Source: Pseudomonadota bacterium (GTDB lineage Bacteria > Myxococcota > JACRCW01 > JAFGSX01). Taken from it: a stretch of 64,000 nucleotides of DNA. Positions 1 through 64,000 of this stretch are shown here, piece by piece. Position numbers and translations under genes: made by a program. The DNA is taken from contig JBDRCO010000072.1 in NCBI GenBank assembly GCA_043821645.1, positions 79,962 to 143,961 of the forward strand, given 5' to 3'. Within the stretch, counting starts at the first letter, position 1. Every line of letters begins with the position of its first letter. The notes under the pieces are model-generated. The model was not told where the DNA came from, did no database searches, and saw only the letters and a program-made list of their open reading frames with translations.

Positions 1-405
1 CCAGCCAGGGACTGGTGATGCGGCTGCTGGGGGGAGCGCGCTCGCTGCTGTAGGCAGCGCCCCGGGGCACCCTCGTTCGCGCTCGCCCGCAGAACACCAC
101 GCGGCCCCGAGGTGCACGCGCACGTCGCGGGCGTTCTCACACGGACCCGTCAGGTGGTGAGGTCTCACCCATGGTGCTGGCGCCGGGGCGTTCAGGTGCT
201 ACCTAGTTCCCACGCGCTTGCTCGGAGCAACCGGCCGTGACCCTGCTGCCCCGCTGGTCGCCTCTACCGCTCGAATCATGTAGAGAGCGGAGTGGCGAGG
301 GGGGTACCGTCCGCCAGGGGCGTGCCACTCGCTGTGCTTCGACAACTCCGGCGCCGCTGGAACTTCGGTGACGGCGACCGCGGCAGCTGCGGATGGAGGA
401 CTCCC

Positions 406-1725
406 GTGCGCAAGGTGGTGCTTTACAGCGTCCTGCTGTTCGTCGGACTGGCGCTGTCCCAGGTCCTGCCGGCGTTGCTGGGCACAGCCCAGGACAGCGT
501 CGCCACGGCGATCCGCGTGCTGACCATGACGGGCCTGGCCTTCATCATGATCCACGTCGGCTTCGAGTTTCACCTCGACAAGTCGCGGCTCGGCTCCTAC
601 GGCTGGGACTACCTGGTGGCCTTCACCGCGGCCTCCTTTCCCTGGGTGCTGGTGACCGGCTACTTCGTGTTCGTGATGCTGCCGCCCGAGCTGTGGAGCA
701 ACTTCGACGCCTGGAAGGAGACCCTCCTGGCCGGCCGCTTCGCCTCGCCCACCTCGGCGGGGGTGCTGTTCAGCATGCTCGCCGCTGCGGGGCTGGGCGC
801 CACCTGGGTGTTCCGCAAGGCGCGGGTGCTGGCGATCTTCGACGACCTGGACACCGTGCTGCTGATGATCCCGCTGAAGATGCTCATGGTGGGTCTGGCC
901 TGGCAGCTGGGCCTGATCGTCGTGGTCATGGCTGCCCTGCTGGCTGTGGCCTACGTCTGGATGCACCGGGTGCGCCTGCCCCTGAGCTGGGGCTGGGTGC
1001 TGGGCTATGCCGCGGCGATCGTCGGCATCAGCGAAGTCCTGTACGCCAGCAGCAAGCTGGTGGACCCGTCGGTGCCCATCCACATCGAGGTGCTGCTGCC
1101 CGCCTTCGTGCTCGGCGTCATCGCACGGCCGCGGGAGACCGCCCCCGGCGCCGACGCCGCCGGGGTCGAGCACGCGCTGCACGCGCTGCTCGAGCGTCCT
1201 GGCGAGCAGCGCGCCACCTCCGTCATCTCGGCCGCCTTCATGGTGCTGGTGGGGCTGAGCATGCCTGCCATCCTCGGCGGGCTGGATGGGCAACATCCGC
1301 AGCCGGACCCGGCGGTGCTGCACGCCGCGGCCCCCGGCGCGGTGGTCGACGATCCTGTCCAGCACGGCGGCCCGGCGCCGGGGCAGGCGACCGTGACGGC
1401 CAGCCAGCCGAGCCTGGGATGGGGCCTGATCGCCCTGCACGTGCTGCTGATCACCCTGCTGAGCAATCTGGGCAAGATGTTCCCCGCCCTGGTCTACCGG
1501 CGTGAGGCACACTGGCGCCACCGCCTGGCCGTGGCCGTCGGCATGTGGCCCCGCGGCGAGGTCGGCGCCGGGGTACTGGTGCTCAGCCTCAGCTACGGCA
1601 TCGGCGGCCCCGTGGTCACCGTGGCCATGCTCTCGCTGGCGCTCAACCTGGCGCTCACCGGGGTGTTCATCCTTCTGGTCCGCAAGCTGATCCACGGCGT
1701 GCCAGAGGGGCCAGCTGCCGCCTGA
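406..1725 (+). CDS. Polytopic membrane protein, possibly cation/proton antiporter-like
   Basis: Track ORF 292..1725; many hydrophobic helices (VLYSVLLFVGLAL, LVGLAWQLGLIVVVMAALLAV). In-frame GTG at 406 chosen because N-terminal 38 aa are Arg-rich and non-membrane. Family assignment is by eye only. Confidence 0.45.
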   Translation: MRKVVLYSVLLFVGLALSQVLPALLGTAQDSVATAIRVLTMTGLAFIMIHVGFEFHLDKSRLGSYGWDYLVAFTAASFPWVLVTGYFVFVMLPPELWSNFDAWKETLLAGRFASPTSAGVLFSMLAAAGLGATWVFRKARVLAIFDDLDTVLLMIPLKMLMVGLAWQLGLIVVVMAALLAVAYVWMHRVRLPLSWGWVLGYAAAIVGISEVLYASSKLVDPSVPIHIEVLLPAFVLGVIARPRETAPGADAAGVEHALHALLERPGEQRATSVISAAFMVLVGLSMPAILGGLDGQHPQPDPAVLHAAAPGAVVDDPVQHGGPAPGQATVTASQPSLGWGLIALHVLLITLLSNLGKMFPALVYRREAHWRHRLAVAVGMWPRGEVGAGVLVLSLSYGIGGPVVTVAMLSLALNLALTGVFILLVRKLIHGVPEGPAAA

Positions 1726-1826
1726 GGCCCGGCTCGGTGCCGTCCCCTGCGGCGACCTCGACCGGAGACGGTGCCGCCAACCGGACGCAGGTGGCTCGCA
1801 GGCCGCCCATTGCATACCCTGAAGGG

Positions 1827-3074
1827 GTGATCGTTCTGTCTCCAGCCGCCGCCCGGCGCGGCAGGTGCTTCGTCGCCATCCCGCTGTGGCTTGTCGTGGC
1901 CTGCCCGGCCGTCCTACCTGGCGCGGATGCGGGCTCACCGCACCGCGACACGGGCCATGCAGACAGCGGCACGGTGGAGCTTGGATGGGTGGATGTGGCC
2001 TCGGGCGTCGACGCCACGACGGAGGAGGATGCGGGACGACGCCACGACGCTGCTGTCGGACTCGACAGCGGCACGCCGCCAGACGGCCCTGCGGACGCGG
2101 GCCACGGCGACAGCAGCGATGGCGCGACCGCCGGGGATATGGAGACGCTCCAGGACGCGTACATCGTCGAGGATGCCGGCCTGGACACTGACGCAGACCC
2201 GGGGCCCGATGCCGCAGAGCCGCCCGACGCCGGCTCTACCGACGCCCTGATCCTGACCGCGGTCACCCTCAACACCCACAGCTTTCAGGAAGGTCCGGAC
2301 TCCCTGGCCAAGCTGCAGCAGATCGGCCAGGGCCTGGCGGCCCTGCAGGCAGACGTGGTGGGCCTCAACGAGGTGATGAGCGGCGAGTTCTGGTCCTACG
2401 ACTACGGCGGTGCCAGCTACGACGGCACCGCGCTGATCCAGCAGGAGCTCGAGGACGCCAGCGGCGTGACCTGGTACCACGCTGCGGTCGGCTTCGCTCA
2501 CTGGAGTAGCGGCGAGCTGATGTCCAACGTGGTGCTGTCGCGCTATCCCCTTGTCGAGGTCGACAGCCGCGCGTTGACCACCACGGATTTCTGGCCGGCA
2601 CCCGACGAGCAGCGCAACGCGGTTTACGTGCGCATCGAGCTGCCCGCGCGCGGTCCGCTCAATCTTTTCGTGACGCACGCCTGGGGCTGGGACTCGGTGG
2701 ATACCCTGACCCAGATCGCCGAGGTCAAGACCTTCATGGCCAGCAAGGCCAGGGGCGATGAGGTCCTCGAGCTGCTGCTGGGGGATCTCAACATGCCCTC
2801 GACTTATGCAGGCTACGACGCATGGCTCGACGCGCCCCCCTTTGTGCTCGTCGACACCTCTGCCGTGGCCAACCCGTCCGGTATGGCCGACGCCACGACC
2901 GCGGATGAGATGTACCGCATCGACTACGTCCTGGCCCGCGAGGGTGCTGTGACGAACCAGCAACCGATGCGCCTGCAGTCGTTTCGGTCCTTTGATGGCC
3001 TCGAACACCTGGGTCTCACCCTGCCGCAGGTGTCGGACCACTACGGCGTGGTCACGGTGTTCGCGCTGGAGTGA
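1827..3074 (+). CDS. Endonuclease/exonuclease/phosphatase (EEP) family secreted protein
   Basis: Track ORF 1545..3074; GTG at 1827 precedes a signal-like stretch (AIPLWLVVACPAV); LTAVTLNTHSF near N-terminus and SDHYGVVTVF at C-terminus resemble EEP-fold motifs. Confidence 0.55.
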   Translation: MIVLSPAAARRGRCFVAIPLWLVVACPAVLPGADAGSPHRDTGHADSGTVELGWVDVASGVDATTEEDAGRRHDAAVGLDSGTPPDGPADAGHGDSSDGATAGDMETLQDAYIVEDAGLDTDADPGPDAAEPPDAGSTDALILTAVTLNTHSFQEGPDSLAKLQQIGQGLAALQADVVGLNEVMSGEFWSYDYGGASYDGTALIQQELEDASGVTWYHAAVGFAHWSSGELMSNVVLSRYPLVEVDSRALTTTDFWPAPDEQRNAVYVRIELPARGPLNLFVTHAWGWDSVDTLTQIAEVKTFMASKARGDEVLELLLGDLNMPSTYAGYDAWLDAPPFVLVDTSAVANPSGMADATTADEMYRIDYVLAREGAVTNQQPMRLQSFRSFDGLEHLGLTLPQVSDHYGVVTVFALE

Positions 3075-3140
3075 ATCGCCGCGGGGCCCGGTGGCGCACT
3101 GGCCGAGGTGAACACGGCAGTCCTGGCTGGACCGCGTCGT

Positions 3141-4430
3141 TCAACGCGGGGGTTCCACCACCGAGAAGTCCTGCGGATCGAAGCCTGCGGGCCGTGTGGC
3201 GTCGATGACCCACTTGCTGGTGGTCTCGGTGCGCGGGTCGCGCGAGGGATCCAGCGACGAGCCGTGGGCGCCGCCGACGATGACCAGGTCGCGGTCGGGT
3301 TGCACCCGCGTGGCGATGGCCCACTCCACGGCCACGGGGTCGTGAATGTCGACATCGCCGTCGACGACGACCACGCGCTTGAGCGACGGATGTGCGGCGA
3401 GGGCGGCCAGGCCGGCGTTCTTGCCCTGACCCGCGGCGCGCTGGTCGATGGACACCACGGCGTGCAGCCAGCCGCACCCGCCCTCGCTGAGCACCACGTC
3501 GCGCAGGCCGGCGACGGTGTTCTGCACGATGCGGAAGATGCGCGGCTCCTGGGGCACACCCATCAGGATGCGATGCTCGGAGCCTCCGGGCAGGATCACC
3601 TGGTAGATGTAATCATCGCGGTGATACAGCCGTTGCACCTCGAGCACGGGCTGCTGGCGGATGCCGTCGTAGGTGCCGGTGAGGTCGACAAAGGGTCCCT
3701 CGTCGGCGAGCTCGCCCGTGAAGCGCGCCTTCCACACCATCTCGGCGCCCGCGGGCACCTGCAGTCCGTCGAGGTCGAAGACGTCCAGGGGCTGGCCGAG
3801 CAGCGAGGCGGCACAGGCCATCTCGTCGAAGTCGGGGCCAAAGCTGATGGCCGCAGCGAGCCCGACCGCCGGGTGCAGGCCCACCACCACCGCGACCTCG
3901 GCCTGGCCACCTCCCAGCTCCAGGATCTGGTGCAGGTGGCGGGGCACGATGCGCACGGCAAAGCGGTTTCCGCCCAGGTACATCATGCGGTGATACGACA
4001 GGTTCATGCCGAAGGCCGGGTGGCGGGCGCAGATCACGCAGGCCGAGGCGTACACCCGCTCGCTGCGCGGGTAGAAGCGCATCAAGGGAACCAGGCTGTC
4101 GAGCTGCGGCGTGGCATGCTGGTTGGCGAGAAAGGGGGCGTCGGTGACGACGCGTAGCTCGCCGGGCGTCGAGATCGCGTCGGCCACATGGCGTACCAGC
4201 CCTTCGACGCTGCAGTCCAGGGCCCTGGCCAGCAAGGGACGGGTGGCTGCGATGTTGGCGAGCACAGGGGTACGATGGCCCTCGAGGTTCTCGAGCAGCA
4301 CCGCGCGCGATCCGGCGTCGAAGATGCGGCGCGCGGCCTGGTAGTTCGTGCTCAGGGGCTCCCGCACGCGATCGAGCCAGCCCAGGCTGTCGGCCTGCTG
4401 CACGAAGAAGCGAAGATCTGGACTGCTCAT
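3141..4430 (-). CDS. UbiD-family decarboxylase
   Basis: Track ORF 3141..4526, start taken at MSSPDLRFF (ATG at 4430). FVDLTGTYDG...YQVILPGGSEHRI region resembles the UbiD core (E. coli YGDHTGYY region). Confidence 0.6.
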   Translation of the reverse strand: MSSPDLRFFVQQADSLGWLDRVREPLSTNYQAARRIFDAGSRAVLLENLEGHRTPVLANIAATRPLLARALDCSVEGLVRHVADAISTPGELRVVTDAPFLANQHATPQLDSLVPLMRFYPRSERVYASACVICARHPAFGMNLSYHRMMYLGGNRFAVRIVPRHLHQILELGGGQAEVAVVVGLHPAVGLAAAISFGPDFDEMACAASLLGQPLDVFDLDGLQVPAGAEMVWKARFTGELADEGPFVDLTGTYDGIRQQPVLEVQRLYHRDDYIYQVILPGGSEHRILMGVPQEPRIFRIVQNTVAGLRDVVLSEGGCGWLHAVVSIDQRAAGQGKNAGLAALAAHPSLKRVVVVDGDVDIHDPVAVEWAIATRVQPDRDLVIVGGAHGSSLDPSRDPRTETTSKWVIDATRPAGFDPQDFSVVEPPR

Positions 4431-4482
4431 CGCCACATCCTCATGGTCGGGAACAGGGACGTGCGAGCTCGTGGCCTGGCCC

Positions 4483-6018
4483 TCAGAACTCGACGCGCCG
4501 CACCTCCCAGCTGCCTGCAGTGACACGCATGGGCGAGACCCAGCGCGACTTGTTGCCGTGCGCGATCTCGATCTCGTACACCTCCGGAGCCAGCTCCGCA
4601 GCCTCCCCTCCTCGCACGGTGACCGAAGGCGCCTTCGAACTCTTCTTGTAAAACCGAACCTCCGCGTCGACGCGGCTGCCGCGGTCGAAGGTGTCCAGGG
4701 TCAGGGTCCCGCGCTCGATGTTGACCAGGCGACGGGTCTCGCTCCCGCTCTCGATGACGACGTCCTTCAGTTGCTCGAGGTCGCCGCCGCGACCATTTGG
4801 ATAGAGCACATCGATATCGTAGCGCCCCGCCGCGATGGTCATGGGCTCGCCCGCCGCCCCTCCCGTGAGCTTCTGTCGCGGCGAGCTGGTCCACACGGTC
4901 AACGCCGCCACCTCGGGTTTGCCGTTCTTGGTGGCGTCGACGCGCAGCACGCCCGGCGTGAAGTTCAGGTGCAGCCGCTCGTTGCGGCCGACGCGGATCG
5001 TGACGGTGCGCTCCATGCCCAGCTCGCGGGGTCGTGCCGCGTCGTAGGACACGCTGTCGTCGAGGACCGCGCGCAATCGGTAGCGACCGGGCGAAAGATC
5101 CACATCCTGGTTCGCAGCGGTGAAGTTGAAATAATCAGTCGCCGCCGGCAGGTAGAGGTAGACGCGGCTGGGCACGGTCTCGCCGTAGAGCCGGGTGTCG
5201 ACGTGCAGGGTGCCCATGGTGAAGGCCACGCGCTCGCGCCGGGCCTTGCCAGGAAGCACCTCGACCTTGCGCAGGCGCTTGCCCTCGAAGTCGTACGAGC
5301 TCTCCAGCGACACCACCAGGTCGTAGGCGCCCGGCGGCACCAGTGCCTCGTGCCCGGTGGCAAACTCCGTCAGTCGCTCGGTGCTCCCCGGAGGGAACAG
5401 GGTCACCAGCCCCGCCGCGGCCTTGCCATTGCGCAGGGCATTGACGACCAGCGTGCCGTCGGAGAGATCCAGCGTGAGCCGGGCCGTGCGCCCCGCGGCC
5501 ACCTGCACCGCGCGGGTCACCTGGCACGGCAAGGCCCCCTCCTGCTCGAAGCGCACCCGTACCTGGTAGCGTCCTGCCGGAACGCGCAGTTCATTGCCAC
5601 TGCGGCCCTGGGCCACCACGATCTCGAGGCGCGGCTCCAGCACCTCCACCTCGGCGGTAACACGGCCGCCATCGCGCAGGGTCTGCACCACCACGTTGCC
5701 CCGGCGCAAGGACAGACGCTGGTGAGTGGTCGCCCCGGAACGCACCACCACATTGTCGACGACGCTGACCACGCCACCCTCGGCGTCACGGCACTCCACC
5801 CGCACCTGGTAACGACCCGCGGCGAGACGCAGGGGCTCCCCCAGCGAGCCGTCGAGGGCGAGCTCCCGGGGCCTCTCCTTGGCGTAGGCAAAACCCCGGC
5901 AGCGCTCGGTGTGCTCCTGGCCATCGACCAGGACCTGGAACTGGATCAGTCCTGGCACCTCGTACTGCGCCGGGGCGACGACGAGCAGAGCACCCCACAG
6001 CGTCGCCACCACCGCCAT
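4483..6018 (-). CDS. Secreted protein with about six to eight degenerate tandem modules
   Basis: Signal-like N-terminus MAVVATLWGALLVVAPAQ; recurring 40-50 aa modules each containing a GRYQVRV / GRYRLRA / GRYDIDV / GAYDLVV core; start codon overlaps stop of upstream TPR gene (ATGA at 6018). Confidence 0.5.
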   Translation of the reverse strand: MAVVATLWGALLVVAPAQYEVPGLIQFQVLVDGQEHTERCRGFAYAKERPRELALDGSLGEPLRLAAGRYQVRVECRDAEGGVVSVVDNVVVRSGATTHQRLSLRRGNVVVQTLRDGGRVTAEVEVLEPRLEIVVAQGRSGNELRVPAGRYQVRVRFEQEGALPCQVTRAVQVAAGRTARLTLDLSDGTLVVNALRNGKAAAGLVTLFPPGSTERLTEFATGHEALVPPGAYDLVVSLESSYDFEGKRLRKVEVLPGKARRERVAFTMGTLHVDTRLYGETVPSRVYLYLPAATDYFNFTAANQDVDLSPGRYRLRAVLDDSVSYDAARPRELGMERTVTIRVGRNERLHLNFTPGVLRVDATKNGKPEVAALTVWTSSPRQKLTGGAAGEPMTIAAGRYDIDVLYPNGRGGDLEQLKDVVIESGSETRRLVNIERGTLTLDTFDRGSRVDAEVRFYKKSSKAPSVTVRGGEAAELAPEVYEIEIAHGNKSRWVSPMRVTAGSWEVRRVEF

Positions 6019-7148
6019 CAGCGCCCCCGGGACCGCGGACCCTTGCGCGGGGCGGGTGCCGGCGTGGCCGGTGCGTCGAGCTGTTGCAGGGCGGCCTGAT
6101 CGCCCTGGGCCGTGAGCACCTCGCGCAACAGACTCCGGGCCCCGGCGTGATCCGCACGCCGCTCCAGGGCCTGTTCGAGCAGGCTCCGCGCCTGACCCAG
6201 ATCCTTCTTGCCGACGGCGATGCGCGCCAGCTCGACGTAGCCATCGGCGAAGCTCGGGTCCTCGGTCACGCTTGCGCGCAGGATTCGCTCGCTCTCCTCG
6301 ACGGAGCGGCCACCCACGCGGCGCAGCGACGCCGCCAGGGCCAGACGTGCCCGCTGATGGTCTGGTGCGCGCCGCAGCACGTCCCGGTAGCAGGCAATGG
6401 CGCCGGTCAGATCGTCCTTCTTCGCCAGCAACAGTCCCTTGTGAAAACGTGCACGCACCTTGGCGGGATCGAGATCCAGAGCGCGATCGTAACTATCCAG
6501 CGCCTTCTTGGGCAGCCCGTTGCCCGCGTAGGCATCCCCCAGGTGCGTGAACAGATCGGGGTTACCGCTACCATACGCCAGGGCGTCGGTGAGGGAGGTG
6601 ACCGCGTCGTTGTACAGACCGGCGCGGAGCTGCGCATAGCCCAGGTCACCCATGAGGTCCGCGTCTTCGGGACGCGTGCGCCGGGCAGCCTTCAGGTGCG
6701 TGACGGCGGACTCCACCTCGCCCACCATCAGCTCGGTGAGGCCCAGCTCGTGGAGCAAGGGCCCGTCGCCGGGAACCGCGGCGATGCCCCGCCGGTAGAC
6801 CTCGAGAGCCTTGGCTGGCTGCTCTGCCAGATCGTAGGACATGCCGAGCACCAGGTAGGCTTTGGCCAGCTTCGGATCCAGGGCCAGAGCCTGGTCCAGG
6901 TGCTGGATGGTGAGGTCGGACTTGTCGAGCTGGGCGTAGGAGATGCCGAGGCCAAGATGCGCTCGCGCTTGCTGCTCGGGGGGCACACCCTTGAGCTTGA
7001 GGACGCGCTGCAGCACAGGGATGGCCTTGCTGGCCGCGCCGCTCTCGGCGTAGGTTGTGCCTGCGCGCAGCAGCTCCTCGGCAGTGAGCGCCCGGACCGT
7101 GTTCGGCAACAAGCACAGGACAGCCGCGATCAGGAGGACAGGTCGCAT
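6018..7148 (-). CDS. TPR-repeat protein with signal peptide
   Basis: Track ORF 6018..7574; real start taken at MRPVLLIAAVLCLLPNTVRA (ATG at 7148); multiple 34-aa TPR-like units (AYLVLGMSYDLAEQPAKALEVYRRGIA etc.). Upstream 142 codons of the track ORF are Arg/Ser-rich junk. Confidence 0.6.
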   Translation of the reverse strand: MRPVLLIAAVLCLLPNTVRALTAEELLRAGTTYAESGAASKAIPVLQRVLKLKGVPPEQQARAHLGLGISYAQLDKSDLTIQHLDQALALDPKLAKAYLVLGMSYDLAEQPAKALEVYRRGIAAVPGDGPLLHELGLTELMVGEVESAVTHLKAARRTRPEDADLMGDLGYAQLRAGLYNDAVTSLTDALAYGSGNPDLFTHLGDAYAGNGLPKKALDSYDRALDLDPAKVRARFHKGLLLAKKDDLTGAIACYRDVLRRAPDHQRARLALAASLRRVGGRSVEESERILRASVTEDPSFADGYVELARIAVGKKDLGQARSLLEQALERRADHAGARSLLREVLTAQGDQAALQQLDAPATPAPAPRKGPRSRGR

Positions 7149-7182
7149 GCGCCCTCTATACCGCACTTGGGCACGGTGGGCG

Positions 7183-7803
7183 ATGCACGGTGTGTGGGCC
7201 TTGCTGCTGATGTCACTGCCGACCCGGAGCGCCGCCCATAACCTGGCCAGCATCGACGCGCGGCTGGAGCTGCGAGGGGCTCGTGCCGACCTCCTGATGC
7301 GCCTGGACCTGCGCGATCTGCGACATCTGGTCGAGGTGGATGCGGACGCCGATGGTCGTCTGACCCCTGCCGAGGTACTGGCCACCCGCGACGCCGTCGC
7401 CGAGCTCCTGGCCCAGTCCCTGCGCCTGGTGGCCGAGCCAGACACCACGTCCTGTCCGGTGCACCTGGCCGGCTTCAAGCTCGCCGATTTCTCCACCGTC
7501 GACGTGCACCTGCGCTTCTCGTGCAGCCATGCGATCGGCGGCGCGACCCTGCACAGTGGCCTGTTCGGGGGCACCGGCCATCGCTACCAGCTGCACCTCG
7601 TGGTGACGCGCGGCGACTGGTCCGAGACGCTGCAACTGGATGACGCCCACAACCGCGCCGTGCTGTCGGCGCCGCCTGCTGCGCACGCAGTGGCGTGGTG
7701 GCTTGGGCTCTGCTCCCTGGCCGTGGCGGTGGCGGCTGGACTGTTGCTGTGGGTACGCAGGGATCGCAAGGCAAACGGCCCGCCTGCCTCCCCGCGGGGC
7801 TGA
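7183..7803 (+). CDS. Hypothetical membrane-anchored protein
   Basis: Start at MHGVWALLLMSLPTRSAAH (signal-like), C-terminal hydrophobic helix WWLGLCSLAVAVAAGLLLWV followed by RRDRK; no recognisable domain. Confidence 0.4.
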   Translation: MHGVWALLLMSLPTRSAAHNLASIDARLELRGARADLLMRLDLRDLRHLVEVDADADGRLTPAEVLATRDAVAELLAQSLRLVAEPDTTSCPVHLAGFKLADFSTVDVHLRFSCSHAIGGATLHSGLFGGTGHRYQLHLVVTRGDWSETLQLDDAHNRAVLSAPPAAHAVAWWLGLCSLAVAVAAGLLLWVRRDRKANGPPASPRG

Positions 7804-7813
7804 CCTTCAGGGA

Positions 7814-8461
7814 TCAGGGGGCCGCGACCGGGCTCTCCGTCGACGGGCCTGGGGCTGCGACCGGCATCTCGAGCATCTCGACCATTTCCAGGGCGTCCTC
7901 TTCCATCTCGAGGACCAAGCCATCGACGCGACTCAACACGTAGCGATAGGCCACCAGCGCCGGGATCGCCACGATGAGGCCGTAGGCCGTGGTGAGCAGA
8001 GCCTCCCAGATGCCGGAGGCGAGATCGGCGGGGTTGCCGACGCCTTGCTTGGTGACGTCCTGGAACACGCGGATCATGCCGGTGACCGTTCCCAGCAGGC
8101 CCAGCAGTGGCGCGATCGCGGCGACGATGCCGATGACGCCGACGAAGCGCTCCAGGTTCGCCGCCTCGTGGCGTCCAACCTCCTGCACCGCCTCCTTGAT
8201 CTCGGCGCGCACGCGACCCCGGCGCTTGAGACCCGCCGCCAGCACCGCCGCCACCGAGGAGCTGTGATTCTGGCACAGGACGAGGGCATCACCGGTCTTG
8301 CCGCTGCCCACCAGGTCGTGGATCTTGCGCACGAAGCTCGCAGGCACCACGCGCCCGCGCTGCAGGCTCCACAGCCGCTCGAGGAGGACCGCCAGGGCGA
8401 TCACCGAGCAGGCCGCGATGATGTACATGAGCACGCCACCGCGCTGGAAGAGGTCGAGCAT
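7814..8461 (-). CDS. MotA/TolQ/ExbB-family proton channel protein
   Basis: Start taken at MLDLFQRGGVLMYIIAACSVIALAVLLERLW; three TM helices and the GLLGTVTGMIRVF...EALLTTAYGLIVAIPA core typical of ExbB/TolQ. Confidence 0.65.
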   Translation of the reverse strand: MLDLFQRGGVLMYIIAACSVIALAVLLERLWSLQRGRVVPASFVRKIHDLVGSGKTGDALVLCQNHSSSVAAVLAAGLKRRGRVRAEIKEAVQEVGRHEAANLERFVGVIGIVAAIAPLLGLLGTVTGMIRVFQDVTKQGVGNPADLASGIWEALLTTAYGLIVAIPALVAYRYVLSRVDGLVLEMEEDALEMVEMLEMPVAAPGPSTESPVAAP

Positions 8462-8626
8462 GTTGCGCTCCTTGATCCCCGCACAGGTCTGGCCGCGGCT
8501 CCACGCCGCGCTGCGGGGCGAATGTACCCGGTCCACCTGCCCTGTGCCAGCGGGCTCTGATTTTCCCGCCGGAGTCCGCCGTGGCTGGCGGCCCTGAGAA
8601 CAGCGCAGCAATGGCCTGACACCGAT

Positions 8627-9154
8627 CTACCTGTCGGGCGTTGTATCCAGGGCTCCGCCGATGGCCCGGGCAAGGTCCTCGTAGGCCTGCACGCCCTCGC
8701 GATCCCACACCACCCTCCGCGCAGCGTCGACAACGATCACGCGCGGGACACGCACGACCGGCCCCAGAGGGGAGCTGCCGGCGGCAAGACCGGGGCCGGC
8801 GCGCAGTACCGGAAAGGGGGATCCGAGCGCGTCGGCAAAGATGCGCACCACGCGCCCGTTGTCCGGGTCCATGGCCACCAGCACGATCTGCAGTCCTCGG
8901 CCTGCGAATTGCTCGTCGAGTGCCCGCAACTTGTTCTGGTCGGCCAGGCAGGCATCACAGCCCGTGGTGAGGAGGTACAGCACCAGCACACGCCCTGGCA
9001 GCTGCGCCGCGCTCGTCTCCCTGCCCTCCAGGGTCCACAGGCTCAGCTCCGCCACACGCGGCCCGCGGCTCGTGGTGGCGCACGCACTTGCCAGGAGGAA
9101 CAGCACGACCAGCGCCTGCGCCATGCAGGACATGAGGCGAGGCCACGCCTGCAT
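8627..9154 (-). CDS. Thioredoxin-like (TlpA/redoxin-type) thiol-disulfide oxidoreductase
   Basis: Signal-like N-terminus, CxxC motif (TTGCDACLA), thioredoxin-fold-like spacing; start codon chosen at MQAW, uncertain by a few codons. Confidence 0.5.
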   Translation of the reverse strand: MQAWPRLMSCMAQALVVLFLLASACATTSRGPRVAELSLWTLEGRETSAAQLPGRVLVLYLLTTGCDACLADQNKLRALDEQFAGRGLQIVLVAMDPDNGRVVRIFADALGSPFPVLRAGPGLAAGSSPLGPVVRVPRVIVVDAARRVVWDREGVQAYEDLARAIGGALDTTPDR

Positions 9155-9183
9155 CCTGCCTGGCCGCACGACCACCCCCGTCG

Positions 9184-9768
9184 TCAGTAGTAGACCGTGT
9201 AGCCCGCCAGCACCGAGACCGCCGGGAAGTAAATGGAGCCAATGGTAAAGAAGAACTCACCGGCCAGCTCCACGCTCAGGGACATCTCCTCGTGGAAGTA
9301 CCACTCGAGACCTCCAGCTCCCCGCGCCGCCAGGAACATGGCCTGCCCCCCGAGGGCCGGGTTGCCCTGCAATCCCGTCACCGTGTACAGGAACCACAGA
9401 TAGTGCAGATCGGCTTCGACGTAGGGGCGAATGTCCTCGTCGAGGAAGTTGTAGCGAATGCCGGAGATGGCGCTGAGGCTGGTCAGCATCTGCGGCTCGT
9501 CCGGGGTCGTATCGTGGATGGGCAGCGAGAAGCCGAGCATCAGGCGATAGGTCACCCAGAAATTGTATCCGATGGAGTTGGAGCCGCCCACGCCGAGCAG
9601 CACCGCGTCACTGGATCCGATGTCGTTGACCCCGAACAGCTCCAGGGTCAGGTAGCCCACCTGGGGCAGGAAGATCCCATTGTTGCGGAACTGTGCCCGC
9701 GCGGCGGTGGGCGCCAGCAGCGCCACCACCAGGACCAGCGCACCCCATCCTGCTCGACTCCCACTCAT
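9184..9768 (-). CDS. Putative outer-membrane beta-barrel protein
   Basis: Signal peptide MSGSRAGWGALVLVVALLAPTAARAQ; alternating aromatic/hydrophobic beta-strand pattern and C-terminal ...AGYTVYY ending in aromatic residue. Confidence 0.45.
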   Translation of the reverse strand: MSGSRAGWGALVLVVALLAPTAARAQFRNNGIFLPQVGYLTLELFGVNDIGSSDAVLLGVGGSNSIGYNFWVTYRLMLGFSLPIHDTTPDEPQMLTSLSAISGIRYNFLDEDIRPYVEADLHYLWFLYTVTGLQGNPALGGQAMFLAARGAGGLEWYFHEEMSLSVELAGEFFFTIGSIYFPAVSVLAGYTVYY

Positions 9769-9915
9769 GGACCCACCTCGTCGCCTGCTGGAGCCTCAGG
9801 CTGCACCCGTTTGGGTATCTCTTTTTGCCAGCGCTGTCGACCCGCTTGCCCAGGGCACCTGCACCCCGTATTCTCGGTCCGGTGGCGTGCTGGGTTGCGC
9901 CCTTGATCGGGGAGT

Positions 9916-11295
9916 ATGACGACGAGAAAAACGCAACACCCGGCCGTCTCCCGTAGCTTACCTCGACGTCGATCGCGGTTGCGGGGCACTGCCGTCCTCG
10001 CCCTGGTCGCGCTGACCGCATGCCCCGAACTTCCGGACGTGTTGCCGCTCCTCGATGGTGGCGCGGTAGAGGCTGGCGCCGGTGATGGGCGCATCGCCGA
10101 CCGGACGGGGGCAGATTTCGGCCACTTTGACGCAGCCGGCAACGACGCCTCCTGCGGCCCGAACACGCCGCTGTACGGAGATCCCTGCGGCGACTGTGGG
10201 ATGTACCTGTGCGATCTGACCGGCGCCCTGGTGTGCATCGATCCCGGGCGCAATGCCTGCAACGTCTGCGGCGAGCTCGACGAGAGTGCCGGCCGCCTCG
10301 GTCATCCCTGTGGCAGCTGTGGCCAGGTGCAATGCACCGCGGATGGCCTGGCGACCCACTGCGTGGGCGAACACACCCCCAACGCCTGTGGCGGCTGTGA
10401 GCCCATCAACCCCGTCGACGCCGGCTCCCCTGACGCGCACCTCAAAGGACCGCCGGGCGCGAGCTGCTCGTCGTGTGGCAGCGGGACCTGGCGCTGCACG
10501 GCGGACCTCAACGACCTGGCCTGCCACCGTGGTCGGGGTCTCACGGCCTGCGGCAGCTGTGAACGCTGCGTGCTCTACCACGCCACCATGGACCAGCGCT
10601 TCGGCGGCGCCTACCTCAAGGCGGGAACGCTGGCCCTGGTCGAGGACACCGGCACCGATGTCGACGTCGGCAGCAGCGAGGTGGCGGGTACCAGCCGCTC
10701 CCTGGTCTTCGATCCCCTCATCGCAGGACCGGGCGCCAGCGGACTGGCCCTGGCGTACGTTATGCTGTCCCCGACGGCCGATCCTGACGACTTCAACGCC
10801 ATGCTGATGTTCCCCGAATTCTCGGCTAGCGGCGACGGGATCCAGTCCGACGACCTGCGGCGCTACATCGTGTACAGCTGGATGTCCCTCGACGAGTACC
10901 GCTACGTGCTCATCTACGACTACTTTTTAGAGACCCTGATCTCGGTGGGAGAGCTGGTGCCCGGGCCACCCCTCGCTGCCGGTGTCGACGGAGGCCTGGA
11001 AGACGCGACCCTGACCGATGGCGCGAGGCAGGACGGCCCCATCGCGGAGGGCGGTGCTGGTACCGACGCCGGCGCGGGAGACGCGGCCCATTCCGACGGC
11101 ACTCTCGTCGACACCCGCGTCCCCGACGGCGCAATCTCCGACGGCGGACACGACACGTCACCCGACAGCAGCGCGGCTCTTGACGGCGGGCTTCCCGATC
11201 AGAACGCCGTCGACACGACGGTCGAGGATGTGAACACGACGGACGCCCGGACCGAAGACCTGGTGCTCGAGGACGTCCCCACCGACGCCAACTGA
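9916..11295 (+). CDS. Cys-rich lipoprotein with acidic Asp/Gly/Thr-rich C-terminal tail
   Basis: Lipobox-like LALVALTAC; about 24 Cys in CGxC/CxxC arrangements within first 230 aa; no enzymatic motif seen. Confidence 0.5.
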   Translation: MTTRKTQHPAVSRSLPRRRSRLRGTAVLALVALTACPELPDVLPLLDGGAVEAGAGDGRIADRTGADFGHFDAAGNDASCGPNTPLYGDPCGDCGMYLCDLTGALVCIDPGRNACNVCGELDESAGRLGHPCGSCGQVQCTADGLATHCVGEHTPNACGGCEPINPVDAGSPDAHLKGPPGASCSSCGSGTWRCTADLNDLACHRGRGLTACGSCERCVLYHATMDQRFGGAYLKAGTLALVEDTGTDVDVGSSEVAGTSRSLVFDPLIAGPGASGLALAYVMLSPTADPDDFNAMLMFPEFSASGDGIQSDDLRRYIVYSWMSLDEYRYVLIYDYFLETLISVGELVPGPPLAAGVDGGLEDATLTDGARQDGPIAEGGAGTDAGAGDAAHSDGTLVDTRVPDGAISDGGHDTSPDSSAALDGGLPDQNAVDTTVEDVNTTDARTEDLVLEDVPTDAN

Positions 11296-11372
11296 CCGCC
11301 TCCCGACCTCAGCGGAAGCGTCACGGGACGCCACCGGTCGTGGGGACGTCGAGCCTCGACGTTTTGCGAACC

Positions 11373-11945
11373 TTAGCGGGAACAACGCGGATACAGCGAA
11401 CTCTCCTGCAGCGCCTGGGTACAGACCTCCAGAGTGTGAGGCGCAAGTGCATCCAGCTGCAAACGCAGCGCCTGCTCGCACGAGGACTGGCCCAGGCAGA
11501 GCCGACCACCGTCAGCCACGGGCCCGCAGGTCCTGTCAACCAGGATGTCGCAGGTGTTGACGGCGTGGCAGTCGGGGTAACGCGCCGTGTCCTGCAGCGC
11601 GTTCCCGCAGCGCTCCAGGCCGTCCTCGAATTCCGTCATCAGCGTCACCGCGGCGCAGGCCGGAGAATCCTGGCAGGCGTGATCCGCGCCGCAGACCCGG
11701 CTCATGAGGTCCGCGCAGGCTCCGCTGGTCAACCGGCCCAGGTAGTCCGTGCAGCGTGCTGGCCAGTCCAGGGTGTCGACCACACCAGCGTCGAGGGCGG
11801 CACCAAGGTACTGATCCCAGCACTCCTGGGCCGACAGATTGTCAGCACTCAGATCGGTGGGCGCCCTGTCCTCTGCAGAACACTGCATGGCCGTCGAGCT
11901 GACCACGGCAAAACAGACAAGGAACACCGGCTTCAAGGTCGACAT
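11373..11945 (-). CDS. Cys-rich secreted protein (tandem paralog A)
   Basis: Track ORF 11373..12308; start taken at MSTLKPVFLVCFAVVSSTAMQC; repeated C...YPxC motifs (ARYPDCHAVN, SLYPRCSR). Upstream 121 codons overlap the neighbouring paralog out of frame. Confidence 0.45.
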   Translation of the reverse strand: MSTLKPVFLVCFAVVSSTAMQCSAEDRAPTDLSADNLSAQECWDQYLGAALDAGVVDTLDWPARCTDYLGRLTSGACADLMSRVCGADHACQDSPACAAVTLMTEFEDGLERCGNALQDTARYPDCHAVNTCDILVDRTCGPVADGGRLCLGQSSCEQALRLQLDALAPHTLEVCTQALQESSLYPRCSR

Positions 11946-12460
11946 GGGGGATACAGCGCCTTCTCGTTGAGGGCCGACACACACCGCTCCTGGCGCTCGA
12001 ACTCCTGCGCGCCAGTCTGCACATCGGACATGCCAGCGTCGGCCAGTGTGACGAGGGCGCCGACCAGGAGGTTGGCGTTGATGCAGGCGGGCGTCGCGTG
12101 GCAGGTGCGCGTACCCGTGGCAGGGTCCGGGCTCCCGCACACCACCTGCACGAGCTCCGCGCAGGAGTCCCCATCGAGCACCACACCCCCCAGGTCGCGG
12201 CACACGGGATAGCGCGAGACATCCTGCAAAGCCTGCTGACAGCGCTCGCCGCTGCGGTCTTGCTGCACCAGATAGCGCGCAGCCTCGCACGACAGCTCGT
12301 GTTCGCATTGCATGGCCGGACCACAGGTCGTGCTCAGGAGCACGGCACAGGCTTCCTCGGCCGGCACCAGACCCGCATCATCACCCAGGTTCTCCGGCAG
12401 CACGCAGGCCCCGAAGATGAGGCCGCCATAGACACCGAGCAGCAGGACCACGGTCTTCAT
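11933..12460 (-). CDS. Cys-rich lipoprotein (tandem paralog B)
   Basis: Start at MKTVVLLLGVYGGLIFGACV (lipobox); same C...YPxC motif set (SRYPVCRDLGG, ALYPPCRP) as 11373..11945. Confidence 0.45.
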   Translation of the reverse strand: MKTVVLLLGVYGGLIFGACVLPENLGDDAGLVPAEEACAVLLSTTCGPAMQCEHELSCEAARYLVQQDRSGERCQQALQDVSRYPVCRDLGGVVLDGDSCAELVQVVCGSPDPATGTRTCHATPACINANLLVGALVTLADAGMSDVQTGAQEFERQERCVSALNEKALYPPCRP

Positions 12461-12526
12461 GAGTGTGTAGTATACTCCATATCGGTCGCCACACACCGTG
12501 CGACCCCTGATTGCTGGTGCTGTCTG

Positions 12527-13396
12527 ATGAGATCATCCCTGGCCCTGCTCGCGCTCTATCTCCTGATCTCGCCGCACCCGGTGCGCGCGCAGGCCGAGTC
12601 CCGACCCCGCCAGAAGGTCGCGGTGTTCGATCTGCGCACCACCGGTCTCGACGACGGAGCCCGCGGATCCCTGATGGCCGTGTTGACCAAGGCCGTGGCG
12701 GCGGCCCCCTGGCTCGATGTGGTGAGCCGCGACGAGATCGCCACCATGCTCGACGCCGAGGCCCAGAAGCAACTGGTGGGCTGTGACGATACCGGCTGCC
12801 TGGCTGAGATCGCGGGAGCCCTCGACGTGGACATGCTGGTGGCAGGGAGCGTGACCCGGCTCGGCGAGTCGCTGGTGGTGACCCTGCAGCTCATCAACCA
12901 GCGCTTTGCCAATGTCATGAACCGGGTGGCTGTGACCTGGAATGGCCCGCACGATCGTCTGCCCGAGGTCCTGGAAGCCGCTGTGCAGTTGCTGATCCTG
13001 GAACCCGCAGACCGGGTGCCGGTGCGGGTTCAGGTGATCGAGGCGCCGGCGGAGACCGAGGTGTTCGTCGACGAGCACGAGAAGGGCCTGGTGGATGCCC
13101 AGGGTCAGCTCGAGGTGGTGGACGTGGCCGTGGGTCTGCACACGCTGCGCCTGACCGCGCCTGGTCACCAGATGCGCGAGATCCCCTTCGTCGCGCGCGT
13201 CGGCAAGAACATCCGCGTCAACGGAGCCCTGGAGCCGCTGCCCTTCTACGCCACCTGGTGGTTCTGGACCGGCGCGGCGGTGCTCGGTGGTGGCGCCATT
13301 CTGGCAGGTGCGGTGGCGACGGTGCTGGTGCTGTCGGATAACACCGGATCGGTGCGCATCGAAGCCAACCCCAACACGGCACAGGAGGTCCCATGA
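12527..13396 (+). CDS. Secreted protein with PEGA-like domain and C-terminal membrane anchor
   Basis: Track ORF 12098..13396; start at MRSSLALLALYLLISPHPVRAQA (ATG 12527); central VRVQVIEAPAETEVFVDEHEKG...HTLRLTAPGHQ resembles PEGA beta-sandwich; C-terminal helix WWFWTGAAVLGGGAILAGAVATVLVL. Confidence 0.5.
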   Translation: MRSSLALLALYLLISPHPVRAQAESRPRQKVAVFDLRTTGLDDGARGSLMAVLTKAVAAAPWLDVVSRDEIATMLDAEAQKQLVGCDDTGCLAEIAGALDVDMLVAGSVTRLGESLVVTLQLINQRFANVMNRVAVTWNGPHDRLPEVLEAAVQLLILEPADRVPVRVQVIEAPAETEVFVDEHEKGLVDAQGQLEVVDVAVGLHTLRLTAPGHQMREIPFVARVGKNIRVNGALEPLPFYATWWFWTGAAVLGGGAILAGAVATVLVLSDNTGSVRIEANPNTAQEVP

Positions 13397-14619
13397 TGCG
13401 GGGCGCGACCTGGCTGTTCGCACTCCTCGTGGTCGCCGCCACCAGCTGCGCCGGGGGAGGCCACGAGATCGCCCTGGGGCGACCGCAAACCCTGCGCGGC
13501 CTCGAGGGCGTCCCCCTGAGCGCGACCGCCGAGGTGTACCGCGAGGCCCAGGGATGCACGGGCAAGACCGTCACCACCGAGACCCTGGACGCGCAAGGTG
13601 ATCGCTTCGTGGGGACCCTGCACCTGCGCCCCGGCGCATATTTTTTCTGTGTGCGTTTTCGCTCCGGGGACACCGAGCTGGGTCTGTACCAGGACCTGGC
13701 TCTCGAGGTGACGCTGGGGGCCGACGACACCCTCAAGCTCCTCGATACCCATTTCCATTATCGCGACCTGGACGACGATCAGGATGGCATCGCCAACCTG
13801 GATGAGGTGCGCTTCAATTTCGATCTCAACACTCCGGACACGGACAGCAGCACCCGGGTCGACCTGCCGGCGCAGCCAAGCTTCGAGCTCGGTGCCTCGG
13901 ACAGTGCCGCAACCGTCGTCGAGATCCCGGCTCACAACATCGCGATACCCGCCTTCGCCATCGACAGGCTCGAGGTGAGCGTCGAGCGCTACCGCCTGTG
14001 TGTGGTGCGCAACCAGGATCCGTGCGCGCCGCCGCGCGGCATGGATCTGTTCGAGTTCATGAACCTCAACGCGACCGCCCGCCAGCTCCCGGCCACCGGC
14101 GTCGCGCTGGAGGATGCCAGACGTTTCTGCCAGGACGTGGCAGGGGGCGACCTGCCCCTGGAGCAGCAGTGGGAATATGCGGCACGGCCCGATGGCACGG
14201 TCTACCCGTGGGGCGACCAGCCCCCCGACGCTGGGCAGGCGCGCTGCGACTGGATCAACGCCCGCTGGCCGGCGGGTCCGTCCTCGTACCCGTGCTTCGG
14301 GGACAGTACGCCGGAACTGGTACCGGTCGCCCACTTTGACCTGACCGGAGATCTTCGCGGCTGCAGCCGACGCCCGGGCTCTTCGGCGCCGGACGGCCCC
14401 TGCCAGATGGCCGGCAACGCCTGGGAGTGGACGCGCAGTGACTTCGTGCCCTACGATGGTCCGGCCTGGCCTTCGCCGGGTGCGCTGACCGTCGTCCGCG
14501 GTGGCAGTGCGGACTCCCTCGACCACTCTCTCCGCTCGACCTTCCGCGTGGGGGTGGCCCCGGACCTGAGTGGCAGCGAGGCCTTGGCACCCCTGATCGG
14601 GTTCCGCTGCGTGTACTGA
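13393..14619 (+). CDS. FGE-sulfatase (formylglycine-generating-enzyme-like) domain lipoprotein
   Basis: Signal/lipobox LFALLVVAATSCAG; C-terminal half carries RFCQDVAGG...GNAWEWTRSDF...RGGS motifs typical of the FGE-sulfatase fold; start overlaps previous stop (ATGA). Confidence 0.55.
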   Translation: MMRGATWLFALLVVAATSCAGGGHEIALGRPQTLRGLEGVPLSATAEVYREAQGCTGKTVTTETLDAQGDRFVGTLHLRPGAYFFCVRFRSGDTELGLYQDLALEVTLGADDTLKLLDTHFHYRDLDDDQDGIANLDEVRFNFDLNTPDTDSSTRVDLPAQPSFELGASDSAATVVEIPAHNIAIPAFAIDRLEVSVERYRLCVVRNQDPCAPPRGMDLFEFMNLNATARQLPATGVALEDARRFCQDVAGGDLPLEQQWEYAARPDGTVYPWGDQPPDAGQARCDWINARWPAGPSSYPCFGDSTPELVPVAHFDLTGDLRGCSRRPGSSAPDGPCQMAGNAWEWTRSDFVPYDGPAWPSPGALTVVRGGSADSLDHSLRSTFRVGVAPDLSGSEALAPLIGFRCVY

Positions 14620-14631
14620 CGACACAACACG

Positions 14632-16512
14632 ATGCGCATCCAGACACGCCTGCTCCTGATCCTGCTCGTCGTGGCGCTCGTGCCCGTGACCGTGAGCGGT
14701 GTGACGGCCGTGATGCTGAGCCGGCGCGTGCTCACGCGGCAGATCCAGCAGGTGCAGGTCACCGAGGCGAGGACCCTGGCCGAGAACGTCGACAGCTACA
14801 TCGGAGAGGCACTGCGCGAGTTGCGCCTGGTCGCCGACATCACACCCTTCGCCACCCTGTCCGGCGAAGAACAGCGAGGTGCCCTGGGCCTGGTCTACCG
14901 CCTGCACGATGGATTCAACGTGGCCGGGCTGGTGGACAGTGCCGGCGAGGGCGTGGGACCCCCCGTCTTCACCACGGACAAGGCCAGCGACCCCAGCACC
15001 GCGCGCCACCACCCGGTCAACGAGGCCGAGCTGGTCCGTTTTGCCTCCAACATTCCGCTGCAAGCGGCGCTCACCGCCGGCGCCGCGGTGGGCCCGGTCT
15101 ACGTGTCGACCGAGAAGGGCTTGCCCCTGCTGGTGCTTGCCGTGCTGGTTCCGGGGCGGGTTCAGGATCGCGAGATCGTTCTCGCGGTGGAGCTGGCCCT
15201 GGATCCCGTGCTCAAGCGCGTGCAGGAGACGGCGTCGCAGGTCGGTGCCACGGCCTACATCGTGGACAGCCGCGGCCGCGTGGTGGCTCACAGCCTGCCC
15301 GAGGTTGCCCTCGCGCGCAGCGACTTCAGCGAGCGAAAGCCGGTCCAGGCCATCACGGGCAGCGCGCTCGATAGCCACGGCATGGTCCGCTACCGGGCCG
15401 GCGACACCCGGCTCGCCTCGGCCTTTGCCAGGCTCGGACGCTTGCCCTGGGGTGCCGTGGTCGAGCGGCCCGAACAGGAGGCCTTCGCCCCTGCCAACCA
15501 GATCGCCAAGCAAACCATCTTCTGGATCGCCGTCGCCCTCATCTGCGCCATCGCCGCAGGCCTGGTACTGTCGCGGAGCATTGGCGACCCCCTGCATGCA
15601 CTGACGCGGGTCGCCGAGTCCCTGGGGCAAGGCGACCTCGACGTGAGGGCCCGCGTCTCCGGCCGCGACGAGCTGTCGCAGTTGGCCTCCTCCTTCAACC
15701 AGATGGCCGACGCCATTGCCCGGCGTGACGAGGAGCTGCACGCCTTTGCCGACGACCTGCAAAAGCGTGTGGAGGAGCGAACCCGCGAACTCAAGCTGGC
15801 TCAGGACCAGCTGCTGCAATCCGAGAAGCTGGCTGCGGTGGGCGAGCTGGGCGCGGGCGTGGCACACGAGATCAACAACCCGCTGGCCGGTGTCCTGGGC
15901 TCTGCCCAGCTGTTGCTGCTGCGCACGGAGCCCGACCATCCGTCCCGCGAGCACCTGGGCAACATCGAATCCGAAGCTTTGCGGATCCGCGAGATCGTGC
16001 AGAACTTGCTACAACTGGCCCAGAGCAAGGAGAAGGCGGCGGGGACCTTGATCGACGTCAACCGGGTGGTCGAGGCCGCCCTGAGCCTAGTGGCCAGACC
16101 CATCATCGCCCAGCGCATCCGCGTGCACAAAGACCTGACCTCGGGATTGCCCAAGATCCGGGCCTCGGCCTCGGATCTGCAGCAGCTCTTCATGCACCTG
16201 CTGTCCAATGCCAAGAACGCCATGCCCGACGGCGGCGAGCTGCGTATCGCCTCGAGTGCCATCGAGAACAGGCTGGTCAAGGTCACCATCGCAGACACCG
16301 GCATCGGCATTCGCCAGGAGGACCTGGACAAGATCTTCGAGCCCTTCTTCACACGCAAGGAGGACTGGGACGGCAAGGGTCTTGGCCTGTCCGTCGTCCA
16401 CCGCACCGTCGAGCAGACAGGTGGCCGCGTGACCGTCGAGAGCGAGCGCGGTCATGGAGCCTGCTTCACGCTGGTCTTCCCCATGGCCCGCGACGGCCTG
16501 CACCTGGCCTGA
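14632..16512 (+). CDS. Sensor histidine kinase with periplasmic sensor and HAMP domain
   Basis: N-terminal TM, second TM IFWIAVALICAIAAGLVL, HAMP-like linker, H-box AGVAHEINNPLAGV, N/G boxes (LLSNAKNAM, DTGIGI, GKGLGLSVV). Confidence 0.7.
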   Translation: MRIQTRLLLILLVVALVPVTVSGVTAVMLSRRVLTRQIQQVQVTEARTLAENVDSYIGEALRELRLVADITPFATLSGEEQRGALGLVYRLHDGFNVAGLVDSAGEGVGPPVFTTDKASDPSTARHHPVNEAELVRFASNIPLQAALTAGAAVGPVYVSTEKGLPLLVLAVLVPGRVQDREIVLAVELALDPVLKRVQETASQVGATAYIVDSRGRVVAHSLPEVALARSDFSERKPVQAITGSALDSHGMVRYRAGDTRLASAFARLGRLPWGAVVERPEQEAFAPANQIAKQTIFWIAVALICAIAAGLVLSRSIGDPLHALTRVAESLGQGDLDVRARVSGRDELSQLASSFNQMADAIARRDEELHAFADDLQKRVEERTRELKLAQDQLLQSEKLAAVGELGAGVAHEINNPLAGVLGSAQLLLLRTEPDHPSREHLGNIESEALRIREIVQNLLQLAQSKEKAAGTLIDVNRVVEAALSLVARPIIAQRIRVHKDLTSGLPKIRASASDLQQLFMHLLSNAKNAMPDGGELRIASSAIENRLVKVTIADTGIGIRQEDLDKIFEPFFTRKEDWDGKGLGLSVVHRTVEQTGGRVTVESERGHGACFTLVFPMARDGLHLA

Positions 16513-16557
16513 GGGGCCGCGGGCTGGTAGTCTCTGGGTGAGGGAGAGAATGCATCC

Positions 16558-17304
16558 GTGAACCGGCCGACCATGCTCATCGTCGACGACGAGGCCACCC
16601 TGCGGACCGTGCTGGGTGCCATGTACACCGACGCTGGCTTCGAGGTCCGCACCTGCGGCAGCGCGGAAGAAGCCCTGGTGGACCTGGCCGCGAAGCCCTG
16701 CGACGTGCTGGTGGTGGACAAGAACCTTCCCGCGATGAACGGCATTGATCTGGCGCGCCAGGTGCTCGGCCTGGGCGCGGCCCAGCATGCGGTGATGATC
16801 ACAGGCTACCCCTCGACGACCTCGCTCATCGAGGCCATCAATGTTGGCATCCGCGGCTACCTCATGAAGCCCTTTCGAACCCTCGACGACGCGATCAAAG
16901 AAGCGCACTTCGTGGTGGACAATCCGCCCCGGCGAACGCGCCTGGGGCCGGTGGCCCTGCGCGCACACCTCGATGCAAGCAGCCCTCTGGATCCAGCGCC
17001 GAGCGCGGTGGTGGTGGTCAGCGACGTCAAAGTGCGCGACCAGTTCACGCGGCACCTGGGTGGGCCCATCCGCACCTTCGGGTCGGTGGAGTTCGGGTTG
17101 GCCGCACTCTACGATCGACCGCCCGACGTCGTCGCGGCGGACAGCGTCGTCGATCTGCTGCGAATGATCGAACGTGCTCCCGCGGCCTGTGGGTGTTACG
17201 TGGGCGCGTCGCCTGGCTTCGAGGACGCCCTGCGCTTGATGCGTGCTGGTCCCATGCTCGTGGCCGAGCCCGAGCAGCTCCGCGAGGGGAAACGGGGCAC
17301 ATGA
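16558..17304 (+). CDS. Response regulator, receiver domain plus degenerate C-terminal half
   Basis: MLIVDDE acidic pocket, phospho-acceptor-like D in VLVVDKNLP, conserved K in YLMKP; C-terminal 120 aa resemble a second receiver without the acidic residues. Confidence 0.6.
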   Translation: MNRPTMLIVDDEATLRTVLGAMYTDAGFEVRTCGSAEEALVDLAAKPCDVLVVDKNLPAMNGIDLARQVLGLGAAQHAVMITGYPSTTSLIEAINVGIRGYLMKPFRTLDDAIKEAHFVVDNPPRRTRLGPVALRAHLDASSPLDPAPSAVVVVSDVKVRDQFTRHLGGPIRTFGSVEFGLAALYDRPPDVVAADSVVDLLRMIERAPAACGCYVGASPGFEDALRLMRAGPMLVAEPEQLREGKRGT

Positions 17305-18287
17305 AGCGAAGCGTGCAGCTGGTGATCGTGCTGGTGCTCATCCTGGGCGGTGCGGCACTGCTGTACAGGCAGCTCTTTCCAGATGGCGGGGGCTCCCAGG
17401 TCTCGGCCACAGACGCGGCAACCCGGGTCCTTCCGAAGCTGGATGCAGCACAGGGCCCCGACGAGGACGCGGGTCGCGAGGATGGAGCCACGGCCACCGC
17501 GACGCGTGCCGAGATCATGGACCTCCGGGGGGTCGCGCAGCGCCGTCTGCCCGGGGGGCGCTGGGCAGACATCACCCAGGGCGACGCCCTCTCGCTCGAT
17601 GACACCATTCGAACCCTCGGCGGTGGCAGCGCCCTGGTGCAACTGGGCAACGCGGTCCAGGTTCGGCTGACGCCACACACCGAGGTCACCATCCGCGAGC
17701 TGACAGAGCGCACCTCGCGCGTCCGCATCGAAGAAGGCCGCATCGTGGCAGAGGTCAACCCGCAGGGGCGCACCGTGCTGCGTGTCGAGGCCAAGGGTTC
17801 CCGGGCCGTGGCTGAGGCCTCCGCGGGCAGCTTCTCGATGATCAGCGACGGCCGTGGCCAGGTGGCGGTCGCCACCAGTGCCGGATCGGTCAAGCTGGTT
17901 GCGGCCGGCGAGAGCGTGGACATCAGCGCCGGACAGGTGGCCCGGGTCAGTGGCGATGCAGCCCCCACGGCTCCGGCGGCCATTCCGACCTCGCTGTACC
18001 TCAAGGTCGCGGCCCCCTTGCGTGCGATCCAGCGCGAGAAAGAGACCGTGGTCCAGGGCACCGCAACACCCGGGGCACTGGTGCGCGCGGGCGAGCAGGT
18101 GGCCATGGCCGACGAGCGGGGGGCCTTCCGACTGCGCGTACCCCTGCGCGAGGGCAAGAACGACGTGCAGATCCGCGTCACCGATGTCGAGGGCCGGGAG
18201 CGCACTCAAAAGATGCCGGCGATCACCGTCGATACCCGCGAGCCCACGATCCAGAACCCCCAGGTGCAGTGGGGCGAGGACCCCTGA
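17301..18287 (+). CDS. FecR-domain protein (membrane-anchored)
   Basis: Track ORF 17193..18287; start at MKRSVQLVIVLVLILGGAALLY overlapping upstream stop; FecR-like beta-rich core (ALSLDDTIRTLGGGSALVQLGNAVQVRLTPHTEVTI). Confidence 0.5.
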   Translation: MKRSVQLVIVLVLILGGAALLYRQLFPDGGGSQVSATDAATRVLPKLDAAQGPDEDAGREDGATATATRAEIMDLRGVAQRRLPGGRWADITQGDALSLDDTIRTLGGGSALVQLGNAVQVRLTPHTEVTIRELTERTSRVRIEEGRIVAEVNPQGRTVLRVEAKGSRAVAEASAGSFSMISDGRGQVAVATSAGSVKLVAAGESVDISAGQVARVSGDAAPTAPAAIPTSLYLKVAAPLRAIQREKETVVQGTATPGALVRAGEQVAMADERGAFRLRVPLREGKNDVQIRVTDVEGRERTQKMPAITVDTREPTIQNPQVQWGEDP

Positions 18288-18362
18288 GCTCGGCCTCGCC
18301 CCGCCACCCAAACCCATGGTCCTTGCACGGCCACAAAGTGGCATGGTGGTGCCATCGCCGCT

Positions 18363-20360
18363 ATGCTGAAACGCGATGCGTCCGGAGTTCGCAGCGAGGA
18401 GAGTCCTGTGATCGGCAGCGTGTGCGCGCTGACCTGGATGGTGCTGTCCCAGCCCATGGCTGTGGATGGCATCCTGCCAGCCGGGGATATCCAGATCTCA
18501 GTCTCGCCGGACCATCTGGACCTCGGCGCCGAGCAGCCCGCCACGCTGACCCTGCATGTGTTCAACGCCGACGGCACACCCCAGGATCAGACGCCACCTG
18601 TCCTGCTCGCGTCGATGGGAACTGTTGACGGGCTCCGACGCGTGGCTCCCGGTGTGTTCGTGGCGTCCTACCTTCCTCCTCGATCTGGCTCCCCGCGGGT
18701 CGCGATCATCCTGGCTCGGACCCGGACGCGCAGCGGCCTCATTGCCGGTTGGGCCCGAATTCCGTTGTGGGGCAAGGGCAAGGTCAGCCTCGTCACCAAG
18801 CCGCAGTCCCAGGTCTGGCTCCGTATCGGCGAGACGGCGTTCGGACCGTCCGAGTCCGATCAGAAGGGCCGCGCCAACATCGCCATCCGGGTGCCGCCTG
18901 GGCCCCGCCAGGGCATTGCCGAGACCCTGGATCTCGCGGGCAACACGAGCAAGAAGACCATCGATCTGGGGGTCCGGTCCTTCAACCGGATGGCTGCCTT
19001 CGTCCTCGACGAGAGCATGGTGGCCGATGGCAGCGAGCAGTCCGGCCTGATCGCCTTCGTCGTCGACGACAGGGGAGATCCTCTCATCGAGGCGGACATC
19101 CAGGTCCAGGTCCGGCGCGGCCAGGTGGGTACCGTGCTGCCCCTGGCGCCAGGCGTTTATCGCATCGCCTACAGCTCCCCGAGGGAGATCGGCGATGGCA
19201 AGGACAGCGTCGAGCTGAGCCTCGCCCTGGACCAGACCTCGCGCCGGAACCTGCAGATCGCGCTGACCCCGGGCCTTCCCCAGCGCATTGAGCTGTCAGT
19301 GTATCCCCTGGAGTACCGGGCGGGGTCCGCGGTGCGCCCGGTCATCACCCTGCGGGCTTTCGACGCGTCGGGAAACGTGGCGCCCGCGTCCCTGGTGGAC
19401 CTCACCACCCAGGGTGGCGTGCTGGGCAATGCGCAGCCGGCGGCCCAGGGCGCCGTGCGCATCCCGATCGAACTCAGCGACCGATTCGGCGGGCGCGAGG
19501 TTCTGGTGGTGCGCGCCGAGGCCGTGCGCGGCCAGGCCCAGGCGGAGCTTCGTGTGCCCTTGCTGCCCGACCGCTGCGCCAGGATCACCCTCCGCGGTCC
19601 CGAGCAACTCATCGGCGACGAGCGGCGCGCGCAGTTCACCCTGCGCTGCACGGACCGCTTTGATAATCCCGCGCCCGCGGACGGCATCCAGGTCACGAGT
19701 GCTCTGCTCCTCGTCGAGAACGTGCAGCGGGCTGACGACGAGGTTCGCGTGACCGTGCGCACCCCCTTTCTGACCGCGCCCGACGACGCCACGCTGCTGG
19801 CCCAGGACGGCGAGGCAAGGACCAGCTCCCGCGTCCACCTGCTCCCGGGGATTGGTGTGCAGGCCGTGCTGGGGCCTCGCCTGGTGCTCGGCTGGGCCTA
19901 CGGCGAGCGCTGGCTCACCGGCGCGGCCCTGGACTGGTCGCTGGGGCTCCCGATTGGCCGCGACATGCTGCTTGTGGGCATGAGCCTGGGCGCGCTGCAG
20001 TCCCCCTCCGAGCGGCCACAACCAGGCCTCACGACGGGCGTACGCCGGCTGCTCACGTCCCCCCTGGTGTTCGCCGCGCAGTACGAAAAGCAGGTCCATC
20101 CGCGCATCGCGCTCCATGGTGGGTTGAGCGCAGGCCCGCTGTTCGTGGCACCGACGCTCGAACGCAACGGCGCACGCGTCGATGCTGCACTGCGAACCGC
20201 ACTCCTCGCGGAGGCCATCCTGGGCGCGGGACTGCGCCTCGGTGATGGCATGTTCACCCTGGACCTGCGGGGAGGCTATGCCCTACCCCTTGGCGACGAG
20301 TCCGGGCTCGGCATGCTGTCAGGGCTCTCCATGTCGATGGGCTACCGCTACTACTTCTGA
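18363..20360 (+). CDS. Large secreted protein with tandem Ig-like modules and C-terminal beta-rich (barrel-like) region
   Basis: 665-aa ORF; repeated beta-sandwich-like segments; C-terminus ...SMGYRYYF ends in aromatic residue as in OM barrels. Start uncertain (ATG 18363 or downstream GTG). Confidence 0.45.
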   Translation: MLKRDASGVRSEESPVIGSVCALTWMVLSQPMAVDGILPAGDIQISVSPDHLDLGAEQPATLTLHVFNADGTPQDQTPPVLLASMGTVDGLRRVAPGVFVASYLPPRSGSPRVAIILARTRTRSGLIAGWARIPLWGKGKVSLVTKPQSQVWLRIGETAFGPSESDQKGRANIAIRVPPGPRQGIAETLDLAGNTSKKTIDLGVRSFNRMAAFVLDESMVADGSEQSGLIAFVVDDRGDPLIEADIQVQVRRGQVGTVLPLAPGVYRIAYSSPREIGDGKDSVELSLALDQTSRRNLQIALTPGLPQRIELSVYPLEYRAGSAVRPVITLRAFDASGNVAPASLVDLTTQGGVLGNAQPAAQGAVRIPIELSDRFGGREVLVVRAEAVRGQAQAELRVPLLPDRCARITLRGPEQLIGDERRAQFTLRCTDRFDNPAPADGIQVTSALLLVENVQRADDEVRVTVRTPFLTAPDDATLLAQDGEARTSSRVHLLPGIGVQAVLGPRLVLGWAYGERWLTGAALDWSLGLPIGRDMLLVGMSLGALQSPSERPQPGLTTGVRRLLTSPLVFAAQYEKQVHPRIALHGGLSAGPLFVAPTLERNGARVDAALRTALLAEAILGAGLRLGDGMFTLDLRGGYALPLGDESGLGMLSGLSMSMGYRYYF

Positions 20361-20376
20361 GCGATGCAGCATCGCT
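20360..20376. terminator. Hairpin between convergent genes (candidate bidirectional terminator)
   Basis: agcgat-gcagc-atcgct: 6-bp perfect stem, 5-nt loop, lying in the 22-bp gap between stop codons at 20358-20360 (+) and 20383-20385 (-). Confidence 0.3.
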
Positions 20377-20382
20377 GCGGGC

Positions 20383-21906
20383 TCAGCGTGCTGTGAGATC
20401 GACGCTGCGCTGGACGCGTTCTCCAGCCCGGACCTCGACCTGGATCGTGCGCGTCAGGTCGAAGACCGGGTTGTGCAGGGTGATGCGGTGGGTTCCGACC
20501 GGCAACGAGAGGTCGCGCAGCGGTGTATGGCGCTTGATGGACACCCCGTCGATGGCCACCTGCGCCCAGGGCTCGGCGTGGAGATCCAGCCAGCCGTAGC
20601 CGGATGCCGCGTCCGCCGCCATCGAGGGCTGCGCCACCCGGATCGGTCTGCGGTGCGTGGGGCGGACAACGCCCGCATCCCGCCGCGACATCTCGTGCCC
20701 ATCCTGTGCCGTCCGCTGCACTGCCGCATCCTCCGTCGTGGGCGCGAGAATTCCGGCCTCGCGGCCAACGACCTGCATCACCAGGGCTGGCGCAGCATCC
20801 CGGGGCGTCTGCAGCACTGCAGCGTCGAGCACCTGCCCCTCCCCGGGTCGCTGCCAGTCCCGTAGGGCGATCCCTGTGGCCAGCACGACCAGCCCCACCA
20901 CCAGCGCTGGCACCCACCAGCGCCTGGAGTTGCCCGTGTCGGGCCTCCCCACGACCAGGGTCCGGCGTCGCGGTGCCGGACGCACCCTGTCCTCGAGCGG
21001 CTGGCGCTGACCCAGCACCTCGCTCATCAGCTCCTGCACCGGCACCGGCCCCAGCGACAGGCCCTCCTCGCGGGCGAGACGGCGCACCTGAGCGGCCACC
21101 TGCTCCGCGCCAGAAGGCCTCTCGCCGGCATCTCGCTGCAACAGCTGCAGGACCAGGGCATCGAGACCCGGCATCACCCCGTCGCGCAGCGACCCGGGCG
21201 CTGGAATCTCGGCATCGCGAACAGCCTGGACCGTGTCCAGGTCGGTGTCGCGGTCAAACAGGGGCCGACCGGCCAGCATCTCCCACAGCACGATGCCAGC
21301 GGAGAACAGGTCACTCGCAGGAGTCAGGGCCTCGCCGCGGGTCTGCTCGGGCGACATGTACGCGAACTTGCCCTTGAGGTCGCCGACCCGCGTCTTGTGC
21401 GTCTTGACCACCACCTGCACCACGCCGAAGTCCGTGAGCTTGACCGCACCATCGGTCCCGCACAGCAGGTTGCCCGGGCTCACGTCGCGATGGATCAAGC
21501 ACAACGTGCAGCCCTCCTCGTCCTCCATGGCATGCAGGTAGGCCATGGCGTCGAACAGGGCACAGGCCACGGTCAGGGCGAAGGCGAGCGGCAGGGGCTG
21601 ACTGCGGCGGTCCTGAAGCAGGGTGGCGAGGTCCGTGCCATCCACCAGCTCCATGGCCAGGAAGGGTCCCTCCTCGTCGCTGCCGTGTTCGAGCAAGCGC
21701 ACGACATTGGGATGGCGCAACCGCGCCCACACCCGGCACTCGTCCTGGAACATCTCGACGTAGTCCGGGTCCGCGTCGAAGGGCCGCTTGATGCGCTTGA
21801 GCGCAACCAGGGTGTCCCGGTCCAGGTCCCGGGCCAGGCAGATCTCTGCCATGCCGCCGTCGGCGAGCAGACCCAGGGATTGGTATCGAGACGTGCGTGG
21901 TTCCAT
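20383..21906 (-). CDS. Serine/threonine protein kinase with TM segment and C-terminal PEGA-like domain
   Basis: Track ORF 20383..22854; start at MEPRTSRYQ (ATG 21906). Hanks motifs: VALKRIK, HRDVSPGN, DFG, AYMSPE; TM WWVPALVVGLVVLATGIAL; C-terminal beta-rich segment. Upstream 316 codons of the track ORF are antisense to the next gene. Confidence 0.7.
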   Translation of the reverse strand: MEPRTSRYQSLGLLADGGMAEICLARDLDRDTLVALKRIKRPFDADPDYVEMFQDECRVWARLRHPNVVRLLEHGSDEEGPFLAMELVDGTDLATLLQDRRSQPLPLAFALTVACALFDAMAYLHAMEDEEGCTLCLIHRDVSPGNLLCGTDGAVKLTDFGVVQVVVKTHKTRVGDLKGKFAYMSPEQTRGEALTPASDLFSAGIVLWEMLAGRPLFDRDTDLDTVQAVRDAEIPAPGSLRDGVMPGLDALVLQLLQRDAGERPSGAEQVAAQVRRLAREEGLSLGPVPVQELMSEVLGQRQPLEDRVRPAPRRRTLVVGRPDTGNSRRWWVPALVVGLVVLATGIALRDWQRPGEGQVLDAAVLQTPRDAAPALVMQVVGREAGILAPTTEDAAVQRTAQDGHEMSRRDAGVVRPTHRRPIRVAQPSMAADAASGYGWLDLHAEPWAQVAIDGVSIKRHTPLRDLSLPVGTHRITLHNPVFDLTRTIQVEVRAGERVQRSVDLTAR

Positions 21907-22002
21907 TGCGACCCGGTCCAGGTTGCCTGTATCGTAGCCTGCCTGTTCAGGTGCGCAAAACTGCAGGTGGCGTGTCGTCCACGGAACCGGGAAGCATCGC
22001 TC

Positions 22003-23208
22003 GTGCTCGCTTGCTCCAGCATCCTGCTTGCTGCTCATCTGGCCCTGGCCAGCGCTCCCCGCGCGGCCATCCTGTCCCTCGACGACGGGGAGCAGGTCCC
22101 GGCGCAGCAGGCAGCCATCGAGGCGAGCCTGGCGGTCCGCGGCTACAGCAGCATCGACAGTGTGGATGCCCGCAGGTTGCTCGGCGACGAGCCTCCCGAG
22201 CAGGATGCCCAGGCGCTGGCCATCGAGGCCAAGAAAGCCTTTGGCGACTTCGATAGCACCACCGCACGCGAACGTCTGCGACAGGCCCAGGACATTCTGT
22301 TTGAATCGCCACGCATCCTTTCCGAGCGCACGCTGCTGGCGGACCTGCACCTGCTCGAGGGCCAGATCGCGCTCAGCGCGGGGCAGCACGACGAGGCCCT
22401 GCAGGCCCTGGCCCGCGCGGCACTGCTCGAGCCGGACAGGACCCTGCACCCCGGGCTGTATCCGCCGGACCTCATCGAGTCCTACACCGAGGCCCAGGAT
22501 TGGCTGAAGACCCAGGCCCAGGGCGCACTGGTGGTGACGACCTGGCCGGAGCATGCGCATGTCTACGTCGACGGCGTGTTCCGCGGCGAGGCGCCGGCGG
22601 TGATCGAAGGTCTGCCCGCAGGCTGGCACTACGCCACAGCCGCCGTGGATGGTCGGGGCGCGCGCACGCGGCCTTTCCTCGTCGAGGGAGGGCGCTCCAC
22701 ACAGACCACGCTGTTCGTGCCGGATGAAGCGGTCCGGGAGCAGCTCCCTTCGCTGCTGCGACGCTACCGGGCCCAGCCGGACGATGCCGATGTCGCCGCC
22801 AGGTTGCTCACCGCGGTGGGTGCACAGCTCCTCGTCGCCACGGGCACGAGCCACGACGCGGCGGCCCAGATTCTCGACGACGATCAGGCCGCGGTGGTCG
22901 TGGAGCCCGTCCTGGCGTCCACGATCGCCATCGAGGCGCGGGTCGACAAGCTCCTCGAAGCCCTCAGGAAAAAGCGCCCGGCCTCGCTGCCCGGCGTGGG
23001 CACCACAGCCACCTCGGACAGTCCACCGGCCTCGCTCGACCCGTCCGGCGATGGGGCTCCCTCACCCTGGCCCTGGATTGCCGCCGGGGCCGCAGGCCTG
23101 GTACTCGCAGGTGGAGTCACCGCCGCCATCGCCATCGCCATCGCCCTGGGGCAGCCCGAGGAGCCGGAGGATCGCGTCGATATCTACCTCGGGGGGCCCA
23201 GCCTGTGA
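22003..23208 (+). CDS. Secreted protein with TPR-like helices, PEGA-like domain and C-terminal TM
   Basis: Track ORF 21397..23208; earliest plausible start after the divergent kinase gene is GTG at 22003 (VLACSSILLAAHLALASA signal-like); PEGA-like VVTTWPEHAHVYVDGVFRGEAP...; C-terminal helix WIAAGAAGLVLAGGVTAAIAIAIAL. Confidence 0.45.
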   Translation: MLACSSILLAAHLALASAPRAAILSLDDGEQVPAQQAAIEASLAVRGYSSIDSVDARRLLGDEPPEQDAQALAIEAKKAFGDFDSTTARERLRQAQDILFESPRILSERTLLADLHLLEGQIALSAGQHDEALQALARAALLEPDRTLHPGLYPPDLIESYTEAQDWLKTQAQGALVVTTWPEHAHVYVDGVFRGEAPAVIEGLPAGWHYATAAVDGRGARTRPFLVEGGRSTQTTLFVPDEAVREQLPSLLRRYRAQPDDADVAARLLTAVGAQLLVATGTSHDAAAQILDDDQAAVVVEPVLASTIAIEARVDKLLEALRKKRPASLPGVGTTATSDSPPASLDPSGDGAPSPWPWIAAGAAGLVLAGGVTAAIAIAIALGQPEEPEDRVDIYLGGPSL

Positions 23209-24098
23209 TGCGGCTGCGCTCAGTTGCGCCGTGCGCGAGCGTCCTGGCCCTGGCCTGGATCCTCGGTGCATGCCCCAAGCCAGTGCCACCGCCAGTGCGC
23301 ACCGTGTCCATCAAGCCGTACTTCAAACCGTCGTGCGACTCGATCTGTGTCAGCACCTGTCTGGCCTGCGTCGACACCCTGCAGGTGTTCGCCATCGATG
23401 CCACGGGCCAGCGCCTGGTCGAGCGCTGTCTGGACGTCACCGGACGCTGGGAAACCCTGTGCGACCTGGCCACCGGCAGTGCCCAGCGATTGCTCGAAGA
23501 AGTCCCGACGAAAGAACCGGTGGTGCTCGAACTGCGGGCCTACCGTCGCCGCGACGCCTGGCGCCCGGATGCCGGTGTCGACGGAGGCAGCCTGTGCCAG
23601 GTGCTGCCGCGCAGCCGTGCGTGGAGCTGCGATGTCCACCAGAGCGACCTGATGCTGTGGGGCCGCGCGCGGCCCACGGATCTGAGCGCGGATGGGGGTC
23701 AGAGCAGCATCCTGGTCGAGTTCGAATGTCGCGCGGGCTGTGACTGCGTGGACATCGCAGCCCGCAAGCCGAGCTGCCCCGACGATCTGCCCGAGAGTGC
23801 GTGCGTCCCCGGCGATAGTTGCAGGCTGGGCTGCATCGATCAGACGGGCTGTTTCGAGGGTGCCCTGCGCTGCGACGTCGACGCCGGGCACTGTGACCCC
23901 GAATCTGCCGTCGGCTCGGCCACCCTCCCTTTCTGTGCGTCCTGCCAGCGTGCCAGCGACTGCCAGGACAGGTTGTGCATTGGCCGCCCGGGCCAGGATG
24001 GGGGCTTCTGCGCGCGCTCCTGCCCAGACCTGTCCTGTCCGCGCGGGGCGAAGTGCACAGCCATCGGCAATGACGGCGGATACAGCACCCTGCCCTGA
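23205..24098 (+). CDS. Cys-rich lipoprotein
   Basis: Lipobox ALAWILGACP; 30+ Cys in C-x-C / CxxxC clusters; start overlaps previous stop. Confidence 0.5.
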   Translation: MMRLRSVAPCASVLALAWILGACPKPVPPPVRTVSIKPYFKPSCDSICVSTCLACVDTLQVFAIDATGQRLVERCLDVTGRWETLCDLATGSAQRLLEEVPTKEPVVLELRAYRRRDAWRPDAGVDGGSLCQVLPRSRAWSCDVHQSDLMLWGRARPTDLSADGGQSSILVEFECRAGCDCVDIAARKPSCPDDLPESACVPGDSCRLGCIDQTGCFEGALRCDVDAGHCDPESAVGSATLPFCASCQRASDCQDRLCIGRPGQDGGFCARSCPDLSCPRGAKCTAIGNDGGYSTLP

Positions 24099-24129
24099 AC
24101 CTGCGGCGGCCCCACGACGACGGGTGCGC

Positions 24130-24981
24130 TCAGGCCAGAGCCACGGCCTCGGCCACCACCACCTGCCCGCGGTCCTCCCGCACCCTGCAGGCCGCCACCA
24201 CCGGGTCGTGCTCGAAGACCAGGATCCAGTTGTCCTCGACCGCCTGGGCCAGGATGGCTTTCTTCTCCTCGATGGTGGTCAGGGGATACAGGTCATAGCC
24301 CATGACCCACGGGATGCGCAGATGGGCTGTGGTCGGGATCACGTCGCCACAATACAGCAGGGTCTCGCCGCCACCCCGAACCCGTACCAGCTGCTGACCC
24401 ACGCTGTGTCCCTCGCTGACCAGCACCTCGACACCGTCGAAGATCTCGGTATCTCCGTCGAGCAGGTGCAGCCGGCCGCTGCGCGCGAGCAGGGTCACCT
24501 CGTCGAGCTTGAACGAACCGCGATCCTTCTCACTGGCGTGCTCTGCCCACTTGAAGTGCCGGCGCTGCAGGTGGTGGGTCGCCTCGGAAAATGTCGGCAC
24601 GAGGGTGCCCGCGCCATCCCGGCGCACGATGCCTCCGGCATGATCGAAATGCAGGTGGGTCAAGATCACATCCGTGACCTCGTCCGGCGCGACGCCGATG
24701 CGCTGCAGGGCGCCCAGGACACCTCCAGCCACGGGAGCCAGGTCGTAGATATCCTGCTCGCGCTCGCTCCAGTTCTCGCCGGCGCCGGTGTCGACCAGGA
24801 CCAGCCGACCGGCCACCCGCAGCAACAGGCAGCGCAGTGCCAGCGGGATGCGATTGCGCACATCCGCAGCGATCTGCTTCTCCCACAGCGGCTTGGGAAC
24901 GACGCCAAACATGGCGCCACCGTCGAGCGCGAAGCGTCCCATCTCGATCGTTCGAACCTCGATCTCGCCCAGCTGTCGCAT
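24130..24981 (-). CDS. MBL-fold metallo-hydrolase
   Basis: HxHxDH zinc motif (LTHLHFDHAGG) and downstream His/Asp ligands; start taken at MRQLGEIEV. Confidence 0.6.
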   Translation of the reverse strand: MRQLGEIEVRTIEMGRFALDGGAMFGVVPKPLWEKQIAADVRNRIPLALRCLLLRVAGRLVLVDTGAGENWSEREQDIYDLAPVAGGVLGALQRIGVAPDEVTDVILTHLHFDHAGGIVRRDGAGTLVPTFSEATHHLQRRHFKWAEHASEKDRGSFKLDEVTLLARSGRLHLLDGDTEIFDGVEVLVSEGHSVGQQLVRVRGGGETLLYCGDVIPTTAHLRIPWVMGYDLYPLTTIEEKKAILAQAVEDNWILVFEHDPVVAACRVREDRGQVVVAEAVALA

Positions 24982-25138
24982 CCTCGAACCTCGCACCTCA
25001 GACGTCCTGGTCGACCCCCTGGCACCTCGTCAATTCTGGGCCGTTCTCGCTCGAGCTGCAACGCTGGCGCTCGCGGGCACCGACGCCAGCGGCTTTCCTT
25101 GCACGCGGCCGCCGGAACGCGATACCACAGGAAAGGTG

Positions 25139-27019
25139 ATGCCACGCCAGCGCCACAGATGCGTGTTTTCGCGATACCGGACCAGGGCCGGTGCACTGTT
25201 CCTGTGCCTGACCCTGGCGTGTGAGCACACACCAATCAAACCGGACGAGACCAGCACCTTGACCCGGAGGTCGGCAAAGGACACGTCCCTGGCGACGCTG
25301 CCTGCCGACGAGGTTCGATTCATCTCCTCCGAGGCTTACTACCACTTCTTGCAGGGACAGCTTGCGGCCGATGCTGGGCAGTGTGAGCGCGCGATCGAGC
25401 ATTATCGAGAGGCCCTGTCCTTCGATCCGGACTCGGCACACCTGCACGTGCTCTGTGGCCGCTGCCTGCTTCGACTCGGACGCCTGGACGACAGCCTGCG
25501 CGAGGCCAGACGCGCCGTGGCACTCGATCCGTCGGGTGCCGATGCCTCCCTGCTGCTGGCCCGCGGCCTGATGCTCGCGCGGGATCTGCCGCAGGCCGCG
25601 CAGGTGCTCAAACGCGCCGCCGAGGCACACCCGGAGACCACGAGTCTCGTCGAACTGCAGGCGGAGATTGCCCTGGACCGGGGTCAGGACGAGTACGCGC
25701 TGCAGCTGATGCAGCGGCTCGCGACCCACGACCCCTCGGATCCGCGCCCAACCCTTGCTCTCGGCTTGTTGTTGCTGCGCCAGACCCGCTGGGAACTCGC
25801 GGCCCAGGCCCTGGAGCAGACACTGCAACGCGACCCCGATTCCCTCGACGCCATGGACGCCCTGACCCGAGCCTACGAGCACCTGGACCGCCGCGAAGAC
25901 GCCGCACGGGTGGCTGCACGCCGTCTCGATCTGACCCCGGACGACCGGGATGCCATCTATTCCTTCATGCGCCTGCAGGCGCGGACAGGTCAGCTGGGTC
26001 CCGCACAGGTGCTGATGCAGCGCTGGCACGACGAGGAAGGGAGCGCGGAGCTTTGGGTGGCGGCGGCCCAGGGACTGGCGGACGGAGGCGCCGACGCCAG
26101 CGCGGTCACGGTTCTCGACGAGATCCTGGCACGCGAACCGGATCTGGACCTGGCCCTGTTTACCGCAGGAAGCCTGCATGCGCGACACGGCCGCCTGAAA
26201 CGCGCCGATACCCTCCTGCGCCGCCTCGAGCCCGGTTCTCCACTCTTCTCCGAAGCGCAGGTCGAGCGCAGTCGCGTGCTGTGGCGCATGGGACGCCTCC
26301 GGGAATCGCGGGAGGTCCTGGAGCAAGCCCGCACCAGCGTCCCCGACAGCCTCGAGATAAGCCTGGCTCTCGCCGATGTCCTCGCCCGCCAGCAACAGTA
26401 CGAGAGGGCCTTCGCCATTCTCGAAGAGCTCCCCGTGCCCGCCCTGGGCCGCGAACTGGTCGTGGCGGCGCGCTCGCAGCTGCTGGCCGAGATGGGTCGT
26501 GCCGACGAGAGCGTGCAGGTTGTGTCTGACCTGGTGGCCCTGCGCCCCGACGATGCCGACCTGCTGGTGCTGCTGGCCATCGCCTACGAGCGCGCCGGAC
26601 GAAAAGCCGAGAGCGAGGGTGCGGCGCGCCAGGCCCTCACTGCCATGCCGGACCATGTGGCCGCCCAGAACTTCCTGGCCTACACCCTGGCTCAGCACGG
26701 GGACAGGCTGGACGAGGCCGTAGAACTCGCCCGGAGGGCGGTGTCGACCAGTCCAGACGACGGCTACATCGTCGACACTCTGGGTTTCGTGCTGCTGCAG
26801 CAGGGAAGCGTGGCTGAGGCCAGACAGGTCTTGCTCAGGGCAAATGAACTCAGCCCCGACGAGCCAGAGATCCTCCTGCACCTGGGAGATACGGAGCGCG
26901 CTCTGGGTCAACACCACAGCGCCCTGAAACGCTACCGCCGCGCACTCCAGCTGAGCCCGCGCGAGCGAAGCGTCCGCGAGGCGGTGCAGGAGCGCTTGAC
27001 CCGAGGAGGCTCGAGGTGA
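25139..27019 (+). CDS. TPR-repeat lipoprotein
   Basis: Track ORF 24788..27019; start at MPRQRHRCVFSRYRTRAGALFLCLTLAC (ATG 25139); more than 12 TPR-like units across 620 aa. Confidence 0.6.
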   Translation: MPRQRHRCVFSRYRTRAGALFLCLTLACEHTPIKPDETSTLTRRSAKDTSLATLPADEVRFISSEAYYHFLQGQLAADAGQCERAIEHYREALSFDPDSAHLHVLCGRCLLRLGRLDDSLREARRAVALDPSGADASLLLARGLMLARDLPQAAQVLKRAAEAHPETTSLVELQAEIALDRGQDEYALQLMQRLATHDPSDPRPTLALGLLLLRQTRWELAAQALEQTLQRDPDSLDAMDALTRAYEHLDRREDAARVAARRLDLTPDDRDAIYSFMRLQARTGQLGPAQVLMQRWHDEEGSAELWVAAAQGLADGGADASAVTVLDEILAREPDLDLALFTAGSLHARHGRLKRADTLLRRLEPGSPLFSEAQVERSRVLWRMGRLRESREVLEQARTSVPDSLEISLALADVLARQQQYERAFAILEELPVPALGRELVVAARSQLLAEMGRADESVQVVSDLVALRPDDADLLVLLAIAYERAGRKAESEGAARQALTAMPDHVAAQNFLAYTLAQHGDRLDEAVELARRAVSTSPDDGYIVDTLGFVLLQQGSVAEARQVLLRANELSPDEPEILLHLGDTERALGQHHSALKRYRRALQLSPRERSVREAVQERLTRGGSR

Positions 27020-27834
27020 CCCGGCACACTGTGCGTCGTCGGTTTCCAGCACCGCTGACCTTTGCTGTCGCGCTTGGTGTGCTCACCACGTCGGGGTGTC
27101 CGCACCCTGCCTCTCCCATCCCGCGCCTGGCCGGCGTCGAGCCGGCGGATCTGCTCGCGCGTCTGCAGGTCGCGTGGGATAAACCTCGCCAGGCGGTGGG
27201 CCTGGTCCTGCTGGAGTATCTGGCGAGCGACGGCTTTTTTCGCGGCGAGGCTGACGTGGCTGTGCAACGGCCGCGGAACCTGCGCATCGAGCTGCGGTCC
27301 TTCTTCGGGCAGCCGGCCGGGGCGCTGGTTTGTGATGGGCGACGTTACACCTTCGTGGACAACACCAGGGCGATCAGCCAGTCCGGCCCGCTGGACGACC
27401 CGGCCCTGCGTGCCCTGCTCCCCCTAGGGCTCGACGCCACGACGACGGTCTCGCTGCTCCTCGGAGGGCTCCCCGCCCTCGGACCCGGCTCCACCTCCTA
27501 CATCAAACCGCAACGACCTCCACACCTGGCGCTGCGGCACGACGACGAGGCAGGGCGCTGGCTGCTCGAGCTCGACGACAGGGCCGAGCGTCTGCTCCAG
27601 GTCGAGCACCAGGACAGCCGGGGCGATCTGCGCTTCCGGGCGCGCTTTGACGGCGCCGACTCCAGAGGCACCGTACGCTTCTCGCGCAAGGGTGAGGTCG
27701 AGGTGCGCGGGCGTGCAGGTGCCGTGAGCTGGGCTTGGAAGGACGTCGAGCTGGACGGTGAGGCCTTGCCGGCCGAGGCCTGGCAACTCAATCTACCAGG
27801 CAGCAGTTCCGACGACGACCAGAGCGAGGATTGA
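27016..27834 (+). CDS. Lipoprotein, possibly LolA/LolB-like fold
   Basis: Lipobox LGVLTTSGCP; beta-rich; start overlaps TPR stop. Fold assignment is a guess from architecture and adjacency to a TPR gene. Confidence 0.4.
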   Translation: MTRHTVRRRFPAPLTFAVALGVLTTSGCPHPASPIPRLAGVEPADLLARLQVAWDKPRQAVGLVLLEYLASDGFFRGEADVAVQRPRNLRIELRSFFGQPAGALVCDGRRYTFVDNTRAISQSGPLDDPALRALLPLGLDATTTVSLLLGGLPALGPGSTSYIKPQRPPHLALRHDDEAGRWLLELDDRAERLLQVEHQDSRGDLRFRARFDGADSRGTVRFSRKGEVEVRGRAGAVSWAWKDVELDGEALPAEAWQLNLPGSSSDDDQSED

Positions 27835-27844
27835 AGCCGTCGTC

Positions 27845-27923
27845 TTGCGACGAATTTTGCCCAGGTGCTAGCATGCGGTAGTCTGGTGTTCACACCTCGA
27901 GGTGCCGTGCGGGGACGGCACCA
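27845..27923 (+). promoter_or_regulatory. Candidate sigma-70-type promoter and 5-prime UTR hairpin upstream of first MshEN gene
   Basis: TTGCGA (27845-27850), 18-bp spacer, TAGCAT (27869-27874); then perfect inverted repeat ggtgccgt-gcgggg-acggcacc (27901-27922) 16 nt before the ATG at 27939. Confidence 0.25.
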
Positions 27924-27938
27924 GGTATAGGTTTGTCG

Positions 27939-28712
27939 ATGGATCGACGCATCCGGTTGGGCGAATTACTGCTGCGTGCGGGGCTGATCACCGAGATGCA
28001 GCTCAAGGCCGCCCTCGCGGAGCAGAAGAAGTGGGGAGGACGGCTGGGCACTATCCTCGTCAACATGAATTTCATCTCAGAGGATATCCTGGTCAAGGGC
28101 CTGGCACGCTTGCTCGAAGTGCCCCGGGCGGACTTCGAGAACATGAACGTGCCCGACGTGGTCCTGCAGCGCTTCGACCCCACCGACTGCCAGACCCGTG
28201 GCTACCTCCCGGTGCAGTACAGCCACGCAGAGAAGAAGCTCACCGTGGCATTCGTCGACGTCAACGATCTCGCCCTCGTCGACGAGCTGCGGTTCAAGCA
28301 CGGCCTCAACATTCAGCCCGCCATCACCGGCGAGCACGCCCTGCAGGCCTCGTTGCGCAGTCTTTTTTACAGCGAGGCGCTGGACGCGAGTGTCACCGGC
28401 CAGGAGCCTGGGCTCAAGCTCATCGACAGTCGCGGCGGGACCCTGGTCAAGAACCGCGCGGAGATCTTTGGCAACGAGCCTCCGCCGGCGCCGGTGGCCA
28501 CCACGGGGGTTGAGCGTGCACCCGCCGGTGTGGCCGCGGCCCTGCCGCCCCCCCCGGTGGGCGGGATCCCCGCAGGACTGCTCAACGAGCTCGAGATCGC
28601 GCAGCGGCGCCAGTCCAGAGCCATCAAGACCGTCCTGGAGCTCCTGATCGAGAAGGGAGTGATCTCTCGCGAGGAGTTCGTCGCCAGCGTCAACAAGCGC
28701 AGCGACAGTTAG
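27939..28712 (+). CDS. MshEN (T2SS GspE N-terminal) domain protein, predicted c-di-GMP receptor
   Basis: N-terminal RLGELLLRAGLITEMQLKAALAEQ fits the 24-residue MshEN motif RLGxx(L/I)(L/I)xxG(L/I)(L/I)xxxxLxxxLxxQ; followed by GGRLGTILV...ISEDILVKGLARLL second motif and remainder of a GspE_N fold; Pro/Ala-rich linker and short C-terminal helix. Confidence 0.65.
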   Translation: MDRRIRLGELLLRAGLITEMQLKAALAEQKKWGGRLGTILVNMNFISEDILVKGLARLLEVPRADFENMNVPDVVLQRFDPTDCQTRGYLPVQYSHAEKKLTVAFVDVNDLALVDELRFKHGLNIQPAITGEHALQASLRSLFYSEALDASVTGQEPGLKLIDSRGGTLVKNRAEIFGNEPPPAPVATTGVERAPAGVAAALPPPPVGGIPAGLLNELEIAQRRQSRAIKTVLELLIEKGVISREEFVASVNKRSDS

Positions 28713-28767
28713 GAGACTCAAACGGGCCGCTCGTCGATGACACGGCGGTGCGCACCCGGAGCGACTC

Positions 28768-31700
28768 ATGGCGCAGCGGAAACGTCTCGGCGACTACCTC
28801 ATCGAGGCTGGCATCATCGACCAGTTCCAGCTGCAGTCTGCGCTGGGGCATCAGAGGCAGTGGGGTGGCAAGCTCGGCCGGATCCTGGTCGAGAATCGCT
28901 TCGTCAAGGAAGACGTGATGGTGCGCGCGCTGTCCGAGCTGCTCCGCATCGATGCCGTCGAACTCTCCTTGATGACCATCCACGCCCGGGTCATCGAGCT
29001 GGTGCCCGTGGACATGGCCGAGCGCTTCGGGCTGATCCCGGTGGCACTCAAGCGCGAGAAAGCAGGCGAGTTCGTCTACATCGCCATGAGCGATCCCACC
29101 AATCTCGAGGCCGTCGACGCCATCCAGTTCAAGACCGGCAAGAAGGTCAGGTCGATGATCGCGGGGGACAGCGCGATCGATCGCGCCATCCGCCACTACT
29201 ATTACGGAGAGACCCCCCGCGAGACAGCCAGCACACCGGCCGGACAGGTCCAGTTCTCGGGCCGCGAGATCGCGCTGTCGCCTACCCATACGCCGCCTAC
29301 CCAGGCAGCGGTGCAGGCCCCTGCGGCGGCGGGCCACCCGGCGCTCGTGGTCCCTCCTCCGGCGACCTCGCAAGGTGCCATGCCGACGCCCCCTGTTCAT
29401 CCTTTCGCGGGGCAGCCCCAGCCAGCGCTCGCTCTCCCGGACGACGACGACGACATTCCTCTGATCACGGGCACTCCGGCGGGACCAGCGACGGCAGATG
29501 ACTGGTTCTTGCCTGGTGCACCCGCTCCGGCACAGGCACTCGCAACGGCTGTTTCAGCCCCACCTGTACCTGCGACGCCCGCAGTTCCCCCAGCGCTTCC
29601 CGTCGGGCCGGCCCCGCAGCAGCAGGCACCGGTGATCCTGGATGCGCGAGAATTGACGGCCGTGAATCCGCCCGAGGCGCCATTGCCGAACGCAGCGAGC
29701 GTGCTCTCTCCTTCTCAGGTGCCTCCCCCGACGCCAGTGTCGGCCTCCTCGAGTCTTTTTGGCCCGGCCGGGGGCCTCCTGGGGGGTGAGGATGCTGGAC
29801 CGGGTTTGTCGGCGCCGCGGCAGGATGTGGCATTCGGAACGCTGGAACTCCCGACACCGGGTGCTGGGACGGCTGCGACGAGACCGCCGGCGGCGAGGAC
29901 TCCGCCTGTGCAACCCGCAACCGCAGGTCCGGCCCCTGCAGGTCTGGGGCACGTCGAACCGCCGGACGCTGCCGGCACTCCAGCGGTCCTGGACAGCAAT
30001 CTTCTGCAACCCATCAAGGAACCTGCAGTCGCCAACGCTGTGCTGGGTGAGATGGAGTTTGCTGCCCCTGAAAGCCCGCCGAGCGCATCCACCGCACCGG
30101 GGCTGGAGCCTGGTGTGATCCCGGATCGATTCCCGGCGTCAGCGCCACTTCCGGAGCATCTTCTCGCCGCCTCGGGAATGGCATCCTTCGATCTGGGGCC
30201 CGGTGACGACGATCCGCTCGAATTGGACCTCCCGGGCACACCTGTCGCCACGCCGGGGCCTGCCACCTCCACCTTGACGGTGGCTCCGAACTATGAGGTT
30301 GACCTCGGACCCGAGTCCGCTGCGATTCCCCTCGACGAGGCGACATCTCCGGCCCCGCACTCCAGATCCCCTGTGTCCGACGACGGCAGTGCTGCGGCCA
30401 TGCCCGGGGCGGTCCTCGCCGCGTCGGGACTGGCAGACTTCGAACTCGACGAGGATGGCAGCAGCATCGAGCTCGACTTCGACACCCCGACCCCAGACGA
30501 CGCGCAGTCCGCGACCCCCGCGGATCCTCTGGCGAGCATGCTTCCTGTACAGCACGCGAGCGATGAGCCCCTCGAGAGCCGCACCGAGCCCGAGAGCCCT
30601 GGGGTTGACGACAGCCTGAGTTTCGTCCCCCTCGCTCCTCCCCAGCGTGTCTCCGCCGCGGCCGCCCAAGCTGCGACCATCACCCCGAGTATACCGGTGC
30701 AGGAGAACTCCTCGGCCGCCGAGACAGAGGCAGCGGTCACGGCGGACCCTGTCGACGTGCCGCCCCCGAGCGGCAGGGACCCGTCCGGGTTGGAGCTGGT
30801 CCCTCCGGTGTCCACGGCCTTCTCCTTCGAAGACCTGGATCGGCCCCCCGCCGACGCGGTTCCCCTCGGCACCGGCCCCGACCTCGAGGTGGTTCAAGCC
30901 GAGGAGATTAAGCGGCTGGACGCTCCGAGCCACAGTCCTCAGCTGGAGACGATCCCAGCCCAGGCTGACGATTCACCGGACGCCTCTCTGCGGGAGAAGA
31001 CAGAGACCCCAGCGGCGGTCGAAGATCCGCCCCTGCCAGACCTCCCGATGGAGGTCTTCAGCGATGTCGTCGACGTGGACGCACCGCCAGTGCTGGTCAC
31101 CCCTGCACGTCTGGCGGATCCCGCGGTCGAGACCCCAGCCCCGCCGCTGCCAGAGCGCACAACCGCTCCGGAGGTGGAAGGAGCACAGGCACCTCGACGC
31201 CCGCTGCCGCCAGACCCTGTGGCGGAGGCCTCGCTGGTCGCACTCGAGGACGGAGCCAGCGACGATCTCAGCGACCTCGACTTCTCGCTCGACATCGAGG
31301 ACCCACCTCCACCCCTGGCTGCGCGTGTGCCGAAAGAGCTGCAGGCCACCGAGGAACCCGCGGTACACGAAGGGGCCGCGTCCTCCGAGCAAGCACCTCC
31401 ACTCGAACTCAGCCCCACCACCCCGGCACTCATGACCGGGGGCAGCCCGGATATCGAACCGGGACAGGGCGTGAGCGACGATCTTTTGATCCCCGAAGTG
31501 CCTGCGCAGGACCTGGCCGAGGACACCGAGGACAGCACCGTCACCGATGGTGACGAACACGCGACGATGCACGATCCCGCGTCTGATACCCAGGCACCCC
31601 AGGAGCAAAGCCCGATGTCCGGCCTGGAGCGCACGATCGAAGACGCAGCGCCACAGGACACGGAACCAGCCAGCCCAGGCGTCTCCGCTCCACCCAGCGC

Positions 31701-33006
31701 ACTCACTCCCGTCGACACCCAGACCATGGATCTGGCCCAGGGGGCCTTTGACCCGTCGAACTGGAGTCTGGATGCCTTCCCCGAATCGCTCCCAGCAGCA
31801 TCGGTGGCAGCCCCTGCACCGATCGAGGACAAATTCGCCGAGCCTGCCGGCGCGATGCCGGGCCCGGAGGATCAGGACTTCGAATCCATCGTCGACTTCT
31901 CGGAGTCAGACTTTCCGAGCGAGGCCCAGAGTCAGGACGCCGTGCTGGGAGAGGAGGATGAGGACGTCGATTCCATCATCGATTTCAAGGAATCGGACTC
32001 CCCGCGCGAGGTCCAGGGTCCGGAGACCGCGCCGGGACCGGAAGCGGACGAGTTCGTGTCCATCCTTGACTTCTCGGAGTCGGACTCCCCGCGCGAGGCC
32101 CAGAGTCCGGAGCCCAGTGCTCCCGTCGCTGACGCTCCAGCCTCCGATGGTCCGATGCCGGCGACGATCGGCCGCGTGGAAGGTGAACCGAACGCGGCTT
32201 CCGTCTCCGATGATGAAGAAGCCTCGGACCTGGACCTGGGCGAGGATCTGCCAAACTCCGAGCCCATCTCGCTGCTACCTCCACCACCCAACTTCTCCTC
32301 GGCCTCCGCCCTGCTCTCCGCACTGGACCAGGGAGAGGATCTCCCCGACCTCGAGCAGCCAGACGCCTGGATAGATGCACCGGCGGCACCGATCGCGCGG
32401 GACCCGTCCGAGGCCTCCCTGGCCCGGTTCCACGACGACGCCGACCCGAGCGATGCGCTCGACCTCCCATTTGACGCGGAGCAGGCACCCTCGCCCGCTC
32501 CCAGTGCCACGACAGTCCTGGATGAGCCGCCATCCTCCAGCCACCCGATCGAGGATCTGAGCTCGGCCCTCGACGTGGCTTTCCCGGACCTCACCCTCGA
32601 TCCCCCGACGGAAGACAGCGTGCCACCGTCTCTCCCGGCAGCTGGGAGTCGGCTGCCAGAGGTCGCCCTGGACGCGCTCGGGGATGACATCGACGCGGTC
32701 GCGACGGAATTTCAGCTCGACCCACCGGCGAGCGAGCCCGCGATGACCCTGTCTGGATCTGACGTCGCGGTGCTACCCGAACTCCAGCTCGAGGGCCCGG
32801 AGCTGGCAGACGAATCCTTGACGGCCTCAGCGTCAGGGCCAGCCACCGAGAAGACGACGACACATCCGGTCCTGGCACCCGATGTGGAGGCTCTGCTCGA
32901 CAATATCGATGCCGCCAAGATGCCCGCGGTCCTCAAGCTGCTGCTGGAAAAGGGTCTGCTCTCCCTCGAGGACATCGAGGCGACCCTGGGCAAGAAGAAG
33001 GACTGA
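28768..33006 (+). CDS. Giant MshEN-domain protein with about 1200-aa acidic Pro/Ala/Glu/Asp-rich low-complexity region
   Basis: N-terminal RLGDYLIEAGIIDQFQLQSALGHQ (MshEN motif) and full GspE_N-like domain (about 155 aa); then continuous low-complexity P/A/E/D/S-rich sequence to near the C-terminus, ending in a conserved-looking helix MPAVLKLLLEKGLLSLEDIEATLGKKKD. Confidence 0.65.
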   Translation: MAQRKRLGDYLIEAGIIDQFQLQSALGHQRQWGGKLGRILVENRFVKEDVMVRALSELLRIDAVELSLMTIHARVIELVPVDMAERFGLIPVALKREKAGEFVYIAMSDPTNLEAVDAIQFKTGKKVRSMIAGDSAIDRAIRHYYYGETPRETASTPAGQVQFSGREIALSPTHTPPTQAAVQAPAAAGHPALVVPPPATSQGAMPTPPVHPFAGQPQPALALPDDDDDIPLITGTPAGPATADDWFLPGAPAPAQALATAVSAPPVPATPAVPPALPVGPAPQQQAPVILDARELTAVNPPEAPLPNAASVLSPSQVPPPTPVSASSSLFGPAGGLLGGEDAGPGLSAPRQDVAFGTLELPTPGAGTAATRPPAARTPPVQPATAGPAPAGLGHVEPPDAAGTPAVLDSNLLQPIKEPAVANAVLGEMEFAAPESPPSASTAPGLEPGVIPDRFPASAPLPEHLLAASGMASFDLGPGDDDPLELDLPGTPVATPGPATSTLTVAPNYEVDLGPESAAIPLDEATSPAPHSRSPVSDDGSAAAMPGAVLAASGLADFELDEDGSSIELDFDTPTPDDAQSATPADPLASMLPVQHASDEPLESRTEPESPGVDDSLSFVPLAPPQRVSAAAAQAATITPSIPVQENSSAAETEAAVTADPVDVPPPSGRDPSGLELVPPVSTAFSFEDLDRPPADAVPLGTGPDLEVVQAEEIKRLDAPSHSPQLETIPAQADDSPDASLREKTETPAAVEDPPLPDLPMEVFSDVVDVDAPPVLVTPARLADPAVETPAPPLPERTTAPEVEGAQAPRRPLPPDPVAEASLVALEDGASDDLSDLDFSLDIEDPPPPLAARVPKELQATEEPAVHEGAASSEQAPPLELSPTTPALMTGGSPDIEPGQGVSDDLLIPEVPAQDLAEDTEDSTVTDGDEHATMHDPASDTQAPQEQSPMSGLERTIEDAAPQDTEPASPGVSAPPSALTPVDTQTMDLAQGAFDPSNWSLDAFPESLPAASVAAPAPIEDKFAEPAGAMPGPEDQDFESIVDFSESDFPSEAQSQDAVLGEEDEDVDSIIDFKESDSPREVQGPETAPGPEADEFVSILDFSESDSPREAQSPEPSAPVADAPASDGPMPATIGRVEGEPNAASVSDDEEASDLDLGEDLPNSEPISLLPPPPNFSSASALLSALDQGEDLPDLEQPDAWIDAPAAPIARDPSEASLARFHDDADPSDALDLPFDAEQAPSPAPSATTVLDEPPSSSHPIEDLSSALDVAFPDLTLDPPTEDSVPPSLPAAGSRLPEVALDALGDDIDAVATEFQLDPPASEPAMTLSGSDVAVLPELQLEGPELADESLTASASGPATEKTTTHPVLAPDVEALLDNIDAAKMPAVLKLLLEKGLLSLEDIEATLGKKKD
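31876..32115 (+). repeat. Three tandem about 75-bp coding repeats inside the giant gene
   Basis: Peptide units ESIVDFSESDFPSEAQSQD / DSIIDFKESDSPREVQGPE / VSILDFSESDSPREAQSPE; DNA units share ...gacttctcggagtc(a/g)gact(tt/cc)cc...gaggcccagagtc.... Confidence 0.5.
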
Positions 33007-33040
33007 TCCCCCACGCGGCACCATCGTCGGGACGCTCGGC

Positions 33041-33409
33041 TCAGTCTTCTCCGCGCGCTGCCACGATGGTGTCAATGAGCTGTCGGCTCTCGTCGTCGAG
33101 GCTGAGGAACTCGATACCCATGCCTGGCACCTGATCGGCACTCGCCTGGGCGCTGGCCCACACGACGCGACCGATGCCCTCGATGAGAGGCATCCCATCT
33201 GCCAGGGCAAAGCGCAGGTAGATGGTCGAGCCGATCGCATGCGGCGAATCGGTGCGCAGGAACAGTCCCCCGGCCGACAGGTCGGTCGCGATCTCTTCCA
33301 TGAAGGCTTCGAGGGTCTCGAAGCGGTGCTGAACCAGGAGGTTGAGCGGGACGCGACGGTGGCGACGCCGGTCCTTCGGATCAGACGATGCCCCATGCGG
33401 CTTTGCCAT
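33041..33409 (-). CDS. Single-domain PilZ protein, predicted c-di-GMP receptor
   Basis: C-terminal 122 codons of track ORF 33041..34276; start MAKPHG (ATG 33409); RxxxR motif (DRRRHRRV) followed about 25 aa later by DxSxxG (DLSAGG). Confidence 0.65.
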   Translation of the reverse strand: MAKPHGASSDPKDRRRHRRVPLNLLVQHRFETLEAFMEEIATDLSAGGLFLRTDSPHAIGSTIYLRFALADGMPLIEGIGRVVWASAQASADQVPGMGIEFLSLDDESRQLIDTIVAARGED

Positions 33410-33463
33410 CCCTGACCTCCCTGTGCCTGGCGTGCTGCATGAGTCTAGCGCGAATTCAGTTCG

Positions 33464-33498
33464 GGTAAAAAAGAAGACGCTCGCGCGCCAGGTGCCGG
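33464..33498 (-). terminator. Candidate intrinsic terminator after the metallophosphoesterase-like gene
   Basis: On the minus strand a GC-rich segment (ggcgcgcgagcg) is followed by a U-rich run (ucuucuuuuuua); stem is imperfect. Confidence 0.25.
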
Positions 33499-33500
33499 GC

Positions 33501-34565
33501 TCAGGGCTGCAGGGCCGCACGCTGGGCTGCCACCTCCGGGTCATCGGGAAGCCGGGCATCGAGCTCAAGCAGCCGGTAGCGGTAGCGGGTCTTGCCACGC
33601 TGTCTCTCGAGCCAGGCGGCAGTCTCCGCCTGCTCTGCGCGCGCCTGTGCATCCTCGGGCCTGCGCACGAGTCTCTGCACCGCCAGCTCCCGGCGCTCCC
33701 GCGCGTCCTCGGTGACGGCCCCGCCACGCCAGGTGGCGTCACCCCGAACAGCCCACACCTCGAACTGGACGAGGTAGTGACCTTGCTGGCCGGCGGCCAC
33801 CACGGGCACGCTGCTGCCGTCCCTCTCCGGGTGCTGGCCAGGCCGGGCCTCCTCGCGAGGCAGAAAAGAAACCAGCCCACGCTGGGCGACCAGCACCACC
33901 GACACCTGTGGCAACCCCTGCGCCAGCCTGGCCGCGGCGTCGGAGGACATGCGTGCCACCAGCACCACATGATCACCGGGCCGGGCCACCTTCGCCAGCA
34001 CCCCGCGCAGCGCAGGCAGGGCGGGTGTCGGGTCCAGGCCCGTCGCGGGTGGCCAGTTGGCCGGATCCAGCGCACTGACGACGACGATACGCTGCCCACC
34101 GAGCTGCCGCACCACGTGGCTCTGGTAGGCCGGTCGGCGATCCGCGACCCGCACCAGGTTGCTGGCCACCACGGGGAGCTTGTACGCGCGCACCAGCTCG
34201 TCGAAGCGCGCAAGCCCCAGGCCGAGGTCACCCGGCCCGGGTACCAGCGCATCCAGCTCAGCCCTGTGGAGAGCACTTGCGATCACACGTGCCCGCGCCA
34301 GCGCAAGGACGCCATTGTCCCCTGGCGACGCCGCCTCGTCGAAGAAGCTGTTACCACCCTCGATGTGGAGCACGGGTCCGCGCTCCCGCAGTGCCCGGAT
34401 CGTTCCCACCTGCCTGGCCAGACCGCCAAGCGGACCACTGGGTCAGCCACAGGGGTCGAGGGCCCCCTCCCGGTCGTGGGCATAAAGCACCGTGAAGCTC
34501 ACGGGCTCGTCGTCGAGGTTGGCGGCGCAGAGCAGGACAGACGCCACCACGGCCAGGGCGTGCAT
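33501..34565 (-). pseudogene. Metallophosphoesterase/5-prime-nucleotidase-like gene interrupted by in-frame TGA, catalytic motifs degenerate
   Basis: Signal peptide + FTVLYAHDREGALDPCG (ORF 34443..34706, start ATG 34565) is in the same frame as ORF 33501..34409 but separated by TGA at 34443-34445; downstream sequence continues ...PSGPLGGLARQVGTIRAL...; expected GDxxD/GNHE metal ligands are replaced (LHIEGGNSFF, PGPGDLGLG). Confidence 0.4.
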
Positions 34566-34572
34566 GCTTCGC

Positions 34573-35889
34573 TCAGCCCGTGATCTCGGCGTTGCCTGGG
34601 CGGATGGCCTGCGGCCCGAAGGGGCAGCGTTGGAGCCGGATGTGCTCCTCGAACTCGTGCCGGAACTTCTTGACGAAGGCTCGGGCCGGGATCGCGGCCG
34701 CGTCACCCAGCGGGCAGATGGTGTTGCCGAGGATGTTGGCGGCGACCTCGTCGAACAGCGTGATGTCCTCGCTGCTTCCGTGGCCCTGCTCGACCCGGGT
34801 CGCCATCTTGGCGATCCAGTGCGTGCCCTCGCGGCAGGGCGTGCACTGCCCGCAGGACTCGTGGGCGTAGAAGCGCATCAGCCGGGCGGTCAGGCGCACC
34901 GTGCAGGTACTCTCGTCGAGGACCGCGGCACAGCCTGTGCCCAGCATGGTGCCCGCCTTCGACATGGCATCAAAAGTGAGAGGCACATCGATCTCGTCTG
35001 GAAGCAGCACCGGTGTCGACGAACCGCCGGGGATCACACCCTTGAGCGCCTTGCCATCGCGCAGACCCCCGCCATGCTCGAAGATCAGTTCCTTGAGCGA
35101 GATGCCCTGGGGGAGTTCCCACAGACCGGGCCTCGCCACGTGGCCAGAGGCGCCGTACAGCTTGGTGCCCACACCGCCGTTGACGCCCAGGCTCTTCCAG
35201 GCGTCGGCACCACGCTCGAGGATGTGCGGCACCTGGGCCAGGGTCTCGACGTTATTGACGATGGTGGGCTGGCCAAACACGCCGACCACTGCGGGAAACG
35301 GAGGCTTGAGACGCGGCTTGCCCGGTTTCCCTTCGATGGACTCGATGAGCGCGGTCTCCTCGCCACAGACGTAAGCGCCTGCACCACGATGCACGAAGAC
35401 GTCGAGGTCGAAACCTTTACCCAGGATGTTCTTGCCCAGATAGTGCGCGTCCACGGCCTCGGCGATGGCCTGCTCCAGGCGTCGGGCGATGGCGTGAAAC
35501 TCGCCGCGAATATAGATGTAGGCCGTATGGGCGCCGATGGCATGGCAGGCGATCGCGATGCCCTCGAGCATCATGTGGGGATCGCGGTCCATGATGTAAC
35601 GATCTTTGTATGTGCCCGGCTCACCCTCGTCAGCGTTGATGCACAGGTAGCGGGGACCGGGCTTGTCCTTGGGCACGAAGCTCCACTTCATGCCCGTCGA
35701 GAAGCCGGCGCCGCCCATGCCGCGCAGTCCTGACTTCTTGACCTCCTCGATGAGGTCGCCCGGAGCCATGGCCAGGGCCTTTGCCAGCGACGTGTAGCCG
35801 CCACCCTGCAGGTAGGTCTTGAGCGTGTGGCTCTCGGGCTTGCCCCAGTTGCGCGACAGCAGTCGCTCGCCCATTGCGTACCTCGTCAT
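34573..35889 (-). CDS. nuoF: NADH-quinone oxidoreductase subunit F (51 kDa flavoprotein)
   Basis: Full-length NuoF-like sequence: YLCINADEGEPGTYKDRYIM, GAGAYVCGEETALIESIEGK, 4Fe-4S ligands ESCGQCTPCREG. Confidence 0.8.
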   Translation of the reverse strand: MTRYAMGERLLSRNWGKPESHTLKTYLQGGGYTSLAKALAMAPGDLIEEVKKSGLRGMGGAGFSTGMKWSFVPKDKPGPRYLCINADEGEPGTYKDRYIMDRDPHMMLEGIAIACHAIGAHTAYIYIRGEFHAIARRLEQAIAEAVDAHYLGKNILGKGFDLDVFVHRGAGAYVCGEETALIESIEGKPGKPRLKPPFPAVVGVFGQPTIVNNVETLAQVPHILERGADAWKSLGVNGGVGTKLYGASGHVARPGLWELPQGISLKELIFEHGGGLRDGKALKGVIPGGSSTPVLLPDEIDVPLTFDAMSKAGTMLGTGCAAVLDESTCTVRLTARLMRFYAHESCGQCTPCREGTHWIAKMATRVEQGHGSSEDITLFDEVAANILGNTICPLGDAAAIPARAFVKKFRHEFEEHIRLQRCPFGPQAIRPGNAEITG

Positions 35890-35916
35890 CGCGGCTGTCG
35901 GTTCGCCCGGTCCGCG

Positions 35917-36384
35917 TCAGTCGGCGGCCCGCAGCACCGCCGCCACCTTCTCAGGGGTCATGTTCTCGTGAAAATCGCCGTCCACCTGCAGGGCAGGCGC
36001 CGTGCCACAGGAGCCCAGGCACTCGACCTCGTGAACGGTGAAACGGCCGTCGGCGGTGGTCTCTCCCGGCTTGACGCCGAGTTCGTGGCACACGCTGTCG
36101 AGCAGTTCCTGACCGCCGGTGAGGTGGCAGGACAGGTTGGTGCAGATCTCGACCAGGTGCTTTCCGACGGGGTGCTTGTGGTACATGGTGTACCAGGTCG
36201 CCACCTCGCGCACCCGGATCTCGTCGAGCTCGAGCAGCGCCGCCACCTCGCGCACGCCCTCGTCGTCGACCAGCTCGCGCTCACGCTGCACCACGTAAAG
36301 CGCGGGCAGGGTGGCTGCCGCCCGATCCGGGTAGCGTGTCTTGAGGGATGCGATCTCCTTCTTGGATGCCTCGCTCAGAGCCAT
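35917..36384 (-). CDS. nuoE: NADH-quinone oxidoreductase subunit E (24 kDa, 2Fe-2S)
   Basis: Thioredoxin-like 2Fe-2S pattern CTNLSCHLTGG ... ECLGSCGTAP; immediately upstream of nuoF on the same strand. Confidence 0.75.
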   Translation of the reverse strand: MALSEASKKEIASLKTRYPDRAAATLPALYVVQRERELVDDEGVREVAALLELDEIRVREVATWYTMYHKHPVGKHLVEICTNLSCHLTGGQELLDSVCHELGVKPGETTADGRFTVHEVECLGSCGTAPALQVDGDFHENMTPEKVAAVLRAAD

Positions 36385-36640
36385 GCCGCGTACCTCGTTG
36401 GTTCATCGCTGGGGACGTCCTGCGTCCCCGCTGGCGCCCGACCCACAGCCGCCGACGCCTTCACCCTGGTCGCACGTTCCCGCGATGGGATCTGCGTGCC
36501 GCAGTGCACCATGGGCGAAGCGACCGTAGGAGAGGGCAGGTCACAAGTCAAGGTGAGCCTGCGTCGTCACTGCCTTTCCTGGGCAGCCCAACGAAGCTCG
36601 CGCTCGGACCTGGAACGGAGGGCAGGAAAGGGGACGCGCC

Positions 36641-37723
36641 TCAGCCGCGACAGTTGTCGATGATAGTGCTGCCATCGGTGAAGACCTCGAGATCGCAGGT
36701 CTCGGCACTGCCCCCGACGACGTAGGTGGTGATGGTGCCCGTGGCATGGCCGCCGAGGTCGTAGTGCAGCTCGCCCTCTTGCTCCTTGGGCTGGGCCGTG
36801 AGCTCGTCGTCGAACACCCAGGTCTCGCGGTAGGCTCCACTGTATTCGATATCCTGATGCACGGTCAGGGTCGAGCCATCGGCGTAGTTCTGCGTGTAGT
36901 CGCCCTGCCCCGTGCCCGCAGGCGAGAAATCGTACTGGCCCTGGTAGTCCGGAAAGACCTCGGTGCCCAGGTCATCGTACCGGAACTCGTACCTCAAGCT
37001 GCCGTCGGGAAGCGCTGTCAGCTTCTCGCGCACACCCCAGCCGTCGGTGGTGCTGTCTATGGTCTGCTGGATGGTGCCATCGTGCTGCTCGACCTGGACC
37101 AGGGTCCAGTCCGGACTGATCTCGGTGCCCAGGTCATCGTAGCTCACGCTGCCATTGAAGCGCCCCTCGTCGTCGCTCAGGCCCTCGACCACGAACACGT
37201 GGTCCGGGTAGGCGTACACTTCGCGCAGTTCGGTCAGACCGTTGGCCAGCTCTCGGTACTCGCCCTCGAAGCCGCCGCCCTGGCTCGAGCTGCCGGTGTA
37301 GACGGTGGCGCCGGGCTCCACGGGATCTGGTCGGAAGTTGAACTCCCAGGTGACCTCACTACCGTTGCGAAGCTGGTACACGGTGCTGTAGTGACCGCTG
37401 CCGTCGCCGTTATCCACGCCCTGGGTCAGGACCCTGGCCACCTCGCCGCCCTCGGCGCAGGAATACGCCACCTCGAAGGCTCCCGTGGCATCGGTGTAGT
37501 GCTCGTAATCGGTGCTCCACTCCTGGCAGCTATCGGACTGGGCCTCACCCTCGGCGAGAGCCTTGGCCTCGATGGACGGGATGCCCCGGGCTCCGGTTTC
37601 ATTCGGGGGGGTCAGGTGTGGCACCACGGTGCCAAAGGCGTGAACCGCAGGCACACCCACGTCACAGCCGCCTGCGGCGACCGCCACCCATGCCAGCACA
37701 ACCGTCACAGACGCAATGCGCAT
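36641..37723 (-). CDS. Hypothetical lipoprotein
   Basis: Lipobox VAVAAGGCD; acidic, Gly/Tyr/Asp-rich beta-type sequence; no known motif recognised. Confidence 0.4.
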   Translation of the reverse strand: MRIASVTVVLAWVAVAAGGCDVGVPAVHAFGTVVPHLTPPNETGARGIPSIEAKALAEGEAQSDSCQEWSTDYEHYTDATGAFEVAYSCAEGGEVARVLTQGVDNGDGSGHYSTVYQLRNGSEVTWEFNFRPDPVEPGATVYTGSSSQGGGFEGEYRELANGLTELREVYAYPDHVFVVEGLSDDEGRFNGSVSYDDLGTEISPDWTLVQVEQHDGTIQQTIDSTTDGWGVREKLTALPDGSLRYEFRYDDLGTEVFPDYQGQYDFSPAGTGQGDYTQNYADGSTLTVHQDIEYSGAYRETWVFDDELTAQPKEQEGELHYDLGGHATGTITTYVVGGSAETCDLEVFTDGSTIIDNCRG

Positions 37724-37969
37724 GTCCCGTCCGTCGCGAACACCTCGACGCGGTACATGGATGCGAAACCCGGGCCATCGGGATCAGGTCCGAAGGCGCA
37801 GAAGATCCGGGCAGATCGAGAGGTGATCCGGATTTCGCCCATGATAAATGCGGCCGATTTCATCCAGAGTGGCTGATATGCTCCAGCAGCCTGGTGGATC
37901 CGAACCTCCCGCTCCTGCCCCGACAAGCGCGGATCAGGTGCGGCGCGGCTCTGCCGGGCGGAACATGGC

Positions 37970-40039
37970 TTGCTTCGCACGGAGGCGATGACGGATCGCA
38001 TGCCAACCCTGTCCTGCATCCCACGCAGCCGCGGCCTCGCCCGCGCCGCAACCCGTGTCGGGCTGGTGCTGGCCTGCGCGGTGTTCGGGGCGCCCGCCGT
38101 GGCGCAGGAGGCCGATCTGTTCGGGCTCGGCGAGGACGAGGGCGACGACGTGGCCAGTGTCCCCATGGTCATCGGTTTGCGCCCCGCCAGCGCCACCGTG
38201 CTCACCGGCGAGGATCTGCTGCGCCAGGGCTACCGCACCCTGGGCGATGCCCTGGCCGATGTGGTGGGCATCGACCTGCAGCGCACCACCCAGGAAAGGC
38301 GCTACGGCCTGCGCGGTATCCCCGACGGCATCCTGCTGGTCATCGACGGAGTGCCGACCCTGGTCGATGGCGAGCGCGACGTGCTCGACGTGGACGAGGG
38401 CCTGGATCTCAACGATGTGGAGCGGGTCGAGGTGATCCGCGGCCCGTCCTCGGCGGTCCACGGCGTGGCCTCGCTCTCCGGTGTGGTGCAGGTGACCACG
38501 CGTCGCCCCGGGCTGACCAGTGCACGGCTCCGCCTGGGCACCACCCACCTGGGCGAGCGCGAGGTCAGCGCCGACGGCACGGTGCGCTATGACGTGGCCG
38601 CCCTGCGCGCGTCGGTGCTCCACCGCGAAGGGCCCAATGGTGTGTGGCGCCTGGAGAACGTCCCCACACGCTTCATCCGGGTGGGGCGCGCGGTGGTTCC
38701 CTCGACCAAGGAGAACACCGAGATCATTCCCCAGGACGACAGCACCACCCACCTCCGGCTGACCGGCAGCATTGGAGCACTGCAGCTCGACGGGCGTTTC
38801 AGCCGCAGCGACGTGCACACTCCCATCTCCAGCTTCAGCCATGGCCTGCTGTCGACGGGCCCCCAGCAGCGGCAGCTGCGCGAACGCCAGCGCATGCAGC
38901 TGAGCTGGAACCGCCACCTGGGCCCACTGTTCGTCGAGACCTCCGCCTACGGCGCGCGCAACCTGCGCACGGACCTGATCGTGCTGTACCCGTCCCGCGG
39001 GCTGTTTCCGACGGGGGGCAGTGTCACCGTCGACAGTGAGGCCGACACTGCGGGCCTGTTGCTCACCGCGGGCGTGCCTGTGCTGCGCGACCACCGGCTG
39101 CTGCTGACCTGCTTCGGCGACCTGACCCGACAGTGGGCCGTGACCCGCGCGGTGGACCCCGAAGAGGAACGCGTGTACCCGCGACTGGTCGAGTTCGACG
39201 AGCTCACCGGCACGGCCACCGCAGCCTTCGAGTACCAGGGTGACTTCGGAGCGGGCTGGCATCTGACGGCGGGCGCCGCGGTGGAGTGGCGCACCGGCTA
39301 TGGCGCAGCCCTGGTGCCCCGGGCTTCCCTGAGCTACCTGCCGCTGTCCTGGCTCGCCCTGCGCGCATCGTACGCCGAGGGCTCGCGCACCCCGGACCGC
39401 TACGACCTGGCCTTGCTCACCCAGGCCGTGATCGCTGGCCGCGCCATCGGCGCCGGTGTCAATCCCGACCTGCAGCCCGAGCACGCGCGCAGCCTCGAGC
39501 TGGCGTTGCGTCTGGAGCCGTCGGCTCAGCTTCACGCCGAGCTTGACCTGTTTGCCTCACGCCACGAGAACGCCATCGAGCCAGAGATCGTGGGTGCGCG
39601 CATGGTGCCGCAGAACCTGCCTCCCCGGCTGGTCCTCGGCGGCGAGCTGTCGACGGAGATCGAGGCCATCCCGACCCTGCTGCACCTGGGTGCGGGTGTG
39701 GCTCTGGCACGGACCGTCGATGGACCCGCGCTGGAAAACCGCTTGCTGCTGGTGACCGCCACGGCCGAGGTGACACCCCTGACCGGTATCGCGCTGGGTG
39801 CGCGCGGCCGCGCCGGCTGGCGAGAGCAGAGCGATGCCGCATCGGGAACCTCGGGGAACGCCGAGATCTTTGGCTCGTACCGCGCCCTCGACGAGCGGCT
39901 GAGCTTCTCGCTGGTGCTGCGCAACGCCATCGATGGGCAGGACGATTCCCCGGACGTCGCCGTGCTCACCGGGACCTCTGACGTGGCCATCCCCAGCCGC
40001 GGCCGCGTGCTGTTCGTCGCCATCGAGGGCCGCCTGTGA
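37970..40039 (+). CDS. TonB-dependent outer-membrane receptor
   Basis: Signal peptide (VGLVLACAVFGAPAVAQ), plug-domain motifs (VIGLRPASATVLTGEDL, ERVEVIRGPSSAVHGVASLSGVVQVTT), long beta-barrel. Start may be 37988 or 38000. Confidence 0.65.
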   Translation: MLRTEAMTDRMPTLSCIPRSRGLARAATRVGLVLACAVFGAPAVAQEADLFGLGEDEGDDVASVPMVIGLRPASATVLTGEDLLRQGYRTLGDALADVVGIDLQRTTQERRYGLRGIPDGILLVIDGVPTLVDGERDVLDVDEGLDLNDVERVEVIRGPSSAVHGVASLSGVVQVTTRRPGLTSARLRLGTTHLGEREVSADGTVRYDVAALRASVLHREGPNGVWRLENVPTRFIRVGRAVVPSTKENTEIIPQDDSTTHLRLTGSIGALQLDGRFSRSDVHTPISSFSHGLLSTGPQQRQLRERQRMQLSWNRHLGPLFVETSAYGARNLRTDLIVLYPSRGLFPTGGSVTVDSEADTAGLLLTAGVPVLRDHRLLLTCFGDLTRQWAVTRAVDPEEERVYPRLVEFDELTGTATAAFEYQGDFGAGWHLTAGAAVEWRTGYGAALVPRASLSYLPLSWLALRASYAEGSRTPDRYDLALLTQAVIAGRAIGAGVNPDLQPEHARSLELALRLEPSAQLHAELDLFASRHENAIEPEIVGARMVPQNLPPRLVLGGELSTEIEAIPTLLHLGAGVALARTVDGPALENRLLLVTATAEVTPLTGIALGARGRAGWREQSDAASGTSGNAEIFGSYRALDERLSFSLVLRNAIDGQDDSPDVAVLTGTSDVAIPSRGRVLFVAIEGRL

Positions 40040-40911
40040 TGCTGCCCGCCCTGGCCACCGCGCTGTGCCTGGTCTTCGCTGCCGACGTCACCCCGGCCTC
40101 GCAGCCAGCCCCTGCCAGGGGCCCCGTGGTGGTGCTCGCGGATCGCGACACCCGCGCCTACAAGGAGGCGCGCGCAGGCATCGAGGCCGCCGCCGGGCGC
40201 CCGGTGCTGCTGGTGAACAGCAGCGAGACGGAGCGCTGGCATCAGCTCCAGCGCAGCCACGGCGATGCGACCTGGCTCGCCCTGGGACCCCGCGCCACCG
40301 CCCTGCTGAAGAGTTCACCCCACCCGCGCCGGGCCGCGCTGCTGGTGCAGCAGCAGGAGATACCGCCTGGTCTTGCCGCGGTCCCCCTCGAGCTGCCCTA
40401 CGCGCAGCAGGTCGCCTGGCTCAAGACCGGATTTCCGGGAAGGTTGCGCCTGGTGGTGCTGCGCCAGCCCGGTGGTCCGGTCGACGACGAGGCGCTGCGC
40501 CAGGCCGCCCAGGCGGCGGAACTGGATCTGGTCCTGGTCGACGTGCGCCGCAGCGGAGATGCGGTCCCAGCCCTGGAGGGTGCGCTGCGCGATCGTCGCC
40601 ACAGCTCGCTGCTGTGGGTCCTGCCGGATCCCGTTGCGGTGAGCACGGACACAGTGGCGCCGCTGGTGCAGGCCGCGCTCGCAGCGCGCGTACCCGTGGT
40701 CGGTTTCAGCGACTACTTCCTCCGCGTGGGCGCGCTGGGCGCGGTGGTGGTCGACTACCGTGCCGTGGGCTCCCAGGCGTACGGGATGGCGCGGGATCTG
40801 GCGACGAGCACGCAGGCTGCCGCGTCGGCGCACCTGGAGGTGGATGGCCGGCTCGCCGAGCGCCTTGGCATCGCCGTGGACAGTGGTCCCGGTGTCCAGG
40901 TGCGGAGATGA
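40036..40911 (+). CDS. Periplasmic substrate-binding-like protein
   Basis: Signal peptide MMLPALATALCLVFAA; alpha/beta pattern resembling periplasmic binding proteins that accompany two-component sensors; overlaps neighbours by 4 nt on both sides. Confidence 0.4.
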   Translation: MMLPALATALCLVFAADVTPASQPAPARGPVVVLADRDTRAYKEARAGIEAAAGRPVLLVNSSETERWHQLQRSHGDATWLALGPRATALLKSSPHPRRAALLVQQQEIPPGLAAVPLELPYAQQVAWLKTGFPGRLRLVVLRQPGGPVDDEALRQAAQAAELDLVLVDVRRSGDAVPALEGALRDRRHSSLLWVLPDPVAVSTDTVAPLVQAALAARVPVVGFSDYFLRVGALGAVVVDYRAVGSQAYGMARDLATSTQAAASAHLEVDGRLAERLGIAVDSGPGVQVRR

Positions 40912-42440
40912 ACACACCTCGTCGCTGGCGTCTGGGCCTGCGCGAACGGCTGGTGGCCGCGGTGCTGGGCGTGCTCACGGCACTGCTCGCCATCACCGCC
41001 GCGCTCGTCGTCATGCGCTCCGAGCTGGCCCTGGTCGAGGCCCAGCAGACGCGCTTCGCCGCACTCACGCGTCAGCTCGCGGACTCGCTGCGCTACGCCG
41101 TGCTGGCGCAGAGTCCCGCGCTCATGGAGCCCTCCCTCGACGTGTTCGCGCGCAGCCCCGACCTGGTGCAGGTGGAGGTGCGCGACGAGCGGCGTGCCTT
41201 GCTGGCGGTGAAGAGTGGCCCCCAGGGCCCCGTGGGTGATGGCGTCGAGCGCAGTGACGTGGTGACCGTGGAAGTTCCCGTCAACACCCGCGAGCAGGCG
41301 CCCGGCGATGAAGACGATGAGCTCGCGATCTTTGGTCTGGGCAGCGAGGGCACGCGCCTGGTGGGCTACGTGCAGGCGGTGTTCTCCACCGAGGCCACGG
41401 CACGCATCCAGGACAGGCTGCGGCGCGAGATCCTGGCGGCCTTCACGATCCTGGGCGGGCTGGGATTGCTCGCCGTGTTTGGGCTGGCGTCGTCCGTGGT
41501 GCGACGCACGCGCTTCCTGGCGCAGGCGGCGGCTCGGGTGGCTGAGGGCGACCTCGGGGTGCGCGTCGAGGACCCGGCAAGCGACGAGCTGGCAGCTCTG
41601 GCGCAGGACTTCAACGCCATGACCACCGCCCTGGCCGAGCAGCACGTCGCCCTCGACCAGGCCGCCTCGCAGCTCGCCGAACAGGAAGCGCTGAGTGCCA
41701 TTGGACGTGCCACCGCAGTCATCGCCCACGAGCTCAAGAACCCCCTGGGCATCCTGCTCGGAGCTGCCCAGATCGCGGCCAATGACGAGCGTCCCGAGAC
41801 CGCGCGGCGCAAGGCTGCGGGCATCATCGTCGAGGAGGTGCAGCGGCTCGAGCGAACCCTCAACGAGCTGCTTCACTACGCCCGTCCGCGTCCGGCCAGC
41901 CGCATGCCGGTCGACGTCCTGGAGCTGTGCCGGCGCAGCGTGCAGCGCGTGCGTTCGCCGGGCGGCCCCGCCGAGGGCGCGTCCATCGACGTGAGCGGCG
42001 AGAGCTGCACGGTGCTCGCCGACGAGCAGCAGCTGGCGCAGATCCTGCTCAACTTGCTGACCAACGCCGCCCAGGCCGGTGCCAAGCACATCGCGATCGC
42101 CGTGCAGCGCGCGGCAAGCCGCGTGCGTGTCGAGGTGCAGGACGACGGACCCGGGATCGCCCCGAGTGTGCAGGATCAGCTGTTCCGACCCTTCGTCACC
42201 ACCAAGCAGCGGGGAGCGGGCCTGGGCCTGGCTGGCTCGCGGCGCATGGCACGGGAGAACGCAGGGGACCTGCGACACGAGCCGGGCGAACAGGGCGCGC
42301 GCTTCGTGCTGGAACTCGAGATGGCCGCTCCAGGGAGCCCGCCACGACCGTCGGAACCACACACAGAGGCGTCAGAGCCAGGGCTCGACACCGCGGGGGC
42401 GGCGCACGAACGCCCTGACAAGAAAGAGGTCCAGGGATGA
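40908..42440 (+). CDS. Sensor histidine kinase (two TM, HAMP, HisKA, HATPase)
   Basis: Track ORF 39933..42440; start MNTPRRWRL (ATG 40908, ATGA overlap); H-box TAVIAHELKNPLGIL, N-box LLNLLTNAAQAG, G-boxes DDGPGI / GAGLGLAGS. Confidence 0.65.
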   Translation: MNTPRRWRLGLRERLVAAVLGVLTALLAITAALVVMRSELALVEAQQTRFAALTRQLADSLRYAVLAQSPALMEPSLDVFARSPDLVQVEVRDERRALLAVKSGPQGPVGDGVERSDVVTVEVPVNTREQAPGDEDDELAIFGLGSEGTRLVGYVQAVFSTEATARIQDRLRREILAAFTILGGLGLLAVFGLASSVVRRTRFLAQAAARVAEGDLGVRVEDPASDELAALAQDFNAMTTALAEQHVALDQAASQLAEQEALSAIGRATAVIAHELKNPLGILLGAAQIAANDERPETARRKAAGIIVEEVQRLERTLNELLHYARPRPASRMPVDVLELCRRSVQRVRSPGGPAEGASIDVSGESCTVLADEQQLAQILLNLLTNAAQAGAKHIAIAVQRAASRVRVEVQDDGPGIAPSVQDQLFRPFVTTKQRGAGLGLAGSRRMARENAGDLRHEPGEQGARFVLELEMAAPGSPPRPSEPHTEASEPGLDTAGAAHERPDKKEVQG

Positions 42441-43828
42441 CACACCGCGTGCTGCTGGTCGAGGACGAGCAGAACTACCGGCAGGTGATCGCCATGATGA
42501 TCGCCGATCTCGATGTGACGCTCATCGAGGCGGGCGATGGCCGCGAGGCTCTGGAGAAGCTGGACAGTCACGAGGTCGACCTCATCATCACCGACCTCAA
42601 CATGCCGCGCATGGACGGCATGGCCTTGCTGGCAGAGCTCAAGACCCGCCAGCTCAACCTGCCTGTCGTCGTCATCACGGCCTACGGCACGGTGGACTCG
42701 GCGGTGGAGGCCATGCGTCTGGGAGCCATCGACTACCTGCAAAAACCCTTCGAAGAAGCGCGCCTGCGCCTGACCTTGCAACGTGTGCTGCAGGTCAGTG
42801 ACCTGATGGCCGAGAACAGGCGGCTGCGCGACGCCGTGGAAAAGAAGTTCGACTTCTCACAGATCATCGGTGAGTCGGCGGCCATGGTCGCGGCGCTGAG
42901 GGTGGCCGGCCAGGTTGCGGGCACCGACGCCACGGTGCTGGTCGAAGGCGAGAGCGGCACTGGCAAGGAACTGGTGGCCCGGGCCATTCATTTCAACAGC
43001 CGGCGGGCCCGCAAACCCTTCGTGGCCGTGAACTGCGCGGCCCTGCCCGATACCTTGCTCGAGGCGGAACTCTTCGGCAGCGAGGTTGGCGCCTACACCG
43101 GAGCCACGCGCCGCCGCCGCGGCCGGGTCGAGCTGGCCCAGGGGGGAACCCTGTTCCTCGACGAGATAGGCGATATGCCGGCCATGCTGCAGGCCAAGAT
43201 CCTGCGCCTGATCCAGGAGAAGACCTACACACCGCTGGGCGGCGAGCAGGAAGCCCGCGCCGACGTGCGCTTCGTGCTGGCGACCCACCGCGACCTCAAA
43301 TCCCTGGTGGCCGAGGGCCGCTTTCGCGAGGACCTGTACTACCGGGTGAGCGGACTGCCCGTGCGTCTACCGCCCTTGAGGCAACGCGGTGACGACGTGG
43401 TGTTGCTCGCCGAGGCCCTGATCAAGCAAGCCTGCCAGAACCTGGACCGCCCTCCCCTGGAGCTGACCCCGGCCGCGCGCGATGCCCTGCGAGGCTACGG
43501 TTTCCCGGGCAACGTGCGCGAGCTGGCCAATCTGGTGGAGCGCGCCACCTTGCTGAGCGAAGGCACCACCATCGACGCGACGGACCTGGAACTCGACGAC
43601 AACCCCGCCTCGGCACCGGCAGCGGGATCGGTCCCCGGAGCCTCGACCACGGCGGTCAGCGGTGTGTTCACCCTGCCCGAGCAGGGCGTGTCTCTCGAGG
43701 AACTCGAGCGCAGCATGGTCAAGCAAGCCCTCGATCGCGCTGCGGGCAACAAGAGCCGCGCGGCCAAGTTGCTGGGCCTGTCCCGCGCCACCCTGCGCTA
43801 CCGCATCGAGAAGTTCGGGCTCGAGTGA
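42437..43828 (+). CDS. Sigma-54-dependent response regulator (NtrC family: receiver + AAA+ + HTH)
   Basis: Receiver ([14 protein letters not shown]), Walker A GESGTGKE, sigma-54 interaction motif [13 protein letters not shown], arginine finger region, C-terminal Fis-type HTH ([24 protein letters not shown]). Confidence 0.8.
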
Positions 43829-43896
43829 CACAGCCGGGCGCCCTGAGCCGCCGGCCGCATCCATGCTAAGCTGCACACTCCGCCCCGGAGTGCCAC

Positions 43897-46026
43897 ATGC
43901 AGGGAGTCCCTTCGAGACGATCCGCCATCGCCTGCTCGCTGGTCCTCGTGCTGGGAGCTGCGCTCCTGGCGTGCCCGCAACCCGCAGGGACCTGCAGCAC
44001 CCAGGCGCACTGTGCCACCGGCGAGCTCTGCATCGAGGGCCGGTGCCGGCAGGCCTGTGCCTCCAGTGCCGTGGATTGCCCATCTGACCAACAGTGCCAC
44101 GACGGTGTGTGCCTCCCCCTCGGCAACGCCTGTTCCAGCCCCGCCGACTGCCTAGGTATCGAGGCCTGTGTCCAGGGACTCTGCCATCTGCTGTGCAGCA
44201 CCAGCGTGCCCTGCCCGGGATCACAGCAGTGCATGCAAGGGTCCTGCATCGCGGCCACCGATGCCGCGACCCTGGACGGCTCTGGCAGCGACCAGCGCGC
44301 CCGGGACAGCGTGCAGCAAGATTCGGCTGCGGCGTCGGACCTTGGCATGTCCCCGGATGGACCGGTGTCCCGGGATGCCATGAGCGGCCAGGACAGGGCC
44401 GATGCGTCGGCCGTTGACATCGTTCGCAACGCTGACGCGACAGTCTTGTCCGATCACCCGACGGCAAGCGATGTTCCTGCCATCGTCGATGGTTCGACTG
44501 TCATCTCCGATGGCATGACTGTCCTGTCCGATGCCGGAACCGCCGACCTGGACCTGTGCAGCGATTCGGTATGTCCGGCGCCTGGTCAGTGTCACAACGT
44601 CGACGGAGGTGGGCACCAGTGTGCCTGCGGCGACGAGGTGTGTGCCAGCGGTCTGCTGTGCGTGGCCGACCGGGGCGACGCCGGCGTCGGGGACGCAGCA
44701 CCGGTGTGTTGCGCGGACGGCCTGACCAACTGCAGCAGCACCTGCGTCGACACCGCGCAGGACACGCGCCACTGCGGCGCGTGCGGCCACAGCTGTGCCT
44801 TCGGCGAGAGCTGCAGCAACGGATCGTGTGTGTGCGGTGCCACCCCCGGCTGCAACGCTGGCAGCCAGGATTGCTGTGGTGGCGTCTGCCGCGATGTGCT
44901 GACGGATCCCCTGCACTGCGGGCCCGTGGGCACAGGAATAGGCTGCTCGGCAAACTGTGTCTCGATGTCCGGGGTGGACTGCAGCCGCGCCTGCAGTCAG
45001 GCCCTGGTGACGCTGTCGGGCACCGTGTCCGGCCCCTTTGCCTTTCCGCAATATGACGTGGTGATCACCGACCTCGCCGTGACGCCCTTCGACGGGATCA
45101 ACGCGGGTGTCCTGCTGGTGACCGGCGCCAACATTCAGGTCACGGGGACCCTCGACGCCACGGGGGCCGGCTACGGCGGTGGCGGCGGTGGCGGGGGTGG
45201 CGCCGGCGGGGCGGGAGGCTACGATCAGGACCAGCTGGGTGGCGAGGGAGGCAACGCCGTCGCCGGAAGCATCGCGGGCATGGCGGGAACGGGGTGCGTG
45301 AGCGACCCGGGAAGCAGTCCTGACTGGACCTGCGAGATCCTGGGGAGTCGCCCCGGCGGCAATGGCGGCAAGGGTGGAGGCAGCTTCGGTGGGTCGGGGG
45401 GTACAGGCACCACGGCGGCCGGCGCCGGCGGCTATCTGGCCACCGGGGTCAATGGCGACAGCACGACCGACAGCCAGGTGTGGATGGGGGGTGGCGGTGG
45501 CGGCGGACGCGGCGGACGCGGCGCCGACGGCTGGAACGACTCCGGCACCTACTGCGGCGGTGGCGGTGGGGGCGGCGCCGGCGCCGGCTACCGAGGTGGC
45601 GGGGCCATCCTCCTGGTGAGTTCGGGCGAACTGGTGGTGACAGGCAGCATCCTCACCCGTGCGCAGGTGAGCTCCGTCGGCGCCAGCGGCGGCAACGGGC
45701 ACGCCTCGATGGGCTGGGAGGGTGGGGACGGTGGCCGTGGCGGCCACGCGCCCCAGGGTGGTGGCGAGGGCGGGACCGGTGGCATGGGTTGGTCGGCCTG
45801 TAGCGGTGCGGCGGCACATAGCGGCACGACCGGTGCCGCGGGCGGCGGCGGTGCCGGTGGCGGCATCCTGCTGCAAGCTGACGTCGTGAACATCGACGGG
45901 GTCCTCGACGCCCGGGGAACGGGGGACCAGCTCGCCAACAGCGGAACCATCAAGATCTTCTGGCACAACAGCTATCTGAACAACGGGGACCCGGCCACCA
46001 TTCGGGCCTTGATCGAGCAGCGGTAG
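43897..46026 (+). CDS. Cys-rich lipoprotein with Gly-rich C-terminal half
   Basis: Lipobox LVLGAALLAC; N-terminal 350 aa with about 50 Cys in EGF/defensin-like CxxxC spacing; C-terminal 300 aa dominated by GGGG/GAGG runs. Confidence 0.5.
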   Translation: MQGVPSRRSAIACSLVLVLGAALLACPQPAGTCSTQAHCATGELCIEGRCRQACASSAVDCPSDQQCHDGVCLPLGNACSSPADCLGIEACVQGLCHLLCSTSVPCPGSQQCMQGSCIAATDAATLDGSGSDQRARDSVQQDSAAASDLGMSPDGPVSRDAMSGQDRADASAVDIVRNADATVLSDHPTASDVPAIVDGSTVISDGMTVLSDAGTADLDLCSDSVCPAPGQCHNVDGGGHQCACGDEVCASGLLCVADRGDAGVGDAAPVCCADGLTNCSSTCVDTAQDTRHCGACGHSCAFGESCSNGSCVCGATPGCNAGSQDCCGGVCRDVLTDPLHCGPVGTGIGCSANCVSMSGVDCSRACSQALVTLSGTVSGPFAFPQYDVVITDLAVTPFDGINAGVLLVTGANIQVTGTLDATGAGYGGGGGGGGGAGGAGGYDQDQLGGEGGNAVAGSIAGMAGTGCVSDPGSSPDWTCEILGSRPGGNGGKGGGSFGGSGGTGTTAAGAGGYLATGVNGDSTTDSQVWMGGGGGGGRGGRGADGWNDSGTYCGGGGGGGAGAGYRGGGAILLVSSGELVVTGSILTRAQVSSVGASGGNGHASMGWEGGDGGRGGHAPQGGGEGGTGGMGWSACSGAAAHSGTTGAAGGGGAGGGILLQADVVNIDGVLDARGTGDQLANSGTIKIFWHNSYLNNGDPATIRALIEQR

Positions 46027-46055
46027 CCCCTCGCTGTGACCCGCGAGAAATCCGT

Positions 46056-47966
46056 TCAGGCTCCTGCCTCCGGACGCTCGCTGCGCGGTCGACGACGCAG
46101 GCCTGCCAGCGCCAGCGCCAGCAGTCCCGATGGCGCCGAGGGAAAGCCCTCGCGGCAGCTACAGCCGCGGGCGACCACCGTCGAGAGTTTCTGACTGTCC
46201 GTCGTGACAGGGGCGTCCGCGATCGCACCTCCCTCGACGACGCTGGCCGCGTCCTCGCGGCTTCCATCAACCGCGGCAACATCCGCCCCCATGGCCTGAT
46301 CCGCGGCGAGCAGATCGGCCCGGGCAGTGTCGAGAGGGGAGGCGTCGCCGACGACCTGTGCATCACCGGCCATGGCTGCATCACCTGCGGGCGAAGCATC
46401 GGCAAGCGGTGCACTGTCCACCCTGGCGACGTCGGCCGCGGTCGCAGCATCGGACAGGGCTCCCGAGTCCGCCACCGTTCCTGCATCCGTTCCTGCGTCC
46501 CCGGACAGACCGGCATCCTCGACCGCCTGTGCATCGAGGTTAGAAGTCGCGTCTCGCAGCGGCCCCGCGTCTGTCCCGGGTGGCAGGTACTCGTAGGCGC
46601 CCAGGTCCTCGACGCCCTCCTGCGGCCGCGGCACGCGGTCCCTGTCGTCGACGGGGGCCAGGACGGACGAGCCTACATTGCGCGCCGGGCTGCTGGGGAT
46701 CAGGTGCAGGTCCCCGCCCAGGTAGTTGACGAAGTACGCGTCGACGTCGCTGATCAGAGCGTTGTGGTCCTCGGTCACATCCTGGCCGGCGGCGATGCTG
46801 AGCGCGGTGGTCAGGTTGTTCCGCACCACGCAGCCCGTGCTCGCCGTGCCGTCCTTGTGCAGGCCGATGCTGATCCAGGGCGGGCCTGGGGTCGTGTCGT
46901 TGAGGTCGAGCACGGTGTTGTTGACGATGCGGCTGTTGCGGGCACCGAGCAGGGTGATGCCATGCCAGTGATCGGTGAGGATGACATTGTTCTCGATCAC
47001 CCAGTCGACGAAGAAGCCGTCGAAGCAGCCTATGCCCTGCAGGGTGCCGCGAAAGGGCTGGTTGGGGTCCGTGTAGTTGATGATGGTATTTCCGCGCAGG
47101 GTGATGCCGACGACCTCGCCAGTGCCGACGCCACCAGGGCCCACGGACCAGGACTGAAAGCCGTCGTCGTGGTTGGCATTGACGTCGTAGCAGTTCTTGA
47201 CCGTGTTGTACTGAAAGGTGTCGTGGTCGCCCAGGCCGCGCAGGCCGTCACCGGCGAAGTTCTCGATCACGTTACCCTCGACCAGGCCTCGCGCGCCGCT
47301 CACGGTGATGCCGAAATTGACGTTGAGCAGGTGATTGTCCCGCGCCACGCAGTCGTCGCCGGACACGCTGATGCCATTGCAGGCCAGGTTGTTCCAGTCG
47401 TCTAGGGTCCAGGCCGAGGTGTCGCGCACGCTGAACAGCTCGCAGCCTTCGATGACGACATCGTGGGCGGGCCCGCTGTAGTTGTGCGAGGTCACTTCGA
47501 CCAGGTGCACGGTGGTGTAGCTGGCGTCGTGACTGGGGCTGATGGAGACGCCGCGCAGGAGCCAGTTGGCCGAGGCCACGATGCGGGCGCGCCTGAGCTG
47601 CGGGCTATGCCCGGGTTCGGCAGCGATGGTGACCAGGGCGCTGTTGTACATGCGAAGCAGGTCGAGCTCGCCGTGGTAGCCCGAGCGCAGCCAGATCGTG
47701 TCGCCGGCCTTCACCGGTGCGCCGACGTTGCGCGGCACCAGGGTCGAGCTCGCCGTGTAGGGCAAGGCATCCCAGGTCCGTGTCTCGACAAGGTCGTCGG
47801 CGATCACCTCCTGCAGGGTGCGCCAGGGGTGCGCCGCGCTGCCATCGTTGCCAGGATCGCCAGTGGCAGGGTCGACGTAGAACTCCTCGGCGCGTGCGGC
47901 TGGAACCAGGAGCAGGACCACACCGAGCAGAACGATCGCGGATGGCCGGGTTCCGGAGCAGCGCAT
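46056..47966 (-). CDS. Right-handed beta-helix (pectate-lyase-fold) protein with MYXO-CTERM sorting tag
   Basis: Signal peptide (start MRCSGTRPSAIVLLGVVLLLVPAARA); repeated NxxG/IENN beta-helix rungs (GNVIENFAGDG, NTVKNCYDVNANHDDG, IENNVILTDHWHGIT); C-terminus ARGCSCREGFPSAPSGLLALALAGLRRRP. Confidence 0.6.
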   Translation of the reverse strand: MRCSGTRPSAIVLLGVVLLLVPAARAEEFYVDPATGDPGNDGSAAHPWRTLQEVIADDLVETRTWDALPYTASSTLVPRNVGAPVKAGDTIWLRSGYHGELDLLRMYNSALVTIAAEPGHSPQLRRARIVASANWLLRGVSISPSHDASYTTVHLVEVTSHNYSGPAHDVVIEGCELFSVRDTSAWTLDDWNNLACNGISVSGDDCVARDNHLLNVNFGITVSGARGLVEGNVIENFAGDGLRGLGDHDTFQYNTVKNCYDVNANHDDGFQSWSVGPGGVGTGEVVGITLRGNTIINYTDPNQPFRGTLQGIGCFDGFFVDWVIENNVILTDHWHGITLLGARNSRIVNNTVLDLNDTTPGPPWISIGLHKDGTASTGCVVRNNLTTALSIAAGQDVTEDHNALISDVDAYFVNYLGGDLHLIPSSPARNVGSSVLAPVDDRDRVPRPQEGVEDLGAYEYLPPGTDAGPLRDATSNLDAQAVEDAGLSGDAGTDAGTVADSGALSDAATAADVARVDSAPLADASPAGDAAMAGDAQVVGDASPLDTARADLLAADQAMGADVAAVDGSREDAASVVEGGAIADAPVTTDSQKLSTVVARGCSCREGFPSAPSGLLALALAGLRRRPRSERPEAGA

Positions 47967-48038
47967 GGGGCCTCCGTGGCACACAAGGCCCGAGTATAAC
48001 GTTCTGTCGACGGTTGGGCGACGCGGCAAGGCCCGTGC

Positions 48039-49589
48039 TCAGCCCCGATACTCCCAGTGCCAGTGCTCCGACGGGATGCGCGAGAAGCCGAAGCGGTGGC
48101 CGTTGCGGGCCAGCCAGTTGTAGACCGCGCCCGTGCCCTGGCTGCGGCTCACGCCCTGGGTGTTCAGGTCCAGGGCAATGCCACTTTGGTGGTTGGAGTA
48201 ACCCGGAGGTGCTGCCGGGTTGAAACCGGGCAGGCGGTTGACCCAGCCGTTGTACAGGTACTGCTGCTCGGACATGGTCCTGAAGCCCGAGATGAGCGCG
48301 ATGTTCACGCCGTCCTTGCGCGCGGCGGCCTTCATTTTCAGGTAGGCGCGCGCCGTGTCCTTCTCGACCAGCTCGCCCTCGATGGGCACGACCTTGATGT
48401 TCCGGGACACGCCATTGACGTAGCCGGTGGCCGCACGCACCGGCAAGCCGTGAATGGGATCGCGCTGCGCCTTCTCGACCCGCTTGAGCGCCTTGAGCGT
48501 GGCCTGGCCCACGCCGTTGCCCTTGCCGTCGAGGTGGTGCTTCTGCCGGAAGCGATCCAGGGCGCGCTGGGTGCCCTCGGTGTACAGGCCGTCGACCTTG
48601 CCCGGATGGAAGCCGACCTTCTTAAGCAGCTGCTCGGTGCGCTTGACCGCGGCCGAGTGCTCGCCGATGCGCTGGTGTGGCGAGGTGGCGCTCTTCGCTT
48701 CCAGCGTCGCCCTGGACAGGCGATTCCAGGTGGCGGCGTCGACGCGGCCGCTGACCTCGAGACCGGTCTTGCGCTGGAACTCCTTGACCATGCCCTCGGT
48801 GCGGTCGTCAAACATTCCATCCTTGCGCTGCGGATCAAAACCCGCGGCCTTGAGGTGACCCTGCACCACCTGCACGGCGCGGCTCTTGTCACCGCGACCG
48901 AGGCCACCGCTGCCGTCGGCGTGCTGCTGGGCGGCGGCCCGCTCGACGATGCGATCGCTGCGGCGGCGCGCGTCCGAGGGCTTGACCCGCGCGCGATGGG
49001 GCGCGTGGTTGAGCGCTGCAGTCTCGTGCCGCAACACCGAACGACTGTTATTGCCGAGCAGGCCGCTCTTGGCTTGCCGCCTGAGCTCGGGCTGGTCGCG
49101 CTTGAAGGCCTTGACTGCGTCGGCGGTCTGGCCGTCGAACACGCCGTCGACCTTGCCCACGTCGTAACCCAAGCGGCGCATGCGTTGCTCGAGCTTCTCG
49201 ATGTGCTCGCCCTTCTGGCCACGCCCCACCTTGCCATTGTGCTCGCGCTTGGCGGTGCGCGCGCGCTCGTTGACCTTGCCCAGCTTGTTCAGGGTCGCAC
49301 TGGTGATGCGACCGTCTGCCGTCAGGCCCATGGAGGTCTGGAACTCCTTGAGCGCGTCCTGGGTCAAGCGCGTGTACTTTCCATCGACCTTGCCTGGCTT
49401 GAATCCCGCGCCCTTGAGCAGGCGCTCGGCTTTGCGCACGGTGGCGGGCTCGTACACATCTGCGGGATTCGTCTCGGCCGGGGGTGTGGGTTCGGTGGGC
49501 GGGGCCGCTGCTGGAGGCTGGCTGCTCGCTGCCGCAGGCTGGCGTGCCGCGCGGATGCCGCGAGTAGTCGAAGAAGTGGTGGCCACCAT
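48039..49589 (-). CDS. Peptidoglycan-binding-domain protein with C-terminal M15-type (VanY-like) peptidase domain
   Basis: Four repeats of GKVDGxxxxxTxxAxKxFQ (PG_binding-like); C-terminal SGFRTMSEQQYLY ... GYSNHQSGIALDL ... SEHWHWEY zinc-peptidase motifs. Confidence 0.6.
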   Translation of the reverse strand: MVATTSSTTRGIRAARQPAAASSQPPAAAPPTEPTPPAETNPADVYEPATVRKAERLLKGAGFKPGKVDGKYTRLTQDALKEFQTSMGLTADGRITSATLNKLGKVNERARTAKREHNGKVGRGQKGEHIEKLEQRMRRLGYDVGKVDGVFDGQTADAVKAFKRDQPELRRQAKSGLLGNNSRSVLRHETAALNHAPHRARVKPSDARRRSDRIVERAAAQQHADGSGGLGRGDKSRAVQVVQGHLKAAGFDPQRKDGMFDDRTEGMVKEFQRKTGLEVSGRVDAATWNRLSRATLEAKSATSPHQRIGEHSAAVKRTEQLLKKVGFHPGKVDGLYTEGTQRALDRFRQKHHLDGKGNGVGQATLKALKRVEKAQRDPIHGLPVRAATGYVNGVSRNIKVVPIEGELVEKDTARAYLKMKAAARKDGVNIALISGFRTMSEQQYLYNGWVNRLPGFNPAAPPGYSNHQSGIALDLNTQGVSRSQGTGAVYNWLARNGHRFGFSRIPSEHWHWEYRG

Positions 49590-49726
49590 GGCGGACTCCT
49601 TGTTCGAGGACGTCCGGGGTATCGGTGGGTCTATGTGCGCAGGTGTGGGATTCGGGGTCGGTCAACGGGTGGTCCGCCACATGACCGATGCTTCCGTGAT
49701 CGCCCAGATATCCGCGAATTTCTGGC

Positions 49727-50584
49727 TCAATCGAAATCCAGCCAAAGCACGGTGTCGGCGTCGCGGACCACCGGGCCAGGGACAAAGGACTGGCGGTGGC
49801 GGACCACCTTCGAAATGTGGACCTCATCGATCTCGCCCAAGAAGGGCGTGCGCAGACCCGTGTCCCCCTGGGGGCTGCGACACAACCACAGGCTGTCCAC
49901 GGCATGGGCCACCCCCTCTCCTGCAGGCCACTGGCCACCCGCGGTGGCGCGCTCGCCGTCGATGTACAGGTTGGTGCGCACCACACCGTCGGGCTGGGTC
50001 TCCACCGACGCGGCCAGGTGATGCCAGGTGCCGGGCTCGACCGGGTGCAGCCACCCCATGCCCCGTCCGCCGTTGACTTGACCCTCGCGCAGACGGTGGC
50101 TCTTGAAGCTCACGGTGCGGTAGGTGCGCCCCACGCCGTCACCCAGCTCGACGTGAAAGTCGTCCTCGCGGGTGTCGCGGCGTGGCGCCACCAGCAGGTC
50201 CACCGGCCGCGAGCCCAGGTCGCCCACGGCAGCGGGCCTGAACCAGAACTCCACGCTCAGGGCCTGGGTACCGTCAAGGGCAGCGTCGAGATCCAGCTGC
50301 ATGCCGTCGATGCCATCGCAGCGGAGCGACTGACCCGAGGGCGCCCGCGGCGGCGACCCAGGCAGCACCAGCGCCTCGGCCACGGCGACCTTAGGCGCCC
50401 CTGACCCAACGCGACGCCCGGATAGTCGCGGCGCCTCAGCGCGCTGCAGGGCGCCGGTGACGACGGGAGCGGGGAGATCCTGCGCGGGCCCGGGCGGCAA
50501 CCAGCCCTGCTCGCACTGCTCGCCACTGCCGGCGAGGGCCATGGTCAGCACGAGCACAAGGCGAACCATCGATGCCGATTTCAT
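49727..50584 (-). CDS. Secreted protein with LamG/concanavalin-A-like domain
   Basis: Signal peptide MKSASMVRLVLVLTMALAGS; beta-sandwich-type sequence (ALSVEFWFRP, WHHLAASV, LYIDGE) typical of LamG-like lectin fold. Confidence 0.4.
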   Translation of the reverse strand: MKSASMVRLVLVLTMALAGSGEQCEQGWLPPGPAQDLPAPVVTGALQRAEAPRLSGRRVGSGAPKVAVAEALVLPGSPPRAPSGQSLRCDGIDGMQLDLDAALDGTQALSVEFWFRPAAVGDLGSRPVDLLVAPRRDTREDDFHVELGDGVGRTYRTVSFKSHRLREGQVNGGRGMGWLHPVEPGTWHHLAASVETQPDGVVRTNLYIDGERATAGGQWPAGEGVAHAVDSLWLCRSPQGDTGLRTPFLGEIDEVHISKVVRHRQSFVPGPVVRDADTVLWLDFD

Positions 50585-50685
50585 GACCGCACTCCTGTCT
50601 GCTGGGCAGCGTCCTCAACGCGCGATCTCCGGCCACGATCCAGCGCGCGAACAAAAAAATTGTGGACCGAGGGTGTGGTCAAAGG

Positions 50686-50703
50686 TGCGTAAGCTTTTAC
50701 GCA
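50686..50703. promoter_or_regulatory. Perfect 7-bp inverted repeat (candidate operator) in divergent promoter region
   Basis: tgcgtaa-gctt-ttacgca at 50686-50703, in the 258-bp gap between divergent genes (LamG-like minus, lipid kinase plus), next to an A7 tract and an unusually AT-rich stretch (50741-50800). Confidence 0.3.
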
Positions 50704-50842
50704 GTGGCGTGTAAACGGCTTCCCGATCCAGCGCTGGGCGCGACCCGGCACCATTTTGTGTTCTTAACTAATTGTTATTAAACGTGAATACAGTACGTCG
50801 CGCCGCCAAATGGTGGTCCAGGTCTTGCGAGCAAACGCGCAC

Positions 50843-51922
50843 ATGTCCATGAACACCTATCTCAATCCGACCCAGCTGGCCGCGGATCGCACAGCGGTCA
50901 TGCTCAACATCAACGCCAAGAAGGTCACCTCGCGGGTGGTGGATCGCGTGGCCCAGGTGGTGCCGCACACCGACCTGTTCCTGTCGCGCTCCTTTGACGA
51001 TGCTCGCAAGCAGGTCGAGACCGTGGTGGCGCGAGGCTACGGCCGCGTGCTCGCCGGCGGTGGCGACGGTACCCTGGTGACGCTGATCAATCTCATCGAT
51101 CGCACCATTCGACGCTGCCTGGATCGCGGCCAGCAGGTACCCTTTCCCGAGATGGGCATGTTGCGCCTGGGCACGGGCAACGCCGTGGCCTCGGTGCTCG
51201 GTGCGGGTTCTCTCATTCCCGACGTGAAGAGGCACCTGCGCGGAGAGGATCAGCTCCGCGTGCAGCTCGACATGTTGCGCGTCGGCGATCAGGACACGCT
51301 GTGCCCCTTTGCCGGCATTGGCTACGACGGCGAGATCCTGGGCGACTACAACTGGGTCAAGGCGCATGCCCAGAATCCCGTGGCCAAGGCCCTGATGCAG
51401 ACCTCACTCGGCTACCTGGCCGGACTGTTCCTGCGTACCTTGCCGCGCAAGCTGGCCGAGTTCGGGCGCAACCTGCCCGAGATCGAGGTGCGCGCGCGCG
51501 GCCGCGCCTTCCGCGTCGACCACCAGGCCAACGATGCCCTGGTGCGAGCCGATGACGAGCTGCTGTACCGCGGTCCCGTGGGCTTCGCGGGCGCTGGCAC
51601 GGTGCCGGTGTACGGCTTCAACTTCCGGGTGTTCCCCTTTGCCGGTCGCGTGCCTGGCCTGATGCACCTGCGCGTCACCGACGTCAGTGCGCTCACCGCC
51701 GTGGCCAACCTGGGCGGCCTGTGGCGCGGTACCTGGCGGCATCCGCAGCTGCACGATTTCCTGGTCGAGGGTGTCGAGATCGTGGGCGATCGCCCCCTGC
51801 CCTACCAGCTCGGTGGCGACGCGGCTGGTGCGCGGGCGAACCTCGACCTACGCGTGGCCGAACAGCCCCTGGCCATGGCCGCCCTGGCCCCGCCCCGGCT
51901 GGCACTGCCCGCAGCAGCCTGA
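50843..51922 (+). CDS. Diacylglycerol-kinase-like lipid kinase (DAGK catalytic domain family)
   Basis: Track ORF 50810..51922; GGGDGTL signature (VLAGGGDGTLVTLIN) and surrounding fold typical of DAGK_cat / YegS-type lipid kinases. Confidence 0.65.
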   Translation: MSMNTYLNPTQLAADRTAVMLNINAKKVTSRVVDRVAQVVPHTDLFLSRSFDDARKQVETVVARGYGRVLAGGGDGTLVTLINLIDRTIRRCLDRGQQVPFPEMGMLRLGTGNAVASVLGAGSLIPDVKRHLRGEDQLRVQLDMLRVGDQDTLCPFAGIGYDGEILGDYNWVKAHAQNPVAKALMQTSLGYLAGLFLRTLPRKLAEFGRNLPEIEVRARGRAFRVDHQANDALVRADDELLYRGPVGFAGAGTVPVYGFNFRVFPFAGRVPGLMHLRVTDVSALTAVANLGGLWRGTWRHPQLHDFLVEGVEIVGDRPLPYQLGGDAAGARANLDLRVAEQPLAMAALAPPRLALPAAA

Positions 51923-52032
51923 ACCCTCCGCCAGATTCGCTTTCTTCATGATAAGAAAGGTACGCGCCGTCGCGTCCCGCCCACAGCACCTGCACGCCAG
52001 CAGGAGTCCGGGCGGCAGAGGGGAGCCAACGC

Positions 52033-53142
52033 ATGACAGGCATCAAGGGACCGGCCACCGGCTACCGCATCACCCCGCACGCGCAGGACCAGGGCACAGC
52101 CCTGACCAACAAGGACGTGCACGCCTCGTCGTCGCGCGCCGGTGAAGCCAGCGCTCCCAAGGTTGCCAAGGCCCTGGACAGCGCCCTGGCCGACGGGCGA
52201 CTGACCCTGCAGGAGTTCGAGGGCGGAAGGACAGAGCGCTTTTTACGCACCCTCGGCGTCGACGGCGGGTCGTCGGTGCTGGGCGCCATGCGCGACGACG
52301 GCTTGCTGGCCAAGAACCAGATCGACCCCGTGGACTACCGCGACTGCCAGCGCCTGCTCGAGCGCGCACAGCTCCCGGCGGGCCACCCCGACCACATCAC
52401 CCTCGACGCTGGCGTGCCCGAACGGCTGGGCAAGGTGGTCGACGAGTTTCAGGCACGGATGCTAAAAGGCCCGCAGGCCGGCGCCTTCATCGAGAAGATC
52501 CAGGACGAGAAACTGGGCCCGCAAAAGGTGGTCAACCAGACCGCCATGACCCTGGCCCCCGTCGACACCGGCACCTTCCTCGACCGCCTGCCGCCCGAGC
52601 GCTGGGCCGAGGAGTGCTATGACCTCAAGAGCCTGCACAACCAGGTGCTGGACCGCCAGGAGCTGCCCGACGGCGGCTACCAGGTGACCATGCTGCAGCG
52701 CATGGAGTTCGGCGACGGCGGCACCGCCACCGACATGACCAAGCGCACGGTGGTGCGCAAGTGGAGGGACGCGGACAGCGGGCAGTGGCACGCCACCGCC
52801 GAGTGGAAGGTGTACAGCTCCGATCCCACGAGCCAGATCCCGCACGCGGGATCCATGCGCATCGACACCGGGCGCATGGAGTTCAAGCCGGTGCAGAAGG
52901 ACGGCCGCTGGCACACCGAGGTGCTGTTCAACAACGCCACCCAGACCAACACCGCCACCGAGGAGAAGCTGCTGGGCCTGCTGGGCAAGAACACGCCGCT
53001 CAGGCAGAACATCTCGGCCCAGCTCGGCGCCTCGCCCCTGGGTATCACGCCCTTTGCCAGCAGCGTGGTCGAGCGCTACCGCGATGTGGGCAGCGGTCAG
53101 ACACCGCCGCGCTGGCAGGGCCTGGCCACCCACACCGAGTAG
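52033..53142 (+). CDS. Hypothetical cytoplasmic protein
   Basis: 369-aa ORF with protein-like composition, no signal peptide, no recognisable motif; sits between lipid kinase and phosphatase genes on same strand. Confidence 0.4.
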   Translation: MTGIKGPATGYRITPHAQDQGTALTNKDVHASSSRAGEASAPKVAKALDSALADGRLTLQEFEGGRTERFLRTLGVDGGSSVLGAMRDDGLLAKNQIDPVDYRDCQRLLERAQLPAGHPDHITLDAGVPERLGKVVDEFQARMLKGPQAGAFIEKIQDEKLGPQKVVNQTAMTLAPVDTGTFLDRLPPERWAEECYDLKSLHNQVLDRQELPDGGYQVTMLQRMEFGDGGTATDMTKRTVVRKWRDADSGQWHATAEWKVYSSDPTSQIPHAGSMRIDTGRMEFKPVQKDGRWHTEVLFNNATQTNTATEEKLLGLLGKNTPLRQNISAQLGASPLGITPFASSVVERYRDVGSGQTPPRWQGLATHTE

Positions 53143-53252
53143 AAGGACACGCCGGCGCTTTCGGCCTGGGCTCCTGGTCGAGCCGCCCGGGTTCTGCTAT
53201 CTCGGACCGATTGGAAGGACACGCTTGCTGGCGCCGCCAACGAGGATCTCGC

Positions 53253-54683
53253 ATGACGAGACTGCTACCCAACTTCTTCCGCCGCATCGAGAATCTGTTT
53301 CATCCGGCACCCCTGTCGCCCACACGCGACGCCTCGACCACGACGGAAACCTTGCCCGAGGGCGACCGCTTCAGCCCCGATGGCCACGCCTCGCCGCTGC
53401 CTAGCACACAGCCGCCGGCGGGGACCGTGACATCTCCCCTGGGCGCGCGCCTGTCGGCCATGGGCGTGGGCGCACAGACCGACGTGGCGACGGTGCAGGC
53501 CCGCATCGAGACGCTGCTGGCCAGCCCCACCGAGAAGCCCCAGGAGGCCGAAGTGCTGGGGCTGCTGCGCGGCAGCGGCGGCCAGGCCCTCGATCAGCTG
53601 GTGCAGCAGCTGGACCTGTCGCGCCTGGTCGAGGCCATGGACGACCGCTGGTTCGGCCCGGACAACCGCGAGGCCCTGCTCGACCTGCTCACCGACGAGC
53701 GCGTGGGCGACCTGAGCACCGATAGCCGGGCGCGCCTGATCACCGCCCTGCAGCGCGGCGAGACCCCGCGGCAGTCCGAGCGCGCCATCGAGAGCCTTTT
53801 TCTCGCCACCACCGGCAGCGAGCTGACCGCACTGAAGAACGCCATCGACGCCGGTGGCGATCACCGCGACCTGCTGCAGCTGCTGCACCACGACATCGAC
53901 GCGGGCGGCATCCGGCGGCGCATCCTGCGCCACATCGAGGCGCAGGCTCCGGCGCGCCAGCCTGGTCGGCTCAAGGTGCTCAGCGACATCGACGACACCT
54001 TCTACGCCAACCTCAAGGACAAGCGCTTTCCGTCGAAGACGGTGTACCCGGGCGTGCGCAGCTTCTACGAGGCCCTGGCCGGTGAGCGCATGACTGGCGG
54101 CGGCGCCGAGGCGCGGGTGGGCTTCTTGACCGCGCGCCCCGAGGACCCCACGGGCCTGATCGAGGACGAGACCCTGCGCATGCTGCGCGAGCGCGGCGTC
54201 GACCAAGCCATGGTGCTCAGCGGCGATATCGGCCACGTCGTGGGCAACGAAGAGATCGCCGAGAAGAAGCGCGAGAACTTCGACCAGTTCGCGGCGCTGT
54301 ATCCCGAGTACGGCTTCGTGTTCGTGGGCGACAGTGGCCAGGGCGACGCCCTGCTGGCCCAGGGCCTGACCGCGGATCACGGCGGCCAGGTGCCCGCGAC
54401 CTTCATCCACGACGTGGTGGGCCTGCCGGAGACGCAGCGTGCCTCCCTGGCGGCGCAGGGGGTGATGGTCTTCGACACCTACGCCGGGGCGGCCCTGGCA
54501 GCGCACAACAAGGGCCTCATCGGGCTGCCTGCGCTGACCAAGGTGGCCCGCGACAGCGTCGCCGAGCTCAAGGCCGTATCCTTTGGCGATGCCGCGCAAC
54601 GGACTGCGCGCTTCGAGGATCTCGGCCGCGACCTCGTGGCCATCAACGCCTTGCTGCCCACAGACCAGCAGATCGTGCTCTGA
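53253..54683 (+). CDS. App1-like phosphatidate-phosphatase-type domain protein with N-terminal extension
   Basis: Track ORF 52761..54683; start MTRLLPNFF (ATG 53253); C-terminal half has VLSDIDDTF ... FLTARPE ... FVFVGDSGQGDA resembling the App1/DUF2183 HAD-like phosphatase signature; N-terminal 240 aa unassigned. Confidence 0.5.
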   Translation: MTRLLPNFFRRIENLFHPAPLSPTRDASTTTETLPEGDRFSPDGHASPLPSTQPPAGTVTSPLGARLSAMGVGAQTDVATVQARIETLLASPTEKPQEAEVLGLLRGSGGQALDQLVQQLDLSRLVEAMDDRWFGPDNREALLDLLTDERVGDLSTDSRARLITALQRGETPRQSERAIESLFLATTGSELTALKNAIDAGGDHRDLLQLLHHDIDAGGIRRRILRHIEAQAPARQPGRLKVLSDIDDTFYANLKDKRFPSKTVYPGVRSFYEALAGERMTGGGAEARVGFLTARPEDPTGLIEDETLRMLRERGVDQAMVLSGDIGHVVGNEEIAEKKRENFDQFAALYPEYGFVFVGDSGQGDALLAQGLTADHGGQVPATFIHDVVGLPETQRASLAAQGVMVFDTYAGAALAAHNKGLIGLPALTKVARDSVAELKAVSFGDAAQRTARFEDLGRDLVAINALLPTDQQIVL

Positions 54684-54786
54684 GTCGACGCCCTCTCCCC
54701 CTCCCAGAAGAATCCTGTCGTCGCGCGTTGGGCTTGGCGCAGTCAACAGCTTCGCGGACAATGGCGCCACGATTCCGGGGAGGACC

Positions 54787-55725
54787 ATGACAGGCTCTTT
54801 TTCACGCGAGGACGTCCTGGCGCTCATGCCCGAGTGGGCGGACCAGGTGCTGGACATCCAGCCGCTGACTGGCGGCATTACCAACACCCTGTATCGCGTG
54901 CGCACCGGCCGCGGTGACGACGTGGTGGTGCGCCTGCACGGTGCGCGCACCGAGATCTTCATCGACCGCGACCTCGAGGTCGAGAACCTGCGAAGACTCG
55001 AAAACACGGGTGTGACCCCAAGACTCGTCCGTTACCTGCCCGCGCAGCGCGCCACGCTGGTCGCTTTCATCCCGGGCCGTGTGCTCAAGAACCCTGACTT
55101 TCTCGACGAGAAACTGTGGCCGGTGCTGGTCGAACCCATTCACCGTGTGCACCGCAGCGGCGTGGTCCTGCCGCGCGTGTTCGAGCCCCTGGTCGAGGTG
55201 AGACGGCTGGCACGAGTCTTCGGCGATCTCAACGTCGACTATCCGGAGTTCGACATTCCTGGCACCTTGGACAGGCTGGAGCGCCTGGCCGCGGCCGCGG
55301 CCGCCCCCGTCGACGATTACGTGGCCTGCCACAACGACCTGCTGGCCGAGAACTTCGTGCTGGCCGGCGAGGGCGAGGCTGCACGCATGCACCTCATCGA
55401 CTGGGAGTACGCGGGCCAGAGCACGCCGCACTATGACCTGGCGGACATGTTCCAGGAGATAGCGGTGCCGCGCGCGATCGAGCGCGAGCTGCTGCGCCTG
55501 TACTGGCAGGACCAGGACCTGGACACAGCGATCCGCCTGTGCGACCTGCACAAGCCCTTTCCGGATATCTACTGGTTCTTGTGGAGCCTCATCCAGCGCG
55601 CGGTGTCGACGATAAACTTCGACTACTACAGCTACGGCGCCACCAAATACCGCAACGCCTGGGCCAACATCAAAGCCGCGCGCACGCTGCATGGGGTGCG
55701 CAGCGACGGCGCACGCTCGGGCTGA
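54787..55725 (+). CDS. Choline/ethanolamine-kinase-like phosphotransferase (APH fold)
   Basis: Track ORF 54583..55725; start MTGSFSRED (ATG 54787); GGITNTLYRV nucleotide loop, Brenner motif HNDLLAENFV, IDWEYAG motif. Confidence 0.65.
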   Translation: MTGSFSREDVLALMPEWADQVLDIQPLTGGITNTLYRVRTGRGDDVVVRLHGARTEIFIDRDLEVENLRRLENTGVTPRLVRYLPAQRATLVAFIPGRVLKNPDFLDEKLWPVLVEPIHRVHRSGVVLPRVFEPLVEVRRLARVFGDLNVDYPEFDIPGTLDRLERLAAAAAAPVDDYVACHNDLLAENFVLAGEGEAARMHLIDWEYAGQSTPHYDLADMFQEIAVPRAIERELLRLYWQDQDLDTAIRLCDLHKPFPDIYWFLWSLIQRAVSTINFDYYSYGATKYRNAWANIKAARTLHGVRSDGARSG

Positions 55726-55848
55726 ACATGCCTCATCCAGGAAGCTCGAGAACCTCTTCGCGCTGCTCCCTAGGCAGCGCGCGCCATCCACGCCACAATG
55801 CGCAACCACACGCGCGCCTCTGGACCTCGCGCGTCAACGGAGCTTCCC

Positions 55849-56892
55849 ATGCAACGCAACAACATCCTGGTTCTGGCCCTGCTGCTGACCAGCGGCCTGG
55901 CCCTGCTGGTTGGCGTGTTCAGGCTCGCCTCGGCGCCAGCGCCGGCGGAACAGAGCGAGTCTGACGACGTCGAGGGTTTGGTTGGCGAGCTGTGGTCCGG
56001 AGGTAAAGACGCCCGCGACGGCGTGGGCGTGGTCGAGCTCAGCGGCGTGATCCAGTTCGGTAGCGAGGACATGGGTCCCTTCTCGACGGTGTCGCCCACC
56101 GACCTGGCCCTGCGCAAGCTGCGCGCCTTTGCCAAGGACAACAAGGTCAAGGCCGTGGTGCTGAGGGTCAATAGTCCGGGCGGCTCGCTGGCGGCGTCAC
56201 AGGAGATCGCGGACGAGGTCAAGCGCCTGGTCAACGATCTGAAGAAGCCCGTGGTGGTGTCCATGGGCGACGTGGCCGCCTCGGGCGGGTACTACGTGTC
56301 GGCGCCGGCGAGCAAGATCCTGGCGCAGCCCGGCACGCTCACCGGCAGCATCGGCGTCATCACCAGCGGTCTCAACCTGGCCGGCCTGATGGAGAAGCAC
56401 GGGGTCAAGGTCAACAGCATCACCAGCGGCCCCAACAAGGACACCCTGGCCTACTGGCGCGAGCCTCGCCCTGACGAGATCGCGCTGATGCAGAAGCTGG
56501 TCGACGACGCGTACGGTCAGTTCCTGGAACAGGTGGCCACGGGCCGGCACATCGATATTGAGGTGCTCCGACCAAACGCCGATGGCCGCGTTCTTCTCGG
56601 CAGCCAGGCTCTGGAACTCGGGCTGGTCGACGCCCTGGGTTCGTTTCGCGACGCCGTGCGCCTGGCCTGCGAGCTGTCGGGCCTGGACCCCGACGACCCG
56701 CACCTGATCCGCGACAGCGGCTCGTGGATGGATCGTGTGCGCCTCAACTTCGATTCCCGCCTGGGCTCGTGGCTCGGAGCTCGGGCTCCGGGTACGACGG
56801 GCGCCCAGCTTCTCGCCGCCTCGACCTTGCCCGTGGCCTACCTGTACCTGCCACCAGCCTCGTTGCGCCAGCTGGTCGAGGTGCTGCCGTGA
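55849..56892 (+). CDS. sppA: Signal peptide peptidase SppA (36K type)
   Basis: N-terminal TM anchor (ILVLALLLTSGLALLVGV); ClpP/crotonase-like core with KAVVLRVNSPGGS and GDVAASGGYYVSAPASKI catalytic Ser region. Confidence 0.7.
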   Translation: MQRNNILVLALLLTSGLALLVGVFRLASAPAPAEQSESDDVEGLVGELWSGGKDARDGVGVVELSGVIQFGSEDMGPFSTVSPTDLALRKLRAFAKDNKVKAVVLRVNSPGGSLAASQEIADEVKRLVNDLKKPVVVSMGDVAASGGYYVSAPASKILAQPGTLTGSIGVITSGLNLAGLMEKHGVKVNSITSGPNKDTLAYWREPRPDEIALMQKLVDDAYGQFLEQVATGRHIDIEVLRPNADGRVLLGSQALELGLVDALGSFRDAVRLACELSGLDPDDPHLIRDSGSWMDRVRLNFDSRLGSWLGARAPGTTGAQLLAASTLPVAYLYLPPASLRQLVEVLP

Positions 56893-57437
56893 GCCGCGCC
56901 CTCGAGCTGTGTCGACTTCTGGTGGTGGCGCCGGAAGAAGCCGCCCAGTCCGTGCTGCAACGACCCCTGGAGTCGTCCACAGTGGTCCTGCTGCTGTGGG
57001 GCGTGTTCGCCCAGGCCGTGTCCCAGGCCCTGAGTGCAGGCCATGCACCACTCGGTCTGGCAGCAAGCTTCCTTGCCGCCCTGATCGCGGCCAGCGTGGC
57101 CATCTTGCTCGGCGGAGCCCTGATCCACCTGAGCGCGGGCCTGCTCGGAGGCAATGGCAGCGCCGGAGACCTGGTGCGCGTGCTGGCCCTGGTCTACGCC
57201 CCCAACATTTTTCTGCCAGCATTTGCCCTGGCAGGCGACGGCGCGCTGTTTCTGGCGCGCGTACTGATCGGGCTGTGGCAGCTTTGGATCCTCGTCGTCG
57301 GCGTGCGCGAGGCGCACCGACTGAGCACCTCCACAGCAGCCAGCGCCGTGATCATTCCCGCGGTGTTCCTGCTGTTCGCCCTGCCCCTGGCGGGGATCAG
57401 CGTGCTGATGCTCGGCCTGCTGTCTGCGATGGGCTGA
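56889..57437 (+). CDS. Yip1-like multi-pass membrane protein
   Basis: Track ORF 56724..57437; GTG start at 56889 overlapping sppA stop; four to five hydrophobic helices. Confidence 0.4.
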   Translation: MSRALELCRLLVVAPEEAAQSVLQRPLESSTVVLLLWGVFAQAVSQALSAGHAPLGLAASFLAALIAASVAILLGGALIHLSAGLLGGNGSAGDLVRVLALVYAPNIFLPAFALAGDGALFLARVLIGLWQLWILVVGVREAHRLSTSTAASAVIIPAVFLLFALPLAGISVLMLGLLSAMG

Positions 57438-57446
57438 GCGCGTCGC

Positions 57447-58388
57447 TCACAACAGCGCGGTCGAGAAGTAGCGCTCGGCGCGGTCGGGCAGGATCGTGGC
57501 CACCCTGGACCTGGGTCCCAGCCGTTCGGCGACGATGCGCGCGGCAAACACATTGGCGCCGGCCGAGGTCCCGACCAGCAGGCCCTGGGCGCGCGCCAGC
57601 TTGCGCGTGGTGTACACCGCGTCATCGTCGGAGACGGTCACCACCTCGTCGATGATGCGCGGGTCGAGCACCTTGGGCACGAAGCCATCACCGATGCCCT
57701 GGATCTGGTGGATCACGTGCAGGCCGGGCTCGATGCCAAGCAGCGCCGAGAAGCCGTCGGGCTCCACCGCCACCAGCGTGACCTCGGGGTTCTTCTGCTT
57801 GAGGAAGCTGCCCACGCCCTGCAAGGTGCCACCCGAGCCCACTCCAGCGACAAAGGCGTCGACGCGGCCATCCATCTGCTGCCACAGCTCGGGTCCGGTG
57901 GTCTGGAAGTGGATCTCGGGGTTGTGTGGGTTGTCGAACTGACCCACACGCCAGACGTTCTTGTTGAGGGCCACCAGCTCCTCGAGCCGCCGCACGGAGC
58001 CTTCGATGCTCTGCTCGGTGGGCGTCAGGATCAGATCAGCGCCAAGGGCGCGGATCAGCTTCTTGCGTTCCTCGCTCATGGACTCGGGCATCACCACCAC
58101 CACCCGGTAGCCCTTGCAGCGCCCGACCATCGCAACACCTATGCCGGTGTTTCCCGAGGTGGCCTCGGCGATGATCATGCCCTTGCGCAGATCTCCCTTG
58201 GCCTCGGCCTGCTCGATCATGTGCTTGGCCACGCGGTCCTTGACCGAGCCCCCCGGATTGAGGAATTCGGCCTTGCCGAACACGGAGCCGGTGCGCTCGC
58301 CCGGCTCATCGATGTGGACCATCGGCGTGTTGCCGATGAGCTGTAAGACGCCCGTGGCCTGGCTCCGCACGTGCTCGATGACGTTCAT
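57447..58388 (-). CDS. cysK: Cysteine synthase (PLP-dependent, CysK/CysM family)
   Basis: Start MNVIEHVRSQ; PLP-lysine motif SVKDR, TSGNTGIG loop, GxGSGGT glycine loop. Confidence 0.8.
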   Translation of the reverse strand: MNVIEHVRSQATGVLQLIGNTPMVHIDEPGERTGSVFGKAEFLNPGGSVKDRVAKHMIEQAEAKGDLRKGMIIAEATSGNTGIGVAMVGRCKGYRVVVVMPESMSEERKKLIRALGADLILTPTEQSIEGSVRRLEELVALNKNVWRVGQFDNPHNPEIHFQTTGPELWQQMDGRVDAFVAGVGSGGTLQGVGSFLKQKNPEVTLVAVEPDGFSALLGIEPGLHVIHQIQGIGDGFVPKVLDPRIIDEVVTVSDDDAVYTTRKLARAQGLLVGTSAGANVFAARIVAERLGPRSRVATILPDRAERYFSTALL

Positions 58389-58494
58389 GCTGTACTCCCG
58401 CAGCGGGGGAAAAACCTGCCGCGCTTTCGCTGCGATGAGCCTATCGCGAGTTGAGCTGCCCGGAGAGTGAAGATTGCACACGCTGGGTCCCGAC

Positions 58495-60922
58495 TCAGCG
58501 TCGCCGACCCCGGATCAGCAGCACGGCGAGGACACACAGCAGCGCCAGGCCGCCGGACCGAGGAACAGCGCTGCATCCTCCCGCCACTGCCGTGCCCTCG
58601 TCGTCGACGGTCCCCGCGAGACCGGGGTCCATTTCCGGCTCCAGGGTCTCCACGTCGATGCCGCTTGCGGCGTCGTCCACCGAGGCCTCGGCGGCGTCGG
58701 GACTCGCCCCGCCATCTCCGCCGCCATCGAAGACGGGCGGCATTCCTGCGTCGGCCTCGCCGGTCGCATCCGCCGAGCCATTCGAATCCGTTCCGGCGCC
58801 GGTGTCCGCAGCGAGGTTGGCATCCACAAGACCGGCATCAGGTGCCACGCAGGTCCCCTCGTCGACCAGGCCATCCCCGTCGTCGTCCCGGCCATTGCAC
58901 CGCTCCACACCCCCGCCGCGGTCCCGCGAAGCGCAGCGTGCTGTAGTACTTGAGACTGCCCCAGCCCACCTCGTCCGTGAGTGCTGGGCCCATGATCGCG
59001 GCCGAGAACCCGCTGCCCGTGGAGCGGTAGCAGCGCACACCAGCCGAGCCGCGCGCGCACAGATCGGCCTTGCCGTCCCCGTCGAGGTCACCCAGGCGCA
59101 GACTGCTGTAGTAGGTGTGGAAGTTCCAACCCGAGGCGTCGCTGAGTGTGGGTCCGTCAACGCGCTCGCCGAAACTCGAGCCCAGCCACTTCCAGCAATA
59201 CACCCGCGCGTTGGCACGGGCGCACAGGTCCAGGTCGCCGTCACCGTCGATGTCTCCCAGGCGCAGGCTGGCGTAGTTGCCGTGATCACGCCAGCCCGAG
59301 CTGTCAGCCATGCCAGGTCCCGCGGTGGCAGGGACGAAACCTCTCCCCGTCGACAGGTGGCACTCGAAGCTGGCGCTGCCTCGACCACACAGGTCCGCCT
59401 TGCCGTCGTTGTCGATGTCGGCCAGGCGTATGGTGCTCCAGTAGGGCACCTGGGCCCAGCCGGAGGCATCACTCCAGGCCGGACCGTTGATCAGGGTCGG
59501 GAAGCCCACACCGTCGGACAGCCAGCACTGCATGCGGTTGTTGCTGCGTGCACAGACGTCCTCCTTGCCGTCGCCATCGACGTCGCCCATGCGGATGGTG
59601 CCGAAGTGATCCTCGGTGTTCCAGCCGTTGGCGTCTGATAGAGCCGGACCGCTGATGGCGGCGCCAAATCCACTGCCGGTCGAGGGATAGCAACGAAAAC
59701 CCGCGGCGGCCCGGGCGCAGAGGTCGTCCCTGCCGTCGCCATTGATGTCTGCAAGGCGCAGGGTCGAGAAGTACTGCGGCTTGCTCCAGCCCGACGCGTC
59801 AGACAGGGCCGGTCCGTCCTGGCGGGGCGCGAAGCCACTGCCCGTGGAGCGCCAGCACGAGAAGCCCGCATCGCGCCGTGCGCACACGTCGCCCAGGCCG
59901 TCGCCGTCCACGTCGCCAATGCGCAGGGTGGCGAAGTTGGTCTCGTCGTCAAAGCCCGAGGCGTTGGACAGATCGCCCAGCTGCCAGCGCGCACCGAAGC
60001 CACTGCCCGTCGAGGGGTAGCACAGCAAGCCACCCGAGGAGCGAGCACACAGGTCGGCCTGGCCGTCGCCGTCGAGGTCGGTGGAGCGTGCATCGTCCTG
60101 CTGGTGCGCCTGAAGGACCACCTCGTCGACGGACCAGTCGCAGGACCCGGGGTTGCCGCTACCGGTGGCGTGCACGGCCAGGTGATTGCCCACCACCCGC
60201 TCGCTTCCGTCCGACGGATGATTGACCACGCCGGAGCCACGGAGCCACATGGTGGTCGAGCCTCCGCCGTCGAGATTGATCGCGGTCCAGGCTCCCAGAC
60301 CCTTCATCAGGGTGCCGAGCTCGGCGCAGGTCATACCGATGCTCGCGCTGGTGCGCCCATCGACCACTGCCAGGAACAGGGTCTGTCTATCGCGGGAGAA
60401 ACCCGCGGCGGTGCGCGGGTGGCGCTGGGAGCAGTCGGAGCGGTTGAAGCTCGCCGGCACGCCACCGTCCTGCACGAGGATGGGTCGTCCTCCCACCGCC
60501 TGCTGGACCCAGGACGGCACGCTGCTCAGGGTGCTTAGGTTGACCAGCGCCGTGTCATCCCCGAACACCAGCTCCAGCGACCCACTGCGGTCCGGCTTCC
60601 ACACGTGGCCGTTGCCCACCGCGAGATCCGTCGGGAAGTAATCGGTGTAGCTGAAGAAATCGCCGTTGATCGCAGCCTCGGCGCCCACCAGATTGGCAAA
60701 GGATGAGGTGGTGCGACGGTGCTGGCTCTCGTCGGTGGCCTGCAGGCGGACCCCGCGGGCGCACAGGTCAATCTTGAGCGCGTGGATGCGCCAGGGATTG
60801 CTGGTGCTGCGCGTCAGATGGCGAATCCCGGGATGCGGTGTGGTCCAGGTGTCGGTGGCGCGGACAGGAACGACCAGCAGCAGCACAGGAAGGATCGCGA
60901 GAACACTGTTCCGGGGTTTCAT
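58495..60922 (-). pseudogene. Secreted phosphodiester-glycosidase-like / FG-GAP-repeat protein with MYXO-CTERM tag, reading frame broken at a C5 run
   Basis: ORF 58838..60958 (start MKPRNSVLAILPVLLLVVPVRA at 60922) carries NAGPA-like region and six DxDGDGxxDLCAR repeats, then turns to nonsense after ...STLRFAG; ORF 58495..59472 in another frame supplies ...ERCNGRDDDGDGLVDEGTC... and the tag GGCSAVPRSGGLALLCVLAVLLIRGRRR. Removing one base in the ccccc run near 58910-58914 joins them. Confidence 0.5.
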
Positions 60923-61027
60923 GTTCCAGATTTCAGCAGGCGCGAGCGCACCCGCCATCCGTCAAGCGGGGGAGGGTCGGACAGAGGGAGGAGGATGAGA
61001 CGGCCAGGTGCCGACCCCGGCTGATGG

Positions 61028-61708
61028 TCAGCGCTGCGGGGCGCGAACCCGCCGTTGCACCTCGTCCCGGGTGGCGCGGGCCACCATCATGGCCGTGGTG
61101 ATGGTGACCCCGGTCATGAACTCCGGCTCATCGCGGAACATGCTCCCGAGCCCCCATCCGAGCTGGGTGAGATCCGTGTACGTGGTGTAGAAGCACAGCG
61201 TCCGCGGTCCCGCCGCCACCAGCTCCCAGCGGCCACGGGTTCCTGGAAGCTCACCGTCAACCTGCCAGAAGCTCACCCGAGTCGGCGGATCCAGGCGGTG
61301 CGCCAGGGTGTAGTGAACCTCGATGGCGGGCAGGCGCCACACGCGCATGGCCACGGTCTGCTGCACGCGCACAGTGCCTGCGGGGCTGCCATCGAGCACC
61401 TTCGCCTCGGTGTTCTGAGGCATGAAGCTTGGGTAGTGCTCGAAGTCGGTGATGGTCTGCCACACACGATCTACGGGCGCGTCCACCAGCACACCGGCGG
61501 TCACCTCGCGCAGTGTGCCGTCGGCCTGGCGCGCGACCAGCACCAGCTCCCCCTGACGCAGGAGGTCCTGCACTGCGCTGGCCGGCAGAGCGGGCAGACC
61601 CTTGTCGACGGGGGACGAGGGCTGCGAACTCGCCGCGCCGAGGATCAGCAGACCGCACCCCAGCACCATGAACACGGCGTGCCGGGTGGCACCGGACCCG
61701 ACGCTCAT
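61028..61708 (-). CDS. Secreted SRPBCC-like (START/polyketide-cyclase fold) protein
   Basis: Signal peptide AVFMVLGCGLLILGAASS; VDAPVDRVWQTITDFEHYPSFMP is typical of the SRPBCC ligand-binding fold. Confidence 0.45.
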   Translation of the reverse strand: MSVGSGATRHAVFMVLGCGLLILGAASSQPSSPVDKGLPALPASAVQDLLRQGELVLVARQADGTLREVTAGVLVDAPVDRVWQTITDFEHYPSFMPQNTEAKVLDGSPAGTVRVQQTVAMRVWRLPAIEVHYTLAHRLDPPTRVSFWQVDGELPGTRGRWELVAAGPRTLCFYTTYTDLTQLGWGLGSMFRDEPEFMTGVTITTAMMVARATRDEVQRRVRAPQR

Positions 61709-63141
61709 GACGGCGCCGTCACGGCGTGCAGGCGTTCGCGCACCACATCGCGCAGCAGGCGCAGGCTGTCGTCGTCACCAGGCTCCAGCGCGTCGATGAC
61801 CGACACAAGACCATTCATCTCGGGTCGCGCATGACTGGCCAGGACGCCGAGCGCCGCACCGCGTACAGAGACGTCGCGGGCAGAGAGCAAGGCCGCCACT
61901 CGATCGGCATCGTCGACGGAGAGTTGCGACGAGGAACCGTGCAGACGATCCAGGACACCCAGGGCCGCTGTCACACGTTCGGGCTCACCGCTGCGAAGGT
62001 GAGCGCGTGCCAGGGGAAGCAGTGCATCGCGAAAAGGTCCGTCGAGGGGCAGCGGCGACAGCGGACCGGTCAGGGAGCGCAGCAGCGGCGCCTGGCACCG
62101 GGGCGTCGCCCGCGCGAGCCGGTCGATGAGTGCGTCGACCTGAGCGTCGGGCACGCCGGTGCGAGACAGCGCGCGAGCGGCCTCCTCGGCGACAAAGCTG
62201 TCCCTGTCGTCGAGCATGGGCAGCAGCGCCGCGACAGATTCTGTGAAGGCCAGGCAGCCCAGGGCCGCAGCCGTGCCCGCCCGCACGAAGCGATCGGGAT
62301 CGTGCGTGAGCTCGGTGAGATCGTCGACAATGTGCTGCTCGCTCCCGGTGAGACTGCTGGCCAGGGCGCGCAGGGCCATGGCGCGCAGGTCTGCGGCGGC
62401 AGGACCGTCCCCACCCGAGGCCGCGAGCAACAGCAGGGCGCCACTGGCCTCGGGCGCAGGCCGCTGCAACAACAGACGCACGGCGGTCGAGCGAACGGCG
62501 AGCACGGGATCACCCAGCGCTTCGATGAGCACGGTCTGACCACGAGGCCCTGCCTGCAACAGCTCCTGCTCGGCTCTGGCGCGCTGGCTGGCCACCGCGT
62601 GAGCAGCCTGGCGCAGGGCGTGCCGCAGGTCCGCATCATCGGCCCCCGAGACCAGCTCGGCGAAGCTCGACAGGTCCTCGGGCTCCACCTCGATGCTCGT
62701 CAGCGCCGCCGCCGGCATCGCCGCAGGTTGCGGGCTGGCGATGCCATCGAGTGCCCGCTGGGCCGCCGCACGCACGTCCAGGTCGTCATCGCGCGTCAGA
62801 TCGCGCAGGCGTTGGCGGTCTCCCTCGTCATGCCAGCTCGCATCCGCCAGGTCCGCCGCAGCTCCGAGCAGGATCGCACGCAGGTCGGCATGCGTCTCGG
62901 CTGTCGCGGCCTGCACCAGTGCCGGGCGAGCCTCGAGGTCCCGCAACGCCGCGAGCAGCAGGGCAGCCTGGGCCACCAGCAGGGGGCGTTCGCCGAGCTG
63001 CAGGGCGTTGCGCAACAGGGGCCTGGCAAGTTCGGCCTTCTCCTGCAGGGCCTGCTCCGCGGCCTGGCGTCGTTCTGGATGGGTCGCATCCAGATCGTTG
63101 ATCCAGCGCACGACCTCGTCGGTGGGATCGGGCTTGCTCAT
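61705..63141 (-). CDS. HEAT-repeat protein
   Basis: Track ORF 61705..63411; start MSKPDPTDEVVRWI (ATG 63141); repeated D..VR..AA.ALG helical pairs; stop overlaps downstream start. Confidence 0.5.
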   Translation of the reverse strand: MSKPDPTDEVVRWINDLDATHPERRQAAEQALQEKAELARPLLRNALQLGERPLLVAQAALLLAALRDLEARPALVQAATAETHADLRAILLGAAADLADASWHDEGDRQRLRDLTRDDDLDVRAAAQRALDGIASPQPAAMPAAALTSIEVEPEDLSSFAELVSGADDADLRHALRQAAHAVASQRARAEQELLQAGPRGQTVLIEALGDPVLAVRSTAVRLLLQRPAPEASGALLLLAASGGDGPAAADLRAMALRALASSLTGSEQHIVDDLTELTHDPDRFVRAGTAAALGCLAFTESVAALLPMLDDRDSFVAEEAARALSRTGVPDAQVDALIDRLARATPRCQAPLLRSLTGPLSPLPLDGPFRDALLPLARAHLRSGEPERVTAALGVLDRLHGSSSQLSVDDADRVAALLSARDVSVRGAALGVLASHARPEMNGLVSVIDALEPGDDDSLRLLRDVVRERLHAVTAPS

Positions 63142-63237
63142 GGCGGTCTGTGTAGCACGAAGCGCGCAGGGCTCCAATGCGACCTGCCAGTACGGGCGTG
63201 CGTGGTATATCTCGACCCGTCCTGCCAAGAGGTGCCC

Positions 63238-64000
63238 ATGCGCGTCATCACCTGGAACGTCAACGGCGTCCGAGCTGTCCTCGGCAAGGGGCTCAAGCCC
63301 TGGAGCATTGTCCCAAAATGCGACGTGGTGTGCATTCAGGAGACCAAGGCCCAACCCGACCAACTTGACGCGGACGTGGTGACACCACGCAACTGGCACG
63401 GCTTCTGGCACTCGGCCCAGAAGAAGGGCTACTCGGGTGTGGCCACCTTCTGCCGCGCTCAGCCAGACGAGGTGGTCGAGGGCCTGGGTGATCGCCGCTT
63501 CGACGACGAAGGCCGCGTGCTGGCCGTGCGCTTTGGTGAGCTGGTGGTGGTCAACGCCTACTTTCCGAATAGCCAGGACGAGGGCCGGCGGCTCGACTAC
63601 AAGCTGGCGTTCTGCGCCTCGGTCGAAGAATTATTACGCGTCTGGCAGAGCAAGGGCTGCGAGGTGTTGCTGGTCGGTGACTACAACATCGCGCACCAGC
63701 CCATGGACCTCGCCAGACCTAAGCAGAACGAGAAGAACGCGGGCTACCTTCCCGAGGAGCGCGCCTGGTTCAGCCATTACCTGTCCCTGGGCTATCGCGA
63801 CGTGTTTCGCGAGCGCTACCCCGAGCGGGAAGGTGCCTACACCTGGTGGAGCTACCGCGGTGGCGCGCGCGCGAAGAACGTGGGGTGGAGACTGGACTAC
63901 GGCACCACCACGCATGCTCTCGCGGATCGCGTGGCCGACATCATCATCCACCCCGACCTCGAGGGCAGCGATCACTGTCCGGTGCGCATCGAGCTGCGCT
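63238..64000 (+). CDS. xth: Exodeoxyribonuclease III (AP endonuclease), 3-prime partial at window edge
   Basis: My own translation from ATG 63238: MRVITWNVNGVRAV...CIQETKA...VNAYFPN...GDYNIAHQP...SDHCPV; not in the ORF track because no stop lies within the window. Confidence 0.75.
   Translation, partial: MRVITWNVNGVRAVLGKGLKPWSIVPKCDVVCIQETKAQPDQLDADVVTPRNWHGFWHSAQKKGYSGVATFCRAQPDEVVEGLGDRRFDDEGRVLAVRFGELVVVNAYFPNSQDEGRRLDYKLAFCASVEELLRVWQSKGCEVLLVGDYNIAHQPMDLARPKQNEKNAGYLPEERAWFSHYLSLGYRDVFRERYPEREGAYTWWSYRGGARAKNVGWRLDYGTTTHALADRVADIIIHPDLEGSDHCPVRIELR

Follow-up and report, generated by a model that had tools for sequence, protein, structure and literature searches.

A 1412-residue myxobacterial protein with an MshEN head, a long acidic body predicted to be disordered and a conserved C-terminal hairpin

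The locus, its genes and the protein family

The window, which is the whole 64,000-nucleotide stretch of DNA that was analysed, contains a short and a long paralogous gene in tandem. The following features were identified around this pair:

27016..27834, + strand: LolB/DUF4292-like lipoprotein gene, directly upstream of the short/long pair
27939..28712, + strand: 257-aa miniature paralogue in tandem; head and tail as in the long protein, linker of about 70 aa
28758..28761, + strand: Shine-Dalgarno-like GGAG, 6 nt 5' of the ATG
28768..33006, + strand: whole gene of the 1412-aa MshEN-IDR-hairpin protein (ORF call and translation)
33041..33409, - strand: single-domain PilZ gene, 122 aa, TIGR02266 family, convergent, with RxxxR and DxSxxG present

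The long frame starts with ATG and has a stop codon solely at its end, and its product is identical to the NCBI entry 'MAG: hypothetical protein ABIJ09_15820'. A frame of this kind could be a high-GC artefact, an assembly or frameshift fusion, or the result of a collapsed or expanded repeat. The third-position GC content (GC3) of the body, which is just 0.73 compared with 0.88 in the head and 0.865 in reference genes, and the origin of the sequence from a MAG would be compatible with this. However, 1412 random codons of the same composition would lack a stop with a probability of only 1.3e-13, and each of the five alternative frames over 28768..33006 has 8-25 stops. The tail is in frame with the head both here and in independently assembled long forms with varied body lengths (49 compiled), and the drop in GC3 from head to body is also seen in 8 homologues. 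Near-identical repeats are absent from the gene; its sole array consists of 3 x 87 nt with 76 % identity. An assembly artefact was rejected on the basis of the stop statistics, the in-frame conserved tail and the homologues with the same GC3 drop, and it is extremely unlikely that the frame is anything other than a genuine single product. The ORF is thus confirmed as one real gene encoding a single 1412-aa protein.

The 257-aa paralogue lies directly upstream, separated by a gap of 55 nt in which no terminator-like site was found. The adjacent short/long pair occurs in 34 sources including the window, that is, in 33 other Myxococcota loci. Cultured Myxococcus hansupus has a short gene paired with a 339-aa gene, with the same tails. 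The 257-aa paralogue is a conserved partner gene. It had not been mentioned in the first-pass annotation of this DNA, nor had the kinship between tail and MshEN_N repeat that is described below. A LolB/DUF4292-like homologue is also found upstream of the pair in locus L001, and 19 further loci have, at the same position, a LolB-like family that resembles the 27016..27834 product by eye only. Full synteny of the window is common to L001 only. The conserved neighbours (LolB-like lipoprotein, PilZ, HD and Kil/Tad genes) do not indicate one machine.

The family was compiled from alignments and ORF extension over 80 loci together with 24 database proteins, and a neighbour-joining (NJ) tree was built from the heads. 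Its traits, all present in the 1412-aa protein, are an MshEN head with a (R/K)(Q/K)WGG spacer, a linker of variable length and a C-terminal hhxxLhxxGhhxxxxh hairpin. Within the 'GHQ-RQWGG' head clade, to which the protein belongs, total lengths range from 211 to 1412 aa. Linkers span about 50 to 1225 aa across the family (about 50-170 aa in short members), and the 1412-aa protein is the longest member. Alignment with relatives is confined to aa 1-~250/278 and 1373-1410. The family is uncharacterised and myxobacterial, with linker length as the sole varying part. We found no literature account of the protein's architecture or of its family, so the earlier statement that no characterised family is involved holds as far as the literature and databases were searched. 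The check suggested in the first-pass annotation, whether head and tail stay conserved as the linker changes in length, thus gave a positive result, which supports a possible spacer or scaffold role.

The MshEN head

The head and the conserved segment that follows it comprise three features:

28783..28941, + strand: MshEN_N module, aa 6-58 (regex and NF053729; PMC5013675)
28945..29211, + strand: MshEN_C alpha/beta subdomain, aa 60-148 (Pfam PF05157, PDB matches, model and Foldseek)
29233..29601, + strand: conserved post-head extension, aa 156-278 (alignment and model)

An MshEN domain makes up the head (aa 1-155). Residues 60-148 match Pfam PF05157 (MshEN) with 60.7 bits against a gathering score of 23.1 (E 1.4e-16), and the NCBIfam model of the 53-residue c-di-GMP module, NF053729, matches aa 6-57 on model positions 1-52 with 65.7 bits against a cut-off of 38. 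In the AlphaFold2 model, which covers aa 1-1200, the head has a pLDDT of 92-97, with helices at 7-13, 19-32, 36-42 and 48-59 followed by an alpha/beta unit. Its best structural match in Foldseek is MshE with c-di-GMP, 5htl_B (E 3.4e-11, TM 0.80, rmsd 2.7 A, 143 columns), and its PDB sequence matches include PilF (6.5e-30), PilB (7.5e-22) and MshE. Because of the NF053729 score and the 5htl match, the implied ligand appears to be cyclic di-GMP. The nucleotide binding suggested in the first-pass annotation thus persists as a prediction, with this specific ligand in place of a generic nucleotide.

The two-subdomain fold is shared with the MshEN receptors V. cholerae MshE (5htl) and T. thermophilus PilF GSPII-B (PMC5013675). 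Like these receptors, the MshEN_N module has two tandem 24-residue c-di-GMP motifs with a 5-residue spacer, here RQWGG. The inter-motif spacer of MshE has been described as non-conserved (PMC5013675); unlike it, the (R/K)(Q/K)WGG spacer is strongly conserved in the present family. Motif 1 (R6-Q29) matches the strict consensus by regex. Motif 2 (K35-L58) is partly degenerate: by regex it retains K-L-G, h6, h7, h11, h12, h17 and h21, but position 10, in the helix turn, is R44 and not G/A/S, and position 24 is L58 and not Q, so that the published relaxed regex fails. Mutagenesis of V. cholerae MshE showed that L10, G11, L25, G40, L54 and L58 matter (PMC5013675); these residues correspond here to L7, G8, L22, G37, M51 and L55.

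The deviations at positions 10 and 24 of motif 2 could instead point to a ligand-independent protein-interaction module, like XpsE-N or GspE N1. Such a head would dock on, or compete for, a PilB/GspE-type ATPase partner (PilZ, PilM or GspL-like), with the acidic chain serving as a steric or electrostatic blocker and c-di-GMP being irrelevant. XpsE lost binding via changes including Q61V (Wang et al. 2016, PMC5013675). Moreover, the head matches the X. citri PilB(N)-PilZ structures 7lkm/7lko in Foldseek (E 5e-9 to 3e-8), and the canonical PilZ gene is convergent and only 35 nt downstream of the long gene, an arrangement kept in L001. In the X. citri PilB(N)-PilZ-FimX complex, an MshEN-type N-domain binds single-domain PilZ (PMC8389850). 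In the window, a single-domain PilZ gene adjoins the long gene, and its product differs from the X. citri case in keeping RxxxR and DxSxxG. This PilZ is a candidate partner from its context; the adjacency is not kept across the whole family. Against a ligand-independent head, the curated 53-residue c-di-GMP model is passed by a wide margin, and the sequence retains motif 1 together with the RLG and KLG glycines and the hydrophobic positions that stack on guanine. Gln substitutions in MshE altered affinity less than 5-fold (PMC5013675), and the best structural matches are c-di-GMP-bound forms. We consider a head indifferent to c-di-GMP unlikely.

The N-terminal domain is homologous to that of the secretion and pilus ATPases PilB, GspE and MshE, and some databases label family members 'GspE' or 'PilB'. 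Unlike these ATPases, the 1412-aa protein has no T2SSE ATPase domain. A Pfam scan at E<=1 gave no domain besides MshEN, TIGR02538 reached 59.9 bits against a cut-off of 675.65 and covered aa 7-152 only, and TIGR02533 reached 14.7 against 630. A PilB/GspE ATPase identity was rejected on these grounds. The protein also differs from the MshEN receptors in what follows the head, which is no ATPase or recognised output domain but about 1220 acidic residues, predicted to be largely disordered, and, at the C-terminus, an additional hairpin that lacks RLG.

The acidic body and the C-terminal hairpin

The remainder of the protein contains the following features:

29287..32883, + strand: polyanionic Pro/Ala-rich body, predicted disordered, aa 174-1372 (composition, alignment and model)
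29758..29784, + strand: short motif FGPAGGLLG, aa 331-339, common to 11/49 long forms
31851..32111, + strand: three tandem 87-nt (29-aa) units, 76 % DNA identity, diverged, with the core S-I-(V/I/L)-D-F-(S/K)-E-S-D
32287..32328, + strand: predicted helix in the body, aa 1174-1187, pLDDT about 57-63, low confidence
32884..33003, + strand: C-terminal helix-turn-helix tail, aa 1373-1412, ending ...PAVLKLLLEKGLLSLEDIEATLGKKKD; conserved in homologues and alignable with locus L001

The body (aa 156-1380) is composed of P 16.7 %, A 15.6 %, D 10.0 %, S 9.1 %, L 8.9 % and E 8.0 %. It has 220 D+E against 32 K+R, a pI of about 4.05 and a net charge of about -188 (-0.16 per residue); aromatics make up 2.7 % of its residues, and its longest K/R-free run is 127 aa. 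In the AlphaFold2 model of aa 1-1200, residues 174-1170 have a pLDDT of 30-50 and are assigned no secondary structure by DSSP; in all, 959 of the 1200 residues fall below 50. The model thus predicts that aa 174-1170 are disordered.

The architecture read by the first-pass annotation, namely a GspE_N/MshEN head, a long acidic disordered body and a C-terminal helical element, is borne out by Pfam, composition, AlphaFold2 and the homologues, and the pI, charge and pLDDT agree with the proposed disorder. Its phrase 'no hydrophobic core', however, was overstated, as the body contains 21 % ILVMFWYC compared with 37 % in the head and crosses the Uversky line into the disordered region by a small margin only. 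The extension at aa 156-~278 is conserved. Its residues 160-169 (VQFSGREI) form a beta-hairpin, and two motifs specific to the subclade follow, DDIPLITG at aa 228 and DWFLP at aa 245; in addition, there are the helix at 1174-1187 and the three 29-aa repeats.

One source labels the homologue P0018 as a TonB-like, proline-rich envelope-spanning protein, a type with an N-terminal membrane anchor and a C-terminal TonB domain. For the 1412-aa protein this assignment was rejected, since its N-terminus is a soluble MshEN domain and there is no TonB_C match; aa 1174-1187 form the sole helix predicted outside the head in the model of aa 1-1200. The 1412-aa protein is predicted to be cytoplasmic and not secreted.

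The body is not alignable with relatives, the closest one included. Its composition is nevertheless kept across the 49 long forms (median net charge per residue -0.17, Pro 15 %), and its sequence is not random. Acidic residues are over-represented around aromatics, and so, by about 2-fold, are phi-[DES]-phi triplets (0/2000 shuffles reach either value); about 19 phi-acid-phi-acid motifs also exceed the shuffles. In other subclades the body carries many W-acidic repeats, with 27 Trp, for example, in homologue P0005.

The strongly conserved acidity and the K/R-free run of up to 127 aa raise the possibility that the polyanionic body is itself the effector. It could act as a nucleic-acid mimic or a cation sink, sequestering basic proteins (nucleoid-associated or ribosomal) or divalent cations, with the head and tail only regulating or anchoring it. 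The high proline content and irregular charge spacing would, however, make it a poor DNA mimic. The linkers of short members (about 50-170 aa) could sequester next to nothing, although these proteins carry the same ends, and the gene context gave no support. We regard a body that acts as effector as very unlikely.

The last 40 residues form a conserved helix-turn-helix, whose position and pattern are kept in homologues. In the model of the 257-aa paralogue, the tail folds into helices 212-238 and 244-256 (pLDDT 81-94). The helical end noted earlier is therefore real and conserved, although this model indicates a hairpin and not a single helix. Across the family of this paralogue, L236 never varies, and conservation reaches at least 90 % at E234, I237, G240, R244 and E246. 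Comparison of the tail with MshEN_N motifs 1 and 2 by hhalign gave Prob 91 and 92.5 with scores of 27 and 28, while column shuffles gave 8.5 +/- 2.2 with a maximum of 20, and 0/100 reached the real score. On this profile comparison, the tail is a hairpin of the MshEN_N type, the third in the protein, but with its RLG start missing.

A possible c-di-GMP-responsive tether and related systems

The analysis established which domains are present, the disorder predicted for the body, the persistence of both ends across the family around a linker of changing length, and the recurrence of the gene pair. We tentatively propose, with somewhat less than even confidence, that the protein is a cytoplasmic, two-ended, c-di-GMP-responsive tether or scaffold. 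The MshEN head would sense cyclic di-GMP via its 53-residue four-helix module, and its alpha/beta subdomain would provide a protein-docking surface, as in PilB, GspE and MshE. The tail would be half of an MshEN_N-like four-helix bundle and would therefore need a partner hairpin; the most economical choice would be either a second such tail, so that the protein self-associates, or the tail of the short paralogue encoded alongside. The roughly 1200-residue polyanionic, proline-rich body may act as an entropic, electrostatically swollen spacer that holds the ends far apart and may offer many weak phi-acid-phi motifs.

This proposed design resembles that of PopZ, the Caulobacter polar scaffold (PMC9512792), in which a proline-rich acidic IDR links an interaction module to a helical C-terminal element with a helix-turn-helix, and in which the composition of the IDR, not its sequence, is conserved. 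No sequence homology to PopZ was detected, as the Pfam scan at E<=1 gives MshEN only. The actor is a short helix in PopZ and would be a second-messenger sensor domain here, and the spacer would be roughly 15-fold longer. The PopZ IDR has 78 aa and a conserved length, in contrast to linkers of about 50 to 1225 aa in the present family, and the oligomerisation domain of PopZ has three helices compared with one hairpin.

The tripartite layout, the phi-acid-phi-acid motifs and acid-flanked aromatics, and the W-acidic repeats of other subclades would also fit a condensate-forming scaffold. In that case, tail oligomerisation and multivalent phi-acid-phi motifs would drive phase separation, perhaps assisted by Mg2+, polyamines or basic proteins, and give a c-di-GMP-regulated membraneless compartment. 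However, in PopZ, the only analogue that has been studied well, the acidic IDR is a repulsive element that opposes condensation, and condensates become less dense and more fluid when it is lengthened (Lasker et al. 2022, PMC9512792). The charge of the body and its few aromatics argue in the same direction, a single hairpin offers low valency, and the wide range of linker lengths speaks against tuned material properties. Phase separation is the least supported of the roles suggested in the first-pass annotation, and we consider a condensate distinctly unlikely.

Within the tether or scaffold proposal, it is conceivable, although quite improbable, that the RLG-less tail hairpin exchanges with or docks on an MshEN_N four-helix bundle (that of its own head or of the paralogue's head), or pairs with another tail, under the control of c-di-GMP. 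If so, c-di-GMP would govern either the opening or closing of a loop or the assembly and disassembly of a heterodimer, with a polyanionic chain as long as 1225 residues spanning the structure. Such a tether would be entropic and gated by its ligand, with a reach that evolution has tuned across a 25-fold range, an output mechanism without described precedent for a c-di-GMP receptor.

Other Myxococcota proteins in which MshEN heads are joined to uncharacterised regions are the M. xanthus MshEN-only proteins FrgA and MXAN_4666/MXAN_4667. The latter two are encoded by an adjacent gene pair beside Kil cluster 2 (Table S1, PMC8844925). The position of this pair matches that of the short and 339-aa genes of M. 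hansupus, and synteny suggests that it may be orthologous to the short/long pair. The second Myxococcus member differs from the 1412-aa protein in its linker of just about 150 aa and in its inter-motif spacer.

The long reading frame and its predicted disordered body

The focal open reading frame at 28768–33006 (+) starts with ATG and encodes 1412 residues, and its sole stop codon is the terminal one. At the base composition of this stretch, a stop is expected with probability 0.021 per random codon, so that 1412 codons would stay open by chance with a probability of 1.3e-13. A GGAG lies 6 nt 5' of the ATG, and the exact protein is found in NCBI as the MAG entry 'hypothetical protein ABIJ09_15820' (161-kb contig). 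Alternative coding frames were rejected because the five remaining frames contain 8–25 stops each, and the ORFs on the antisense strand are the shadows customary in high-GC DNA. The rival explanation, raised in the first-pass annotation for the low-complexity region, is that the frame is an assembly or repeat artefact. It was rejected on the basis of TRF and a direct-repeat search, which returned only a diverged array of three 87-nt units (31851–32111, 76 % identity) encoding 29-aa SI(V/I/L)DF(S/K)ESD units; with nothing more substantial from TRF, a collapsed repeat was rejected as well. The architecture first described, an MshEN head on a very long acidic body with a short C-terminal element, is borne out by the single ORF, Pfam, composition and AlphaFold2.

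Over residues 156–1380, the composition is P 16.7 %, A 15.6 %, D 10.0 %, S 9.1 %, L 8.9 %, E 8.0 %; acidic residues number 220 and basic ones 32, the net charge per residue is −0.16, and ILVMFWYC make up 21 % and aromatics 2.7 %. In a less probable rival explanation, it is this polyanionic body that would act as the effector. One and the same AlphaFold run gives a confident head and leaves residues 174–1170 at a pLDDT of 30–50 without secondary structure; the suggested checks of composition and disorder favor a disordered chain. The exceptions within the body are a β-hairpin at 160–169 (pLDDT ~60–66) and a weak helix at 1174–1187. The simple physicochemical measures above, together with a mean hydropathy of 0.464 (boundary 0.472), agree less decisively with disorder, and Foldseek found no match to the focal model beyond the head. 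Disordered regions of more than 1000 residues are unusual among bacterial cytoplasmic proteins.

The sequence of the body is nonrandom, since acidic residues lie within 4 residues of F/W/Y at a frequency of 0.265 (0.179 ± 0.023 in shuffles) and φ-[DES]-φ triplets number 29 (14 ± 3.5 in shuffles), neither value being reached in any of 2000 shuffles. Codon bias is relaxed in the body (29233–32883): GC3 is 0.73 there, against 0.877 for the head and 0.865 for reference genes. The body also falls below its own head by 0.05–0.15 in all eight homologous loci checked (L001, L002, L007, L008, L017, L020, L032 and L035). Relaxed selection and rapid indel turnover are both possible origins of the lower value. 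The body also draws on minor codons for Pro, Ala, Gly and Glu more often than the head does.

The MshEN head and the C-terminal tail

Pfam identifies a single domain in the focal protein, MshEN (PF05157, aa 60–148, E 1.4e-16), and the head matches the solved N-domains of PilF (6.5e-30), PilB (7.5e-22) and MshE (5htl, 5.8e-14). Residues 6–58 correspond to the 53-residue c-di-GMP module of Wang et al. (PMC5013675). Motif 1, RLGDYLIEAGIIDQFQLQSALGHQ, satisfies the strict consensus and is followed by the five-residue spacer RQWGG. Motif 2, KLGRILVENRFVKEDVMVRALSEL, retains the K-L-G start and every hydrophobic position; it lies outside the authors' relaxed regular expression because turn position 10 is R and position 24 is L. 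A rival explanation would regard such a head as a ligand-independent docking or decoy module. The position occupied by Leu in motif 2 has MshE Gln32 as its motif-1 counterpart, and changing charged residues of MshE, Gln32 included, shifts the affinity less than 5-fold (PMC5013675). The residues that matter most in MshE mutagenesis, L10, G11, L25, G40, L54 and L58 (PMC5013675), have counterparts in the focal head that are conserved or conservatively replaced. The head scores 65.7 bits against the NCBI curated model of the module, NF053729 (cut-off 38). Its AlphaFold2 model (pLDDT 92–97) has as best PDB match c-di-GMP-bound MshE, 5htl_B (E 3.4e-11, TM 0.80, rmsd 2.7 Å, 30 % identity). On the motif, NF053729, mutagenesis-position and structure matches, we therefore place the head among MshEN modules of the c-di-GMP type and predict that it binds c-di-GMP, which gives a more specific form to the nucleotide-binding-type head of the first-pass annotation.

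A PilB/GspE identity was rejected, as the ATPase domain is absent and the focal protein reaches only 59.9 bits on the PilB equivalog model (cut-off 675). The inter-motif spacer is nearly invariant family-wide as (R/K)(Q/K)WGG (alignments A1 and A3): in 99 short-form sequences, W32 and G33 never vary and G34 shows at least 90 % conservation, and in the long forms both glycines are invariant. The five-residue spacer in MshE has been described as non-conserved (PMC5013675).

Throughout the family, the last ~40 residues (…PAVLKLLLEKGLLSLEDIEATLGKKKD) keep their position and pattern; with the closest relative, L001, only aa 1–~250 and this tail can be aligned. The family-tail profile aligns in register with motif 1 (hhalign Prob 91, score 27.0) and motif 2 (Prob 92.5, score 27.9) of the N-terminal module. 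Column shuffles score 8.5 ± 2.2 (maximum 20, 0/100 reaching the observed value) and reversed profiles 7–14. The tail does not have the RLG start, the guanine-contacting part of the motif. We read it, from these profile alignments, as a probable third helix-turn-helix hairpin of the MshEN_N type, equivalent to half of the four-helix bundle.

The short/long gene pair and the linker-length series

The focal gene is directly preceded by a short paralogue:

27939–28712 (+): short paralogue, 257 aa, 55 nt upstream of the focal gene; same MshEN head, Pro-rich linker and same tail

Its head scores 74.5 bits against NF053729, the linker is ~70 aa long, and the tail is AIKTVLELLIEKGVISREEFVASV. The AlphaFold2 model has a mean pLDDT of 82.9 and places the tail helices at 212–238 and 244–256 (pLDDT 81–94). 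In a search for this tail as a module on other proteins, phmmer with its 46 aa against 1.84 billion representatives gave 19 matches, all of them family members or fragments.

A homologue scan limited to one genome per species gave 80 loci, nearly all from Myxococcota or 'Deltaproteobacteria' MAGs; Anaeromyxobacter, with the cultured species A. oryzisoli, and some Nitrospirota are also represented. By ORF extension, the short gene lies directly 5' of the long gene in 34 sources, the window counted. Among complete long forms, those of the fetched loci span 641–1152 aa, and database homologues reach 1376 aa. Cultured Myxococcaceae have the short member too, and its orthologues in cultured Stigmatella, Archangium, Myxococcus and Corallococcus are annotated as 'GspE'. 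In M. hansupus, the next gene encodes a 339-aa MshEN protein with a similar tail.

A neighbor-joining tree of the heads gives two clades. The 'AEQ-xxWGG' clade contains the upstream short genes. The 'GHQ-RQWGG' clade contains proteins of 211–232 aa from Nitrospirota and 308–409 aa from Anaeromyxobacter, together with nearly every long form, the longest being the focal protein at 1412 aa. The linker therefore varies ~25-fold, from ~50 to 1225 aa, within one head clade, and both ends are retained. Conservation of the ends with a variable linker had been proposed as a check in the first-pass annotation, which described the focal architecture correctly and missed both the conserved gene pair and the length series.

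Relatives share the composition of the body (median net charge per residue −0.17, Pro 15 %) but not its sequence. They have tandem repeats of their own, such as ~30 EAEPAA units in L001, and the short motifs VQFxGxE, DDIPVITG, DWFLP and FGPxxxFLG are shared within the focal subclade only. One long-form subclade (homologues P0004, P0006 and P0007, and the long form of locus L007) carries a zinc-ribbon CxxC...CxxC inside the disordered body, a conserved body island 'AERPxxRxETDxR...' and the tail variant 'TPTMVMKLDPAEQKRLL'. W-acidic motifs are abundant in the bodies of other subclades (homologues P0005, P0011, P0009 and P0021, with 27 Trp in P0005), in place of the Phe-acidic motifs of the focal protein. 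This suggests that multivalent aromatic-acidic short motifs are convergent between subclades.

Proposed output and genomic context

The architecture is clear, well supported and unusual, and the model derived from it is testable. We tentatively propose that the focal protein may act as a two-ended tether or scaffold, a reading that we prefer and still place somewhat short of probable. The head would sense c-di-GMP, with MshEN_C, the α/β subdomain, supplying a docking surface. The tail hairpin would pair with a second hairpin, either from another copy or from the co-encoded short paralogue, and the polyanionic, proline-rich chain would form an extended, self-repelling spacer bearing weak φ-acid-φ motifs. 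This arrangement resembles the actor-spacer-association logic demonstrated experimentally for PopZ, in which an acidic Pro-rich IDR provides repulsion and a C-terminal helical domain attraction (PMC9512792). By this analogy, a ~1200-aa linker with a net charge of −188 should oppose rather than drive homotypic condensation. Phase separation is therefore ranked lower; the scaffold and spacer options of the first-pass annotation are retained in the tether model. Complex coacervation is a further rival explanation.

In the usual view, a c-di-GMP receptor joins a sensor to an output that is enzymatic, binds DNA or docks on a machine. In the focal protein, that place is taken by ~1200 residues of polyanionic disorder, conserved in composition, with a small conserved clasp at the end. 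Should the model be true, c-di-GMP signalling would gain a physical output such as tethering, spacing or exclusion. The family is also a natural linker-length series with constant ends (~50–1225 aa), suited to tests of IDR length and charge against function in bacteria. MshEN is a known domain, and it is also known to be fused frequently to 'previously uncharacterized domains'. A conserved head with an acidic IDR and an RLG-less hairpin, the short/long MshEN gene pair and the natural length series appear to be undescribed. Our literature search found no paper connecting MshEN with a disordered output, in agreement with the initial view that this is not a characterised family.

Genes flanking the pair

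24788–27019 (+): TPR protein, 743 aa; overlaps the next gene by 4 nt
27016–27834 (+): LolB/DUF4292-like lipoprotein, 272 aa; precedes the pair in the window and in L001
33041–33409 (−): canonical single-domain PilZ protein, 122 aa; TIGR02266 82.8 bits, RxxxR and DxSxxG present
34573–35889 (−): NuoF-like protein (Complex1_51K), paired with the NuoE-like gene
35917–36384 (−): NuoE-like protein (2Fe-2S thioredoxin-like), paired with the NuoF-like gene

The wider synteny of the window is common to L001 only. A conserved operon beyond the pair was rejected because other clades carry PP2C-cNMP, weak HD-domain, ECF sigma and Tad/Kil genes instead, the last three types lying 3' of the pair. The lipoprotein-like protein of the window has no Pfam match. 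A LolB/DUF4292-type family lies directly 5' of the pair in 19 other loci, its likeness to the window's copy being by eye only; tblastn at 1e-8 links that copy to L001 alone. The PilZ gene is convergent with the focal gene, their stop codons 35 nt apart, and its product is a possible partner of the focal protein by analogy with PilB(N)-PilZ of X. citri. A mechanical PilZ ORF with a long N-terminal extension (33041–34276) and a plus-strand ORF at 33342–34583 were rejected, as the extension and the latter translation are R/H/W-rich nonsense.

In many Myxococcota (L008–L050 and L081), an ECF sigma/anti-sigma pair and Tad/Kil-like genes (CpaB, TadB, TadE, FHA) follow the MshEN pair at a distance of a few kb. 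In L081 (Myxococcus hansupus CP012109, 2621312–2642070) the MshEN pair is ~5 kb from TadE/Tad genes. The window contains no Tad/Kil genes, and therefore we claim no Kil-system link for the focal pair. In M. xanthus, Kil cluster 2 comprises MXAN_4648-4661 (PMC8460266). The only adjacent MshEN gene pair near it is MXAN_4666/4667, both expressed in growth and development (Table S1, PMC8844925). From synteny, we infer that these two are the M. xanthus orthologues of the pair; a literature search on them found nothing relevant. Myxococcus has many uncharacterised MshEN proteins, and for two of them, probably MXAN_4666 and MXAN_4667, the model offers a concrete hypothesis; these proteins are experimentally tractable.

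The NuoF/NuoE-like pair is isolated, other nuo genes being absent nearby, and is preceded by a 302-aa ORF (33501–34409) with a sub-threshold UshA-like match. Farther on, gene calls are ambiguous among three overlapping long ORFs, 40036–40911 (+), 40315–40917 (−) and 40755–42362 (−), all of high GC3; only the first has a Pfam match, a marginal one (ABC_sub_bind). Signalling genes around the locus, of a kind typical of Myxococcota, are the following:

14632–16512 (+): dCache-HAMP histidine kinase
20383–22854 (−): Ser/Thr kinase with a PEGA domain
42437–43828 (+): sigma-54 response-regulator activator

Follow-up and report, generated by a model that had tools for sequence, protein, structure and literature searches.

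Does a short tandem repeat embedded in a giant acidic linker represent a regulatory motif, or ordinary turnover of the linker that carries it? The question is raised by a gene in the window (the whole stretch of DNA that was analysed, 64,000 nucleotides), for which a preliminary description had reported three consecutive units, proposed as phosphorylation targets that could vary in copy number between strains. The three units are real, lie at the place described and are in frame with the 1412-aa open reading frame of the host gene (Table 1). A DNA repeat search delimits the tandem array at 31851-32111 (+), as three in-frame copies of 87 nt (29 aa) with unit spacings of 87/87 nt and 76% nucleotide identity to the reference copy, unit 1. 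The period is therefore 29 aa (87 nt) and not the 25 aa first reported, and of the proposed extent, 31876-32115, the location stands while the start does not, as the array begins ~25 nt further upstream.

Table 1. Features of the repeat-bearing locus, in window positions
Feature	Position	Strand	Residues or sequence	Identification
Ser/Thr kinase gene	20383-22854	-		Pkinase+PEGA
Upstream MshEN paralogue	27933-28712	+	257-259 aa	Pfam, NCBIfam, alignment
Host gene	28768-33006	+	1412-aa cytoplasmic protein	ORF, identical to P0001; NCBI MFH1810214.1 "hypothetical", MAG Pseudomonadota bacterium
N-terminal MshEN/GSPII domain	28768-29217	+		Pfam PF05157, E 1.4e-16, 60.7 bits vs threshold 23.1
53-residue c-di-GMP motif of the MshEN domain			aa 6-57, RLGDYLIEAGIIDQFQLQSALGHQ-RQWGG-KLGRILVENRFVKEDVMVRALSEL	motif definition PMC5013675
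Linker island	29449-29472	+	aa 228-235, DDIPLITG, after a DDDDD run	
Linker island	29758-29784	+	aa 331-339, FGPAGGLLG	
Second internal repeat, two copies	30163-30446	+	LLAASGMASFDL / VLAASGLADFEL, 84 aa apart	
Repeat unit 1	31851-31937	+	aa 1029-1057, AMPGPEDQDFESIVDFSESDFPSEAQSQD	reference copy, in-frame translation
Repeat unit 2	31938-32024	+	aa 1058-1086, AVLGEEDEDVDSIIDFKESDSPREVQGPE	76% nt identity to unit 1, translation
Repeat unit 3	32025-32111	+	aa 1087-1115, TAPGPEADEFVSILDFSESDSPREAQSPE	76% nt identity to unit 1, translation
Unit peptide of the 29-aa repeat			EADEFVSILDFSESDSPREAQS	
C-terminal helical module	32878-32988	+	aa 1371-1407, ~40 aa, ...MPAVLKLLLEKGLLSLEDIEATL...	
Convergent PilZ-domain gene	33041-33430	-	129 aa	Pfam PF07238, E 1.2e-14; TIGR02266, 82.2 bits vs cut-off 68.7

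Periodicity is evident on self-alignment: the best ungapped BLOSUM62 self-diagonal falls at offset 29 with a score of 163 (offset 58 scores 92), as compared with 63.9±8.1 and a maximum of 87 in 60 composition-preserving shuffles of the linker. Tandem Repeats Finder, even with a minimum score of 30, overlooked the array at 31851-32111 because the units are too diverged; the array is defined here by the DNA repeat search and the diagonal scan instead. All three units share the core G.E.....SI.DF.ESD.P.E.Q with 12 invariant positions, which shows stronger conservation than the flanking parts in each of them, and conservation of the DNA extends to column 65 of 87. The hydrophobic-acidic core reported at both the protein and the DNA level is thereby borne out, and the units constitute short hydrophobic-acidic elements in a disordered linker. 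Neither Pfam nor NCBIfam yields a family over the repeat region. Rfam gives no RNA family across the whole window, so a reading of the repeat at the RNA level is without support. The D(E/Q)F(E/V)SI segment merely resembles eukaryotic acidic-aromatic motifs (LIR-like F-x-x-I, FFAT-like); this reading was rejected because V replaces F in unit 2 and because, to our knowledge, receptors for such motifs are absent from bacteria. Inspection by eye gave no match to Ca-binding repeats of the DxDxDG type.

The disordered character of the region around the units, also part of the preliminary description, is supported by acidic composition, charge-hydropathy and AF2 pLDDT. The repeat stretch contains 28 D+E vs 3 K+R in 88 aa, and the charge-hydropathy boundary places it with disordered sequences. 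An AF2 model of aa 960-1412, run on a single sequence and thus weak evidence taken alone, leaves the units without secondary structure, with 10-residue block-mean pLDDT of 37-56 up to about aa 1367. Tripeptides of the Phi-[DE]-Phi class are enriched in the host tether (24 observed vs 9.2 expected, z=5.2). The enrichment is also found in six relatives (P0002, P0003, P0004, P0007, P0010, and P0017), where the part that comes from their own repeats is non-independent; it is absent from a second, P0008-like clade and from L013. Related Phi-D/E-Phi...P elements recur along the host tether (e.g., LELDLPGTP, IELDFDTPTP, and LELPTPG), and FDL..PTPP elements occur in the orthologues L013, L093, and L094.

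The host protein consists of an N-terminal MshEN domain, a ~1200-aa acidic linker rich in Pro, Ala, Asp and Glu, and a C-terminal helical module, and carries a net charge of -187 over its whole length. No transmembrane segment was found in it, as no 19-aa window has a mean KD>=1.6 (the maximum, 1.31, lies within the MshEN domain). Besides its Pfam match, the N-terminal domain scores 65.7 bits against NCBIfam NF053729 (cut-off 38) and retrieves PilF (2.4e-29) and MshE (5htl, 5.8e-14) in a phmmer search of the PDB. Within the c-di-GMP motif, the 24 residues of motif 1 match perfectly and are followed by a spacer of 5 residues (RQWGG), while motif 2 departs at three positions (R1K, G10R, and Q24L). 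We infer c-di-GMP binding and regard the host protein as a predicted c-di-GMP receptor; the repeat array lies ~880 aa away from the MshEN domain. The [DE]DIPxxxG island is found in 10 of 24 family proteins, the host protein among them, and the F[GA]xxxxFLG-type island occurs in the same 10 as well as in L013, L093, and L094. The two copies of the second internal repeat have 84% nucleotide identity over 32 nt and produce a self-diagonal at offset 84; their LAASG segment is present in P0003 too. The C-terminal module is predicted by AF2, without an alignment, as three helices (block-mean pLDDT 72-88), shares 45% identity over 38 aa with the L013 orthologue and is kept across the family. Profile comparison (hhalign probability 85%, E 6e-6) indicates homology between this module and the C-terminal end of the small MshEN paralogue family.

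A member of the latter family is encoded directly upstream of the host gene. Its linker measures only ~60 aa and its C-terminal helix (VLELLIEKGVISREEF) is the same as that of the host protein. The AF2 model of this paralogue (pLDDT 83.6) combines an MshEN fold with a C-terminal helical hairpin, and Foldseek relates it to MshE 5htl_B (E 5.8e-9, TMt 0.80), the fold assignment applying to the adjacent paralogue only. The pair of short- and long-linker MshEN genes is kept in L001, L004/L005, L006, L013, L093, L094, and L095. The convergent PilZ gene, which encodes RRRHR and DLSAGG motifs, is syntenic in L013 and L093, and a gene for a TPR protein (24788-27019) constitutes another syntenic neighbor. 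The arrangement of the pair with PilZ recurs in several uncultured Myxococcota-like metagenome contigs and MAGs (Myxococcales, "Deltaproteobacteria"), with long linkers of ~600-1200 aa; relatives of the N-terminal domain (locus layout unchecked) were found in assemblies of Anaeromyxobacteraceae, Nitrospirota, and Bdellovibrionota. A contig lookup with the 1412-aa protein itself returned none on record, and a literature search turned up no account of MshEN proteins whose linkers are long and disordered. FrgA is cited, reportedly, as an MshEN protein of Myxococcus. Myxococcus has 17-22 MshEN proteins, most of them without a known role (PMC8844925, PMC5013675).

The repeat unit appears to be private to this lineage. 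A profile of the unit found no copy in 24 homologues, none elsewhere in the six-frame translated window and none in 95 fetched loci (941 kb) of relatives; the unit is absent even from the fully syntenic orthologues L013 (1045 aa) and L093 (1107 aa). Among 1.84e9 representative proteins the profile detected no true copy, although this library did not return the host protein either. The one "significant" match there, P0026, contains an unrelated perfect 62-aa x21 repeat (DFVWSDSCREAQ) and is spurious because 21 weak stretches add up. A word-index homologue search with aa 1024-1125 returned nothing and constitutes a weak negative, because the host protein itself was not returned. The back-translated unit pattern had six single matches in JGI metagenomes, none a true copy, a number close to a rough chance estimate (a few). 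Five come from a single unrelated globular family (RILDFLEWDEPDED), and stop codons interrupt the unrelated stretch matched by the sixth.

BLASTP aligns the host protein to L013 only at aa 1 to ~250 and over the last 38 aa, leaving the linker unalignable, and in the L093 orthologue the N- and C-terminal ends are conserved alike, as judged by eye. Most of the 24 family members bear a tandem array of their own in the linker, differing in period and unit. L013 is the most striking case, with ~35 AEPAAE repeats plus PALET repeats, and in L093 short EPTP repeats are visible in the translation. Repeat content thus varies by lineage, and the present units look like the ordinary, lineage-specific turnover of repeats in a disordered tether that evolves fast, not like a conserved regulatory motif. 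Present-day instability of copy number is unlikely. The units are 72-76% identical in pairwise nucleotide comparison, with longest exact runs of 7, 15, and 19 nt between unit pairs, which argues against ongoing recombinational instability, since slippage or recombination in variable-number repeats is permitted by near-identical units. The only close relative, L095 (source SRR22388267; 85 of 91 N-terminal residues identical to the host protein, and 84-87% identity for the small paralogue), is a 1.2-kb contig ending 91 codons into the gene, before the linker.

The best explanation, to which we assign a probability of roughly 55%, is a lineage-private triplication of an 87-bp segment in a rapidly turning-over acidic tether, acting through bulk or multivalent linker properties. 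Conservation in the family is limited to the MshEN domain at the N-terminus, some short islands and the ~40-aa C-terminal module, between which the tether would turn over fast, with tandem repeats born, expanded and decayed. The units would add length, negative charge and three more I-[VIL]-D-F hydrophobic-acid-hydrophobic "stickers". Since tripeptides of this class are over-represented throughout the tether, we infer that they most likely work by spacing the two end modules and by weak multivalent contacts. A purely neutral origin would account for part of the same record: the array could have arisen by accident, through replication or recombination, in a linker that tolerates it, and would now be decaying, with no function beyond that of linker. 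Its privacy to one lineage, the divergence of the units (dS 0.30-0.58, whole-unit dN/dS up to 0.95) and a linker that is unalignable even among syntenic orthologues are consistent with such an accident, and neutrality stands in the Fisher tests for purifying selection between units (p 0.07-0.43, non-significant with few sites). It explains less readily why, in each of the three units, the core is visibly more conserved than its surroundings and why its Phi-D-Phi belongs to the class enriched along the tether. By the Nei-Gojobori method, dN/dS between units in the core is 0.27-0.54, which suggests mild constraint, though neutrality fits as well. We consider this neutral reading improbable, and slightly less likely than a docking role, which is itself possible but unlikely. 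In the latter case the unit (SI-x-DF-x-ESD-x-P) would be a short linear motif binding a defined partner, e.g., by beta-strand addition, and its triplication would raise avidity; the nearby-encoded TPR protein, the PilZ protein and the small MshEN paralogue are candidate partners. The 12 invariant positions, the low dN/dS of the core and the related Phi-D/E-Phi...P and FDL..PTPP elements in this and other tethers point in that direction, as do the synteny of the TPR and PilZ genes and the binding of a PilZ protein by the MshEN-type domain of PilB in Xanthomonas citri (PDB ID: 7lkm, among the fold matches). However, the exact unit is missing from every orthologue though the candidate partners are conserved, AF2 shows no local structure in the units, and the signal of constraint is non-significant.

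Phosphorylation, as originally proposed for the SxxE/D and SP sites, is by far the least probable of the explanations. The serines of SESDSP would be substrates of a Hanks-type Ser/Thr kinase, such as the Pkinase+PEGA protein of the window, and their modification would switch the behavior of the linker. The units do contain SESD and SP sequences, and the kinase gene lies ~6 kb upstream of the host gene (~9 kb from the repeat) and is syntenic in L093. It is located on the opposite strand, however, with five genes between, and since myxobacteria-like genomes encode very many Hanks-type kinases, one would expect to meet such a kinase within 64 kb. Thr is the main target of bacterial Hanks kinases, which are not known to follow a CK2-like or proline-directed consensus. 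The counts in the linker remain at the level given by composition, both for [ST]P (35 vs 31.2±4.4 expected) and for S..[DE] (22 vs 20.1±3.9 expected). Two Ser-bearing columns vary among units 1/2/3, with S/K/S before ESD and F/S/S before Pro. A conserved kinase-substrate relation through the unit is excluded, because the L093 orthologue, with the kinase syntenic, is without the unit.

The triplication by itself is of little weight, being another case of the rapid lineage-specific turnover typical of acidic disordered linkers. Its value lies in drawing attention to the host locus, where the operon-like, uncharacterised short/long-linker MshEN pair beside a canonical PilZ gene is the more interesting feature. 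The pair would lend itself naturally to asking what a predicted c-di-GMP receptor gains from a giant disordered tether.

Several known systems resemble parts of this locus. MshEN/GSPII domains bind c-di-GMP in MshE, PilB, and PilF (Wang et al. 2016, PMC5013675). The N-terminal 150 aa of the host protein match the same Pfam MshEN family, the NCBIfam c-di-GMP motif and the PDB sequences, but the protein is without an ATPase, glycosyltransferase or other output domain and has instead the ~1200-aa disordered tether and the small helical C-terminus. The PilB-PilZ-FimX complex of X. citri (PDB ID: 7lkm) is a case in which a PilZ protein works together with an MshEN-type domain. The two MshEN genes and the PilZ gene are conserved neighbors here, so an interaction might be proposed by analogy only; the window contains neither a PilB ATPase nor FimX, and the analogy leaves the repeat aside. 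Like the host family, the polar hub proteins HubP of Vibrio and Shewanella and, broadly, FimV/TspA have conserved end modules joined by a long, very acidic stretch that is cytoplasmic and unstructured. The acidic cytoplasmic repeats of HubP are imperfect and vary in composition, length and number by genus, even between close species (PMC12918733). The imperfect tandem repeats of the host protein and its relatives likewise vary between species, a resemblance in behavior only, as the two proteins have no sequence similarity. Unlike HubP/FimV, the host protein is without LysM (no Pfam match at E<=1), a transmembrane segment or a C-terminal FimV/TPR domain (no Pfam or NCBIfam match at the C-terminus); its N-terminal module is MshEN and its array comprises three units of 29 aa. 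PopZ from Caulobacter, at ~180 aa, is a small protein whose linker is short and which has neither tandem repeats nor a nucleotide-binding domain. In disordered hubs of this type (see Holmes et al. 2016, cited in PMC10212136), a short module for interactions is reportedly followed by a disordered linker, acidic and rich in Pro, and by helices at the C-terminus; this layout is similar to that of the host protein, with no homology detected. A broader and doubtful proposal is that the host protein and its short-linker paralogue may form a class, so far undescribed, of disordered cytoplasmic scaffolds that respond to c-di-GMP in Myxococcota-like bacteria, with MshEN sensing the nucleotide. In that case, the C-terminal modules might pair the paralogues or dock them to the neighboring PilZ protein, the giant acidic tether would recruit clients or form condensates through its many Phi-D/E-Phi stickers, and the 29-aa triplication would have raised sticker valency recently and in this lineage alone. 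Such a scaffold would constitute a soluble counterpart of HubP or PopZ.

The repeat region at 31876-32115 is best read as a moderately old tandem triplication, private to the lineage, in a fast-evolving, acidic and disordered tether, the linker of the large MshEN protein (Table). In a DNA repeat search the three copies are arranged head-to-tail with a spacing of exactly 87 and 87 nt; as 87 equals 3 x 29, they are in frame. The three consecutive units of the preliminary description are borne out at its otherwise correct coordinates, but the period is 29 aa (87 nt) instead of 25 aa. The units span aa 1029-1115 and share 12 invariant positions (core SI.DF.ESD.P.E.Q). Self-alignment of the protein places the periodicity far over background: the best ungapped diagonal has offset 29 (score 163) and the second offset 58 (score 92), against 63.9±8.1 (maximum 87) in 60 composition-preserving shuffles of the linker. 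The copies are too diverged for Tandem Repeats Finder to report the array.

Table. Features of the large MshEN gene and its surroundings (window coordinates)
Feature	Position	Strand	Remarks
Ser/Thr kinase	20383-22854	opposite to large gene	~6 kb upstream of large gene
Lipoprotein-like gene	27016-27834		31% identity to L004:6327-7088 (relative's locus)
Small MshEN paralogue	27933-28712	+	257-259 aa; immediately upstream of large gene
Large MshEN gene	28768-33006	+	1412 aa; host of the repeat region
Second c-di-GMP motif	28882-28953		KLGRILVENRFVKEDVMVRALSEL; aa 39-62
Linker	29263-32868		aa 166-1367
Island DDDDDIPLITG	29437-29472		in otherwise unalignable linker
Island FGPAGGLLGGED	29758-29793		in otherwise unalignable linker
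Second internal repeat	30163-30194 and 30415-30446		LLAASGMASFDL / VLAASGLADFEL; 84 aa apart, 84% DNA identity
Repeat unit 1	31851-31937	+	87 nt; reference copy; AMPGPEDQDFESIVDFSESDFPSEAQSQD
Repeat unit 2	31938-32024	+	87 nt; 76% identity to unit 1; AVLGEEDEDVDSIIDFKESDSPREVQGPE
Repeat unit 3	32025-32111	+	87 nt; 76% identity to unit 1; TAPGPEADEFVSILDFSESDSPREAQSPE
C-terminal helix	32878-32988		VLKLLLEKGLLSLEDIEATLGKK; aa 1371-1407
PilZ gene	33041-33430	-	TIGR02266 type (Myxococcus-expanded); convergent, downstream of large gene
302-aa ORF	33501-34409	-	weak UshA-like 5'-nucleotidase/metallophosphoesterase match (70 bits, below the cut-off of 275)

The sole Pfam family matched by the large protein, which is identical to the NCBI MAG entry MFH1810214.1 ('hypothetical protein', Pseudomonadota bacterium), is MshEN (PF05157, aa 60-148, E 1.4e-16). 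The 53-residue NCBIfam domain 'c-di-GMP motif, MshE-related' (NF053729) covers aa 6-57 (65.7 bits, cut-off 38), and the first 150 aa match PDB sequences of PilF, PilB, and MshE (E 2.4e-29 to 5.8e-14). By the definition of Wang et al. (PMC5013675), the first c-di-GMP half-motif is perfect (RLGDYLIEAGIIDQFQLQSALGHQ, spacer RQWGG), whereas in the second three key positions differ (K replaces R1, R the turn Gly10, and L Gln24), which makes c-di-GMP binding plausible only. The second half-motif of the small paralogue deviates similarly (N for Gly10, L for Gln24); a perfect one is kept in more distant relatives, such as the homologous protein P0007. The other ~1200 aa consist mainly of A, P, D, L, S, and E, without any Cys; the whole protein has a net charge of -187, and a hydrophobicity scan found no window in it fitting a membrane segment. 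In the 88-aa repeat stretch, 28 acidic residues face 3 basic ones. AF2 without an alignment (aa 960-1412) gives a block-mean pLDDT of 37-56 up to ~aa 1367, with almost no secondary structure apart from two short low-confidence helices, neither inside the units; the final ~40 aa form three helices (72-88). The C-terminal helix fits the hydrophobic/Gly pattern of one 24-residue MshEN half-motif (hhxxGhhxxxxhxxxh), with the RLG start missing, and may constitute a third, degenerate half-site or a dimerisation element.

The unit appears to be private to this lineage. A three-unit profile, which recovers each of its own copies at 52-55 bits, matches nothing further among the 24 homologues or when the entire window is translated in six frames, and finds nothing in 95 loci of relatives (941 kb) except a chance match in L010 (E=0.1). 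Among 1.84 billion representative proteins the sole match is P0026, and the window's own protein is not returned either. A further large protein search, queried with aa 1024-1125, returns no protein at all, the window's own included, and counts as a weak negative. P0026 is a 1306-aa 'protein' built from a 62-aa unit repeated perfectly 21 times, reaching E 4e-17 against the 31-position profile. It is rejected as a homologue, its unrelated repeat having summed weak matches, and is probably translated satellite DNA; it serves as a warning for short-profile searches, in which weak matches add up. The back-translated DNA pattern S-I-x-D-F-x-E-S-D-x-P-x-E gives six single matches in JGI metagenomes, all unrelated to the unit. 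The unit is also absent from both syntenic orthologues: that of L013 (1045 aa) aligns with the window protein in two segments only, aa 1-~250 and the final 38 aa, and that of L093 (1107 aa) has, judged by eye, the same conserved ends. The one close relative is L095, a 1.2-kb contig in which the large gene breaks off after 91 codons (85/91 identical).

Such an array belongs to a well-known kind of feature, and the earlier proposal that its SP and SxxE/D sites could be phosphorylation targets is unsupported. SP/TP and SxxD/E counts in the tether are at composition expectation, and two Ser-bearing motif columns vary among the units; the kinase encoded in the window is conserved in L093, and the L093 orthologue lacks the unit. 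Copy-number variation, also suggested earlier, seems unlikely at present, since the units share 72-76% DNA identity and an exact stretch of at most 19 nt; over longer times the repeat content of the linker clearly changes. Values of dS (0.30-0.58) and dN/dS (0.39-0.95 for the whole unit, 0.27-0.54 for the core) between units indicate that the triplication is not recent and that the core may be under mild constraint; Fisher tests of this constraint are not significant (p 0.07-0.43, ~11 synonymous sites).

The units may be a specific docking motif, or simply neutral. The preferred reading is that they work through bulk or multivalent properties of the tether, to which the triplication would add length, charge, and three additional 'stickers'. 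The tripeptide central to the unit (V/I/L-D-F) is of a hydrophobic-acid-hydrophobic class that occurs 24 times in the linker against 9.2 expected from composition (2.6-fold, z=5.2), with 22 instances scattered over aa 359 to 1268 (e.g., DLDFSLDIED and DLDLGEDLP), often followed by Pro or Thr-Pro (LELDLPGTP, IELDFDTPTP, LELPTPG). Comparable FDL..PTPP elements are found in the orthologues of L013, L093, and L094. Enrichment of the class extends to six relatives (P0002, P0003, P0004, P0007, P0010, and P0017), with no enrichment in the family's second clade. Better candidates for short linear motifs than the 29-aa unit are two linker islands, DDIPxITG and FGPxxxFLG, which 10 of the 24 family members have in common, counting the window protein. 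The first bears a superficial likeness to the acidic C-terminal tip of SSB (DDDIPF).

The repeat itself matters little; the host gene pair is the more interesting context and merits separate attention. The small paralogue has the same MshEN domain (NF053729, 74.5 bits) and the same C-terminal helix (VLELLIEKGVISREEF vs VLKLLLEKGLLSLEDIE in the large protein), but a linker of ~60 aa instead of ~1200 aa; in an hhalign comparison, the C-terminal 42 aa of the large protein align to the C-terminus of the small family (probability 85%, E 6e-6). The AF2 model of the small protein (81 sequences, pLDDT 83.6) comprises the MshEN fold and a C-terminal helical hairpin; its fold matches c-di-GMP-bound MshE (5htl, TMt 0.80) and the N-terminal domain of PilB as seen in a complex with PilZ (7lkm). 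The PilZ protein carries canonical RxxxR (RRRHR) and DxSxxG (DLSAGG) motifs. With two MshEN genes and one PilZ gene, the locus thus encodes a cluster of three predicted c-di-GMP receptors. Myxococcus xanthus has 17-22 MshEN proteins, mostly uncharacterised (PMC8844925, PMC5013675); a literature search returned no account of MshEN proteins carrying disordered linkers of this giant size.

The short/long pair recurs in seven or more further contigs (L001, L004/L005, L006, L013, L093, L094, and L095) and not in L002, in which a 5'-nucleotidase C-terminal-domain gene immediately precedes the large MshEN gene. Scanning species-representative genomes yields 533 relatives of the N-terminal domain, mostly from MAGs labelled Myxococcales, Anaeromyxobacteraceae, 'Deltaproteobacteria', Nitrospirota or Bdellovibrionota; the best is L013 (77% identical in that domain). 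Full synteny is seen in L013 and the JGI contig L093, in the order lipoprotein-like, small MshEN, large MshEN, convergent PilZ, ~270-300-aa gene, and nuoF. The ~270-300-aa gene is the similarly sized counterpart of the 302-aa ORF. In L093 synteny reaches nuoE downstream and a TPR-like protein, a Lactamase_B gene, and the Ser/Thr kinase upstream; the whole neighbourhood of 20383-27834, including a ~300-aa gene, is syntenic with L093:1-6896, and the small paralogues are ~66% identical. The kinase is fused to PEGA in the window, while L093 has a separate weak-PEGA gene adjoining it.

The same architecture, with MshEN at the N-terminus, an extended low-complexity middle part, and a short, conserved helix at the C-terminus, recurs in 23 further proteins of 786-1376 aa. 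Most relatives have linker-borne tandem repeats of their own, whose units and periods are unrelated: PVEAx over ~200 aa in P0002, APPVV/EATPVEV in P0003, a 20-aa unit x12 in P0012, 12 aa x14 in P0022, and AEPAAE x~35 with PALET repeats in L013. From the second internal repeat of the window protein, LAASG is also present in P0003 and its AASG core in P0002. Membership of the HubP or FimV proteins is rejected, as the LysM domain, the TM segment, and the FimV domain are all missing. The likeness to HubP-type polar hubs is one of behaviour only: in those proteins, genera and even close species differ in the make-up, length, and number of the acidic repeats (PMC12918733), and the linker repeats of the window protein and its relatives vary comparably.

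Follow-up and report, generated by a model that had tools for sequence, protein, structure and literature searches.

UshA-like proteins form a predicted selenoprotein family, described as the COG0737 "UshA-like" CxU family of Zhang and Gladyshev (PMC2398784, PMC9312934, PMC13188914) and defined by UshA/5′-nucleotidase homology together with a CxU motif (PMC2398784, PMC13188914). In the SECIS element of E. coli fdhF, the upper stem-loop covers nt 15-31 and lies 11 nt from the UGA, with U17, G23 and U24 being critical (PMC8659212). Full-length UshA-like relatives combine hemes with Sec, an architecture for which MccSep (ExtKL, GSU2937-2936), the multiheme selenocysteine polysulfide reductase from Geobacter (PMC13510729), is the only analogue characterised by experiment.

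Here, we analyzed a minus-strand locus in a 64-kb window (the whole stretch of DNA under study), which an earlier note had read as a metallophosphoesterase-like gene interrupted by an in-frame TGA, with degenerate metal-binding motifs, and as a decaying or catalytically dead paralogue. The analysis revealed that the locus is very probably one intact gene encoding a periplasmic selenoprotein, in which UGA 41 would specify Sec by means of a SECIS hairpin, and which would belong to a heme-less clade of the UshA-like CxU proteins.

Gene Model and Reading Frame

A single in-frame TGA, at 34445-34443, was detected in the minus-strand translation of 34565..33501, which reads MHALAVVASVLLCAANLDDEPVSFTVLYAHDREGALDPCG, the internal stop, PSGPLGGLARQ...AALQP and the terminal stop. 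Both halves are thus joined in one frame as the earlier note had proposed, and the signal peptide that it proposed is supported by the hydrophobic N-terminus and by those of the orthologues, which are likewise hydrophobic with small residues at the end (MRALPLLALGWLAANP in L001). The features of the locus and its surroundings are shown in Table 1.

The public annotation calls only a 290-aa downstream ORF at this locus (ABIJ09_15830), and a shorter product of 302 aa, lacking the signal peptide and starting from a GTG at 34412, had also been considered. The 302-aa ORF does open with an in-frame GTG, though at 34409-34407 and not at 34412. Both the internal-GTG product and the annotated ORF would be without the signal peptide, the first β-strand and the invariant Cys-x-Cys/Sec motif of the family. 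The shorter product is a gene-calling artefact.

Table 1. Positions of the UshA-like selenoprotein gene, its elements and its neighbours in the window.
Feature	Coordinates	Strand	Details	Basis
UshA-like selenoprotein, complete CDS	33501..34565	-	354 codons + TGA stop; codon 41 UGA = predicted Sec	translation, NF041198 match
Signal peptide, ~residues 1-16, MHALAVVASVLLCAAN	34518..34565	-	probable cleavage after Ala-Ala	boundary by eye
CxU motif Cys39-Gly40-Sec41 (TGT GGC TGA)	34443..34451	-	predicted Sec codon 34445-34443	
SECIS hairpin	34409..34433	-	core stem, apical loop, predicted extra CC/GG closure with bulged A	
5′-nucleotidase/SoxB-type alpha/beta domain (~residues 22-265)	33771..34502	-	dimetal site lost	profile vs PDB; AF2; Foldseek
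C-terminal helical hairpin, strand, helix (~residues 283-352)	33510..33719	-		model secondary structure; P0009 alignment
Terminator-like hairpin + T-run	33466..33489	-	12 nt past selenoprotein stop	consensus scan, pattern match only
nuoF (NADH dehydrogenase 51-kDa subunit)	34573..35889	-	TGA stop 7 nt before selenoprotein ATG	ORF list
nuoE (24-kDa subunit)	35917..36384	-		ORF list; tblastn; PF01257 neighbours in L003, L004
PilZ-domain gene, directly downstream	33041..33412	-	own GGGAGG ribosome-binding site	PF07238, 9.9e-15

Family Membership and Loss of the Heme Domain

Only NCBIfam recognised the read-through protein; NF041198 (UshA_like_PCGU, "UshA-like (seleno)protein") was matched at E = 1.7e-34 with the namesake PCGU motif present, whereas Pfam gave no match at E ≤ 10, including none to Metallophos. 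The match covers positions 11-235 of the 519 in the profile, and its score of 119.3 bits is under the curated cut-off of 275, with true members scoring 288-358 bits. DPCG-TGA-PSGPLGGLAR contains both the P-C-G-U and the GGLAR on which NF041198 is built, and the UshA/5′-nucleotidase homology plus CxU of the COG0737-type definition are also present in the window protein.

The relatives match NF041198 positions ~330-519, and the tetraheme domain was found in P0041 (358 bits), P0015, P0009, P0154 and others, whereas the window protein ends at residue 354 and harbors no CxxCH. No multiheme gene or CxxCH-rich ORF was located anywhere in the 64-kb window. Judged from these alignments, the window clade comprises UshA-like CxU members in which the tetraheme cytochrome c domain at the C-terminus has been lost. 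A single-protein metagenome scan returned no relatives. The UshA-like selenoprotein family is already known, and the heme-less variant is modestly new.

Conservation of the UGA Codon

The TGA was observed at the identical codon, with the 40 N-terminal codons in frame and the frame across the TGA kept, in L001 (65 % identity), L003 (44 %), L004 (38 %) and L005 (33 %), which are independent assemblies retrieved through protein similarity. The same-codon TGA was also obtained in L024 and >130 further loci, and PC[GA]-TGA is present in 133 unique Sec-form sequences. With every examined orthologue having its TGA at this codon, the feature goes far beyond chance. Among the aligned homologues, Cys occupies position 41 in 84 of 90 and position 39 in 84 of 91, the Cys-form homologues showing the pattern PCGC x4-5 GGLAR, while in alignment A3 the columns of C39 and position 41 are invariant. 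The in-frame TGA, which had been regarded as a lesion, would instead be a conserved Sec codon with its own SECIS hairpin.

SECIS Hairpin

In the predicted fold, the core stem is formed by nt +15..+21 (34431-34425) pairing with +28..+34 (34418-34412) as GCUUGGC/GCCAGGC, and encloses the apical loop GGUCUG at +22..+27 (34424-34419), so that the hairpin begins 11 nt downstream of the UGA and places G23/U24 in the apical loop. The 36 nt after the TGA are identical to L001 at 35 positions, against ~80 % in the flanks. Single-sequence folding was uninformative here, the energy of the hairpin alone being unexceptional relative to the 70 % GC background (z = -1.1 and -0.2), and the case for the SECIS rests on comparative data. 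No Rfam match and, with ARAGORN, no tRNA gene were detected in the 64-kb window.

When 185,579 species genomes were searched with a 21-nt SECIS pattern that did not include the TGA, 12 matches were obtained, 11 of them in the UshA-like family, and all 11 have a TGA exactly 9 nt upstream; these family matches span Myxococcota, Thermodesulfobacteriota and Latescibacterota. The search pattern put no constraint on the outer four stem pairs; across the 133 unique Sec-form sequences, 85.7 % of their cells are paired, compared with 66 % (maximum 70.5 %) in column shuffles and 20-49 % when the partners are slid. The inner 3 bp and the loop, on the other hand, were constrained by the search patterns, so that part of the invariance that they show in the large set is ascertainment, with independent support coming from the five protein-homology loci only.

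The outer stem covaries via synonymous Leu/Arg codon pairs. Pair 18-31 is U-A in 86 sequences, G-C in 40 and other in 7 (Fisher 6.5e-31), and the stem codon pairs, synonymous or compensating, are CTT+AGG (59), CTG+CGG (24), TCT+AGA (10) and GCG+CGC (5). The codons used in the SECIS are rare in this genome, with CTT making up 3.8 % of Leu, AGG 9.8 % of Arg and GGT 17.5 % of Gly codons. In two Cys-form genes, LGGLAR is likewise encoded, but by other codons, and the GGUCU loop is absent.

Fold and Lost Metal Site

A comparison of the family profile with PDB revealed a match to 2z1a (T. thermophilus) at 2.9e-34, as well as to CD73, UshA and SoxB. The AF2 model of the 313-aa post-UGA fragment (residues 42-354) reached a pLDDT of 94.9 and a pTM of 0.92, and the full-length Cys-form relative P0009 was also used. 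The best PDB structures by Foldseek were SoxB 2wde at 2.9e-13 (TM 0.67, rmsd 3.5 Å) and CD73 at 4e-13, with E values for SoxB, CD73 and UshA ranging from 1e-13 to 1e-10, and the alpha/beta sandwich N-domain fold is present in the AF2 model. The C-terminal 5′-nucleotidase substrate-binding domain gave no Pfam match, and the model ends in a short helical segment. The SoxB profile TIGR04486 scored 14.5 bits against a cut-off of 550, with the ligands lost and the fold alone similar.

Alignment of the family profile to solved 5′-nucleotidases placed the LHIEGGNSFF and PGPGDLGLG stretches at the GD and GNHE motifs, where the earlier note had located degenerate metal-binding sites, and agrees with its view that the protein is no conventional dimetal phosphoesterase: one of the seven canonical dimetal ligands is retained (D31). 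The others are replaced (H by E33, D by N72, N by P111, H by R205, H by Q228 and H/Q by G230), and the catalytic His is G112. C39, C/U41, G34, P38, R51, D113 and N136 are nevertheless conserved across the family. The ligand loss being family-wide and accompanied by strongly conserved new residues, the alignments indicate a re-purposed active site and not decay.

Genomic Neighbourhood

A NuoF that is 75-79 % identical adjoins the selenoprotein gene in L003, L004 and L024, and the neighbours at the nuoF position of the orthologues carry PF01512/PF10589; in L001, the 3′ end of a nuoF-like ORF is readable 10 nt before the ATG. The nuoE gene is the apparent first gene of a nuoE-nuoF-selenoprotein unit. 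Downstream of the UshA-like gene, PilZ was also observed in L001, L004, L005, L016 and L099. Clustering of neighbour ORFs from 68 loci showed no universal partner gene, only clade-specific neighbours, namely nuoEF, PilZ, a rhodanese-MauE/DoxX protein (6 loci) and a multiheme cytochrome (4 loci). The linkage with nuoEF may be mere synteny within one lineage.

Proposed Function and Alternative Explanations

The selenoprotein gene is probably co-transcribed with nuoE and nuoF, with translation starting at the ATG at 34565. At the UGA of codon 41, the hairpin would recruit SelB carrying Sec-tRNA(Sec), leading to the insertion of selenocysteine. The mature protein would comprise ~338 residues with a 5′-nucleotidase/SoxB N-domain fold from which the canonical dimetal phosphoesterase site is gone, and the loop after the first strand, usually the site of the DxH ligands, would carry the conserved Cys39-Gly40-Sec41. 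The most likely product appears to be a periplasmic Cys-Gly-Sec redox or metal-binding protein. Cys39 and Sec41 might form a selenenylsulfide redox couple, or alternatively be ligands of a new metal site, and might act on a periplasmic, possibly chalcogen-containing, substrate. The electrons would be supplied by a separate carrier, as suggested by the missing fused hemes.

The metal-site alternative supposes a new mononuclear center formed by Cys39 and Sec41 with the surviving acidic or amide residues D31, E33, E69, N72 and D113. In it, Sec would coordinate the metal, as it does in formate dehydrogenase or [NiFeSe] hydrogenase, instead of being paired with Cys in a selenenylsulfide. The CxU loop lies in the alignment directly after motif I, at the former metal site, and potential oxygen ligands not obviously needed by a purely thiol/selenol redox site are retained (D113 is D/E in 147/147 homologues, residue 69 is D/E in 125/139 and residue 72 is D/N in 117/138). 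However, this clade has non-ligand residues (P111, R205, Q228, G230) at three of the four ligand positions of site 2 and at two of those of site 1, and electron transfer to a redox-active dichalcogenide is in keeping with the spacing of CxU/CxC and with the multiheme domains fused in the relatives. A mononuclear site is rather doubtful.

That the locus is a decaying or dead paralogue disabled by the TGA, whose product, if any, would be the cytoplasmic GTG-start 302-aa protein or the annotated 290-aa ORF, is very improbable. The loss of the canonical ligands, the automatic annotation of the downstream ORF alone and the lack of a Pfam Metallophos domain are in line with it, but the TGA and the 40 upstream codons stay in frame down to orthologues of 33 % identity, the SECIS covaries, the model is of very high confidence, and the truncated product would have neither the signal peptide nor the first β-strand and would also lack the two residues that the family conserves most strongly. 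Taken by its conservation pattern, the seemingly broken phosphoesterase gene is very probably a mis-annotated intact selenoprotein gene and not a decaying one, and the dead-paralogue view is refuted.

TGA reassignment is known in low-GC lineages. Although the source is a single metagenome-assembled sequence, a sequencing or assembly error, or a code in which TGA stands for a standard amino acid throughout the genome, has a negligible chance of being the explanation, as five orthologues from independent assemblies and >130 family loci share this TGA, the genome has a GC content of 65-73 %, unlike the reassigning lineages, and global reassignment is rejected because both nuoF, 7 nt upstream, and the selenoprotein gene itself stop at TGA.

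Returning to the selenoprotein reading, a tentative generalization would be that the UshA-like CxU proteins are an uncharacterised class of periplasmic selenoenzymes with a phosphoesterase scaffold, a lost dimetal center, a Cys-Gly-Sec catalytic loop and normally four c-type hemes, the nuoEF-linked clade possibly acting on its own as a catalytic or carrier module served by a separate electron donor. Their chemistry might perhaps concern chalcogens (polysulfide, thiosulfate or selenium compounds), a suggestion drawn from the analogy with SoxB, the closest structural relative, and with MccSep.

Significance

Most database entries of the relatives, like the public record here, are a truncated "hypothetical protein" starting after the UGA, which hides the selenoprotein from surveys that rely on annotation. 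With its recognition, the gene model is corrected, and a selenoprotein family known from bioinformatic lists only gains a clade that is heme-less and linked to nuoEF/PilZ. The family-specific SECIS consensus is well supported and can recover more members straight from DNA. In the bioinformatically predicted UshA-like family, a metalloenzyme fold appears re-purposed around Cys-x-Sec, and the short form would offer the simplest construct for probing the Cys-Gly-Sec site without the four hemes.

Comparison with Known Systems

Like the members of NF041198, the window protein has a 5′-nucleotidase-like N-domain in which motif I runs directly into P-C-G-U/C, with GGLAR after a further x4. The SECIS sequence CCGCUUGGCGGUCUNGCCAGG, a signal peptide and the lack of GNHE, which is seen throughout the family, are also shared with them. 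It differs from them in having no C-terminal tetraheme cytochrome c554-like domain (4 x CxxCH, profile ~330-519), in the loss of the motif IV and V His, which are kept in a third to half of the family, and in the clade-specific nuoE-nuoF-gene-PilZ arrangement. NF049981 (UshA-like selenoprotein family 2, a model of 262 positions) also describes a short, cytochrome-less UshA-like selenoprotein, but its motif is CxxU and not the CxU of the window protein (PMC13188914), and the match reached 27.8 bits against a cut-off of 140, over the first 86 positions only.

The predicted SECIS resembles that of E. coli fdhF in the 11-nt spacing, G23/U24 in the apical loop, the GGUC in the loop and the location inside the coding region. 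It is distinguished by a 6-nt loop (GGUCUN), a family-specific stem sequence, and a U17 that is predicted to form a wobble pair with G32 instead of being bulged.

The fold is shared with SoxB thiosulfohydrolase and the 5′-nucleotidases (UshA, CD73, 2z1a), which are periplasmic or extracellular, as is predicted for the window protein. However, six of the seven metal ligands and the catalytic His of these enzymes are replaced here, the C-terminal substrate-binding domain is missing, and the Cys-x-Sec of the window protein is absent from them.

MccSep is likewise a periplasmic Sec protein, and it combines c-type heme electron transfer with Cys and Sec (PMC13510729). Identity with MccSep was rejected, as it belongs to a different family, and the MccSep paper is silent on nucleotidase-like proteins (PMC13510729). 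The fold and family of MccSep (NF040886) are unrelated, and its Cys ligates heme iron, whereas the window protein is heme-less.

A selenocysteine codon predicted within a single reading frame

The minus strand of the window gene reads as one frame of 355 codons including the terminal stop, and its translation, MHALAVVASVLLCAANLDDEPVSFTVLYAHDREGALDPCG*PSGPLGGLARQVGTIRALRERGPVLHIEGGNSFF...PGPGDLGLG...AALQP* (asterisks denote stops), has the TGA as its sole internal stop, lying between two halves of one frame as the earlier note had claimed. That note also allowed for a shorter product from an internal GTG; an in-frame GTG does open the downstream 302-aa ORF, though one codon away from the 34412 it had named (Table of features). 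The public gene call ABIJ09_15830 gives only a 290-aa 'hypothetical protein' that starts at an internal codon past the UGA.

No match was obtained for the read-through protein in Pfam, while in NCBIfam it matched NF041198 (UshA_like_PCGU, UshA-like (seleno)protein) at E = 1.7e-34, and the TGA is surrounded by P-C-G-U, the motif in the name of that model. When the 313 residues that follow the TGA were used in an exhaustive HMMER search, 599 relatives were obtained at E ≤ 1e-3. Among the 150 of these matches listed, the full-length relatives read [P]C[GAS]C-x4-5-GGLAR, and many others are gene calls opening just past the CxC/CxU point ('M-GGLSK...'), which bears the signature of a gene caller halted by UGA. 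The profile alignment places Cys at position 39 in 84/91 sequences and at position 41, the TGA site, in 84/90. The same TGA was found at the same codon in the DNA of four relatives retrieved by protein similarity, L001 (65 % identity), L003 (44 %), L004 (38 %) and L005 (33 %), all of which preserve, in frame, both the signal peptide and the first strand ahead of it. Since TGA terminates both nuoF and the window gene itself, the genetic code is standard, and these stops, together with the TGA kept at one codon in four relatives, rule out sequencing error, a pseudogene and TGA reassignment. From sequence comparison, the window TGA is predicted to encode selenocysteine (Sec).

Most database relatives begin after the UGA (P0002, P0005, P0007, P0011 and many 'M-GGLSK...' entries), so the UshA-like selenoprotein family is systematically under-called. 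Two terminator-like hairpins with T-rich tails lie within the coding sequence and are probably due to chance; the region scanned contains four such hairpins where 1.2 ± 1.3 would be expected.

SECIS hairpin and synonymous covariation

The RNA after the TGA folds as CC-GCUUGGC-GGUCUG-GCCAGGC-A-GG, with the stem at 15-21/28-34 and the loop at 22-27 (U of UGA = 1). G23 and U24 stand in the loop, and according to a review (PMC8659212) the same bases are critical, along with U17, in the Escherichia coli fdhF element, whose upper stem-loop spans nt 15-31 at a distance of 11 nt from the UGA. Only one base differs between the window and L001 in the 36 nt 3′ of the TGA, with flanks that are ~80 % identical. 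At 70 % GC the folding energy by itself does not set the element apart, so it was tested comparatively.

A scan of 185,579 species genomes for the 21-mer CCGCTTGGCGGTCTNGCCAGG, with the TGA left out of the pattern, returned 12 matches, 11 of them in the UshA-like family from Myxococcota, Thermodesulfobacteriota and Latescibacterota, all with a TGA exactly 9 nt upstream within PC[GA]*. The twelfth and only match outside the family (L006, a Bryobacteraceae MAG, 1791-1811) encodes ...QPLGGLARV* without an upstream TGA, and was rejected as an unrelated chance hit.

In a metagenome scan whose only fixed elements were PC[GA]-TGA, the loop and the inner three stem pairs, at least 120 stretches were obtained, which with the earlier loci made 133 unique sequences. 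The invariance of loop and inner stem in this set is imposed by the search patterns, and independent support for them comes from five loci found by protein homology. The four outer pairs, N in the search pattern, were paired in 85.7 % of cells, against 66 % in column shuffles (maximum 70.5 %) and 20-49 % with slid partners. Pair 18-31 was U-A in 86 sequences, G-C in 40 and other in 7 (Fisher 6.5e-31). The covarying codon pairs were Leu-CTT with Arg-AGG (59), Leu-CTG with Arg-CGG (24), Ser-TCT with Arg-AGA (10), Ala-GCG with Arg-CGC (5) and Thr-ACG with Arg-CGT (2); because the covariation runs via codon choice, protein-level selection cannot account for it. The hairpin uses CTT, AGG and GGT, which make up 3.8 % of Leu, 9.8 % of Arg and 17.5 % of Gly codons in the window's own genes, and two Cys-form relatives (L002, L138) encode LGGLAR from other codons, without the GGUCU loop, a comparison limited to n = 2.

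Five loci from Thermodesulfobacteriota and unclassified MAGs (L008, L009, L010, L012, L015) have two UshA-like paralogues apiece, separated by about 1 kb in L010 and L012, where both positions are readable. Both copies come with a UGA and SECIS of their own (PCA*PKEPLGGLARLGG and PCG*HKHPLGGLARKA), one of the pair having Cys-Ala-Sec instead of Cys-Gly-Sec.

Metal-site motifs and fold

The family profile matched solved 5′-nucleotidases, with 2z1a first (E = 2.9e-34), then CD73, UshA and SoxB. Alignment to these structures bears out the suggestion that the protein is not a working phosphoesterase, since the canonical motif residues are mostly replaced.

Metal-site motifs in 5′-nucleotidases, the family and the window protein
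Canonical	Family	Window protein
TND-x-H	[DN]-x-x-G-E-h-E-P-C-G-C	D31 kept, His replaced by E33
GD	GD or GN	N72
GNHEFD	PG-x-x-D-L-A-x-G	Asn replaced by P111, catalytic His by G112
Motif IV His	H 53/149, Q 32/149	R205
Motif V GHxH	First His: H 41/149, D 30/149	Q228, G230

Because the ligand loss is family-wide while at least 85-95 % of sequences keep G34, P38, C39, C/U41, R51, G110, D113 and N136, the alignment argues for an old remodelling of the whole family, centred on the loop after motif I, rather than recent decay. The decaying gene envisaged in the earlier note is thus set aside, its TGA being read as Sec. AlphaFold models residues 42-354 of the window protein with very high confidence (pLDDT 94.9, pTM 0.92), the best PDB matches of this model being SoxB 2wde (E = 2.9e-13, TM 0.67, rmsd 3.5 Å) and CD73, and the model of the full-length Cys-form relative P0009 (pLDDT 83.6) has the same N-domain.

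Gene neighbourhood

In the heme-less clade (window, L001, L003, L004, L024), the gene always directly follows nuoE-nuoF. A PilZ gene lies 3′ of the UshA-like gene in the window, L001, L004, L005, L016 and L099, two of which are heme-bearing relatives. The terminator-like hairpin after the stop codon and the PilZ gene's own ribosome-binding site point to nuoE-nuoF-selenoprotein as the likely transcription unit. NuoEF is cytoplasmic and the selenoprotein would be periplasmic, which leaves no room for direct interaction; their linkage may reflect regulation or nothing more than synteny.

Features of the window
Feature	Position	Strand	Remarks
Ser/Thr kinase	20386-23061
MshEN-domain protein	27882-28709	+	Side by side with the next two
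MshEN-domain protein	28768-33006	+
PilZ gene	33041-33412	-	Downstream of selenoprotein gene; own GGGAGG ribosome-binding site
Terminator-like hairpin and T-run			12 nt past selenoprotein stop codon
Selenoprotein gene	34565-33501	-
ABIJ09_15830	33501-34373		Public gene call
Intragenic hairpin	33872-33887	-
Internal GTG	34409-34407	-
In-frame TGA	34445-34443	-
Intragenic hairpin	34490-34504	-
nuoF	34573-35889		TGA stop 7 nt ahead of selenoprotein gene start
nuoE	35917-36384		Precedes nuoF
Secreted protein or putative lipoprotein	36641-37723	-	360 aa (MRIASVTVVLAWVAVAAGGC...), upstream of nuoE
TonB-dependent receptor	37877-40036	+	Plug and beta-barrel
ABC substrate-binding-like ORF	39982-40908		Weak; follows the receptor
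Sigma-54 response regulator	42419-43825

The MshEN and PilZ domains of the three adjacent neighbours are known c-di-GMP binders, and one MshEN protein (1412 aa) is, past its N-terminal domain, almost all Pro/Ala/Asp/Glu-rich low-complexity sequence. The 360-aa protein had no match in Pfam; L004 has a 49 %-identical copy at the corresponding position. The combination of Ser/Thr kinase, sigma-54 response regulator, PilZ and MshEN proteins is one that we take to be associated with Myxococcota. Named genomes with closer relatives (L011, L016, L017) are labelled Myxococcota or 'Deltaproteobacteria', and the label 'Pseudomonadota bacterium' of the public record, an NCBI MAG, looks doubtful.

Possible mechanism and substrate

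For the window gene, the analysis shows one reading frame with a predicted Sec codon, a SECIS and a 5′-nucleotidase/SoxB fold, and for its protein loss of the dimetal site, conservation of Cys-Gly-Sec at the former active-site loop and loss of the heme domain. A signal peptide, judged by eye, is likely present, and the protein would be exported. Cys39 and Sec41 may form a redox-active selenenylsulfide, to which the fused hemes of the relatives would feed electrons; the heme-less clade would then need a separate electron donor, or its protein would serve as a carrier. In the chief alternative mechanism, a new metal site would be formed by the Cys/Sec pair together with the retained D31, E33, E69, N72 and D113.

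For the substrate, weak leads point to chalcogen chemistry, namely the structural proximity to SoxB, a rhodanese-MauE/DoxX neighbour and the precedent of MccSep, a heme-Cys-Sec polysulfide reductase (PMC13510729). The neighbour is a fusion membrane protein (PF00581 + PF07291/PF07681) encoded ahead of the UshA-like selenoprotein gene, ~1.1 kb upstream of the UGA on the same strand, in six low-GC marine metagenome loci including L129; it might act as a partner in sulfur/selenium transfer or disulfide formation.

Comparison with the described family

'COG0737 UshA-like, CxU' was listed as a predicted selenoprotein family of bacteria in the 2008 ocean-metagenome survey (PMC2398784), if not earlier, and the family, with NF041198 and NF049981, also appears in recent reviews (PMC9312934, PMC13188914). 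Within the searchable library, literature pairing 'UshA-like' with selenocysteine lists the family as predicted only, with no experimental function.

The NF041198 profile (519 positions) takes in a tetraheme cytochrome c554-like domain at its C-terminal end. Full coverage of the profile is seen in P0041 (358 bits) and P0015 (288 bits), and P0009, P0011, P0003 and P0154, each with four CxxCH motifs, match positions about 330-519, whereas the window protein covers only positions 11-235, at 119 bits against a cut-off of 275. A short helical segment closes the protein at the very point where heme-bearing P0009 goes on into a linker helix and hemes, and no ORF with more than one CxxCH was found anywhere in the 64-kb window. 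The second, short family, NF049981 (CxxU), is matched weakly (27.8 bits vs 140).

A selenoprotein specialist would not be surprised by the gene; the useful additions are a corrected gene model, a family SECIS with clear synonymous covariation and a heme-less nuoEF/PilZ-linked clade. The window gene agrees with the literature definition, UshA homology plus CxU, but departs from the NCBIfam equivalog NF041198 in two defining features, score and heme domain, and can best be regarded as a heme-less variant, new to an already known predicted selenoprotein family and currently mis-annotated as a truncated hypothetical protein.
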